Source of the DNA: a virus
Lineage: Duplodnaviria; Heunggongvirae; Uroviricota; Caudoviricetes
Direction: 5' to 3' (one strand)
Length of the DNA stretch: 20,689 nucleotides
Virus record (IMG/VR): IMGVR_UViG_2671180298_000002
Location: 1 to 20,689 of that record
Shown: piece by piece, positions 1 through 20,689 of the stretch
Numbering within the stretch: the first letter of the stretch is position 1
How the letters are laid out: each line of letters opens with the position of its first letter
Position numbers and translations under genes: made by a program
Notes under the pieces: model-generated
What the model saw: only the letters and a program-made list of their open reading frames with translations
Told to the model about the DNA's origin: nothing
Databases searched by the model: none

Positions 1-258
1 ATGCAAACCGTTATTTTTGGTCGTTCGGGTTGCCCTTACTGTGTGCGTGCAAAAGATCTGGCTGAGAAATTGAGCAATGAACGCGATGATTTTCAGTATC
101 AGTATGTAGATATTCGTGCGGAAGGGATCACTAAAGAAGATCTACAACAAAAGGCAGGTAAACCCGTAGAAACCGTGCCGCAGATTTTTGTCGATCAGCA
201 ACATATCGGCGGCTATACCGATTTTGCTGCATGGGTGAAAGAAAATCTGGACGCCTGA
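1..258 (+). CDS. grxA: Glutaredoxin 1
   Basis: 85-aa ORF with CPYC active-site motif (GRSGCPYCVRAKDLAEKL); recognised from memory as E. coli GrxA; window starts at its ATG. Confidence 0.93.
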   Translation: MQTVIFGRSGCPYCVRAKDLAEKLSNERDDFQYQYVDIRAEGITKEDLQQKAGKPVETVPQIFVDQQHIGGYTDFAAWVKENLDA

Positions 259-267
259 TCGTCTGAC

Positions 268-300
268 AAGCCCTCGCGTTGAGGGCTTTACTGATTTTTT
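268..300 (+). terminator. Hairpin plus T-tract downstream of grxA; overlaps the ybjM stop
   Basis: Inverted repeat AAGCCCTC-gcgtt-GAGGGCTT (268..288) followed by TTTTTT at 295..300. Confidence 0.55.
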
Positions 301-665
301 CTGTGCTGTGGTTTAAACAAACTACTGATAAATAAGAAACACAGTGCCCCCAGCGCACACCAGAACACCGCGCTTAGTAACCATGCCAGCTCTTGCCAGA
401 ATGAGCGCGTCGGTGAAAAAAACAGCCGCATAATGAGCATCGAACAGGGTGCCGCCAGCATTGCGCCAAACAGAGGTTTCAGGACTTCTCTACGCTGTGA
501 AAAGAAGCTGGCGACTGCTCCAGGAAGAATGAAAAATAGCAAGCCGATTTCAGGATGCCCGGCAGCCCGAAAAGCGCCTTTCATGTGCGTCGCCAGAAAA
601 AGGCACACCACAATGAAGAGGACAAAACAGCAGATTGCCCCCGCCCAACGTTGTTTATGTTTCAC
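288..665 (-). CDS. ybjM: Inner membrane protein YbjM
   Basis: 125-aa ORF with several hydrophobic helices; position and orientation between grxA and ybjL match the E. coli grxA-ybjM-ybjL arrangement. Confidence 0.8.
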   Translation of the reverse strand: MKHKQRWAGAICCFVLFIVVCLFLATHMKGAFRAAGHPEIGLLFFILPGAVASFFSQRREVLKPLFGAMLAAPCSMLIMRLFFSPTRSFWQELAWLLSAVFWCALGALCFLFISSLFKPQHRKNQ

Positions 666-934
666 TCGTTCCTCCTGACACTGCGTCTATCGAACACATT
701 TTTCGCCAGTGTGGCGTTCAGTAAGATAAAGCCGCTTCGCATTCCATGCTAATATAGGCCAACGCAATTCATATAGCCGTTGATACCTAATGTGATTACA
801 CTAGTAAAATATATTGTTACTTTACTATCGTTTAGGTGCGCTGAATGAATCTGCGCCCTGAATTCTGGTAAAAAACATTATCGTAAATTACCATTTCTTT
901 CAACAGCTTACTAGTAAACAAGAAGTTAGCCTCC

Positions 935-2620
935 GTGAATATAAACGTCGCCGAATTGTTAAATGGGAATTACATTCTGTTATTATTTGTGGTCCTCGCG
1001 CTTGGGCTATGTCTCGGAAAGTTACGACTTGGTTCGATCCAACTGGGTAATTCCATTGGCGTTTTAGTCGTATCGCTGTTATTAGGCCAACAACATTTCA
1101 GCATTAACACCGATGCGCTTAATCTTGGCTTTATGCTGTTTATTTTCTGCGTCGGGGTCGAAGCCGGACCGAACTTTTTTTCCATTTTTTTTCGCGATGG
1201 GAAAAATTACCTAATGTTAGCACTGGTGATGGTTGGCAGTGCGCTGGTGATCGCCTTAGGGTTAGGTAAGCTGTTTGGCTGGGATATTGGCCTGACGGCC
1301 GGTATGTTAGCAGGCTCTATGACGTCGACACCGGTTCTGGTCGGTGCTGGCGATACACTGCGTCATTCCGGCATGGAAAGCAGGCAGCTCTCACTGGCAC
1401 TGGATAATCTGAGCCTCGGGTATGCCTTAACCTATTTAATCGGTCTGGTGAGTTTGATTGTTGGTGCGCGTTACTTGCCGAAATTGCAGCATCAGGACTT
1501 ACAGACCAGCGCCCAGCAAATCGCCCGCGAACGTGGCCTGGACACTGATGCCAACCGTAAGGTTTATTTACCGGTGATCCGCGCCTATCGCGTCGGCCCG
1601 GAACTGGTGGCCTGGACCGACGGCAAAAATCTGCGTGAACTGGGTATTTATCGACAAACCGGCTGCTACATTGAACGTATTCGACGTAACGGGATTCTGG
1701 CAAATCCAGACGGTGATGCCGTGCTACAAATGGGCGATGAAATAGCGTTGGTAGGCTATCCCGACGCCCATGCCCGACTCGATCCCAGCTTCCGTAACGG
1801 TAAAGAAGTTTTCGATCGTGACCTTCTCGACATGCGTATCGTCACTGAAGAAGTGGTCGTTAAAAACCATAACGCTGTAGGTAAACGTCTCGCACAACTG
1901 AAGTTGACCGATCACGGTTGCTTCCTTAACCGCGTCATTCGTAGCCAGATTGAGATGCCGATAGATGACAACGTCGTGCTTAACAAAGGTGACGTTTTAC
2001 AAGTCAGCGGCGATGCCCGCCGCGTAAAAACCATCGCCGATCGCATCGGCTTTATCTCGATTCACAGCCAGGTCACTGACCTGCTGGCATTCTGCGCCTT
2101 CTTTGTTATTGGGCTGATGATCGGGATGATCACCTTCCAGTTCAGCACATTCAGTTTCGGCATGGGGAACGCTGCCGGGTTGTTATTCGCCGGAATTATG
2201 CTGGGCTTTATGCGTGCTAACCACCCGACCTTCGGTTACATTCCGCAGGGTGCATTAAGCATGGTGAAAGAGTTCGGCTTGATGGTGTTTATGGCAGGCG
2301 TTGGTCTGAGCGCCGGTAGCGGTATTAATAACGGCCTGGGCGCGATTGGCGGTCAGATGTTGATTGCCGGATTGATTGTCAGTCTGGTGCCCGTGGTTAT
2401 CTGTTTCTTGTTCGGTGCTTATGTATTGCGAATGAACCGCGCGCTGTTGTTCGGCGCAATGATGGGCGCACGTACCTGCGCGCCGGCAATGGAGATCATC
2501 AGTGATACAGCTCGCAGTAACATCCCGGCGCTGGGCTATGCGGGCACCTATGCAATCGCCAACGTCCTGCTGACGCTGGCAGGGACAATCATCGTCATGG
2601 TATGGCCAGGATTAGGATAA
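935..2620 (+). CDS. ybjL: Putative transporter YbjL (AAE family, two membrane domains flanking cytoplasmic TrkA-C-like domains)
   Basis: 561-aa ORF with hydrophobic N- and C-terminal domains and a soluble middle; GTG start at 935; N-terminus [24 protein letters not shown] recognised as YbjL. Confidence 0.9.
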
Positions 2621-2732
2621 AACTGAAGTTGCCCTGAAAATGAAATTTTTTTGCACAACCGCAGAACTTTTCCGCAGGGCATCAGTCTTAATTAGTGCCA
2701 CTGCTTTTCTTTGATGTCCCCATTTTGTGGAG

Positions 2733-2775
2733 CCCATCAACCCCGCCATTTCGGTTCAAGGTTGATGGGTTTTTT
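2733..2775 (+). terminator. Rho-independent terminator in the host flank between ybjL and the prophage end
   Basis: Perfect 10-bp stem CCCATCAACC / GGTTGATGGG (2733..2742 and 2760..2769) with a 17-nt loop, followed by TTTTTT (2770..2775). Confidence 0.6.
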
Positions 2776-2833
2776 GTTGCCTGAAATTTATGCTGTTTAA
2801 AATCATGATGTTAGAAGCACTGTTTTTTAACGA

Positions 2834-2855
2834 TGGCGACAAAATGGCGGCAGCG
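2834..2855. repeat. Candidate att core, ogr-proximal prophage end
   Basis: TGGCGACAAAATGGCGGCAGCG; 21/22 identical to 20650..20671; lies immediately before the ogr stop codon (2856..2858). Confidence 0.6.
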
Positions 2856-3074
2856 TCAAAGAGAGAGCGCCACCTGTCCTGATTTCATTGGATGCGGCTG
2901 AACCGGATTTGACTCTTTTGGCGTTGCAATCGAACGAACAAAAGTTTCATGGGTAACAAAAGTATGGCTGCAGTTAATGTTCTGGCACTGGTTGTAACGC
3001 TCTTTGGTCAATGAAGATACCTGAAAACTGCTGCGAGTATGGGCGGCACTTCCACACAGTGGGCAAATCATCAT
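2856..3074 (-). CDS. ogr: Ogr/Delta-type zinc-finger late-gene activator
   Basis: 72-aa product MMICPLCGSAAHTRSS...ERYNQCQNINCSHTF with a CxxC...CxxxxC zinc finger, resembling P2 Ogr (MFHCPLCQHAAHARTS...). Start set at the ATG preceded by GGGGAG; the tracked ORF extends further 5'. Confidence 0.85.
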   Translation of the reverse strand: MMICPLCGSAAHTRSSFQVSSLTKERYNQCQNINCSHTFVTHETFVRSIATPKESNPVQPHPMKSGQVALSL

Positions 3075-3164
3075 TTTTCGAGTTCTCCCCATTTTTGCTA
3101 AATTCACAATAATGATACCGCATTATTCCATTTTGCAAACTTAAAAGTTCTCCATTGCGAAGAA

Positions 3165-4265
3165 TCATTCCATTTCGAAATCATCAATCCTCACTTCAAG
3201 CTCCAGACTGGTCGTAAAACCGTTATCCGGGCTGACGGTATGCGTCAGAGTCGTAATGCTCCATTCCGCATCATCTATCGGCTGTTTAAAGCCACTGACT
3301 TTCACTGGCATTTCCGTGTAGAGATCTGCCCGCCCTTCCGCCAGTTGTAGCGAGAATGACGCAACGCCGCGTTGCAGGCGTTCCCACTGCATTTTCGCTG
3401 CCCGTTCAGCGTTGCTCCGGTTGGCATAAGTGCGATTAAGTACCAGCACGTTTTCATCCGTCCCCACCAGGTAATCGCCCTGCTTCGCTTCCGGCTCTTT
3501 CTTCTGCTTCTTAGTCCTGCGCTTACGCTTCACCGTAGTGCTTTCTTTCTTCGCGGGTTCGCGGGTATGCAACCAGCTGGCAATTACCCCCGTGTAAGCT
3601 CCGCGATCTGCCAGGGTAAAGCGGTGACTGTCGCCGTCCTTACGTGTGATAGTAATCACCGGCAGTGGTTTACCGCTGGCGCTTTTGCCCTGTCCCTGCC
3701 GGATGAATAACAGATTGCCATTTTTCACCGATGCAATGGCACCGTACTGGCGCGCCAGCCGCATCAAAAAACTGCCGTCACTCTCATTAGTCTGGTCTAT
3801 ATGCTCCACGGGCTTATCCGACAGGTCTTTACCCAGTGCCATCTTCAGCTTGTGCCGCGCGGCTATTTCCTTCACCACTTCCCCGATGGTGGTGTTATGC
3901 CACGATTTTTCACGGCGGGTATTCAGCGTTTCCCGAAAATCAGCACTTCGCGCCCGGATAGTCAGGCGGTCCGGTGCGCCAGTGTGTTCAATCTCGTCCA
4001 CCGTGAATGCCCCTTTCGGGAAAAGCGGCTGCCCCTTCCAGCCCAGCGCCAGCGTAATGACCGCACCACGGCGCGGCAGCACGATTTTTCCGTCGGCGTC
4101 GTCCAGCTCCAGATCAAGTTGGTCCGCTTCAAAGCCCCGATTGTCCGTCAGCGTCAGACTCATCAGGCGGTTATCCAGCACAGTGGTGATATCCTTCCCC
4201 TCAATACTGATGCTGAATGCGGGAGTTTTGTTTCCTTTGTTAAGCAGTTCAGAGCTGAAATTCAC
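3165..4265 (-). CDS. D: Phage tail protein D (late control gene D family)
   Basis: 366-aa ORF; gene order ogr-D-U-T and size match P2 gpD; overlaps the U stop (ATGA). Confidence 0.88.
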   Translation of the reverse strand: MNFSSELLNKGNKTPAFSISIEGKDITTVLDNRLMSLTLTDNRGFEADQLDLELDDADGKIVLPRRGAVITLALGWKGQPLFPKGAFTVDEIEHTGAPDRLTIRARSADFRETLNTRREKSWHNTTIGEVVKEIAARHKLKMALGKDLSDKPVEHIDQTNESDGSFLMRLARQYGAIASVKNGNLLFIRQGQGKSASGKPLPVITITRKDGDSHRFTLADRGAYTGVIASWLHTREPAKKESTTVKRKRRTKKQKKEPEAKQGDYLVGTDENVLVLNRTYANRSNAERAAKMQWERLQRGVASFSLQLAEGRADLYTEMPVKVSGFKQPIDDAEWSITTLTHTVSPDNGFTTSLELEVRIDDFEME

Positions 4266-4747
4266 GACAGCAGCCCTCCCACCGTTTTACTGATATCGCT
4301 TAAGGCAGACGTTGCCGTGTCCTGCAGATTATTCAGTTGAGTACTGAGATCACCGAACATATCGGACAGGGATTCATCCACCCGTTTTAGCGAAAGGGTG
4401 AACTCAATCCTGCGCGGCATACCGTCGCGGAAAAACTCCGTTTTAGTCTGATTCAGTCCCTCAATCACATACATGCCGTAAATCGTGCCGCTGCCTTCAA
4501 TCAGGGGCCATGCTTTCCCCTGTTCTGCCATCTGCTCCAGTGCCAGCAACGACAGCCTGCCGCCTGTTATCTCCGGCATAAGAACACCGGAAAGCGTCAG
4601 CATGTCGTTTTCCGGTCCCAGAAACTGCGTGGACGGACGACGGTTTACCCGGCTGTTTGCCGCATGTCGCCAGCTGCGTTGATACTGCAGTTCCTGATAC
4701 GGAACGGTGCGCAGCATAAACACGTACAATCCCAGCACCATCATCAT
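4262..4747 (-). CDS. U: Phage tail protein U
   Basis: 161-aa ORF starting MMMVLGLYVFMLRTVPYQELQYQRSWRH, recognised as P2 gpU; translationally coupled to the T stop. Confidence 0.85.
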   Translation of the reverse strand: MMMVLGLYVFMLRTVPYQELQYQRSWRHAANSRVNRRPSTQFLGPENDMLTLSGVLMPEITGGRLSLLALEQMAEQGKAWPLIEGSGTIYGMYVIEGLNQTKTEFFRDGMPRRIEFTLSLKRVDESLSDMFGDLSTQLNNLQDTATSALSDISKTVGGLLS

Positions 4748-5928
4748 GCGTCGTATCCCCCCTGATCGCTGTAGTTACTCCTGGCTTTTGCCTTCAGCCT
4801 GCGTTCACGTTCATCAAGCTGGCGTGCCACCTCCCGCGCAATATCCTGCGCACTTTGTCCTGGCTGCGTCTGAATGATGATCTGCGTCGGTGCCTCAATC
4901 CGTTGAACGAGCGGCACAGTGGCTGCGCGACTCACAATTGCTTCTCCACCTTTCGCGGGAAGTGCCAAAGGGTGCAACGGTGGAAGCTCTGCTGGCGCGG
5001 CAGCAACGCCCATCATTCCGGCAACAACGGCAGCCAGTGCAGCTGTATTTCTCCGGCTGGTCACATTTGCCGGGCCGTTAACAATTTCCGGCCCGTTTTC
5101 ACCGACGATGCCAAACTGCCCACGCGGGATATAGCCGCCGCTGTCATACATCCCCGCAAAGCCATATCCCCATGACGGAAAACCACCCGATGGCATCATC
5201 ACTTTACCGTCTGCATTCACCGTCGCAGGTTGCTGACGCGTCACGCTTTCCGGCAGTTTCGCCTTTGCAGCCTCTTTACTGACAATGCCGAGTTTATCCA
5301 GCAACCAGGAAACGCCAGATTTCAGGGAGTCCAGCGGATGCATAACCATATTCAGCCCTTCCGCCAGTGCCTCCCCGAATCGTCGCCCCATTGCCGCTGC
5401 GCTCTGCAGTTCGGCAGAGGTCGACTTAACGGGCGTCAGCAGATCAGTAAACCAGCCCCAGAGCGCCTGCACTTTGTCGCCAATCCACTGAAACACAGGC
5501 TTAAGTGGTTCGAATGCTGCACTGACGGGACCTGCCGCCGCTTTGAATCCTTCCACCACGCCACCAAGAAATGCGGTGATGGGTTGCCAGTATTTCCAGA
5601 CAACCAGCGCCACGCCCGCCAGTGCAGTAACCACAAGACCTATCGGACTGAGCAGAGCACCTAACAGACCAGATACGGCATACAGGGCAACGCGCAGCAT
5701 CGCCAGTGGACCAGATGCCAGTACTCGCAGCACCGTGCCTGCGGCGACCAGTCCACCGCGCAGTACCGCCAGAGGATTCATAAACATCACAGCAACAGCA
5801 CGTAAACCGGATAATCCAGACCGCAAAAGTGCAACCGGCGCACCTGCTACAGTTTTCATGACATTTCCCGTCAGTGATGCCGTGCGGCGCAAAGATGACA
5901 ACGGTGCAGTAAGTAAACCCGCAACCAC
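4744..5928 (-). pseudogene. T: Tail tape-measure protein T, 5'-truncated C-terminal fragment
   Basis: About 394-aa Gly/Ala-rich ORF immediately upstream of U; P2 gpT is about twice this length; the open frame is closed by a stop at about 5953..5955, some 25 bp from the divergent P start. Confidence 0.6.
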
Positions 5929-5977
5929 ACAAACCGCAGGCGGGGAAAGCCTTCATTCAAGGCTGTAGGTTTGTGCC

Positions 5978-7744
5978 ATGAACACCACACTGACACCCGC
6001 AGATCTCGATCCCCGTCGGCAGGCCATGCTGCTGTACTTTCAGGGATACCGCGTAGCCCGCATTGCTGAAATGCTGGGCGAGAAAGTTGCAACCGTTCAC
6101 AGCTGGAAAAAACGCGACAAGTGGGGTGACTATGGGCCGCTGGATCAGATGCAGCTCACCACCGCCGCACGCTACTGCCAGCTCATTATGAAGGAGCACA
6201 AAGAAGGGAAAGATTTCAAAGAGATTGACCTGCTGGCGCGCCAGTCGGAGCGCCATGCGCGGATCGGCAAGTTTAACAATGGCGGCAACGAAGCCGACTT
6301 AAACCCTAACGTCGCCAACCGCAACAAAGGCCCGCGCCGTCAGCCGGAAAAGAACGTTTTCACCGATGAACAGATTGAGAAGCTGGAAGAAATCTTCCAT
6401 TCCTCCATGTTCAACTACCAGCGCCACTGGTGGGAAGCCGGAAAAACCAACCGCATCCGCAACCTGCTGAAGTCACGCCAGATCGGCGCGACCTTCTATT
6501 TTGCCCGTGAAGCCCTGATTGACGCCCTGCTAACCGGGCGTAACCAGATTTTCCTTTCCGCCAGCAAGGCTCAGGCCCACGTCTTTAAGCAGTACATCAT
6601 CGACTTCGCCAAAGAAGTGGAGGTGGAGCTGAAAGGCGATCCGATGGTGCTTCCTAACGGGGCCACGCTGTACTTCCTCGGCACCAATGCCCGCACGGCC
6701 CAGAGTTACCACGGCAACCTGTATCTGGATGAATATTTCTGGATACCGAAATTCCAGGAGCTGCGCAAAGTGGCTTCCGGTATGGCTATTCACAAAAAAT
6801 GGCGACAAACCTATTTTTCCACGCCATCCAGCCTGACACACAGTGCTTATCCGTTCTGGTCCGGTGCGCTGTTCAACCGAGGGCGCAACAAAGCCGATAA
6901 GGTGGACATCGACCTGTCCCACAGCAATCTGGCCCCCGGCCTGCTGTGCGCAGACGGGCAGTACCGCCAGATAGTCACTGTGGAAGATGCGGTGCGCGGC
7001 GGCTGTAACCTGTTCGACCTCGACCAGTTGCGCATGGAGTACAGCCCGGACGAATACCAGAACCTGCTGATGTGTGAGTTCGTGGACGATCTCGCGTCTG
7101 TGTTCCCACTCAGCGAGCTGCAGGCGTGCATGGTAGACAGTTGGGAAGTCTGGACCGACTTTCATGCACTGGCCCTGCGCCCGTTTGGCTGGCGCGAAGT
7201 GTGGATCGGATATGACCCGGCGAAAGGTACGCAGAACGGCGACAGCGCCGGATGCGTGGTGGTGGCGCCGCCAGCCGTGCCGGGCGGTAAGTTCCGCATT
7301 CTTGAGCGTCACCAGTGGCGCGGAATGGACTTTCGCGCCCAGGCTGACGCCATCAAAAAACTGACCGAACAGTACAACGTGACCTATATCGGTATCGACT
7401 CAACCGGCGTTGGTCACGGGGTTTACGAGAACGTGAAAGCGTTTTTTCCTGCCGTCCGGGAGTTTGTCTACAACCCCAACGTTAAAAACGCCCTGGTACT
7501 CAAGGCCTACGACATTATCAGCCACCGCCGTCTGGAGTTTGACGCCGGACACACCGACATAGCGCAGTCCTTTATGGCAATCCGTCGCGCCACCACCGCC
7601 AGTGGCAACCGCCCGACCTATGAAGCCAGCCGCAGCGAAGAAGCCAGCCACGCCGATCTGGCCTGGGCAACGATGCACGCACTGTTTAACGAACCGCTGC
7701 AGGGCGAATCCGCCAATACCAGCAATATTGTGGAGATTTTTTGA
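5978..7744 (+). CDS. P: Terminase large (ATPase) subunit, P2 gpP-like
   Basis: 588-aa ORF; size and position next to portal Q fit P2 gpP; 3' end overlaps the Q start. Confidence 0.9.
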   Translation: MNTTLTPADLDPRRQAMLLYFQGYRVARIAEMLGEKVATVHSWKKRDKWGDYGPLDQMQLTTAARYCQLIMKEHKEGKDFKEIDLLARQSERHARIGKFNNGGNEADLNPNVANRNKGPRRQPEKNVFTDEQIEKLEEIFHSSMFNYQRHWWEAGKTNRIRNLLKSRQIGATFYFAREALIDALLTGRNQIFLSASKAQAHVFKQYIIDFAKEVEVELKGDPMVLPNGATLYFLGTNARTAQSYHGNLYLDEYFWIPKFQELRKVASGMAIHKKWRQTYFSTPSSLTHSAYPFWSGALFNRGRNKADKVDIDLSHSNLAPGLLCADGQYRQIVTVEDAVRGGCNLFDLDQLRMEYSPDEYQNLLMCEFVDDLASVFPLSELQACMVDSWEVWTDFHALALRPFGWREVWIGYDPAKGTQNGDSAGCVVVAPPAVPGGKFRILERHQWRGMDFRAQADAIKKLTEQYNVTYIGIDSTGVGHGVYENVKAFFPAVREFVYNPNVKNALVLKAYDIISHRRLEFDAGHTDIAQSFMAIRRATTASGNRPTYEASRSEEASHADLAWATMHALFNEPLQGESANTSNIVEIF

Positions 7745-8790
7745 TGGGAAAGAGTAAGAAGAACCGCGCTGCGGCGACGAAACAGATCCAGCTTAAAAGT
7801 CAAACTACAGCCGAAGCATTCAGCTTCGGCGATCCCGTTCCTGTTCTGGACCGCCGAGAACTGCTGGATTATGTGGAATGCGTACAGATGGATCGCTGGT
7901 ATGAGCCGCCCGTCAGTTTTGACGGACTGGCACGAACCTTCCGCGCCGCTGTGCATCACAGCTCCCCCATCAGTGTTAAGCGTGACATTATCAGCAGTAC
8001 CTATATTCCGCATCGTCTTCTCAGTCAGCAGGCATTTACCCGTTTTGTGCAGGACTATCTGGTTTTTGGTAACGGCTACCTGGAGAAGCGCACGAACCGT
8101 TTCGGTGAAGTTATTTCGCTGGAGCCTGCACTGGCAAAATACACCCGGCGCGGGCTTGACCTTGAAACATACTGGTTTGTGCAATACGGTATGTCCACCC
8201 AGCCATATCAGTTCACGAAAGGCAGCATCTTTCATCTGATGGAACCGGACATCAACCAAGAAATCTACGGCCTGCCCGGTTATCTTTCTGCTATTCCATC
8301 CGCCCTGCTCAACGAGTCTGCCACGCTGTTCCGCCGCAAGTATTACATTAACGGCAGTCATGCAGGCTTCATCATGTACATGACCGACGCCGCGCAGAAC
8401 CAGGAGGATGTAAACAACCTCCGCAACGCGATGAAAAGTGCCAAAGGTCCTGGTAACTTCCGTAACCTATTTATGTACTCGCCAAACGGCAAAAAGGACG
8501 GGCTTCAGATCATCCCGTTGTCAGAAGTCGCGGCGAAGGATGAGTTTTTGAATATCAAGAACGTCAGCCGTGATGACATGATGGCGGCACACCGTGTGCC
8601 GCCACAAATGATGGGTATTATGCCGAATAATGTTGGGGGGTTTGGGGATGTAGAAAAGGCAAGCCGTGTCTTTGTCCGCAACGAGTTGATACCTCTGCAG
8701 AAACGCCTACAGGAACTTAACAACTGGTTGGGCGATGAAGTTATACGTTTCGAGCCGTACACTTTAGATATTCAGAATGAAAAGAAATAA
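7741..8790 (+). CDS. Q: Portal protein, P2 gpQ-like
   Basis: 349-aa ORF directly after the terminase; size matches P2 gpQ. Confidence 0.88.
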   Translation: MMGKSKKNRAAATKQIQLKSQTTAEAFSFGDPVPVLDRRELLDYVECVQMDRWYEPPVSFDGLARTFRAAVHHSSPISVKRDIISSTYIPHRLLSQQAFTRFVQDYLVFGNGYLEKRTNRFGEVISLEPALAKYTRRGLDLETYWFVQYGMSTQPYQFTKGSIFHLMEPDINQEIYGLPGYLSAIPSALLNESATLFRRKYYINGSHAGFIMYMTDAAQNQEDVNNLRNAMKSAKGPGNFRNLFMYSPNGKKDGLQIIPLSEVAAKDEFLNIKNVSRDDMMAAHRVPPQMMGIMPNNVGGFGDVEKASRVFVRNELIPLQKRLQELNNWLGDEVIRFEPYTLDIQNEKK

Positions 8791-8817
8791 AAGTTAGCGA
8801 ATAAAAATCATTAGTAT

Positions 8818-8838
8818 AGGCCGCAAACTGAGCGGCCT
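8818..8838. terminator. Bidirectional hairpin between convergent Q and the cargo gene
   Basis: AGGCCGC-aaactga-GCGGCCT stem-loop with T-rich flanks on both strands. Confidence 0.55.
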
Positions 8839-8844
8839 TATTCA

Positions 8845-9114
8845 TTACCAATTTCTTTTTTCGGAGTTTAGCCAATCACCGCATGGATAATATCTTGACG
8901 CCCATTCACCTTGTAAACGAGCTACAAACAGAATATCGTTACTATCGACCTTGGCTTGGAGTCCGTCACGCAGTTGAGTTGCGGTCAGCGTTGTATCTAC
9001 TAACCAAAATGATTCAAGATATTTACAGTATGTAAATTGCTTTAGATAGTCAAAAACTTCATCGTAGTTTCTTCCCGGAGCCTTCAAGTCATAGGTTATA
9101 CAATAAATAGCCAT
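8845..9114 (-). CDS. Hypothetical small alpha/beta protein, possibly Cas2/VapD-like fold
   Basis: 89-aa ORF; GGAG 8 nt upstream of the ATG; starts 3 nt after the Zn-ribbon ORF stop; AT-rich; pattern MAIYCITYDL...YLESFWLV...ILFVARL resembles the Cas2 layout (recognition by eye, unverified). Confidence 0.6.
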   Translation of the reverse strand: MAIYCITYDLKAPGRNYDEVFDYLKQFTYCKYLESFWLVDTTLTATQLRDGLQAKVDSNDILFVARLQGEWASRYYPCGDWLNSEKRNW

Positions 9115-9117
9115 TCT

Positions 9118-9300
9118 CTAAGCTCCGCATTTTTTATCATTTGGGGAACATCTTAACCTGCGACATTTGCGGCAATACGATTGAGGGATCAGCCGCTCTC
9201 CTTCCATAGTTCTAAAACCAAACACTTCTTCAATTTTGTTCAAATCACCACTTGCAATAACCCCACAGCAGGGGCAGACAGCCTCAATTTGAAATGCCAT
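9118..9300 (-). CDS. Hypothetical small zinc-ribbon protein
   Basis: 60-aa product MAFQIEAVCPCCG...YCRKCRRLRC with Cys pairs; GGAG 6 nt upstream of the ATG at 9300; the tracked ORF extends to a TTG at 9363. Confidence 0.55.
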   Translation of the reverse strand: MAFQIEAVCPCCGVIASGDLNKIEEVFGFRTMEGERLIPQSYCRKCRRLRCSPNDKKCGA

Positions 9301-9463
9301 GTCTATCTCCATTCCACATGTTGAATGTAGGGTAATACTTCCTTTCAAGCAAAAATGAGACAAGGATCTTAAAACCTAATTTAAACTTGCTTGCGCGCGC
9401 TCGTATCCCCGCCACGCCTGCCCGCTTTATGTAGTGGTTTTCATGCAGATGCATGCTCTACGC

Positions 9464-9492
9464 AAAAGCCCGCCAGTTCTGGCGGGCTTTTG
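9464..9492. terminator. Hairpin separating the three-gene and two-gene cargo modules
   Basis: AAA-AGCCCGCCAG-tt-CTGGCGGGCT-TTT; GC-rich 9-10 bp stem with A/T flanks on both sides. Confidence 0.6.
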
Positions 9493-9554
9493 CAAAAACG
9501 ATCCTCAAACGATCATGCGATTTCATGCAGCATAGACATGCAAAGTAGAAACTG

Positions 9555-9971
9555 CTATTTAACGTCCGGCGTTTGCGCTGTGGGGGATACTTTTCCATCT
9601 AGCGTATTTACAATTGAGAGGGGGTAAATTCCCATTTCAATTCCACAGATCACGTCGTAACGAGCCTGCGCTTTCTCTCGCATTTCTGGAGAAACAGGGG
9701 ACGATGGTGCATTTAAAACTGCTTCGGCTTGCTTCTTCAGAGCCTTCAACCGCCTTTTCAGTTTGATTTCTTGCGGATCAACAGCATAAATCGTCCATGC
9801 AAAAGTAAAAACTTCGCTTAAAAGAATTGACACCATCGGTATTGAAGCAATGTAAAGGTCTTTCCATGTTGGATCTGTAATGAAGCTAGCCAGCTTTATT
9901 AGGAAAAGGCCTACACCGCCGCCACCTGTAACACCGACTGCTTTACCGCTTGTTTTCTTTTGTTCAGGCAT
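9555..9971 (-). CDS. Hypothetical small membrane protein (two predicted TM helices), third gene of the cargo operon
   Basis: About 138 aa from the ATG at 9971 (tracked ORF starts at a GTG at 9995); Gly-rich stretch then hydrophobic helices (GVGLFLIKLASFI; IASIPMVSILLSEVFTFAWTIYAV); overlaps the upstream gene by 8 nt. Confidence 0.6.
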   Translation of the reverse strand: MPEQKKTSGKAVGVTGGGGVGLFLIKLASFITDPTWKDLYIASIPMVSILLSEVFTFAWTIYAVDPQEIKLKRRLKALKKQAEAVLNAPSSPVSPEMREKAQARYDVICGIEMGIYPLSIVNTLDGKVSPTAQTPDVK

Positions 9972-10227
9972 GAGAGGCTGACTCCTTCCTCTCACGCTTA
10001 TTTTTCTCTGCTATATCATCGATGAGCTTTATTAACTCATCATCATTGTTTATATAAATATTTGTTTTATAGACATTTTTGTTTGCATCAGTATAAGTGA
10101 TAGAAACTTTTGTTTCGACAATAACTCGATCGAGCAGGCTACGTATAGCCACTCTAGCACCTATAAATATAGCTGGAGCTGCAACAAGCAGCCCCAACCA
10201 TCCTAACACACTAATATCTATAGACAT
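9964..10227 (-). CDS. Hypothetical single-pass membrane protein, second gene of the cargo operon
   Basis: 87 aa; N-terminal TM helix (VLGWLGLLVAAPAIFIGARVAI) then a charged soluble tail; ATG lies 2 nt after the upstream stop. Confidence 0.6.
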   Translation of the reverse strand: MSIDISVLGWLGLLVAAPAIFIGARVAIRSLLDRVIVETKVSITYTDANKNVYKTNIYINNDDELIKLIDDIAEKNKRERKESASHA

Positions 10228-10229
10228 TT

Positions 10230-11123
10230 TTAATCCGCATCAGGTTTTATTTTTCTATCTTTGGCGGCAAAGTGTCGACCCACTTTGATGATCGATAACT
10301 TTTCGTCTACCTGGCCACCGGAATCTTTCACAATTTTCTTCATCTTCACAGCAAACAATTCGCCAAAAATTTTGGGGGCGTCTGGTCCAGTAACAAGCTT
10401 GATGAACTCATTATCTTCCATTCTGACATTGCGCTTTTCACCGCCAAACTCAACACGCCAGCCACTTTTTTTGTCAGTATGCGCCGAAACGAATGTCACG
10501 GTTGTTTCAAATTCGTCAACTTCTTCTTTGGTTTCAAAGAGAACTTTTGGCGACTTAAACTCTTCTGCCTCATCTTTATGAATTTTGAGGATTTCTTTCT
10601 TAGAGGTGCGCGATTTTTTTACCACAAAATTGTCGATACCATCTTGTAACAGAGGCTGTCTGACAAACGCGTCAACAGCCTTACGAATCTCTGGGGCATT
10701 AACGATTTTTTCGACATCTTCAGAGCAAACAATCTCTTCACCATCGACTTTCAGCTTAACTTTGTCACTACCGTTAGCTTTCTCGACTATGTCGATCTTA
10801 CGCCCGTTAAGCTTCTTGAGAACCTCTAAAACTGTAGCACCGCCAACGGCTAAAGGAATGGCTGACAAACCTAAAATTTGTACAACATCTTTAGCATTAG
10901 CTAGATGTTGTACAACCTCAATATCAAACCCAAAGGAACCGGCTATCAATTCAGCGTCAACGTTAACTTCAATGTCTCGCCCTCCGTTTACAATCTCATT
11001 TGCAGAGTAGATAGCCTCACCTAGCCCCTGCAAACTTTTCGCAAACGAAAGAATATCCATCTTATGATCGTCGAGAGCTTTGCCTTGATACACAATACTT
11101 ACTGATTGAGTCTTATCCGCCAT
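10230..11123 (-). CDS. Hypothetical charged protein (about 297 aa), first gene of the cargo operon
   Basis: Long AT-rich ORF; first ATG at 11123 (tracked ORF starts at a TTG at 11144); K/E/D-rich with one internal hydrophobic stretch; no motif I recognise. Confidence 0.65.
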   Translation of the reverse strand: MADKTQSVSIVYQGKALDDHKMDILSFAKSLQGLGEAIYSANEIVNGGRDIEVNVDAELIAGSFGFDIEVVQHLANAKDVVQILGLSAIPLAVGGATVLEVLKKLNGRKIDIVEKANGSDKVKLKVDGEEIVCSEDVEKIVNAPEIRKAVDAFVRQPLLQDGIDNFVVKKSRTSKKEILKIHKDEAEEFKSPKVLFETKEEVDEFETTVTFVSAHTDKKSGWRVEFGGEKRNVRMEDNEFIKLVTGPDAPKIFGELFAVKMKKIVKDSGGQVDEKLSIIKVGRHFAAKDRKIKPDAD

Positions 11124-11259
11124 TGAGTTCAGATCCGTTGCCAATAAAATGCGCGCGATTTTACGCCCATCACTATGTTTAATCTATCTATTAATCATTT
11201 ATCCCTCTAGCTGTCTACTATCGGACTCAAAAAACATGACTCATTACAAACGAAACCTA

Positions 11260-11493
11260 TCAATGCAGCCAGCTGTCGTCTTCCCACACCTTCTGCATAA
11301 TTTTCATCACTTGCTTCCTTTCTTCGTCCAGTTGCAGTCCGGTCAGTTCCACACCGTTAGAGCTACCTTTGCGAATGCGAATTACCGTTTTGGGATACAG
11401 GGGGCGCAGATTGCGGTAAAGCTCGGATTCAAGGGCGTCCAGGGTAGACTGGCTAATCTTCTGCTCTTTATCGATCATTATTTCAATGCGCAT
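11260..11493 (-). CDS. DinI-family protein (Tum-like SOS-inducible antirepressor candidate)
   Basis: 77-aa product MRIEIMIDKEQKISQSTLDALESELYRNL...KIMQKVWEDDSWLH aligns by eye with E. coli DinI (MRIEVTIAK...AIDALAGELSRRI...ILQETWESADDWF); GAGGTG 5 nt upstream of the ATG. Confidence 0.82.
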   Translation of the reverse strand: MRIEIMIDKEQKISQSTLDALESELYRNLRPLYPKTVIRIRKGSSNGVELTGLQLDEERKQVMKIMQKVWEDDSWLH

Positions 11494-11503
11494 AAAAGTC
11501 ACC

Positions 11504-11692
11504 TCAGCTGATGACATCCATTGAGCGGTTGTATTCGTGGGTTCTGATTTTTGCCATGAGTTCATCTGTCAGTTCAGAAACCCACTGCAGGGCCAGCCCC
11601 TTCTCTTCATCACTACACTCACTAGCCGCTACAAGCTTAAGAAAAAAATCAATGCGCTGGAGCTTCAAAGACTCCAAAAAATAGTCCTGCAT
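11504..11692 (-). CDS. Hypothetical small protein, first gene of the LexA-controlled operon
   Basis: 62 aa from the ATG at 11692, preceded by AGGAGG; a LexA box lies about 45 bp upstream; the longer tracked ORF would run through the LexA box. Confidence 0.55.
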   Translation of the reverse strand: MQDYFLESLKLQRIDFFLKLVAASECSDEEKGLALQWVSELTDELMAKIRTHEYNRSMDVIS

Positions 11693-11735
11693 CTTTCCTC
11701 CTATGACACCACAAGCAATACTGTACGCATAACCA

Positions 11736-11751
11736 CTGTTTATATTTACAG
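11736..11751 (-). promoter_or_regulatory. LexA (SOS) box
   Basis: CTGTTTATATTTACAG, a CTG-N10-CAG palindromic match to the TACTGTATATATATACAGTA consensus, embedded in an AT-rich promoter-like region upstream of the small ORF and DinI-like gene. Confidence 0.75.
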
Positions 11752-11845
11752 TATATAATAATCTTACTGATGTAAAACGTTTTTTTACGTTCATCAGTCT
11801 GATATACCTGGTATTATTAAGAGCACGAATTGTTAACCCGCGTAA

Positions 11846-14260
11846 TTAATACAGGTTCCGCCACTTATCATCTTCCTGCAAACGCTGGTTCCGATAGAAA
11901 ATACGCAGGCCTGCTCCTGACGGAATACTGCCGCCGCGAAGGAGTAAATCGACCTCTTTCTCGCTGCCATCAAATCCCCTGGACTTCAGTTCATACACGA
12001 GCTGCAGTCGCTGATGGTCTGTAATTCGCTGTTTGTAGTCTTTACGCCGTTTCGGTTTCACCAGGCGTAACCTTGCTGCCAGTTCCCGGCGCTCTTTTTT
12101 GCTCATACTGTGCAGGTAATCGTGCAACTCCTTGTCATCCATGCGGGTGATATCCGTTCTGGTATCTCCATCAGCTGATTTGTCTTTCCCTTGTTGGTAC
12201 AAATTTTCAGCAAGGGGACAGTTATTGCCACGAGTCCAAGGGGCGCAAGCGCCCTGGTCGGCTGCCGCCTCCTGAACGTCAACGGCTTTACGAACCATTT
12301 TCCACTTCACTGCATGAGTGCAGATCTTGCCCTCTGCAATGGGTGACCAGATGCCATAAATACGAATGCCGTGATCGCCATAGGCGGTCGGCTCTTCGTT
12401 GATTTCATAAGCGGTTCTGATGAGGTGATATTTACGGGGAACCAGTACGCCGCCCTGCTTCATGATGTAGGTGGCAAAACAACCAGCATCAGCAGCAGCC
12501 AGAATGGCATCAAGACGCGGGTTATCCAGTACCGGCGCACCTGCTTTTTTGTCACCCTGTTGCCTTGCCGCCTGACCAGCCAGCAAGCGAAGTTCACGGT
12601 AAGCCTGACGCCCCGGAATACCAAAGAAGCGGAATTGCTGAACACGATGCAGAGACGCCCAGGCATTCACGTATTCAGCGTTATCACGCAGAGATTTACC
12701 CGTTTCCTTGCTGATCTCGCCAGCCAGACCACGACCGTCAATGTTCTTACTGATATATTTCGCGATGTAGCTTGTCGGCGTTCCTTTGCGCGGGTTAATC
12801 AACTCAGACTTAAAGCGCGGCCCAGTGTTATTGCCCAGCTCCTCGCGGTCTTCACGGATGGCAAACTTACGCAGTAATGCAGTGATGGCACGGCGGTCTT
12901 TTTTGCGCATGAAACACAACAGGTGCCAGTGAACTGTGCCATCATGATGCGGCTCAGCCACCCGCACGCCATACCAGCGCAACCCGGCTTTGTGCATCGC
13001 CTTACGAAATGCAGCAAACATGCCGACCAGATAATCGCTGCTTTGTCTTACCGTCGCGTTTGTCCAGGTCGGGTTTGGTCTGCCGTTATTTAGCGTGGAA
13101 TGGAAACGCGACGGACAGGTGATAGTGTAGAAAACGGCGCAGTCACCGCGCATTTCCGCGATAAGCTCCAGACCTTTAACACAGGCCATCATCTCATTGC
13201 GGCGATGCGCAGGGTTGCTGCTGCTGGCGTTTACCACATCCTCCATGTCCAGCGTGTCGCCGTCTTCGTTCACCAGTTCATGAGAACGGAAAAACTCCAG
13301 CGACTTACGGCGCTGCTCACGTTTATGCATCACGGCTTCATAGCTGACATAAGGAGATGCTTTTTTGCTGACCAGGCAAACAGCGCGCAACTGCTCTTCC
13401 CGCCATTCGCAACGCATCTTCCATAATTTCCGATACCACCAGTCGGCGCACAACATACGCGCCAGCGAACCCGGAATGAGTTCATACGGCACGGGTTTAC
13501 GGCGGTTTCTTTTCCGACGGAGTTGCTCAAACGCAGGTGGGATGACATCCAGACGCAGGGTTTCCGCTGCCACCTTTTCCCATGTCTTGCGGATTTCTTC
13601 TGGCTTAACGTCATCGGTGGCATACAAATCACCACAAGCTGCATCAAGGCACATACTCATATGCGCAGCTACCAAGGTGGACAGGCGTTTCACCTGATCC
13701 TGACTCATTTCAGGCAGGATCAGCAGGCCGTCCAGCCCTTCATGGCTTGCCATAAAGCGAAAAGATGCAGATAGCTGACTGTCGCGTACATGCTCCAGTC
13801 GTTCCAGACATGGCTTAATCGTCTCACGTAAATAGCGGGAATAAGCCTTTGGCCTGCCCAGGCTGCTGAAGTATTCAATACGTTGCATCAGCGGCTTGCT
13901 GATATGGGAAGGCTGGGCGTTGACGTCCGCCAGAATGACCATGTCTGAATTAAAACGCTGCTGCTCATGCGCCAGCTTTGCCCGGCTAATGAGCTTATCC
14001 TGCTCCATTTCGCGCTGGACAGGATCACGTGATTCATTAAAGAAATAACGCTCCCAGACCTGATCACTCAGTGCCTCGCGGCGCAACTGTTCCTGCTCGT
14101 TATCGGCAGCGTACAGAGTGATCAGGTTTGAAAGCGTAGAAACCGGCGCAACTTCCGCCGGGTCCAGATAAGGGTTAATGGCCTTTTTCGGGCTGTTCCA
14201 TGAGAATGCTGCGGCAGCCTCGTTAAAGCCGCAGCAGTTGTTCATATCGGCATGACTCAT
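11846..14260 (-). CDS. A: Replication initiation protein A (rolling-circle HUH endonuclease, P2 gpA-like)
   Basis: 804-aa ORF with an HUH-type motif (VHWHLLCF) and a paired-tyrosine motif (SYIAKYISK) as in P2 gpA. Confidence 0.9.
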
Positions 14261-15114
14261 GCACGTACTCCGTACACGGCAGAACTATCCACGCCACGCG
14301 AATAATCAAATCCCATCCAGCAGCGCGGCCCGGAAACAGCAATGATTTCTGTTGCTGATTTACCCTCGCCAGCTGCCACACCGATGCTGCGTTTTACCTT
14401 GATATAGTGGTGAGTAAAATTGCGATACAGCGAACGGATCAGGGATGTGTCACTGTTAGAAACAATGACCGGATGTCCTTCTGATGACCGATGTTCAAGA
14501 ACGGATGCCAGGTGATACTGGTCATCTTCAGTGAAACCATCAGTGTGATAGCCGGAAAACGTACCGTCATATGGCGGATCGCAATACACCACATCTCCCG
14601 CCTTCAACATCGCCAGCGTTTCATCAAAGCTGGCGCAGATAAACGTTGCTCGCTGGGCTTTTTCTGCAAATGTGCGAAGTTCTTTTTCAGGGAAATACGG
14701 ATTTTTATAATTACCGTAGGGAATGTTGAAATGCCCGCTCTTGTTATAGCGACATAAACCACGGTAACCGTGACGATTGAGATACAGGAAATATACCGCT
14801 TTCATGAAATCAGTAATTTCAGTTGAGCAGTTAAACTCCTGCCTTATGTTGTAATAAGCCACCTCCCTGTTTGCGATCTCAAATAAAACTCTGGCGCGAG
14901 ATATAAACGATTCACAATCAGCGGCAACCTTTTTATAGAGGTTGATTAAATCAGGATTAATATCCGCAACCAGATAGCTGGGATAATCCGTTTCCATCAT
15001 CACAGCACAGGAACCCGCGAAAGGTTCAACCAGTCGCGGGCCAGCAGGAAGGTATTTTTTCAGTTCTGGCATAATGGCGGTTTTATTTCCCGCCCATTTC
15101 AGGATGGTGCTCAT
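14257..15114 (-). CDS. Phage Dam-family DNA N6-adenine methyltransferase
   Basis: 285 aa from the ATG at 15114; ILKWAGNK and DPPY motifs; ATGA overlaps with the TraR-like gene upstream and gpA downstream. Confidence 0.85.
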
Positions 15115-15338
15115 ACAGCACCTCCGTTGTAATGTTTGCCTTTCAGTTCTGCGATTTCCTGACAGGTAATGCAAAGCTGCACTCCCGGAATGGCGCGGCG
15201 TCGTGCTGGCGGAATTGGCGCTTCACATTCAATGCAAAGTACGCGTGACACGCCCGGTGATTTGGCACGGGCTGCACGGATATGGCGCTGGCGTTCTTCT
15301 TCAACGCGCTGCTGTACGAGATCCATTGCATCAGCCAT
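15111..15338 (-). CDS. TraR/DksA-family C4 zinc-finger protein
   Basis: 75 aa with CIECEAPIP...CITCQ (CxxC-N17-CxxC); AGGAG 8 nt upstream of the ATG; position between the early ORFs and A, as for P2 orf82. Confidence 0.8.
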   Translation of the reverse strand: MADAMDLVQQRVEEERQRHIRAARAKSPGVSRVLCIECEAPIPPARRRAIPGVQLCITCQEIAELKGKHYNGGAV

Positions 15339-15577
15339 TAGTGGATCTCCTGCGCTTCGTTCTGGATTGCTTCAGCAGTCACGCGCAGCAGTTCTGCCGC
15401 TTCCACGTGGTTTAGCTGGCGGGATGAGATATGACACGCCAGGCTATCAAGGCGAGCAGCCATTGCTTCAGCCCTTGCCCGGCGTTCTTCCAGACGAGCC
15501 TCTGTCAGTAAAATATTAAGCCCTGCGTCATCCGGTCCGGTTTTAGTCGTGAGGGTTTCAATATTACGCATAATCAA
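15338..15577 (-). CDS. Hypothetical phage early protein
   Basis: 79-aa ORF in the early operon; stop overlaps the next gene start (TAATG). Confidence 0.55.
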   Translation of the reverse strand: MIMRNIETLTTKTGPDDAGLNILLTEARLEERRARAEAMAARLDSLACHISSRQLNHVEAAELLRVTAEAIQNEAQEIH

Positions 15578-15638
15578 TTCTCCTGAATTTAGATAAAGGG
15601 ATGCCCGGCGGGTTTACGCCATTAATTTCATTAGTTGG

Positions 15639-15980
15639 TTAATTCGGCATGGTTAGCCGTCTGGGAAATAAGCTCACCACTGCACGAAAATGATTCATTG
15701 CTTTAATCAGCTCCCGCTTTTCGTCAGTGGTCAGCTCATTAATGCTGATGCTATGACGTTCAGCTGGAATTTTTGCCATAAAGAATATGGCAGCCAGTGC
15801 CCGTTTATTTTGTTCATTATTGATATCCCGTGGATCACGCATATCTTTAATAAACCGCTCAAGCTCTGACTCAATATTCAGGCCAAAAACTTTCGCCCTT
15901 AACTCCGCAATGTGATTAAGTCCATTCAGGCGTTCACCGGGGCTTAATGGAACAGTTGCTGCAGCGCCATTAATTGCCAT
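15639..15980 (-). CDS. Hypothetical phage early protein
   Basis: 113-aa ORF co-oriented within the early operon between B and A. Confidence 0.55.
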   Translation of the reverse strand: MAINGAAATVPLSPGERLNGLNHIAELRAKVFGLNIESELERFIKDMRDPRDINNEQNKRALAAIFFMAKIPAERHSISINELTTDEKRELIKAMNHFRAVVSLFPRRLTMPN

Positions 15981-16002
15981 ACTTCATATCCCCCAAACGC
16001 AG

Positions 16003-16227
16003 CTATCGTTCTTTGTTCTTACGGTAACGCTCAAGAGGAGATACATTTTTTCGTATCGTCTCTTTAACCTGCTCTCCCCGTAAAAACGTCCCATCCTTTA
16101 ACGTGAAAAAGTAACTGCCATCGCCCGACAATGACGGATAGCAACAGAGCAAATCACCTTCAGGTACTGAATAACTCTCCCCTCTGTAACGAAACTGATA
16201 AACCACTTCACTTTCTGCCGCATACAT
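16003..16227 (-). CDS. Hypothetical small phage protein
   Basis: 74-aa ORF with GGAG 9 nt upstream; competes with an overlapping ORF in another frame (16098..16394). Confidence 0.4.
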   Translation of the reverse strand: MYAAESEVVYQFRYRGESYSVPEGDLLCCYPSLSGDGSYFFTLKDGTFLRGEQVKETIRKNVSPLERYRKNKER

Positions 16228-16401
16228 TTGGACTTTCTCCGTTTCCTCGTGGTCAATTCAGACAGCAATTCATCTTGTGAATGACATGGATGCCAGCGTT
16301 TTCCATCCTCACCCGTGATCCAGCCGTGACCGTAGTGCATTGCCGGGCTTTGTTTTACCAGCAGCGATGCAAATGATGGTTCTTTCGTCAGCATAAACAC
16401 C

Positions 16402-16911
16402 TCACAGCAAACCGAATGAAGCACCAAGGCCAGTCATGGTATCAACTGCACTCGCCATCGCAGGATTAGCCTGTAAACGGGCTTGCAATGAAACAGCAGC
16501 CAGAGCCATCAGTCGTGTTACAGAGTTAATGCTGCTGATAGCATCACGACGACCGGCACTAGTTTTTACATCACCAGATACCGCACCTGCTGCAACACGC
16601 CCGATCTCTGCAGTTGCGCTCATGACGTAATGCGGCAGTTTCTCTTTTGCTACCTCATTAATCGGTACACATGGCAGACAATGAATCTGTGCCAGAAAAC
16701 CATCTACCAACGTTGAATCTTCAGTCAGATCGGTAAGCAGCCAGATTTCTGGTGCGGTTAATAAATGAGGTTGAGCTGGGTTCAGCTTGTTCCGCAGAAT
16801 CTGCACATTCATGCCCGCACGTTCTGCCAGTTGCACCAGATTGTGGCGCAGTGCGAATGCACGACAGGCTTCATCAAAATGTGGATGTTTGGAAACTTGG
16901 TAATCAAACAT
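16402..16911 (-). CDS. B: Replication protein B (P2 gpB-like helicase-loader)
   Basis: 169 aa from the ATG at 16911; product [33 protein letters not shown]... recognised as P2 gpB. Confidence 0.85.
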
Positions 16912-16943
16912 GGTCGACACCTCTGATGTATCCCAAAATGGAA

Positions 16944-17165
16944 CTAGTTGAATACAACATTGCAATCAGTAAGTGCATCAACGGTAAGAGCAGCAAGGTT
17001 GATCATTACCTTTTCTCTTTTCTTGTCTTTACGAAGACGATGCCGAGGAATGCGACCATCCGCCAACATATCGTTGATTGTGTCGATTGAAAGACCAGTA
17101 AGTTCGCTATAACGCTCGATTGTGACGTGTGGCGTATTCAGAGTTATTGAAATGTTAGGGGTCAT
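16944..17165 (-). CDS. Cox/Apl-like small DNA-binding protein (excision/switch regulator candidate)
   Basis: 73 aa from the ATG at 17165; first gene of the rightward early operon, divergent from cI; basic helix-turn-helix-like segment ([22 protein letters not shown]). Confidence 0.55.
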
Positions 17166-17215
17166 GATGCAACATCTCCTATTGGCTTGTGGTGAGCCTG
17201 TAGTAATCGTGACAA

Positions 17216-17231
17216 GTACCCAATTGGGTAC
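17216..17231. promoter_or_regulatory. Perfect 16-bp palindrome in the cI/cox switch region (candidate operator)
   Basis: GTACCCAATTGGGTAC between the divergent cox-like and cI genes; the half-site AAGTACCC recurs at 17273..17280. Confidence 0.5.
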
Positions 17232-17260
17232 AAAACTGATACTAGGATCGCAAAAGAGAT

Positions 17261-17857
17261 ATGTCAACATCAAAGTACCCAAGTGAGATCAAAATAAATC
17301 CCAATAAAGGTGGTAAGGCTGCGATTGAGCGATTAGTCGAAGCCTATGGCTTTACGACACGACAGGCTTTAGCTGATCACTTGGAAGTATCAAAAAGCAC
17401 ACTAGCGAACAGGTATTTGCGGGATACATTTCCTGCTGACTGGATAATCCAATGTGCTCTTGAAACAGGAACCTCCCTCAAATGGTTAACTACCGGACAA
17501 GGCCTTAAGCAAAGCTCGCTGACAGCAGCTACAGAAGAGCTTGTTAAGTTTCGCCTTGCCGCAGGCAAAATGATTGAAGACGGTTCATATGTCTTCGATT
17601 CATCATTTCTTCCTGCAAACCTTTCATCACCAATTGTTGTTCAGGATGGACTCGTCACATACATTTGTGATCAAAAATTTTCTGAAGTACTTGATGGAAA
17701 CTGGTTAATCAATATCGACGGAACCTATTCCATTCGAAAAATCACAAGGCTTCCTAAAGGAATGATTAAAATTACAACAGCAGAGAATAGCTTTGAATGT
17801 GCATTTTCTGATATTGAAGTGGTTGCTTGTATAAGAAGTACAATAGTCTCGAATTAA
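17261..17857 (+). CDS. cI: 186-type CI immunity repressor
   Basis: 198-aa ORF; N-terminal region (AIERLVEAYGFTTRQALADHLEVSKSTLANRYLRD...ALETGTSLKWLTTGQG) resembles the phage 186 CI N-domain; divergent from the cox-like gene. Confidence 0.82.
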   Translation: MSTSKYPSEIKINPNKGGKAAIERLVEAYGFTTRQALADHLEVSKSTLANRYLRDTFPADWIIQCALETGTSLKWLTTGQGLKQSSLTAATEELVKFRLAAGKMIEDGSYVFDSSFLPANLSSPIVVQDGLVTYICDQKFSEVLDGNWLINIDGTYSIRKITRLPKGMIKITTAENSFECAFSDIEVVACIRSTIVSN

Positions 17858-17877
17858 TATAGTAAAAGGATTTTAAA

Positions 17878-19554
17878 ATGAATTCATTTGCCATCGTTAT
17901 ACTCTTATTAGCATTTCTCGCCCCTGTTCTAGCTGTAATATTATTTAAACAAAGTAAAAAACACAAAGCGGCTATAGATAACCTGACAGCTAACAACATA
18001 GCCCTTTCTAACCAACTGATTGAAAATCAAGAAAAACTAGCACAGACCGTACGAGAATTATCAGAGCTTGAAGGGCGAGCAGCACCATTGTGGCAATACG
18101 AAGAATTGCACAGCGCAGTAATGGATGCAGAGAATAAGATAAAAAATGCGGACTCAATAGCCAAGCAAAAAATAGATGAAGCCCAAATTAAGGCGGCTAA
18201 AACAGTAAACGAAGCAAATTATCAAGCTCAGATGACAATAAGCAACGCTAATAGCGAAGCTATAGCAATCACCAAAGACGCTCGCGATGCACGCCTGAAA
18301 GCCAAAGAACGTCTTGATAATGCTAATAATAAAGCAAATGAGCTAATCTCAAATGCTAATGACAATGCAGTAAAAATTATTTCTGATGCAGAAGAAAGAG
18401 CAAAGGAGATTGCTGGTTCAGCATATGAAGCTAAAGAGTTTGCAGAAAAATATGAAGCAGTTGCAAAATCAATGAAAAATAAAATTGAAGGTTATGGTGA
18501 TGAATGGATCATCCCTAACCGTAGTGTACTTGATGAGCTGGCAGAAAATTATGAATTTACAGATGCAGGCAAGGAATTACAAAAAGCCAGAGAGTTAACC
18601 AAATCATTAATAAAAACTAATAAAGCTGCTTCGTGTAATTATGTTGAGCAAAACAGGCGTAATACTGCCATAAACTTTGTTTTGGATGCCTTCAATGGAA
18701 GAGTTGACAGTATTTTATCAAAAGTCAAACACAACAATTTTGGAAAACTTTCCCAAGAAATAAAAGATGCATTTCAACTAGTAAATTACAATGGCTCTGC
18801 CTTTAGGTCCGCAAAAATAAGTGACATCTATCTTCAGGCAAGACTCAACGAGCTAAAATGGGGTGTAGCAGTTAATGAAATTATGCTCGAAGAAAAAGAA
18901 GAGCAAAGAAGGATTAAAGAACAGCTTCGTGAAGAGGAAAGAGCTCGTAGAGAATATGAAAAAGCGATAAAAGAAGCTGAAAAAGAAGAAAAAGCTATTC
19001 AGCAAGCTATAAATAAAGCAACGAAAGAACTTATGCTTGCAAATGAAGAACAACGCTTAGCTTTAGAGCAAAAAATAGCTGAACTACAGTTAAAATATGA
19101 AGAAGCTGAAGCTAAAAATCAACGAGCTATTTCTATGGCTCAACAAACCAGATCAGGCCACGTCTATATCATTAGTAATATTGGTTCATTTGGCGAAGAT
19201 GTATATAAAATTGGAATGACACGCCGCCTTGAACCACTTGATCGTGTTCGTGAACTCGGAGATGCTAGTGTTCCTTTTTCGTTCGATGTTCATGCGATGA
19301 TTTATAGTGATGATGCACCATCATTAGAAAACCATCTGCATAAAGTTTTCAACGAAAAGCAGGTCAATAAAATTAACTCACGAAAAGAGTTTTTTAACGT
19401 AAATTTAAAAGAAATCAAATCAGTTATTGAAGACATGAACATCAACGCCCACTGGACAATGTTTGCAGAGGCGAAAGAATATAGAGAGTCTCTAGCTATT
19501 GAGCAGGAGCGCAAAGCAGCCACTTCCGCCAACGATGAACTACATGTTGCTTAG
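17878..19554 (+). CDS. Membrane-anchored coiled-coil protein with C-terminal T5orf172 (GIY-YIG-like) domain; DUF4041-type architecture
   Basis: 558 aa; N-terminal TM helix (FAIVILLLAFLAPVLAVILF), long coiled-coil with NAN/EA repeats, C-terminal GHVYIISN...YKIGMTRR...LENHLHKVF...KEFF motif; AAGGA 7 nt upstream; 20 bp after the cI stop. Confidence 0.85.
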   Translation: MNSFAIVILLLAFLAPVLAVILFKQSKKHKAAIDNLTANNIALSNQLIENQEKLAQTVRELSELEGRAAPLWQYEELHSAVMDAENKIKNADSIAKQKIDEAQIKAAKTVNEANYQAQMTISNANSEAIAITKDARDARLKAKERLDNANNKANELISNANDNAVKIISDAEERAKEIAGSAYEAKEFAEKYEAVAKSMKNKIEGYGDEWIIPNRSVLDELAENYEFTDAGKELQKARELTKSLIKTNKAASCNYVEQNRRNTAINFVLDAFNGRVDSILSKVKHNNFGKLSQEIKDAFQLVNYNGSAFRSAKISDIYLQARLNELKWGVAVNEIMLEEKEEQRRIKEQLREEERARREYEKAIKEAEKEEKAIQQAINKATKELMLANEEQRLALEQKIAELQLKYEEAEAKNQRAISMAQQTRSGHVYIISNIGSFGEDVYKIGMTRRLEPLDRVRELGDASVPFSFDVHAMIYSDDAPSLENHLHKVFNEKQVNKINSRKEFFNVNLKEIKSVIEDMNINAHWTMFAEAKEYRESLAIEQERKAATSANDELHVA

Positions 19555-19612
19555 CAATGTATGTTTCATAGTAATCACACATTGATTACTGGTTACATAT
19601 ACAGTTAAATTT

Positions 19613-19636
19613 AGCCCTCTGATATGAGGGCTTTTT
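19613..19636 (+). terminator. Hairpin plus T-tract immediately upstream of the int start codon
   Basis: AGCCCTC-tgatat-GAGGGCT followed by TTTT, then the int ATG at 19637. Confidence 0.6.
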
Positions 19637-20689
19637 ATGGCAGTACGAAAACTAACCACAGGGAAATGGCTTTGCGAATGTTACCCCGCCGGACGAAGTG
19701 GGCGTCGTGTGCGTAAACAATTCGCCACCAAAGGCGAAGCACTGGCTTTTGAGCGCCACACGATGGAAGAAACCGAAGCAAAGCCCTGGCTGGGTGAATC
19801 AGTGGATCGTCGAACACTGAAAGACGTGGTTGAGCTATGGTTCAAACTACATGGTAAATCTCTGACAGCTGGGCAGCATGTCTATGACAAATTGCTGTTG
19901 ATGGTTGACGCTCTGGGCAATCCTCTTGCAACCGATCTCACCTCTAAAATGTTTGCCCACTATCGAGATAAACGCCTGACAGGCGAGATCTACTTCAGCG
20001 AGAAATGGAAGAAAGGAGCAAGCCCGGTCACCATTAACCTGGAGCAAAGCTATCTAAGTAGTGTTTTTAGCGAACTATCCCGTCTGGGCGAATGGTCGTA
20101 TCCGAACCCACTGGAGAACATGCGAAAATTCACCATCGCAGAAAAAGAGATGGCATGGCTTACCCATGAGCAGATTGTTGAATTGCTGGCTGATTGCAAA
20201 CGTCAGGACCCAATTCTGGCACTGGTAGTTAAGATATGCTTAAGCACAGGCGCACGCTGGCGTGAAGCCGTAAATCTTACCCGCTCACAGGTGACCAAAT
20301 ACCGAATTACCTTTGTCAGAACGAAGGGGAAGAAAAACAGAAGCATCCCTATCAGTAAAGAGCTTTACGAAGAGATCATGGCGCTTGATGGGTTCAATTT
20401 CTTCACAGACTGCTATTTTCAATTTTTATCCGTGATGGAAAAAACGTCTATCGTGCTCCCTCGCGGTCAACTCACACACGTTCTGCGCCATACGTTTGCG
20501 GCGCACTTCATGATGTCGGGTGGAAACATTCTGGCCTTACAAAAAATTCTCGGACACCACGATATAAAAATGACTATGCGTTACGCACATCTGGCACCGG
20601 ATCATCTAGAAACGGCGCTCCGTTTCAATCCTCTGGCAACGCTGCCAAGTGGCGACAAAGTGGCGGCAGCGGTTGGCATTACCCCGTAA
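19637..20689 (+). CDS. int: Tyrosine integrase (P2 Int-like)
   Basis: 350-aa ORF; N-terminus MAVRKLTTGKW...GRRVRKQF parallels P2 Int (MAIKKLDDGRY...GKRIRRKF); C-terminal LSTGARWREA...HVLRHTFA...MRYAHLAP recombinase motifs with the catalytic Tyr. Confidence 0.92.
   Translation: MAVRKLTTGKWLCECYPAGRSGRRVRKQFATKGEALAFERHTMEETEAKPWLGESVDRRTLKDVVELWFKLHGKSLTAGQHVYDKLLLMVDALGNPLATDLTSKMFAHYRDKRLTGEIYFSEKWKKGASPVTINLEQSYLSSVFSELSRLGEWSYPNPLENMRKFTIAEKEMAWLTHEQIVELLADCKRQDPILALVVKICLSTGARWREAVNLTRSQVTKYRITFVRTKGKKNRSIPISKELYEEIMALDGFNFFTDCYFQFLSVMEKTSIVLPRGQLTHVLRHTFAAHFMMSGGNILALQKILGHHDIKMTMRYAHLAPDHLETALRFNPLATLPSGDKVAAAVGITP
20650..20671. repeat. Candidate att core, int-proximal prophage end (inside the int 3' end)
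   Basis: TGGCGACAAAGTGGCGGCAGCG; 21/22 identical to 2834..2855. Confidence 0.6.

Follow-up and report, generated by a model that had tools for sequence, protein, structure and literature searches.

Cas2 is universal in CRISPR systems, with no agreed role for its own catalytic activity, and its presumed ancestor is a VapD-like toxin carried by mobile elements. VapD is a Cas2-superfamily RNase toxin, and VapX is its antitoxin. Makarova et al. 2012 (PMC3506569) pointed out that mobile elements carry some Cas2 homologues with no accompanying antitoxin, and one stand-alone Cas2-like protein, BPSL1038 of Burkholderia pseudomallei (PDB 7VXR), has been characterised as a dsDNA endonuclease (PMC10491678). 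A Cas2/VapD-superfamily protein encoded outside CRISPR on a mobile element is of a kind known in outline. Other authors have already spotted and annotated solo 'Cas2' ORFs of this sort: an ORF of the type described here has been remarked on in a Sinorhizobium prophage (PMC12429752), and several database records label members of the same family 'CRISPR-associated endonuclease Cas2'.

The location of the locus has also been described. The gpA-gpQ interval of P2 is a published defence hotspot (Rousset et al. 2022, PMC9122126; also PMC13586616), and the exact locus considered here is present in Table S5 of PMC9122126, where every gene is 'hypothetical'; the table of tested systems in that paper contains no accession from it.

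The stretch of DNA analysed (the window, 20,689 nucleotides) comes from a defective P2-type (P2-like, Peduoviridae) prophage of E. coli. The features that bear on the locus are as follows.

2856..3107: Ogr (Pfam match 6.7e-22).
5978..7744, plus strand: terminase P.
7741..8790, plus strand: portal gene Q, with its stop at 8790.
8818..8838: GC-rich hairpin of 7 bp from a scan for terminator-like structures, between the convergent Q (stop 8790) and Cas2-like (stop 8845) genes.
8845..9114, minus strand: Cas2-like ORF of 89 aa, with an ATG start and a TAA stop (phrog_1090).
9118..9300, minus strand: Zn-ribbon ORF of 60 aa counted from its ATG, basic and Cys-rich, with a CPCCG knuckle and a CRKC knuckle (phrog_19700).
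9301..9399, minus strand: 5' region of the cassette, with the conserved blocks TGTCTCATTTT and TTACCCTACA and a GGAG ribosome-binding site, from an alignment of seven P2-like loci.
9400..9418: cos, the counterpart of the 19-nt P2 cohesive end, from alignment to the P2 cosL/cosR junction.
9462..9493: perfect hairpin with 15-nt arms, beyond cos as viewed from the pair and conserved in the aligned P2-like loci.
9555..11144: PDC-S42 cassette of three genes, on the opposite side of cos from the Zn-ribbon/Cas2-like pair.
11846..14260, minus strand: replication protein A (gpA), followed in the window by Dam, Cox, CI and integrase.

Because the P2 cohesive end aligns to 9400..9418, the Zn-ribbon/Cas2-like cassette is placed between cos and the stop codon of Q, and it is transcribed from the cos side toward Q. 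The cos sequence is invariant across the seven aligned P2-like loci and sits between this cassette and the PDC-S42 cassette. In P2 the portal-to-cos interval measures about 167 nt and contains only the tQ terminator, and in Fels-2 it holds a 565-aa gene in the same orientation with a match to AbiU (E = 2.7e-112); the pair is absent from both. The cargo next to the pair varies as well. PDC-S42 is present in the window, whereas Klebsiella phages carry Hp1-3 (in ST512-KPC3phi13.6, PADLOC Hp1-Hp2-Hp3 lies across cos from the pair in place of PDC-S42), and there is none in the IMG/VR locus L014, where gpA and the Zn-ribbon gene are only about 900 nt apart, too close for a PDC-S42-like cassette to fit between them. 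The two genes make up an accessory ('moron') cassette that has been inserted into this P2-like prophage at its portal-to-cos cargo slot. Like other cargo of the P2 cos-proximal hotspot, it lies between gpA and gpQ, beside cos, and is variable among relatives. The region of the pair is found at 99.3-100% identity in eight of 5,426 complete E. coli genomes, and every copy is chromosomal. No description of the Zn-ribbon pairing, or of the portal-to-cos slot, was found in the literature.

A reading made earlier from the sequence alone had proposed a module of two genes, 3 nt apart and each with its own Shine-Dalgarno sequence, enclosed by two hairpins and so forming an independent transcription unit. 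Both ORFs are indeed present on the minus strand with that spacing, and a Shine-Dalgarno-like GGAG precedes the Zn-ribbon ATG by 6 nt and the Cas2-like ATG by 8 nt. The proposed module end at 9363 corresponds to an upstream TTG of the mechanically called ORF and does not hold; the start is placed at 9300, since the homologues are 60 aa long and GGAG-N6-ATG is conserved. Both hairpins exist, but the unit is not bounded by them: the pair is separated by cos from the hairpin at 9462..9493, which is therefore not a boundary of the pair. Independence survives on other grounds, namely the varying neighbouring cargo and the absence of the pair from P2 and Fels-2. The hairpin at 9462..9493 is a P2-family feature that terminates the neighbouring cassette and/or takes part in cos recognition, and it falls outside the module of the pair. 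The hairpin at 8818..8838 is likely a bidirectional terminator, and its position matches that of tQ in P2.

Both ORFs are real, constrained protein-coding genes, as indicated by pairwise dN/dS values among ten related P2-like loci that are low (0.005-0.13 for the Zn-ribbon gene, 0.04-0.21 for the Cas2-like gene) even though dS is often above 1, which is strong evidence of purifying selection on both. The gap between them is 2-3 nt in all ten of these loci, and judging from the 3-nt gap in the window, the Zn-ribbon gene appears to be translationally coupled to the downstream Cas2-like gene. The promoter of the cassette is presumed to lie within 9301..9399, overlapping the left arm of cos; its placement is indirect, because a sigma-70 scan upstream of the Zn-ribbon gene gave no strong consensus match. 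An Rfam scan found no RNA family in or near the cassette, and there is accordingly no sign of an RNA antitoxin of a known family.

Scans against Pfam and NCBIfam returned no match for either the 89-aa or the 60-aa protein. The 89-aa protein matches phrog_1090 (4e-30), which is annotated as of unknown function, and has weak but full-length matches to the PADLOC models Cas2b (E = 8e-4, 17.3 bits) and Cas2 (E = 4e-3, 15.8 bits). It does not reach the thresholds of the curated Cas2 models PF09827 (gathering score 23.8 bits) and TIGR01573. Direct sequence and profile searches against PDB chains also gave nothing significant, with the best Cas2 chain at E = 1.4, and it was for this reason that the Cas2 relationship required HMM libraries, relatives and structure. 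Among diverse relatives, PF09827 (CRISPR_Cas2) is matched by 19 of 47 at E <= 0.01 (best 6e-8), TIGR01573 by three of 46, and PADLOC Cas2b by 35 of 46, and those 35 match Cas2 models exclusively. Eleven PADLOC families are matched by any of the 46 relatives, and all are Cas2 variants.

The AlphaFold2 model of the 89-aa protein, built on 11 homologues, has a mean pLDDT of 90.5 and shows a ferredoxin-like b1-a1-b2-b3-a2-b4 fold (strands 2-9, 28-33, 36-41 and 61-67; helices 18-25 and 45-53) with a short C-terminal helix. In a Foldseek search of the PDB, ranks 1-16 are all Cas2 (E 1.5e-3 to 1.8e-2, probability 1.0), with query-normalised TM-scores of 0.54-0.65 and identities of 13-23%; lower matches include GhoS at rank 20, BPSL1038 at rank 21 and VapD at rank 37. 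Thus, while Pfam offers no direct match, the structural comparison with the PDB places Cas2 at the top, and the Cas2-like pattern that had been recognised by eye in the sequence proves correct. The residues conserved in the phrog_1090 family are Y8, D9, L10, P13, Y17, S35, W37, D57, D60, V64 and W81. They preserve the Cas2 hallmark positions family-wide: the YD that ends strand 1, the S-x-W (S-x-aromatic) of strand 3 and the Asp before strand 4. The N-terminal Asp of the YDL motif, already singled out from the sequence as a conserved Cas2 position, is D9 of T-Y-D-L at the end of strand 1; it never varies among close relatives, and across 46 diverse members its conservation is 90% or higher.

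The window contains no array-like repeats and no cas1, and its scanned ORFs were assigned to prophage, host or defence functions, which agrees with the original view of the protein as stand-alone. Nor is there a cas1 cluster among the neighbours at 96 related loci or in the Pfam-annotated neighbourhoods examined. When the phrog_1090-family profile was compared with the type I-E Cas2 of the host (hhalign), no similarity was detected (probability 0.15%). The 89-aa protein is a stand-alone member of the Cas2/VapD superfamily and belongs to a large separate family distinct from CRISPR Cas2.

An exhaustive profile search with this family recovered 4,188 cluster representatives (50% identity) at E <= 1e-3, and 1,266 at E <= 1e-10; nearly all members are 85-95 aa long. 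A species survey, conducted as a pattern scan of one genome per species with a pattern from a narrower alignment, detected 182 relatives in Proteobacteria, Actinobacteria, Firmicutes, Bacteroidota, Chloroflexota, cyanobacteria, Verrucomicrobia and two haloarchaea. The gene is nearly always solo, with its own promoter, on prophages, on small plasmids and in defence islands. In a neighbourhood survey of 96 loci, for which a crude ORF caller was used, no conserved neighbour or operon partner was found. The commonest layout, seen at 26 of the 96, is divergent from the upstream and convergent with the downstream neighbour; only about 15 have a same-strand gene a short distance upstream, and about 85 have no closely coupled upstream gene. 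The biggest cluster of neighbours covers seven loci and consists of putative generic HTH regulators, judged from protein sizes alone, and the second biggest comprises proteins of 414-461 aa at five loci, putative terminase large subunits going by one N-terminal sequence.

Individual contexts are diverse. In a Cytobacillus prophage the Cas2-like gene is on the strand opposite to all its neighbours. In Enterococcus phage phiFL1A it lies at the genetic switch, on the strand of the repressor and integrase and opposite the lytic genes. In Staphylococcus phage SN8, where it likewise opposes the lytic genes, it shares the strand of the repressor although it lies in the early region, with TIR and DUF4231 genes close by. 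Other, unrelated prophages carry it beside apparent terminase or portal genes. In Klebsiella and Enterobacter, ColE1-type plasmids of 4.8 kb carry it beside an AbiL-like ATPase, and in chromosomal islands it adjoins Thoeris, or an nSTAND NTPase with HicAB; in one further island a nearby protein has a faint SocA_Panacea match. This co-location with defence genes would also fit anti-defence genes. No functional study of the phrog_1090 family was found in the literature, nor any report of activity, toxicity or protection for any member, and no paper was found on the accession of the E. coli protein.

The distribution of the Zn-ribbon protein is much narrower. As a separate gene, homologues were detected in no phages other than the enterobacterial P2-like ones, where they invariably precede the Cas2-like gene; the Zn-ribbon is a partner specific to this lineage. 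Its invariant residues include P10, C11, C12, F27, G28, F29, R30, Q40, S41, Y42, C43, R44, C46, R47 and C51. In the predicted structure (pLDDT 83.5) the protein adopts a small, zinc-ribbon-like fold rich in beta strands. A fold search yielded no match below E = 1, the weaker ones being to generic ribosomal proteins of the zinc-ribbon type and to the Zn region of Hpy99I; with no specific structural relative, no family beyond 'Zn-ribbon' is assigned. Kinship with Ogr/Delta was considered and rejected, given the lack of any Pfam match compared with 6.7e-22 for the true Ogr at 2856..3107. The same domain recurs at the C-terminal end of a DnaD_N/winged-helix (wHTH) protein of 197 aa, which Shigella Stx phages encode between antiterminator Q and stxA. 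Its presence in that protein suggests a module that binds nucleic acids or docks to proteins, not a dedicated antitoxin.

The explanation tentatively preferred here, as a real possibility that falls somewhat short of a probable one, is that the Cas2-like protein is a homodimeric nuclease of the Cas2/VapD type, in which the nearly invariant Asp9 would form an active or metal-binding site together with Ser35, Asp57 and Asp60. It would be made from the cassette's own promoter in the lysogen and would serve the prophage or the host in conflicts with other, competing mobile elements, by superinfection exclusion or an abortive-infection-type defence. The Zn-ribbon, produced in fixed proportion through translational coupling, would bind the nuclease or its nucleic-acid substrate and tune or restrain the activity. 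Expression in the lysogen is consistent with the orientation of the gene in phiFL1A and SN8, opposite to the lytic genes and on the repressor strand, and is deduced from orientation alone because no convincing sigma-70 promoter is seen upstream. The conserved Asp of true Cas2 is dispensable for adaptation according to the literature, and the conservation of Asp9 does not, for that reason, prove catalysis.

The pair had originally been put forward as a candidate toxin-antitoxin module or mini defence pair. The latter is a plausible reading of the locus. As a type II toxin-antitoxin or addiction module, the pair would comprise a Cas2/VapD-like RNase toxin and a Zn-ribbon antitoxin, the latter corresponding to VapX. 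Such a module would account for the small upstream gene found 2-3 nt from the Cas2-like gene in all of the enterobacterial P2-like loci, for the co-divergence of the two genes and for their complementary charges (a basic Zn-ribbon and an acidic Cas2-like protein, counted from the sequences), and VapD is indeed among the structural matches. It is weakened, however, by the restriction of the Zn-ribbon partner to enterobacterial P2-like phages, since the family is otherwise overwhelmingly solo. No neighbour is conserved among the 96 loci, about 85 of them lack a closely coupled upstream gene, many copies are flanked by genes on the opposite strand, and the solo copies on the 4.8-kb ColE1 plasmids and in phage lysogeny modules lack an adjacent candidate antitoxin; moreover, VapD ranks structurally far below Cas2 (E about 0.08). 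An addiction module is thus unlikely. If the two genes were instead functionally unrelated cargo on one transcript, with the Zn-ribbon as, for example, a small DNA-binding regulator, it would be easy to understand why the Zn-ribbon domain appears without a Cas2-like gene at the C-terminus of the DnaD_N/wHTH protein in Stx phages, and why the Cas2-like family lacks a Zn-ribbon nearly everywhere. Yet each of the P2-like loci recovered has both genes, spaced 2-3 nt apart, neither was seen alone in that clade, and the pairing holds down to 71% identity of the Cas2-like protein and dS above 1, all of which makes functionally unrelated cargo unlikely.

Two further possibilities concern the Cas2-like protein itself. 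Its rank-20 match to GhoS, and the Firmicutes phages that carry the gene at or beside the genetic switch on the repressor strand, would suit a GhoS-like regulator, a sequence-specific RNase or RNA-binding protein acting on transcripts of the phage or the host, for instance in the maintenance of lysogeny. A regulator of this sort is rather doubtful for a gene that is optional (eight of 5,426 complete E. coli genomes), that has no GhoT-like partner, and that occupies unrelated positions across phages (near terminase or portal genes, in early regions) and plasmids. Still less credible is an anti-CRISPR directed against adaptation, whereby a phage-encoded Cas2 look-alike poisons or sequesters the Cas1-Cas2 integrase of the host and blocks the acquisition of spacers against the prophage. 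The Cas2 fold and the presence of the gene on temperate phages and plasmids would be compatible with that role, and CRISPR-Cas systems are known in the hosts of those phages and plasmids. A strategy of this kind, in which adaptation is inhibited via Cas2, is already known (AcrVA5, PMC11021501). Against this stand the dissimilarity between the family profile and the type I-E Cas2 of the host (that same hhalign comparison), the uniform motifs, and matches to the same generic Cas2 models, across hosts with very different CRISPR types or none, the placement of the conserved residues at catalytic-type positions and not on a variable Cas1-binding surface, and the additional copies in chromosomal defence islands; the role is accordingly very unlikely.

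Beyond the preferred account of a nuclease tuned by a Zn-ribbon, a broader reading, bold and rather improbable, is that phrog_1090 is a previously unrecognised, very widespread single-gene effector of mobile elements that shares its ancestral stock with Cas2, to which the enterobacterial P2 lineage would have added the Zn-ribbon as a sensor or switch. Such an effector might be either a minimal stand-alone nuclease that excludes competing phages or plasmids or a universal, prophage-made inhibitor of CRISPR adaptation. If true, this would show a role for free-living Cas2 relatives outside CRISPR and would bear on the origin of the adaptation module; should the cassette prove inert, or no more than a toxin-antitoxin pair, the finding would be an ordinary one. 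The analysis circumscribes a family of free-standing Cas2 relatives that is large, coherent and strongly conserved, with more than 4,000 clusters at 50% identity, and the P2 version offers a tractable two-gene E. coli cassette of 0.5 kb, at a locus where nearby cargo has repeatedly proved anti-phage.

Compared with known systems, the pair shares the hypervariable cos-proximal locus with P2 old/tin, Fels-2 AbiU and other gpA-gpQ cargo, and AbiU occupies the identical portal-to-cos slot, but the proteins encoded are unrelated to the pair. GhoS, the type V antitoxin RNase of E. coli, resembles the 89-aa protein in its Cas2-like fold and small size; no sequence similarity is detected, however, and unlike GhoST the cassette has no ghoT-like gene: downstream of the Cas2-like gene come the likely terminator hairpin and then the convergent portal gene, and no small ORF intervenes. 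The VapD of VapXD in H. influenzae and H. pylori is likewise of the Cas2 superfamily, has a small partner gene upstream and is carried on mobile elements. Structurally, nevertheless, it matches less well than Cas2 does (E about 0.08-0.1), and the partner in the present cassette is a lineage-restricted Zn-ribbon unrelated to VapX. In VapXD the toxin is always accompanied by a cognate upstream antitoxin, whereas the Zn-ribbon accompanies the Cas2-like gene only in enterobacterial P2-like loci.

With CRISPR Cas2 (PF09827, TIGR01573) the phrog_1090 proteins have in common the ferredoxin-like b-a-b-b-a-b fold of about 90 aa, the Asp that ends strand 1, the S-x-(W/F) of strand 3, the Asp before strand 4, and a sequence homology that is detectable at the family level. 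They differ in the motifs PG[RQ][ND]Y, ES-x-W, D-x-ND, WA and WL and in the extra C-terminal helix, and their genes ride solo on mobile elements with no cas1, array or other cas gene nearby and are unrelated in sequence to the type I-E Cas2 of the host. BPSL1038 is also a small, CRISPR-independent Cas2 fold (structural match TM 0.66) with a strand-1-terminal Asp and a Ser/Trp-containing motif in strand 3. However, 7VXR is unmatched by either family profile at E <= 10, its Foldseek alignment is only 7% identical, and its D11(X20)SST (PMC10491678) is missing here, where D9(X25)S35 lies within E-S-[FV]-W. The phrog_1090 family, itself uncharacterised, is distinct from BPSL1038 and far larger: BPSL1038 is reported from seven genera only, whereas the phrog_1090 family spans many phyla.

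The prophage of the window is defective. Its left part contains host genes followed by phage genes, in the following order:

935..2620, host ybjL
2700..2778, RybB sRNA (105 bits)
2856..3107, ogr, after ybjL and RybB
3165..4265, gpD
4262..4747, gpU
4744..5928, tape-measure protein, C-terminal ~390 aa only (match to phrog_5690 positions 519-907 of 907)

In this region (935..5977), terminase P is directly abutted by the truncated tape-measure ORF. The O (capsid-scaffold), N (capsid), M (small-terminase) and L (head-completion) genes are absent from the window, and in the relative CP130447 they are found to the left of P. From the P2 gene order, the lysis genes and the remaining tail genes are expected between O/N/M/L and the tape-measure gene, and would be missing too.

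Beside cos (window 9420..9560), TGCATG/ATGCA-type motifs occur on either side of the 9462..9493 hairpin, and include a perfect direct repeat, TTTCATGCAG, with copies at 9439..9448 and 9521..9530. These motifs are kept in all seven of the aligned P2-like loci, and are candidate terminase recognition elements.

The Zn-ribbon protein of the pair (window 9118..9300) is 98% identical to its counterpart in a related P2-like locus (L019), with a dN of 0.007 and a synonymous divergence of ~1.3. For an accessory protein of 60 aa this constraint is unusually strong, and it exceeds that on the Cas2-like partner. A homologous Zn-ribbon is present in Shigella phage 75/02 Stx, where it forms the C-terminus of a 197-aa protein that also has a DnaD_N/winged-helix domain, encoded between antiterminator Q and stxA (L129 2096..2689); the two ribbons have the motif FGFR...PQS[YW]CR.CR in common. 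A solo member of the Cas2-like family (38% identity) is found on the Enterobacter plasmid pE80014967-2 (4863 bp) and on ~30 similar plasmids, all small ColE1-type elements from Klebsiella, Enterobacter and Citrobacter. The plasmid gene lies opposite an AbiL-like ATPase (PADLOC AbiLi, 4e-72) and a 122-aa partner.

Two further loci in the window have matches to defence or candidate defence systems:

17878..19554, + strand, DUF4041/T5orf172 protein of 558 aa (PADLOC match to the PD-Lambda-1 defence system, E = 1.7e-120)
9555..11144, - strand, three-gene cassette (304, 87 and 146 aa)

With the CI repressor at 17261..17857 on one side and the integrase at 19637..20689 on the other, the 558-aa gene occupies a second site for defence cargo in this prophage. 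The labels on the 304-aa protein of the cassette are in conflict, as PADLOC assigns it to candidate PDC-S42 (7.8e-44) and NCBIfam to 'LAPAL motif-containing putative phage structural protein' (2e-56).

An AbiU homologue, annotated only as hypothetical, was detected in Salmonella phage Fels-2 (L134 2140..3837, corresponding to NC_010463 22639..24336; PADLOC 2.7e-112). It occupies the slot between the portal gene and cos, so that cargo of the P2 hotspot is carried on either side of cos. Both this slot and the orientation of the Fels-2 gene are identical to those of the Zn-ribbon/Cas2-like pair.

Follow-up and report, generated by a model that had tools for sequence, protein, structure and literature searches.

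Three tightly coupled genes on the minus strand of a P2-like Escherichia coli prophage appear to form an anti-phage defence cassette. They fill an AT-rich block of 1.7 kb and encode proteins of 297, 87, and 138 amino acids, which we refer to as g1, g2, and g3. The best explanation we can offer is that this trio is the three-gene form, found in gamma-proteobacteria, of the gp29-gp30 / PDC-S42 family of prophage defences, and we put the probability of this at about 45%. The trio is most likely a defence module of the abortive-infection type, and a role in defence is likely, on the strength of remote homology and context. All coordinates refer to the window, by which we mean the whole stretch of 20,689 nucleotides that was analysed (IMG/VR record IMGVR_UViG_2671180298_000002).

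The cargo as a whole spans 9543..11259, between a DinI/tum-like gene and the cos-proximal terminator of the prophage, and both its GC profile and the conserved P2-like backbone on either side mark it off. Within it, g1 (10230..11123, minus strand) encodes a cytoplasmic protein that matches the gp29 / LAPAL / PDC-S42 family; g2 (9964..10227, minus strand) encodes a protein with one N-terminal transmembrane (TM) helix and a charged C-terminal domain; and g3 (9555..9971, minus strand) encodes a two-helix TM hairpin, with a Gly-rich first helix, followed by a basic, helical C-terminal tail. The g2 start lies 2 nt beyond the g1 stop, and g2 and g3 overlap by 8 nt, so the three coupled, co-oriented ORFs are just as the initial annotation had described them. 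That annotation had also called the block AT-rich relative to the phage core, and GC content bears this out: it is 0.39-0.45 across 9501-11000, whereas the terminase/portal region has 0.51-0.58 and gene A has 0.52-0.55. The location is that of P2-type accessory cargo, as had been proposed, in the A-to-Q hotspot between conserved backbone segments.

The start codons of g1 and g3 deserve comment. The longest ORF for g1 (10230-11144) opens with a TTG and would encode 304 amino acids. Translation most likely begins not at this upstream TTG at 11144 but at an ATG at 11123 (297 amino acids), because homologues align from that methionine and PGAP uses it. For g3, the longest ORF (9555-9995) opens with a GTG and would encode 146 amino acids, and the annotated start is the ATG at 9971 (138 amino acids), which is preceded by a strong ribosome-binding site (AGGAAGGAG).

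Judging from profile matches, g1 is a full-length member of a curated protein family that it shares with gp29 of mycobacteriophage MichelleMyBell. NCBIfam's curated equivalog model NF053583 (LAPAL_fam) matches g1 at 191.6 bits (residues 16-291, profile positions 2-290 of 292) and gp29 at 181.4 bits, and both scores are above the model's cut-off of 60 bits. With a profile built without actinobacterial sequences, gp29 scores 75 bits. Using hhalign, the g1 family aligns to MichelleMyBell gp29 with 98.7% probability (E = 4.7e-16, 269 columns), and a profile-profile comparison of g1 and gp29 gives 99.3% (E = 1.1e-20) across 272 columns, which is full length. The two proteins are only about 20% identical. 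PADLOC's model for PDC-S42 (PDLC05015) matches g1 from residue 12 to 295 (profile positions 3-293, E = 7.8e-44), and it matches gp29 as well (E = 1.6e-16); single-gene relatives score 290-313 bits on this model. PADLOC found nothing on the cassette besides PDC-S42. Also, the structural model of g1 matches Pipsqueaks gp31 in Foldseek, and gp31 is itself 99% identical to part of gp29. The PHROG assignment of g1 is 3243. The initial annotation had stated that, from sequence alone, the genes could not be placed in any described family, and this no longer holds: g1 falls in the gp29 / LAPAL / PDC-S42 family and the trio is system 37 of Rousset et al.

The gp29 family is large, with 3,643 representative clusters (at 50% identity) that match at E <= 0.001, and it ranges across Actinobacteria, Firmicutes, and Proteobacteria. 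NCBI's name for the NF053583 family is "LAPAL motif-containing putative phage structural protein." Pfam has no family for g1, g2, or g3, and gave only a sub-threshold match to DUF7946 at the N terminus of g1. Searching the literature for PDC-S42, the LAPAL motif, DUF7946, or the WP accessions turned up nothing.

The AlphaFold2 model of g1 (pLDDT 80) has three domains, of which the C-terminal one is OB-like, and we found no recognisable enzymatic domain in the protein. About 33% of its residues are charged (47 K+R and 52 D+E). An internal hydrophobic stretch had been pointed out in the initial annotation, at residues ~73-98. In close homologues that are encoded in the same kind of operon, this stretch contains charged residues and its Kyte-Doolittle hydropathy is about 1.1, so by this comparison it is not a conserved TM-grade segment.

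The three genes also occur together elsewhere. In 14 of the 14 gamma-proteobacterial loci that we inspected, all three ORFs are intact, and their order and coupling are kept, which goes beyond what chance would give. The carriers include P2-like, lambdoid, Mu-like, and tectivirus-like elements as well as a Pseudomonas megaplasmid. The homologous trios lie next to a cI-type repressor (as in Proteus lambdoid prophages), within tail or head modules as morons, next to an integrase, or on the megaplasmid. From these comparisons, g1, g2, and g3 are conserved as a translationally coupled unit, and this unit travels as a cassette among mobile elements that are not related to each other. It is also rare: among 5426 complete E. 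coli genomes, g1 is found in 8, and 104 of the 18,150 P2 hotspot loci carry it. (A locus search with a narrow alignment identified 4 genomes, and a second, word-indexed protein search did not extend to distant members.)

It might be asked whether g1 is instead a structural or morphogenetic protein, as its curated family name in NCBIfam would have it. A Mu-like phage and a Proteus phage do have homologues within their head or tail modules. However, g1 is rare, as the counts above show, and the P2-like phage genomes that were listed by megablast match only the flanking backbone (9400-9542 on one side and from about 11259 onward on the other). Furthermore, g1 sits in a non-structural hotspot, and family members are found on the megaplasmid, after a type I restriction-modification (RM) hsdR gene, and in non-phage contexts. 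In the prophage studied here, the capsid, lysis, and most tail genes are apparently missing, but the trio is intact. Finally, gp29, which scores so highly on the same model, is reported as a defence gene that acts in the lysogen. Apart from the NCBI family name, we found no homology of the trio to structural, lysis, or replication proteins, and we consider it very improbable that g1 is a part of the virion or of its assembly.

The other two proteins are predicted to be small membrane proteins whose soluble parts face the cytoplasm. g2 has a single strong hydrophobic helix at its N terminus, and g3 has a Gly-rich helix and then a second hydrophobic helix. The TM counts in the initial annotation were thus correct, and the counts that Rousset et al. 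obtained from Phobius agree (two for their protein 2, which is g3, and one for their protein 3, which is g2). A single-sequence AlphaFold2 model of g3 had low confidence. Neither g2 nor g3 has detectable similarity to gp30, and a tblastn search with g3 against the phage collection gave no match. A g2 homologue lies directly downstream of g1 in all of the trio loci, and g2 and g3 are both retained where the identity of g1 is as low as 27%. Given this conservation, g2 and g3 may be more than accessories.

In one alternative, g1 is only a cytoplasmic sensor, and the g2/g3 pair, once triggered, depolarises or permeabilises the inner membrane, as has been proposed for RexA/RexB of lambda and gp30/gp31 of Sbash. 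These systems, like the trio, combine a cytoplasmic protein that is expressed from the prophage with one or more small membrane proteins. The strict retention of g2 and g3 in 14 of 14 loci, and their translational coupling to g1, would fit such a mechanism. So would the actinobacterial loci, which keep a small gp30-like ORF with 2 TM helices that overlaps the end of gp29, and so would the lack of a recognisable enzymatic domain in g1. Also, small TM proteins are often taken to be the effectors of abortive infection (PMC9122126; PMC6426596). On the other hand, although some family members have a gp30-like partner, many others are single genes without any membrane partner and are classed as single-gene candidates. 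The partner genes of different clades have no homology to each other, and therefore a common effector among them is unlikely. It is gp29, not gp30, that is called toxic, albeit in a secondary source only, and the trio's proteins are unrelated in sequence to RexA- or RexB-like proteins. We doubt that the membrane pair is the effector, but we take this idea seriously. The many single-gene members, along with the lack of homology between partners across clades, suggest that g1 is the core component. The initial annotation had nominated the trio as an anti-phage or exclusion system that resembles RexA/RexB. The first part remains the best reading of a soluble protein with membrane partners; the resemblance to RexA/RexB is architectural only, and no Rex families were detected.

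The closest system that has been studied is gp29-gp30 of MichelleMyBell. Prophage-mediated defence by this pair, which is represented by the DefenseFinder model MMB_gp29_gp30, was reportedly described by Dedrick et al. in 2017. Genes 29 and 30 of MichelleMyBell are termed viral defence genes (PMC5559632). With a MichelleMyBell prophage present, phage Tweety plates 4-5 orders of magnitude less efficiently, an effect that Tweety gp54 counteracts (PMC8549241). The phenotype resembles abortive infection, and adsorption and DNA injection are said to proceed (PMC6426606). The secondary source mentioned above calls gp29 toxic and gp30 a putative membrane protein (PMC11856565). Like the trio, this system has a cytoplasmic large protein of about 300 amino acids (a full-length homologue of g1), a downstream gene for a small membrane protein that is tightly coupled or overlapping, and an accessory location in a temperate phage (29 and 30 have the lysis cassette on one side and int on the other). 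Unlike the trio, which is found in a Gram-negative host and includes an 87-amino-acid protein with 1 TM helix and a 138-amino-acid protein with 2, MichelleMyBell has a single 67-amino-acid gp30 with 2 TM helices. A Vibrio member of the trio's clade is annotated with the name of the gp29 model.

The trio might instead be an envelope-based superinfection exclusion system, in which the membrane proteins and the cytoplasmic g1 would block the entry of phage DNA without any abortion of infection. The two small inner-membrane proteins would suit such a block, and some homologous loci do adjoin Imm_superinfect or Sie-type genes. But adsorption and DNA injection reportedly proceed with the MichelleMyBell system, and the core of the family is a cytoplasmic protein of 300 amino acids that often has no membrane partner. 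We consider a block at entry quite improbable.

Several catalogues of defence candidates bear on the trio. The three protein sequences of system 37 of Rousset et al. 2022 (Table S5B) are identical to those of the trio. This system occurs 104 times and is annotated as "2 TM in protein 2, 1 TM in protein 3." It is a catalogue entry only: it was not cloned, and no Pfam family, name, or link to gp29-gp30 is given. PDC-S42 is a defence candidate in PADLOC (Payne et al. 2024 preprint) that was nominated independently, through guilt by embedding in BREX, DISARM, or type I RM loci. Although g1 matches PDC-S42 across its full length, the definition of PDC-S42 covers one gene only, and the two conserved partners of g1 lie outside of it.

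We also compared the trio to other systems that it superficially resembles. The 3HP system ("hp+hp+hp") and the AC1 system ("2TM + 1TM + TIR") are from the same hotspot and also have three genes, and AC1 likewise has a 2-TM protein, a 1-TM protein, and a cytoplasmic protein of about 300 amino acids. Comparisons of the trio to the six proteins of 3HP and AC1 gave at most 5 bits and hhalign probabilities of at most 0.24%. 3HP (Rst_3HP from E. coli E1114) was rejected with scores of at most 4.2 bits against all three proteins, and the 3HP proteins have 225-350 amino acids. AC1 (Rst_2TM_1TM_TIR) was rejected as g1 has no TIR domain and the hhalign probabilities for the three pairs are 0.07-0.24%. 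RexAB was rejected as well: there is no Pfam match to RexA, RexB, or DUF4747, the RexAB-like proteins of E. marmotae score at most 1.3 bits, and RexB has 4 TM helices in one protein, whereas the trio has 1 + 2 in two proteins. Finally, the name "gp29-gp30" is attached to a (p)ppGpp synthetase in one paper. This fits the Phrann protein rather than the family of g1; g1 has no match to RelA/SpoT.

The neighbourhoods of the trio and its relatives favour a role in defence, with some caveats. The cargo beside the trio varies by strain and may be SieB, a DUF262 protein, or a pair of Cas2-like and Zn-ribbon proteins (as here). Other family members follow the hsdR gene of a type I RM system or lie between the lysis genes and int (phages A2 and Listeria 188). 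The A-to-Q region of P2 is a hotspot for defence systems, but partition systems, toxins, and other cargo unrelated to defence are found there too (PMC9122126). So the trio could be a moron that is not involved in defence: it might be an addiction module, similar to a toxin-antitoxin system, that stabilises the prophage, or it might be a membrane-associated system for lysogenic conversion. A toxic gp29 with a neutralising partner would suit an addiction module too. Also, the location of the trio downstream of a LexA-controlled operon could link its expression to prophage induction rather than to superinfection. However, the sole relative that has been studied is reported to confer defence against heterotypic phages, and members of the family are embedded in or adjoin RM systems. 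Other cargo nearby is of the defence or exclusion type, namely SieB and the DUF262 protein in sister prophages and PD-Lambda-1 in this one. Finally, most of the unannotated loci in the P4 hotspot that were screened recently were protective (PMC13586616). We view a non-defence role as unlikely, and we continue to favour a defence cassette related to gp29-gp30.

The edges of the cassette offer some hints as to its expression. The initial annotation had the block closed by a hairpin at 9464..9492, and the hairpin is real: it is GC-rich, lies between A and T runs, and looks like a bidirectional terminator (AAAAGCCCGCCAGTTCTGGCGGGCTTTT). It is not part of the cargo, as 9400-9542 is conserved P2-type backbone with 91-95% identity in the cassette-free P2-like phages that were listed. 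The same backbone sequence is present in the hotspot from E1114 that was cloned by Rousset et al. By this comparison, the hairpin is a backbone element that lies outside the cargo and yet is used by the cassette. It adjoins a diverged cos-like site (9400-9418); a search for the canonical 19-mer of P2 cos, allowing up to 3 mismatches, did not find it. At the other end, a cassette-specific leader of 136 nt (11124..11259, minus strand) extends from the stop of the DinI-like gene to the start of g1, and the backbone resumes at about 11259. This leader presumably carries the cassette's own promoter. On its minus strand, we found no promoter-like or terminator-like site, and there was no convincing sigma-70 match upstream of g1. 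The gene upstream of the trio has a Pfam match to DinI, and a LexA box with a perfect consensus (CTGT-N8-ACAG, 11736..11751) lies upstream of the co-oriented operon of a small ORF and the DinI/tum-like gene. No terminator-like site was found between 11260 and 11123, so there may be SOS-dependent read-through from the LexA-controlled operon into the trio.

We propose the following mechanism. The operon would be expressed from the resident prophage. Its transcripts could start at a weak promoter of its own, or they could extend into it from the LexA-controlled DinI/tum-like operon, and both routes could be in use. g2 and g3, probably in a 1:1 ratio given the 8-nt overlap, would assemble in the inner membrane and dock g1. 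g1 would be a non-enzymatic protein of three domains, with an OB-like barrel at its C terminus, and it would be both the sensor and the effector that arrests growth. The membrane pair would restrain or localise g1 up to the point when a heterotypic phage infects the cell and one of its products frees g1, and the infection would then be aborted after DNA entry, as is reported for gp29-gp30 of MichelleMyBell. By our inference, g2 and g3 are regulators or anchors of g1.

Some observations weigh against our main explanation. First, at about 20% identity between g1 and gp29, function can drift. Second, the conservation of g2 and g3 down to 27% identity of g1 suggests that they may do more than assist g1, and we identified no promoter. 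Third, there is the NCBI name. Fourth, what is described here of the MichelleMyBell phenotype, above all the toxicity of gp29, is taken from secondary sources. More tentatively still, the trio might be a three-component branch of a large defence family, in which a non-enzymatic OB-domain protein is both sensor and toxin, and in which lineage-specific membrane proteins (none, gp30, or g2 and g3) have been recruited repeatedly as brakes or anchors.

These results join three entries that had seemed to be separate: system 37 of Rousset et al., PDC-S42 in PADLOC, and the reported gp29-gp30 defence of a mycobacteriophage. They also imply that thousands of genes in NCBI are probably misnamed as a "putative phage structural protein." Since the number of small membrane partners ranges from none to two, the family amounts to a natural experiment in the gain of regulators by a defence core. 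The gp29 family has no solved structure, and a member from E. coli with its native partners would open its mechanism to standard coliphage genetics. If g1 is indeed both sensor and toxin, then this would be a new effector principle, and the annotation of the family by NCBI as structural would be overturned.

By sequence comparison and by its predicted structure, g1, the first of the three minus-strand cassette genes in the P2 A-to-Q hotspot, is a member of the family of gp29, a reported defence protein of the mycobacteriophage MichelleMyBell. The initial annotation stated that the cassette could not be placed in any described family from sequence alone, and a Pfam search with g1 gives no significant match, but g1 matches over its full length PHROG 3243 (function unknown), the PADLOC phage defence candidate PDC-S42 (E = 7.8e-44), and the NCBIfam model NF053583 (191.6 bits, with a cut-off of 60). 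The family is large: among 1.84 billion representative proteins, its profile found 3,643 clusters at E <= 0.001, of which 568 were at E <= 1e-30, and almost all were 280-320 aa.

We were led to gp29 by PQ189332, a Vibrio tectivirus-like element whose g1 homologue is annotated as 'MMB_gp29_gp30__gp29'. Gene 29 of MichelleMyBell (KF986246; 6383-7312 of the region L014) encodes 310 aa, and gene 30 overlaps its 3' end and has a 67-aa product with a pair of hydrophobic helices. Several tests agree on the relationship. The g1 family aligned to gp29 by hhalign across 269 columns (98.7% probability, E = 4.7e-16), and profile-profile comparison with 20 actinobacterial homologues of gp29 gave 99.3% and E = 1.1e-20 across 272 columns. 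An HMM without any actinobacterial sequence scored gp29 at 75 bits and scored 3HP, RexAB-like proteins, gop, and MMB gp30 at 5 bits or less. gp29 itself matches the PDC-S42 model (E = 1.6e-16) and has 181.4 bits on NF053583, which is an equivalog model. Finally, in Foldseek, the AF2 model of g1 (pLDDT 80) matches Pipsqueaks gp31 in BFVD (E = 1.8e-6), a protein that shares 99% identity with part of gp29.

For the biology of gp29 and gp30 we rely on secondary sources. Genes 29 and 30 were termed viral defence genes (PMC5559632). The MichelleMyBell prophage cuts the plating efficiency of phage Tweety by 4-5 orders of magnitude, and Tweety gp54 counters this defence (PMC8549241). gp29 has been called toxic, gp30 a putative membrane protein, and their mechanism unknown (PMC11856565). 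Adsorption and DNA injection are reported to go ahead while phage production fails, which resembles abortive infection (PMC6426606); that the trio would instead exclude phages at the level of the envelope seems improbable to us. As for PDC-S42, the PDC systems are 145 untested candidates, which were nominated because of their position inside BREX, DISARM, or type I RM loci (bioRxiv 10.1101/2024.01.29.577857). The curated name of NF053583 is 'LAPAL motif-containing putative phage structural protein', and a structural role for g1 could be read from it. Because the family includes gp29, this name is probably a misnomer that has been spread by PGAP, and we give a structural role almost no credence.

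The model of g1 divides into three domains. The N-terminal one is an alpha/beta part with a weak relation to DUF7946 (12/37 members), and the C-terminal one, which comes after a middle domain, is a beta-barrel. A Foldseek search of the PDB gave nothing below E = 0.04, and no solved relative was found with the sequence profile. The conserved residues (Y12, G62-S63, G85, P157, W222, D237, and F240) point to no known active site. An internal hydrophobic stretch had been pointed out in g1. The stretch is present, as the Gly/Ala-rich 'LAPAL' segment, but it is not consistently of transmembrane grade across homologues (Kyte-Doolittle 0.9-2.2, and about 1.1 in the nearest homologues from other trios).

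All three co-oriented ORFs appear in our scan of the window. The g1 ORF (10230-11144) would encode 304 aa from a TTG, but the true start is likely the ATG at 11123 (297 aa), as alignments of homologues begin at that methionine. Similarly, g3 (9555-9995) would encode 146 aa from a GTG, but the ATG at 9971 (138 aa), which has a strong ribosome-binding site ahead of it (AGGAAGGAG), is the likely start. Both ATGs were chosen by PGAP in identical E. coli loci. With these starts, the gap of 2 nt between g1 and g2 (9964-10227, 87 aa) and the overlap of 8 nt between g2 and g3 are as originally described, and so are the AT-richness of the block (GC 0.39-0.45; the flanks are at 0.51-0.58 and 0.52-0.55) and the number of transmembrane helices. 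g2 has a single strong hydrophobic helix at its N terminus, while g3 has two hydrophobic helices, the first of them Gly-rich, ahead of a basic helical tail. By the positive-inside rule, the soluble parts of both are predicted to be cytoplasmic.

Megablast against phage genomes matches on one side only 9400-9542 (91-95% identity in the P2-like phages listed) and resumes on the other side at about 11259, so the cargo is 9543-11259, or the three genes and a 136-nt leader. A hairpin at 9464-9492 was thought to close the cassette; it exists, but it lies in the conserved backbone. The backbone also includes a cos-like sequence at 9400-9418 (reverse complement GGCGTGGCGGGGATACGAG), which is about 5 positions off the canonical P2 cos 19-mer; the canonical sequence is absent at up to 3 mismatches. 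The hairpin and the cos-like region have matching backbone sequence in the hotspot that was cloned by Rousset et al. (PMC9122126). Two small minus-strand ORFs (8845-9114 and 9118-9363), which are separate cargo, lie between the cos-like sequence and the portal gene. One encodes 89 aa (PHROG 1090, with weak Cas2-like PADLOC hits, E = 8e-4), and the other encodes an 81-aa CxxC...CxxC zinc-ribbon protein (PHROG 19700).

The trio may be expressed by SOS-dependent read-through. A perfect LexA box (CTGTAAATATAAACAG, 11736-11751), which we take to resemble the LexA-controlled tum promoter of phage 186, lies upstream of a co-oriented small ORF (PHROG 698) and DinI/tum-like genes, and there is no terminator-like site between the DinI-like stop and g1. 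The leader may also hold a putative promoter for the trio.

Of 5,426 complete E. coli genomes, 8 contain the block at 99.9-100% identity, in each case on the chromosome. In Rousset et al. 2022, Table S5B gives the three protein sequences as system 37, which has 104 occurrences among 18,150 P2 hotspot loci, no Pfam, and no name, is annotated '2 TM in protein 2, 1 TM in protein 3', and was not one of those that they cloned (PMC9122126). We rejected two other entries in that study, 3HP (hp+hp+hp) and AC1 2TM+1TM+TIR, as their proteins are unrelated by sequence and profile comparison.

The three genes do occur together elsewhere. Homologues of g2 and g3 follow immediately after g1, in this order, in 13 of 13 clade loci checked by tblastn, and a 14th locus, on the Pseudomonas megaplasmid pBM413, keeps the layout (including the gene 2/3 overlap) with a g1 that is just 27% identical. 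Besides P2-like prophages, the carriers include a Klebsiella siphovirus-type prophage, Proteus lambdoid prophages (adjoining a cI-type repressor), a Proteus phage (within the tail module), a Mu-like phage (head module), and the Vibrio tectivirus-like element (adjoining the integrase). Also, sister E. coli prophages have SieB or a DUF262 protein in place of the window's two small ORFs. Given the conserved order in unrelated carriers and the differing neighbours, the trio is an autonomous, mobile cassette.

The prophage itself looks defective. Host genes (ybjM and a ybjL-like permease) occupy 288-2620, and within 2620-7744, gpD (3165-4265), gpU (4262-4747), and a 394-aa ORF without a Pfam hit (4744-5928) run straight up to the terminase gene (5978-7744), with no capsid, scaffold, small terminase, lysis, or tail-sheath genes in between. 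In contrast, PEC148 has capsid genes beside the terminase. Elsewhere in the prophage, a D12-class N6-adenine DNA methyltransferase (14257-15174, minus strand; an orphan MTase by PADLOC) overlaps replication gene A and lies directly downstream of it, which is common in this group. Between the CI repressor (17261-17857) and the integrase (19637-20689), where the DNA is very AT-rich (GC 0.35-0.38), a 558-aa protein is encoded (17878-19554, plus strand). With its PD-Lambda-1 match in PADLOC (E = 1.7e-120) and its DUF4041 and T5orf172/MUG113 domains, it looks like a second defence gene, of a known type.

We estimate a probability of roughly 75-80% that the trio has an anti-phage function, given its kinship to a reported defence protein, the independent evidence from embedding, the hotspot and moron positions, and its retention in a degraded prophage. 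Set against these, a moron or addiction role other than defence seems quite unlikely.

Across the family, g1 is the common component and its partners vary. g2 and g3 have no detectable relation by sequence or profile comparison to gp30, the single membrane partner in MichelleMyBell. In actinobacterial members, the 3' end is overlapped by a gp30-like ORF with two TM helices, which gene callers often miss: the ORFs at 3905-4108 of L024 (Mycolicibacterium) and 3845-4111 of L025 (Subtercola) are absent from the recorded gene calls, so the number of gp29-gp30 pairs may be underestimated in favor of single genes. Other members have no membrane partner: ORF19 of Lactobacillus phage A2 (between the endolysin and int), ORF27 of Listeria phage 188 (between a superinfection-immunity-like gene and int), a Salmonella gene at a prophage end, a gene after hsdR, a lone gene on another element, and a distant 354-aa member (within 3746-5065 of L019). 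The last abuts an Xre-type HTH gene immediately upstream, which suggests yet another arrangement, with transcriptional control.

Because single-gene members exist, the partners are not homologous between clades, and gp29 is reported to be toxic, we tentatively favor, at somewhat under even odds, the reading that g1 is a conserved sensor-effector and that g2 and g3 would be lineage-specific regulators or anchors. Alternatively, the membrane pair could be the effector, as in Rex. The strict conservation of g2 and g3 and the fact that g1 lacks an effector domain argue for this, but we consider it unlikely. The trio does not represent a novel type of system, as its large protein falls within a defence family already known and the cassette was catalogued before. 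What appears to be new is the link between system 37, PDC-S42/LAPAL_fam, and gp29-gp30, along with a conserved three-gene variant in the gamma-proteobacteria that has two novel membrane partners.

What the first reader, a model, noticed from the sequence alone, without database searches (positions are those of the whole stretch)
11260..11760. SOS-controlled Tum/DinI-like operon, implying 186-style LexA-dependent prophage induction
A near-consensus LexA box (CTGTTTATATTTACAG, 11736..11751) sits about 45 bp upstream of a 62-aa ORF followed 10 nt later by a clear DinI-family gene. Phage 186 is SOS-inducible through the LexA-repressed tum gene, whose product has a DinI-like portion and acts on CI; this element also carries a 186-type cI. 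Here the unit appears as two cistrons rather than a single tum ORF. The cargo operons lie directly downstream on the same strand, so SOS read-through into them is conceivable.
Basis: partly seen in the sequence, partly recalled or inferred. Interest (0 to 1): 0.5.

Follow-up and report, generated by a model that had tools for sequence, protein, structure and literature searches.

The report
LexA-controlled tumA/tumB prophage induction switch
This is the ordinary, already described DNA-damage trigger of 186/Fels-2-type P2-like prophages, a LexA-repressed promoter driving a 62-aa antirepressor gene and a DinI-like gene, here in a prophage that has lost its capsid, tail and lysis genes.

Summary
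A CTGT-N8-ACAG LexA box (11736..11751) lies 43 nt upstream of a 62-aa ORF (11692..11504, minus strand). Ten nt after that ORF comes a 77-aa DinI-family gene (11493..11260).

The 62-aa protein belongs to the family of the N-terminal half of phage 186 Tum. It is 98% identical to Fels-2 STM2728 and to the tum gene of E. coli HS prophage DuoHS. In DuoHS, deleting tum, or a lexA(Ind-) allele, blocks mitomycin C induction (PMC12055606). The two-cistron form is the known PSP3 tumA/tumB and Fels-2 layout, not a frameshift.

New details:
- The box is the distal member of a colicin-type pair of overlapping SOS boxes, 33/39 identical to the ColE1 cea operator.
- Box 1 is conserved upstream of tumA in 31 of 33 loci from at least 12 genera.
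- tumB is absent from 13 of those 33 loci.
- No terminator separates tumB from three co-oriented cargo genes. The first is PADLOC candidate PDC-S42. A strong terminator follows at 9493..9462, 49 nt before cos.

Caveat: about 14.7 kb of capsid, tail and lysis genes are deleted, so the trigger cannot yield phage here.

Verdict: already known, low interest.

The parts
11771..11776 (-). -35 hexamer TTTACA of the SOS promoter (equivalent of 186 p95)
   Evidence: Sequence. Among the most conserved columns in 32 anchored orthologous upstream regions. Same layout as the annotated p95 of NC_001317. Promoter function is inferred.
11748..11753 (-). -10 hexamer TACTGT, 17-nt spacer; alternative TATACT at 11755..11750 with a 15-nt spacer
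   Evidence: Identical hexamer and identical overlap with the LexA site as the annotated -10 of 186 p95. The consensus scan did not flag it because it matches only 3/6 of TATAAT.
11734..11753 (-). LexA box 1 (distal): TACTGTAAATATAAACAGTG, core CTGT-N8-ACAG at 11751..11736
   Evidence: 17/20 to the consensus; no match in 100 shuffles at 3 or fewer mismatches. CTG-N10-CAG is present at the same place in 31 of 33 orthologous loci from at least 12 genera.
11719..11738 (-). LexA box 2 (proximal), overlapping box 1: CAGTGGTTATGCGTACAGTA
   Evidence: Same spacing and near-identical sequence to the ColE1 cea double SOS box. ColE1 has CAGTGGTTATATGTACAGTA at L005 5076..5095. The 39-nt operator is 33/39 identical to ColE1. 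The dual arrangement occurs in 22 of 33 orthologous loci. Only 13/20 to the consensus here, so function is less certain.
11504..11692 (-). tumA-type gene, 62 aa, predicted CI antirepressor; SD AGGAGG at 11702..11697
   Evidence: phrog_698 at E 3.6e-38. hhalign against the 186 Tum N-half: 94.5%, E 7.6e-8. 98% identical to Fels-2 STM2728 and to DuoHS tum ECHS_RS04495. AlphaFold model is a two-helix hairpin, pLDDT 88.5.
11260..11493 (-). tumB-type gene, 77 aa, DinI family; SD GAGGTGA at 11505..11499 overlaps the tumA stop codon
   Evidence: Pfam DinI E 6.6e-23. 41% identical to 186 Tum residues 71-145. 100% identical to Fels-2 STM2726.1 and 78% to PSP3 TumB. DinI 1GHH at E 2.7e-6.
10230..11123 (-). 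First cargo gene, 297 aa, PADLOC candidate PDC-S42; co-oriented with tumB and with no terminator in between
   Evidence: PDLC05015 at E 8.8e-44. No terminator or promoter-like site on the minus strand in 11259..11124. Co-transcription is inferred.
9555..10227 (-). Two further co-oriented cargo ORFs (87 aa at 10227..9964; 138/146 aa at 9971 or 9995..9555), no family match
   Evidence: RefSeq gene calls in E. coli CPE35.
9462..9493 (-). Intrinsic terminator hairpin GCAAAAGCCCGCCAG-AACT-GGCGGGCTTTTGC, probable end of the SOS operon
   Evidence: Fold of -34.6 kcal/mol for the 71-nt fragment, z = -5.1, 0 of 200 shuffles as good. The same hairpin lies 49 nt before cos in many related loci.
9407..9418 (-). 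Start of the cos cohesive end (GGCGTGGCGGGG); the phage right end is at 9419
   Evidence: The PSP3 linear genome ends in ...CATAAAGCGGGCA, which matches window 9431..9419. The motif is conserved in related loci. This segment is the only part of the cargo region shared with DuoHS and Fels-2.
17261..17857 (+). 186-type CI repressor, 198 aa, the presumed target of TumA
   Evidence: 32% identical to 186 CI, E 3e-34. 42% to Fels-2 CI and 55% to DuoHS CI. Identical to the CI of phage vB_EcoM-813R9.

Best explanation
The region is the SOS induction module of a Fels-2/186-type P2-like prophage.

Proposed mechanism:
1. In undamaged cells LexA occupies one or two overlapping SOS boxes (11753..11719). 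These cover the -10 hexamer and the start site of a sigma-70 promoter located just downstream of replication gene A.
2. DNA damage activates RecA, and LexA cleaves itself.
3. The promoter fires and transcribes tumA, tumB and probably the three co-oriented cargo genes, ending at the terminator 49 nt before cos.
4. TumA (62 aa, a two-helix hairpin) binds the 186-type CI repressor and stops it binding its operators. This derepresses the early lytic operon (cox/apl, cII, fil, dam, A).
5. TumB, a DinI homologue, probably binds RecA filaments and modulates the SOS signal. This is the role ascribed to the short C-terminal product of 186 tum.

What is shown:
- The sequence features and the homologies.
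- Conservation of the operator across genera.
- The genetic requirement for tum and for cleavable LexA in a prophage whose TumA is 61/62 identical.

What is inferred:
- LexA binding to these particular boxes.
- TumA acting on this particular CI.
- The TumB role.
- Cargo co-transcription.

In this copy the prophage has lost its capsid, tail and lysis genes. Firing the switch could at most give early gene expression, excision and replication, not phage.
For: - Position and promoter/operator layout are the same as the annotated p95-LexA-tum unit of 186.
- Box 1 matches the consensus at 17/20; 0 of 100 shuffles do as well.
- Box 1 is conserved in 31 of 33 loci from Escherichia, Buttiauxella, Serratia, Citrobacter, Kluyvera, Raoultella, Enterobacter, Lelliottia, Pantoea, Tatumella, Erwinia, Leclercia and Klebsiella, while the flanking sequence varies.
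- In the one locus where the box has decayed (L038), tumA is also frameshifted.
- TumA homology to the Tum N-half. TumB is DinI-like and matches the Tum C-half.
- PSP3 tumA is annotated 'UV induction of prophage'.
- Published statement that the upstream half is the antirepressor: PMC3121763.
- DuoHS Delta-tum (ECHS_RS04495, the 62-aa gene) and lexA(Ind-) both block MMC lysis: PMC12055606.
- A 186-type CI is present.
- tumA occurs with its LexA box but without tumB in 13 of 33 loci. TumA is therefore the core of the unit.
Against: - No direct evidence exists for this copy. LexA binding, transcription and the TumA-CI interaction were not measured.
- The CI here is only 55% identical to the DuoHS CI and 42% to the Fels-2 CI, so TumA action on it is extrapolated.
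- Box 2 matches the consensus at only 13/20 and carries two central G/C changes relative to Fels-2 and ColE1.
- BLASTP of the 62-aa ORF against 186 Tum finds nothing. The homology rests on profile methods.
- The in-frame tum deletion in DuoHS could in principle affect tumB translation.
- The prophage is a deletion remnant, so selection on the module here may be relaxed.
Confidence: 0.85

Rival explanations
1. In this deletion remnant the SOS promoter is retained mainly as the expression signal for the defence-type cargo (PDC-S42 and two small genes). The cargo would be switched on by DNA damage, much as 186 orf97 lies in the p95 SOS operon. The CI-antirepressor role would be secondary or vestigial here. 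This reading is not exclusive of the main explanation.
For: - No terminator-like hairpin and no sigma-70-like promoter lie on the minus strand between tumB and the 297-aa gene.
- The three cargo genes are co-oriented and tightly packed, and are followed by a strong terminator before cos.
- In 186 the record annotates t95a as only a partial terminator, with orf97 inside the p95 transcript.
- Co-oriented cargo between tum and the cos terminator also occurs in L015, L021, L023, L028 and L034.
Against: - Defence genes are normally needed in the uninduced lysogen, where tight LexA repression would keep them off.
- A weak promoter in the 136-nt spacer cannot be excluded.
- In other loci the cargo at this site is on the opposite strand (L014, L018, L024) or is preceded by a terminator (DuoHS, Fels-2). 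Co-transcription is therefore not a general design.
- No expression data are available.
Confidence: 0.2
2. The module is an inert relic. The prophage is decaying, and TumA no longer matches the resident CI or LexA no longer controls the promoter, so DNA damage has no effect through it.
For: - The prophage has lost about 14.7 kb of late genes.
- Box 2 carries two changes relative to Fels-2 and ColE1.
- The CI is only 42-55% identical to the CIs of the prophages where tum function is documented.
Against: - Both ORFs, both ribosome-binding sites, the promoter hexamers and box 1 are intact.
- The operator region (110/111 nt), TumA, TumB and the cargo are the same as in an apparently complete prophage of E. 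coli 2017.04.02CC.
- The same TumA plus the same CI occur together in phage vB_EcoM-813R9.
- A truly decayed copy looks different: L038 has lost the box and has a frameshifted tumA.
Confidence: 0.08
3. The DinI-like protein is the real antirepressor, and the 62-aa ORF is only a leader or coupling ORF. Alternatively, the two ORFs are one frameshifted tum gene.
For: - In 186 the two parts are one polypeptide.
- A weak hairpin at the junction (11515..11498) includes the tumB Shine-Dalgarno sequence, which would allow translational coupling.
Against: - The split is conserved with the same 62-aa length and its own stop codon in 30 of 33 loci across many genera, and in PSP3 with quite different sequence.
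- phrog_698 is a 63-position family that the ORF matches end to end.
- 13 of 33 loci have tumA and the LexA box but no tumB, and three more have a truncated or frameshifted tumB.
- The gene deleted in DuoHS was the 62-aa one.
- The literature states that the upstream PSP3 gene carries the antirepressor activity.
- The junction hairpin is not significant (z = -1.4).
Confidence: 0.03

Closest known systems
Fels-2 (Salmonella LT2) STM2728 / STM2726.1 and E. coli HS prophage DuoHS tum (ECHS_RS04495) / ECHS_RS04500
   Same: - TumA is 61/62 identical to both. TumB is 100% identical to the Fels-2 protein.
- The module is 98% identical in DNA to DuoHS, including the promoter and both SOS boxes.
- It occupies the same position after gene A, and DuoHS uses the same chromosomal attachment site (rcdA/ybjL).
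- DuoHS tum and cleavable LexA are required for MMC induction (PMC12055606).
   Different: - The CI repressor is only 42% (Fels-2) and 55% (DuoHS) identical.
- Those prophages keep a terminator right after tumB and a gene of orf97 size (243 aa). The window instead has PDC-S42 plus two genes and no terminator.
- The centre of box 2 differs: GC here, AT in Fels-2, AC-A in DuoHS.
- The window copy lacks the late genes.
PSP3 tumA / tumB
   Same: - Same two-cistron layout directly after gene A, behind a LexA box that overlaps the -10.
- tumA is annotated 'similar to 5' end 186 tum; UV induction of prophage' and tumB 'similar to dinI and 3' end of 186 tum'.
- TumB is 78% identical.
   Different: - TumA is only about 20% identical. 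The profile match is weak (hhalign E 0.0039, probability 8.6%).
- PSP3 has a single SOS box with a 19/20 match.
- The two cistrons are 3 nt apart in PSP3 rather than 10.
Coliphage 186 p95-tum-orf97 SOS operon
   Same: - LexA-repressed promoter after gene A, with -10 TACTGT inside the LexA site.
- Tum is an antirepressor of a 186-type CI.
- The DinI-like part is also made separately from an internal start.
- A downstream accessory gene lies in the same transcript, with a terminator before cos (PMC7708051).
   Different: - 186 Tum is a single 146-aa polypeptide, whereas here there are two genes.
- 186 has one SOS box (18/20).
- 186 has the partial terminator t95a before orf97, and the window has no equivalent.
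- The N-half is recognisably similar only by profile methods.
ColE1 cea (colicin E1) double overlapping SOS boxes
   Same: - Same architecture, CTG-N10-CAGTG-N10-CAG.
- 33/39 identical over the operator. Fels-2 is 35/39 identical and its proximal box is identical to that of ColE1.
- Colicin double boxes bind two LexA dimers and give very tight repression (PMC2994835).
   Different: - The gene controlled is a prophage antirepressor, not a colicin.
- The window has two central substitutions in the proximal box.
- Binding of two LexA dimers is not shown for any tum promoter in the papers I could read.
Gifsy prophage LexA-controlled dinI-antirepressor operons (gfoA, gftA) and N15 antC
   Same: SOS control of a small trans-acting antirepressor that binds a non-cleavable repressor. 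In the Gifsy phages it is linked to a dinI homologue (PMC3121763).
   Different: [quoted passage not shown]
- The antirepressor and repressor families are unrelated, and the phages are lambdoid rather than P2-like.

Membership tests
186 Tum / PSP3 TumA antirepressor module | Located immediately downstream of replication gene A, near the right (cos) end of a P2-like genome | tested here: met
   Gene A (Pfam Phage_GPA, E 1e-127) ends at 11846 and tumA starts at 11692. cos is at about 9419.
186 Tum / PSP3 TumA antirepressor module | Sequence homology to the N-terminal (non-DinI) half of 186 Tum | tested here: met
   hhalign gives 94.5% probability, E 7.6e-8. Both hit phrog_698, phrog_8554 and phrog_1993. 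BLASTP alone finds nothing.
186 Tum / PSP3 TumA antirepressor module | Promoter overlapped by a LexA operator | tested here: met
   The 20-mer matches at 17/20 and overlaps the -10 hexamer. It is conserved in 31 of 33 orthologous loci.
186 Tum / PSP3 TumA antirepressor module | Partner is a 186-type (long, non-LexA-like) CI repressor | tested here: met
   198-aa CI, E 3e-34 to 186 CI. A CII of Pfam Phage_CP76 lies next to it.
186 Tum / PSP3 TumA antirepressor module | The protein binds CI and prevents operator binding, and is required for SOS induction | not testable with these tools
   Shown genetically for the 61/62-identical DuoHS gene (PMC12055606) and reported biochemically for 186 Tum (Shearwin 1998, cited). 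Not shown for this copy or this CI.
DinI family (TumB) | Matches Pfam PF06183 above the gathering score over the full domain | tested here: met
   81.3 bits against a cutoff of 24.2; profile positions 1-63 of 63. Full-length alignment to DinI 1GHH, E 2.7e-6.
DinI family (TumB) | Binds RecA filaments and modulates coprotease activity | not testable with these tools
Inferred from family membership and from the 186 record note 'modulates SOS induction'.
LexA operator (E. coli-type SOS box) | CTGT-N8-ACAG palindrome with an AT-rich spacer | tested here: met
   CTGTAAATATAAACAG at 11751..11736.
LexA operator (E. coli-type SOS box) | LexA binding and damage-inducible transcription | not testable with these tools
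   Needs EMSA or footprinting and expression assays. Supported indirectly by the lexA(Ind-) phenotype of DuoHS, whose operator differs from the window's at only two positions, both in the centre of box 2.
Colicin-type double overlapping SOS boxes | Two 16-nt cores sharing one base: CTG-N10-CAG followed by (G)TG-N10-CAG | tested here: met
   Window 11751..11721 matches CTG-N10-CAGTG-N10-CAG. The same pattern occurs in ColE1 at 5063..5093, in Fels-2 and in 813R9. 33/39 identical to ColE1. Found in 22 of 33 orthologous loci.
Colicin-type double overlapping SOS boxes | Occupancy by two LexA dimers | not testable with these tools
   The proximal box matches the consensus at only 13/20 here. Footprinting is required.

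The most novel reading that the evidence does not exclude
TumA may be a cross-immunity antirepressor that recognises the conserved N-terminal DNA-binding domain of 186-type CI proteins.

The same or 98%-identical 62-aa TumA is paired with at least four different CI repressors:
- the 198-aa CI in this window;
- the 189-aa DuoHS CI (55% identical);
- the 210-aa Fels-2 CI (42% identical);
- a 312-aa CI with a duplicated N-domain in E. coli 2017.04.02CC (55% identical).

CI residues 12-82 stay 68-75% identical between these proteins, while the rest falls to 29-41%.

If this is right, one SOS-triggered element could induce other resident P2-like prophages of different immunity. That would include a defective remnant like this one.

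A further possibility is that, in this variant, defence-type hotspot cargo (PDC-S42) is part of the LexA-controlled transcript. The P2 hotspot papers I read do not discuss this.
Probability: 0.25. Interest if true: 0.45.

Novelty: already known. Interest (0 to 1): 0.18.

Why it matters
It matters little as a discovery. LexA-controlled Tum antirepressors are the textbook induction route of 186-type P2-like phages. The split tumA/tumB form is documented for PSP3 and Fels-2. The near-identical gene has been deleted and shown to be required in E. coli HS.

Practical value:
- **Annotation.** The 62-aa gene is called 'hypothetical protein', or wrongly 'levan regulatory protein', in RefSeq and phage records. 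It should be called tumA.
- **Comparative support for the operator.** The survey gives a clean phylogenetic footprint for the operator. It also shows that many of these phages use a colicin-like double SOS box.
- **Possible SOS control of hotspot cargo.** It raises a testable question: is part of the P2 defence hotspot under SOS control in some phages?
- **Remnant prophages.** It shows that SOS triggers persist in prophage remnants that can no longer make phage.

Tried and rejected
- BLASTP of the 62-aa ORF against 186 Tum gave no alignment, and Pfam gave no family. Homology had to be established through PHROG profiles and hhalign.
- The sigma-70 scan did not flag the SOS promoter, because its -10 (TACTGT) matches TATAAT at only 3/6. 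I placed it by analogy with the annotated 186 p95.
- MAFFT misaligned the LexA boxes of the window against 186 and PSP3. I compared them by eye and by pattern instead.
- The AlphaFold model of TumA is confident (pLDDT 88.5) but is a generic two-helix hairpin. Foldseek against the PDB gave no hit at E 0.001 or better. A PDB sequence search with the family profile found nothing.
- The P2 cos 19-mer I recalled from memory did not match. cos was located by matching the right end of the PSP3 linear record.
- Bunny et al. 2002 (PMC151935) and Christie and Calendar 2016 (PMC4836473) are not held. I could not check whether the Fels-2 double box has already been described.
- The colicin paper I could read gives heterology indices but no sequences. 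I did not compute a heterology index, because I do not have the published matrix.
- The single-frameshifted-gene idea and the chance-LexA-box idea are both rejected on comparative evidence.
- The hairpin at the tumA/tumB junction (11515..11498) was flagged as terminator-like, but it is not significant (z = -1.4). It lies within an operon that is conserved intact.
- A single-sequence search of 1.84 billion representatives found only 66 relatives, nearly all 50-100 aa, and none in which the TumA match is followed by a DinI-sized C-terminal extension. This subfamily appears to be stand-alone.
Full report
**1. Observation**

Everything below is read on the minus strand. Replication gene A (804 aa, Pfam Phage_GPA E 1e-127) ends at 11846. 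Downstream of it lie, in order:
- a -35-like TTTACA (11776..11771);
- a 17-nt spacer;
- TACTGT (11753..11748);
- the palindrome CTGTAAATATAAACAG (11751..11736);
- AGGAGG (11702..11697);
- a 62-aa ORF (11692..11504);
- a 10-nt gap that contains GAGGTGA;
- a 77-aa ORF (11493..11260).

The core pattern CTGT-N8-ACAG occurs once in the window. On its own it is not significant: 0.30 are expected, and 21 of 100 shuffles have one. The 20-mer is different. It matches the LexA consensus TACTGTATATATATACAGTA at 17/20, and no shuffle reaches that. The 77-aa ORF is a clear DinI-family protein (Pfam E 6.6e-23; DinI structure 1GHH at E 2.7e-6).

**2. What the two genes are**

The phage 186 record annotates exactly this arrangement after gene A: promoter p95, a LexA site whose first six bases are the -10 hexamer TACTGT, then tum.

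The 77-aa protein is 41% identical to Tum residues 71-145 (E 3e-24).

The 62-aa protein gives no BLASTP alignment to Tum and no Pfam hit. Profile methods do connect them:
- It matches phrog_698 end to end (E 3.6e-38).
- The N-half of 186 Tum also hits phrog_698 (2.7e-5), phrog_8554 and phrog_1993. The 62-aa protein hits the last two as well.
- A profile of 28 diverse relatives (A7) aligns to Tum residues 5-44 with 94.5% probability, E 7.6e-8.

The two ORFs are therefore the two halves of Tum, encoded separately.

**3. The split form is already known and has been tested**

- PSP3 has annotated tumA ('similar to 5' end 186 tum; UV induction of prophage') and tumB ('similar to dinI and 3' end of 186 tum').
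- Lemire et al. 2011 state that Fels-2 and PSP3 have tum split by a stop codon. [quoted passage not shown]
- The window's TumA is 61/62 identical to Fels-2 STM2728, and its TumB is 100% identical to STM2726.1.
- TumA is also 61/62 identical to ECHS_RS04495 of E. coli HS. The whole module is 98% identical in DNA to that prophage.
- ECHS_RS04495 is the gene deleted as 'tum' in the Phollow study. There, Delta-tum and lexA(Ind-) each abolished mitomycin C-induced lysis and virion foci (PMC12055606).
- About a quarter of complete E. coli genomes (1281 of 5426) hold DNA matching the 3.2-kb query that spans this region. Many Klebsiella and Salmonella P2-like phages carry it as well.

**4. The operator**

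A second 20-mer, CAGTGGTTATGCGTACAGTA (11738..11719), overlaps the first so that the two 16-nt cores share one base.

This is the layout of colicin promoters. ColE1 has TGCTGTATATAAAACCAGTGGTTATATGTACAGTA upstream of cea. The 39-nt operators are 33/39 identical between the window and ColE1, and 35/39 between Fels-2 and ColE1. Colicin double boxes bind two LexA dimers and give very tight repression with expression in few cells (PMC2994835). By analogy, this design would hold tum off until damage is severe; that step is inference. In the window the proximal box matches the consensus at only 13/20, so its activity is uncertain.

**5. Comparative test**

A scan of one genome per species returned 33 loci encoding TumA relatives (71-100% identical) from at least 12 Enterobacterales genera.
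- CTG-N10-CAG is present at the equivalent place in 31 of them.
- Of the other two, one contig is truncated. In L038 the box has decayed and tumA is frameshifted as well.
- Column conservation peaks at the A-run, the -35 TTTACA, TATACTGTA and AAACAGT, while the flanks vary.
- The double arrangement occurs in 22 of 33 loci. Pantoea, Erwinia and Tatumella loci have a single box.
- tumB is absent from 13 of 33 loci and is truncated or frameshifted in three more.

The conserved core is therefore the LexA box plus tumA, and the DinI-like gene is an optional accessory. This argues against the frameshift idea and against the idea that the DinI-like protein is the antirepressor.

**6. Downstream architecture**

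Similarity to other phages stops exactly at the tumB stop codon. Three co-oriented genes follow:
- 297 aa, PADLOC candidate PDC-S42, E 8.8e-44;
- 87 aa;
- 138/146 aa.

No terminator-like hairpin and no sigma-70-like site lies on that strand between tumB and the first of them. A strong hairpin terminator sits at 9493..9462 (z = -5.1). It is 49 nt before the cos motif GGCGTGGCGGGG (9418..9407). I located cos by matching the right end of the PSP3 genome.

The same terminator-plus-cos unit is conserved in many related loci. The variable cargo is inserted between it and tum. DuoHS and Fels-2 keep the 186 design, with a terminator right after tumB followed by a 243-aa gene the size of orf97. The window has no such attenuator.

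SOS read-through is thus architecturally plausible for three genes. It is not plausible for the 81-aa and 89-aa ORFs beyond cos. It is not a general rule either, because some loci have opposite-strand cargo at this site. The two P2 hotspot papers I read do not mention tum, SOS or LexA.

**7. The element is a remnant**

Compared with DuoHS, which sits at the same attachment site, the window lacks about 14.7 kb. Window 1..5922 aligns to ybjM, ybjL, ogr, D, U and the 3' part of T. Position 5922 then joins directly to the O/P intergenic region. RefSeq annotates the tape-measure gene of E. coli CPE35, which is 100% identical to the window over 8700..11900, as incomplete. Capsid, lysis, baseplate, fibre, sheath and tube genes are gone.

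The switch survives: cI, cox/apl, cII, fil, dam, A, tumA/B, cos, P, Q and int are all present. Firing it could give early expression, excision or replication, but not phage or programmed lysis. An apparently complete prophage in E. coli 2017.04.02CC carries identical TumA, TumB and cargo proteins and an operator region that is 110/111 nt identical.

**8. A lead**

Identical or 98%-identical TumA is paired with CI proteins that are only 42-55% identical to one another. One of them is a 312-aa form with a duplicated N-domain. CI residues 12-82 remain 68-75% identical, while the C-terminal part drops to 29-41%. This fits TumA recognising the conserved DNA-binding domain and acting across immunity types. 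Recombinational shuffling of the tum module would explain the pattern equally well.

**9. Verdict**

The kind is already known. Interest is low (0.18). There are modest additions: the double colicin-like operator, the optional tumB, the operon boundaries and the remnant status. There is also one testable lead, cross-immunity antirepression, possibly together with SOS control of hotspot cargo.

Noticed in passing
window ~5922 (joint); 4744..5928 (-) truncated tape-measure gene; 5978..7744 (+) terminase P: The prophage is a deletion remnant. About 14.7 kb present in DuoHS is missing: O, N, M, L, X, holin, lysozyme, lysB/C, tail completion, baseplate, fibres, sheath, tube, E/E' and the 5' part of T. 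The same deletion is in the complete genome of E. coli CPE35, where RefSeq marks the T gene as incomplete.
   Followed up: yes
window 17878..19554 (+): A 558-aa gene inserted between cI and int matches PADLOC PD-Lambda-1 (E 1.7e-120; Pfam DUF4041 plus T5orf172/MUG113). This is a second defence-type cargo site in the same prophage. E. coli 2017.04.02CC has a different gene at this spot.
   Followed up: partly
window 10230..11123 (-): The 297-aa first cargo gene after tumB matches PADLOC candidate PDC-S42 (E 8.8e-44), with only a weak Pfam DUF7946 hit. The complete cargo combination (at least 80% of the 3.2-kb query) was found in only 4 of 5426 complete E. coli genomes, and three more carry its larger part (78% of the query).
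   Followed up: partly
window 8845..9114 (-): An 89-aa ORF between cos and portal gene Q has weak Cas2-like matches in PADLOC (Cas2b E 7.9e-4, Cas2 E 3.6e-3). No other CRISPR-Cas component was seen nearby.
   Followed up: no
window 9401..9493 (-): A conserved unit of a strong hairpin terminator (9493..9462) followed 49 nt later by the cos motif GGCGTGGCGGGG. The same spacing holds in many related loci. It splits the gpA-gpQ hotspot into a tum-side and a Q-side insertion site.
   Followed up: yes
loci L013, L017, L023, L027, L031-L037, L040 (no tumB); L022, L026, L039 (damaged tumB); L038: tumA with its LexA box frequently occurs without the DinI-like tumB. In Siccibacter (L038) the LexA box and tumA have both decayed.
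   Followed up: yes
window 17261..17857 versus L004 31891..32523, L007 4701..5270, L042 3459..4397: Near-identical TumA is paired with CI repressors only 42-55% identical to one another. One is a 312-aa CI with a duplicated N-terminal domain. The CI N-domain is far better conserved than the C-domain.
   Followed up: partly
window 11504..11692 and database records: The tumA-type gene is annotated 'hypothetical protein', or mis-named 'levan regulatory protein', in RefSeq, UniRef and phage records. Gene callers often extend it upstream to 84-106 aa through the promoter and operator.
   Followed up: no
window 4525..4555 (+): A second exact match to CTG-N10-CAGTG-N10-CAG lies inside a tail gene. 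Its spacers are GC-rich and it lacks the CTGT/ACAG extensions, so it is probably chance, although the pattern was not seen in any of 100 shuffles.
   Followed up: no
window 11498..11515 (-): A small hairpin, GTCATC-AGCTGA-GGTGAC, spans the tumA stop codon and the tumB Shine-Dalgarno sequence. It would allow translational coupling, but its stability is not significant (z = -1.4).
   Followed up: partly

Follow-up and report, generated by a model that had tools for sequence, protein, structure and literature searches.

The window, as the whole analysed stretch of 20,689 nucleotides is called here, contains the presumed lysogenic operon of a 186-like myovirus prophage, in which a gene encoding a 558 amino acid protein (17878..19554, plus strand, ATG start; WP_021574262.1) is located between the genes of the immunity repressor cI and the integrase. 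RefSeq names the protein 'DUF4041 / SNIPE associated domain-containing protein'. The repressor (17261..17857, plus strand; WP_000107903.1, 'phage repressor protein CI') has 198 amino acids, is of the 186 type and matches the Pfam families Phage_CI_repr (8e-32) and Phage_CI_C (3.5e-27). Its TAA stop codon (17855-17857) is followed by a 20-nt spacer. As an earlier note on this DNA had described, the gene starts 20 bp past the cI stop and has its own ribosome-binding site, AAAGGA (17865..17870, plus strand), which can be read from the sequence 7 nt upstream of the ATG. In the Klebsiella loci L009-L012 the spacer has the same length of 20 nt. The tyrosine integrase of 350 amino acids (19637..20689, plus strand; Pfam Int_N and Phage_integrase; WP_000290937.1) is encoded by the last gene of the presumed operon, and rcdA is found just past int in strain CPE35.

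A candidate lysogenic promoter, pL (TTGAAA-N17-CAACAT; 17148..17176, plus strand), was located by alignment to phage 186, with whose annotated pL (TTGCGA-N17-CATGAT) it aligns position for position around the apl start codon. A consensus promoter scan reported no plus-strand promoter upstream of cI, because the -10 element of this candidate is weak. The scan did report a pR-like lytic promoter (TTGACA-N17-TAGTAT; 17239..17267, minus strand; 10/12 matches), which faces pL in the same geometry as the face-to-face pR and pL of 186. The operator-like palindrome GTACCCAATTGGGTAC (17216-17231) lies just downstream of the pR-like promoter, and a second, partial copy of this repeat family (D1) is present at 17273-17294. 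In the annotation of 186, pL is followed by cI and int, which abut, and then by a terminator. The candidate pL would, by this homology, drive cI, the 558-residue protein gene and int, and a terminator and promoter scan found neither kind of site between cI and the gene. The pL operon of 186, the pL counterpart in the window and the uninterrupted cI-gene junction make a lysogen-expressed defence gene, as proposed earlier, the best-supported reading; every lysogen most likely transcribes the gene from pL, along with cI.

A conserved leader (19559..19636, plus strand), recognized by the terminator scan and by RNA folding (-16.7 kcal/mol, z=-3.1), precedes int and is shared by prophages with different cargo. 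Its hairpin, AGCCCTC-N6-GAGGGCT (19613-19632), and a T-run together cover 19613-19636 and end at the int ATG. The stem of the hairpin is kept in an alignment of six loci, with other bases in L006 and L007, and it may serve as a terminator, an attenuator or an element that masks the ribosome-binding site. The base composition of the gene is AT-rich compared with int, as had been stated: its GC content is 36.9% (27% at third codon positions), that of int 48.9% and that of the window 48.4%, and cI is AT-rich too (40.2%). Two minus-strand open reading frames within the gene (18853-19053 and 19302-19532) had no support and were set aside. At gathering thresholds, Rfam contains no RNA family matching in or near the gene, the sole match in the window being RybB at 2700-2778.

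The protein has one strongly hydrophobic segment, aa 4-22 (17887..17943, plus strand), with a Kyte-Doolittle 19-residue mean of 3.16, which agrees with the N-terminal transmembrane helix of the earlier note. Only three uncharged residues precede this segment and a basic cluster, KQSKKHK, follows it directly; the positive-inside rule predicts an N-out/C-in arrangement. An equivalent N-terminal hydrophobic segment is present in 100 of 117 full-length close representatives. The AF2 model based on an alignment of 80 diverse representatives (mean pLDDT 86.2) is elongated and is comprised of the transmembrane segment and stalk, the globular DUF4041 region, a linker and a beta-beta-alpha-beta-alpha domain. 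Another model, based on a shallow alignment of 16 close orthologues, had a mean pLDDT of 53 and was discarded.

About 250 residues had been described as coiled coil. They are helical, but they form two parts, a stalk of aa 24-204 (17947..18489, plus strand; AF2 helices 2-179 and 181-204) and a long charged linker of aa 316-425 (18823..19152, plus strand; AF2 helices 316-387 and 390-425), between which the globular DUF4041 region is inserted. The 'NAN/EA repeats' of the stalk are, by their self-similarity, 11-residue (hendecad) repeats: identity peaks at lag 11 with 28%, whereas no other lag up to 20 exceeds 14%, lesser maxima occur at lags 25 and 36, and hydrophobic residues recur with a period of 3.63 residues. 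The stalk resembles ATP-synthase-b, V-ATPase-E and DivIVA in weak NCBIfam matches. The matches to DivIVA, SMC and the stalk subunits of V-/F-type ATPases were rejected as indications of function, as their scores fall far short of the curated cut-offs and are due to coiled-coil composition. Artefacts of this kind are also seen in two older database names, 'chromosome segregation ATPase' and 'vacuolar-type H+-ATPase subunit H'. The stalk is presumed to be an adaptor or a spacer.

The globular region, aa 205-315 (18490..18822, plus strand), is predicted with pLDDT values mostly of 92-98, which fall to 84 and 76 within aa 211-230, and matches Pfam PF13250 (DUF4041; aa 267-322, E=3e-12, 46.6 bits, curated cut-off 27). 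The C-terminal domain, aa 426-525 (19153..19452, plus strand), is a predicted nuclease domain of the T5orf172/MUG113 (GIY-YIG) type, which scores 63.3 bits with T5orf172 (aa 427-520, Pfam cut-off 20) and 72.8 bits with MUG113 (aa 443-520, Pfam cut-off 22.3). The profile scan that the earlier note had suggested for DUF4041 and T5orf172 thus places both above their curated cut-offs, and the GIY-YIG-like signature which had been recognized in the sequence is present in full: GHVYIISN at residue 427, YKIGMT at 443, RR at 449-450, SLENHLH at 482 and KEFF at 503. Among 80 diverse homologues Y430, R449, R450, E484 and N497 are invariant; the codon of the catalytic glutamate, E484, is at 19327-19329.

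Judged by its sequence, the protein clearly belongs to the SNIPE (PD-lambda-1) family. The earlier note could name no characterised system of this kind, but one exists, described by Vassallo et al. in 2022 (PMC9519451) and by Saxton et al. in Nature in 2026 (PMC13190303). The PADLOC PD-Lambda-1 model PDLC03976 matches aa 105-550 with its positions 35-481 of 491 (E=1.7e-120, 401 bits; the characterised SNIPE scores 658 bits with the same model). A second PD-Lambda-1 model, PDLC03977, gives E=7.9e-117, and the two models together span aa 105-551. The characterised SNIPE used for comparison is that of ECOR26 (RCP76574.1, 500 aa), encoded at L002:4071-5570 in phage PhiR26_1 and annotated 'PD-lambda-1'. 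BLASTP aligns aa 265-555 with SNIPE residues 196-487 at 50% identity over 293 aa (E=5e-77), and the identity is 25% in the Pfam DUF4041 core, 47% in the linker and 75% in the nuclease. In the alignment the catalytic E414 of SNIPE corresponds to E484, and the Tyr, Tyr and Arg-Arg positions are kept.

BLASTP detected no similarity between aa 1-264 and SNIPE aa 1-195. The missing N-terminal homology does not speak against membership, as this region is hypervariable in the family and has no defining role. The family name has meanwhile entered the databases: PF13250 is now called 'SNIPE' in Pfam, and the Klebsiella orthologue carries the label 'PF13250:SNIPE'. Neither the accession of the protein described here nor RCP76574 was found in the supplements of the SNIPE paper, whose set comprises 474 homologues. 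Membership in the family and the sequence features are far beyond chance, as the PADLOC E-value of 1.7e-120 and the purifying selection described below demonstrate.

SNIPE is a nuclease anchored in the membrane. Its mode of action is direct defence, in which phage DNA is cut as it is being injected and the cell survives (PMC13190303). The E414A substitution abolishes both defence and the cleavage of 32P-labelled lambda DNA, and a variant deleted for the transmembrane segment is highly toxic, binds to the nucleoid and makes double-strand breaks (PMC13190303). The DUF4041 region binds DNA and can be crosslinked to a tape measure protein; the W257R change boosts tape-measure binding and is a gain of function (PMC13190303). 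For SNIPE, PhoA/LacZ fusions showed an N-out arrangement (PMC13190303), the same as is predicted for the protein in the window. The N-termini of SNIPE homologues are hypervariable, 59% of the homologues have one transmembrane segment, and in those with such a segment the most frequent N-terminal matches include 'ATP synthase subunit b' and DivIVA (PMC13190303). The weak ATP synthase b and DivIVA matches of the stalk in the window are thus exactly the N-terminal variability to be expected from that paper, whose authors left open the hypothesis that the hypervariable region is an adaptor which sets phage specificity (PMC13190303).

The homologue in the window shares with SNIPE a single N-terminal transmembrane segment, predicted here within the first ~70 residues, the helical N-terminal region, DUF4041, the helical linker and the T5orf172/GIY-YIG-type domain, and both are single-gene, prophage-borne, AT-rich cargo. 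The two differ in the N-terminal part, which has 264 residues here against 195 in SNIPE, is about 70 residues longer and consists of hendecad repeats, and in the carrier, SNIPE being encoded in the nin region of a lambdoid prophage, between ren and rha, and its homologue in the cI-int operon of the 186-like prophage. [quoted passage not shown]

The module of cI, the SNIPE homologue and int is present in 164 of 5426 complete E. coli genomes (about 3%) and, with identical layout, in Klebsiella. An int gene of at least 90% identity was found in most of 1135 genomes, only 164 of which have the SNIPE cargo. Homology in the 1135 genomes breaks at about 19538-19579 of the window, and on the right the slot is bounded by the int leader. 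In relatives with this int the slot is occupied by Old (776 bits), by the KAP NTPase PDC-S20, by an AriA/Old-like AAA ATPase or by an open reading frame of 63 aa, and cI identities between the cargo types are 27-51%. The cI allele and the SNIPE homologue co-occur almost one to one (163-164 genomes each). The gene illustrates that the cI-int interval of the lysogenic operon of 186-like prophages is a slot for defence cargo, and that the cargo found there is linked to the immunity type.

Klebsiella, Citrobacter, Salmonella and Enterobacter have orthologues of about 82-85% amino acid identity. When E. coli is compared with Klebsiella, the identity is 85.4% for cI and 83.9% for the SNIPE homologue. 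The latter is under purifying selection (pN 0.098, pS 0.775 against the Klebsiella orthologue), and in the same comparison the stalk is its fastest-evolving segment (pN 0.158). The gene had been described as inserted between cI and int. Its position is as stated, but cI and the gene have co-diverged as one module, and a recent insertion into the cI-int junction is ruled out by this co-divergence, by the saturated synonymous sites between E. coli and Klebsiella and by the almost one-to-one co-occurrence.

Defence cargo of P2/186-like prophages includes Old, Tin and Fun of P2, and hotspots were described by Rousset et al. in 2022 (PMC9122126) and in a preprint (10.64898/2026.02.27.708500). The slot described here is likewise a variable, AT-rich part of a P2-like prophage. 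It is, however, neither the classical portal-gpA hotspot nor the Z/fun hotspot, since it belongs to the lysogenic operon, and every cargo type comes with a cI allele of its own. An analogy with rexAB of phage lambda had also been drawn. The abortive RexAB system comprises two proteins and depolarises the membrane, and its genes lie downstream of cI and are expressed in the lysogen. The analogy is valid for the position, immediately behind the repressor gene, where expression in every lysogen is to be presumed, but not for a Rex-like abortive mode: the proteins are unrelated in sequence and in domains, and defence of the SNIPE type is direct, not abortive. Zorya, Kiwa and the membrane-acting superinfection-exclusion proteins, which the SNIPE paper groups with SNIPE in its discussion, also act at the inner membrane and at the stage of genome entry (PMC13190303), but they are unrelated proteins with other sensing logic. 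A PADLOC search revealed no homology here, apart from a weak coiled-coil match to LmuB.

The gene product is most likely a nuclease made in the lysogen, which at the inner membrane would cut the DNA of superinfecting phages, probably of the siphovirus type. The analysis shows the order of domains, membership in the family, conservation of the catalytic residues, purifying selection, the conserved module of cI, gene and int, and other defence genes in the same slot; the topology in the membrane, transcription together with cI, nuclease activity, the defence phenotype and the range of targets are inferred. The explanation that best accounts for the whole, and which is probably correct, is a SNIPE-family, prophage-borne defence gene expressed with the repressor from pL. 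The protein would cross the inner membrane once and have only a tiny N-terminal piece in the periplasm, the rest being cytoplasmic in the order of a long, probably dimeric hendecad stalk, DUF4041, the helical linker and the GIY-YIG-type nuclease. By analogy with E. coli SNIPE, it would be present in the membrane constitutively in an auto-inhibited form. Upon injection of a genome, DUF4041 would engage the conduit formed by the tape measure protein together with the entering DNA, which the nuclease would then shred. The cell would survive the arrest of the infection, with no harm to its chromosome or to the resident prophage. Borne by a 186-like (Peduoviridae) prophage, the gene would in this way be a defence against superinfecting phages, most probably siphoviruses.

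Several other explanations have to be weighed against this one. Head and lysis genes are missing from the prophage in the window, as are most tail genes, and the gene could be a silent or inactive family member, either unexpressed from pL or an allele without activity on the phages of its host, carried passively in a decaying prophage. The weak -10 element of pL, missed by the consensus scan, fits this idea, as does a pair of S. thermophilus homologues, tested by others, which are 98.5% identical and one of which is inactive while the other gives more than 3 logs of protection. It is nevertheless improbable, for the open reading frame is intact and 99.9-100% identical to the copies in full-length prophages, purifying selection is strong, all catalytic residues are retained, and the ribosome-binding site and the 20-nt spacing are conserved across genera. 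Likewise improbable is an abortive variant, in which infection would free or activate the nuclease, for example by cleavage or displacement of the transmembrane anchor, to attack the host chromosome and not selectively the incoming DNA, so that the cell dies. The characterised family member acts by direct defence with survival of the cell, the homologue has conserved DUF4041, linker and nuclease with it, and no release mechanism is suggested by the sequence. The toxicity, nucleoid binding and double-strand breaks of SNIPE lacking its transmembrane segment do indicate that the domains have the capacity for such an attack; the stalk is longer than that of SNIPE and different from it, and the rexAB analogy points in the same direction.

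The tight link to one cI immunity type (both in 163-164 genomes), the location in the lysogenic operon and an N-terminal adaptor unlike that of the lambda-targeting SNIPE would also be compatible with a role centred on the phage itself, for example narrow exclusion of P2/186-like phages or P4-like satellites, or participation in the prophage's own DNA transactions. Such a role is very improbable, the more so as SNIPE protects against none of the tested myoviruses and leaves prophage induction unaffected (PMC13190303), as the same slot in relatives holds general defence genes (Old, KAP NTPase), and as SNIPE homologues are found in many unrelated phages and bacterial phyla. Direct defence at the membrane, expressed with the repressor, is the reading retained.

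Within direct defence, a more specific proposal is possible but rather doubtful. The stalk may dock the nuclease at another inner-membrane entry route, or hold it at another distance, than in SNIPE, and the target range would then be distinct. If this is true, the targets might include, for example, ManYZ-independent siphoviruses and conceivably contractile-tailed phages, and, because each cI allele of these prophages has its own defence gene behind it, immunity type and exclusion spectrum would be passed on together as a single co-evolving module. The gene adds nothing new in kind, as it is already labelled by PADLOC, current Pfam and RefSeq and the mechanism was published in 2026, and its location behind the repressor of a 186-like prophage is plausible but ordinary for a known kind of defence gene. 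Its value is that of a natural variant for the adaptor hypothesis, in which a conserved nuclease (75% identity) is joined to a longer stalk of wholly different sequence. Where SNIPE has W257, the homologue has a lysine (K327), like the W257R gain-of-function change that boosted tape-measure binding, and this residue adds to the value of the protein as a natural variant.

The open reading frame between the repressor and integrase genes of the prophage (17878-19554, + strand) is real and encodes 558 amino acids. It starts 20 nt past the cI stop codon (17855-17857) and has its own ribosome-binding site, AAAGGA, 7 nt before the ATG. The motifs quoted in the earlier note are in place, and its observation of a membrane-anchored T5orf172 protein encoded behind cI is confirmed. 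Residues 4-22 are the sole strongly hydrophobic segment (Kyte-Doolittle 19-residue mean 3.16), in agreement with the N-terminal transmembrane helix that had been claimed. Because three uncharged residues precede this segment and KQSKKHK follows it, the protein is predicted to be a single-pass anchor with its bulk in the cytoplasm. Three Pfam profiles, each exceeding its curated cut-off, match further along the chain: DUF4041 (residues 267-322, 46.6 bits), T5orf172 (427-520, 63.3 bits) and MUG113 (443-520, 72.8 bits). The last two bear out the proposed GIY-YIG-like C-terminus. The gene is indeed AT-rich, unlike int (36.9% GC, with a GC3 of 27%, versus 48.9%); cI is likewise AT-rich (40.2% GC).

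An AlphaFold2 model (input of 80 diverse homologues, mean pLDDT 86.2) is comprised of a single very long helix spanning the transmembrane segment and the stalk (residues 2-179), a second helix (181-204), a compact helical domain (about 214-306, pLDDT mostly 92-98), two long helices within residues 316-425 and a beta-beta-alpha-beta-alpha domain (427-519). The stalk had been described as carrying NAN/EA repeats. Repeats are present, with a unit of 11 residues instead: the self-similarity of residues 80-200 is highest at a lag of 11 (28% identity, with at most 14% at other lags up to 20), smaller peaks occur at lags 25 and 36, and the hydrophobic period is 3.63 residues. Such a pattern is typical of hendecad stalks, for example that of ATP synthase subunit b.

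The protein is a member of the known SNIPE, or PD-lambda-1, family and is already labeled so by standard tools; the earlier note's remark that it could not point to one is out of date. It matches the PADLOC PD-Lambda-1 models with E=1.7e-120 and 7.9e-117, and RefSeq names it 'DUF4041 domain-containing protein' or 'SNIPE associated domain-containing protein'. PD-lambda-1 was discovered by functional selection in E. coli ECOR26 (RCP76574.1, 500 aa, with DUF4041 at 197-252 and T5orf172 at 357-448; PMC9519451) and was renamed SNIPE once its mechanism had been worked out (PMC13190303). The SNIPE reference sequence was taken from phage PhiR26_1, which carries the gene under the annotation 'PD-lambda-1'. 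BLASTP aligns the two proteins with 50% identity over 293 aa (E=5e-77). Broken down by segment, the nuclease domain shares 75% of its residues with SNIPE, the linker 47% and the Pfam DUF4041 core 25%. The catalytic residue E414 of SNIPE aligns with E484, which is invariant in 80 diverse homologues together with Y430, S433, G436, G439, G446, T448, R449, R450, E459, P466, F467, F469, N497 and F506. The family contains 3369 clusters (50% identity) at E<=1e-3 and 1409 at E<=1e-30, and a hydrophobic segment begins 100 of the 117 full-length close representatives. Several records (ON470620.1, OM835953.1; JGI names) list the same protein wrongly as a 'chromosome segregation ATPase' or as 'vacuolar-type H+-ATPase subunit H', an artefact of coiled-coil similarity.

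BLASTP detected no similarity between residues 1-264 and the 195-aa N-region of SNIPE. This divergence is exactly the pattern reported for SNIPE homologues, the N-termini of which are hypervariable and of variable length, with one transmembrane segment in 59% and with 'ATP synthase subunit b' and DivIVA among the commonest matches (PMC13190303). The N-region studied here has weak matches to the same two proteins. Lys327 (codon 18856-18858) stands where SNIPE has W257, and the equivalent of SNIPE E223 is a serine, S292. In SNIPE, the W257R substitution greatly raised both defence against phage Bas14 and tape measure protein binding (PMC13190303).

The window comes from an E. coli chromosome and is identical to the corresponding stretch of strain CPE35; in it, grxA, ybjM, ybjL and the RybB sRNA gene (2700-2778, Rfam 105 bits) are followed by a 186-like (Peduoviridae) prophage, the int end of which adjoins rcdA. 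With ybjL on one side and ogr on the other, RybB sits at the left junction of prophage and chromosome, and the attachment site is probably at or beside the 3' end of rybB. According to Pfam, the flanking frames encode a 186-type CI repressor upstream and a tyrosine integrase downstream. In phage 186 the annotated lysogenic operon starts at pL and comprises the abutting genes cI and int, followed by orf69 and a terminator, whereas here the SNIPE homologue separates cI from int. A candidate pL counterpart (TTGAAA-N17-CAACAT, 17148-17176) aligns with the pL of 186 around the apl start codon. It is opposed by a strong pR-like promoter (17267-17239), with an operator-like palindrome nearby (17216-17231). 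A scan of the window found no terminator-like or promoter-like site between cI and the SNIPE homologue. Since the pL counterpart lies upstream and no such site intervenes, co-transcription with the repressor is the most economical reading.

An int leader of about 80 bp (19559-19636) is conserved whatever cargo precedes it; phage 186 lacks this spacer because its cI and int abut. Within it are a 10-bp inverted repeat (consensus ATGTATGATT..AATCATACAT), of which the window has a degenerate form, and a hairpin, AGCCCTC-N6-GAGGGCT with a T-run, which extends to the int ATG and takes in the probable int ribosome-binding site. The predicted RNA fold has -16.7 kcal/mol (z=-3.1), and the stem is preserved, with other base pairs, in the leaders of two related prophage loci, L006 and L007. 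The element may be a terminator or attenuator of the pL transcript, or may mask the int ribosome-binding site.

Relatives with the same int, at the same chromosomal site, carry other cargoes between cI and int (slots, listed jointly, L004:3237-5006, L005:3550-5001, L014:2519-4501 and L006:4683-4874): Old (PADLOC, 776 bits), a KAP-family NTPase (PDC-S20), a 660-aa AriA/Old-like AAA ATPase, or a 63-aa frame alone. Each cargo is paired with its own cI allele; these alleles share 27-51% identity, and the CI proteins of L004 and L014 have 311-312 aa. Cargo and immunity type thus appear to be linked. A second small slot lies between int and the attachment site beside rcdA (L007:6246-7474 and L015:5799-6551). 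In strain AH04 it encodes a Panacea-domain protein along with a hypothetical one; another strain has a DUF2971 protein (PADLOC PDC-S31) there. This slot corresponds to the minor 'integrase-att' hotspot of preprint 10.64898/2026.02.27.708500.

The gene is present in 164 of 5426 complete E. coli genomes, always accompanied by this cI and int. The matching cI allele occurs in 163-171 genomes of this set and int in 1135, with the homology break at about 19538-19579. Klebsiella has the same layout of cI (198 aa), gene (558 aa) and int, down to the 20-nt spacer, with identities of 85.4% for CI, 83.9% for the SNIPE homologue and 90.3% for Int. Against the Klebsiella copy pS is 0.775 (saturated) and pN 0.098; the stalk evolves fastest (pN 0.158, versus 0.055-0.061 for the DUF4041 region, linker and nuclease).

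SNIPE is uniformly membrane-localised with a periplasmic N-terminus, and its defence is direct and non-abortive; it breaks down injected 32P-labelled lambda DNA, an activity that depends on E414, and E414A abolishes defence (PMC13190303). Without its transmembrane segment SNIPE binds the nucleoid and causes double-strand breaks, and induction of a resident prophage is unaffected by SNIPE (PMC13190303). It protects against siphoviruses and against none of the tested myoviruses and podoviruses, and mutations in DUF4041 tune its binding to the tape measure protein (PMC13190303). By transfer from this homologue, the window protein would be a lysogen-expressed, membrane-tethered nuclease, probably dimeric via its hendecad stalk, that would cleave superinfecting phage DNA during entry and leave the chromosome and induction of its own prophage unharmed. 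The earlier interpretation is supported. With an unrelated N-region and a DUF4041 core of only 25% identity, the host partner and target range of SNIPE are not transferable.

Three rival readings are together unlikely, and the support for each is weak: that the protein is a variant acting by abortive infection or toxic release, that the allele is silent or inactive and the prophage carrying it is decaying, and that the gene serves a narrow exclusion function centred on the phage. The first departs from the non-abortive action of SNIPE. Activity should be transferred with caution: of two S. thermophilus homologues that are 98.5% identical, one is inactive and the other gives more than 3 logs of protection. 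With SNIPE-like defence as the preferred reading, this common allele is a convenient natural test of the SNIPE adaptor hypothesis, since it combines a different N-terminal 'adaptor', a place in the lysogenic operon and linkage to one immunity type; its residual interest is modest.

The prophage itself is defective. Within 2856-8790, a tape-measure pseudogene that lacks its N-terminus (4744-5922) comes after ogr, gpD and gpU and abuts the terminase ATPase gene (5978-7744), followed by the portal gene; the head and lysis genes and the rest of the tail genes were therefore lost in one internal deletion. A 100% match to this layout is found in strain CPE35 alone; coverage of the 12-kb query reaches at least 80% in one more genome, and full-length relatives, such as AR_0085, exist. 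Between the portal gene and gpA lies the classical P2 hotspot (8845-11800), which is AT-rich (39-45% GC) and contains four or five small uncharacterised frames. Those at 9964-10227, 9555-9995 and 8845-9114 gave no Pfam match. The frame at 10230-11144 (- strand, 297-304 aa) matches the PADLOC candidate system PDC-S42 (E=7.8e-44), so the remnant may carry a second, uncharacterised defence candidate. Adjoining replication gene A, a Dam-like orphan N6-adenine methyltransferase (14257-15114; Pfam MethyltransfD12, 2.7e-75; PADLOC oMTase, 1.6e-110) could shield phage DNA from restriction.
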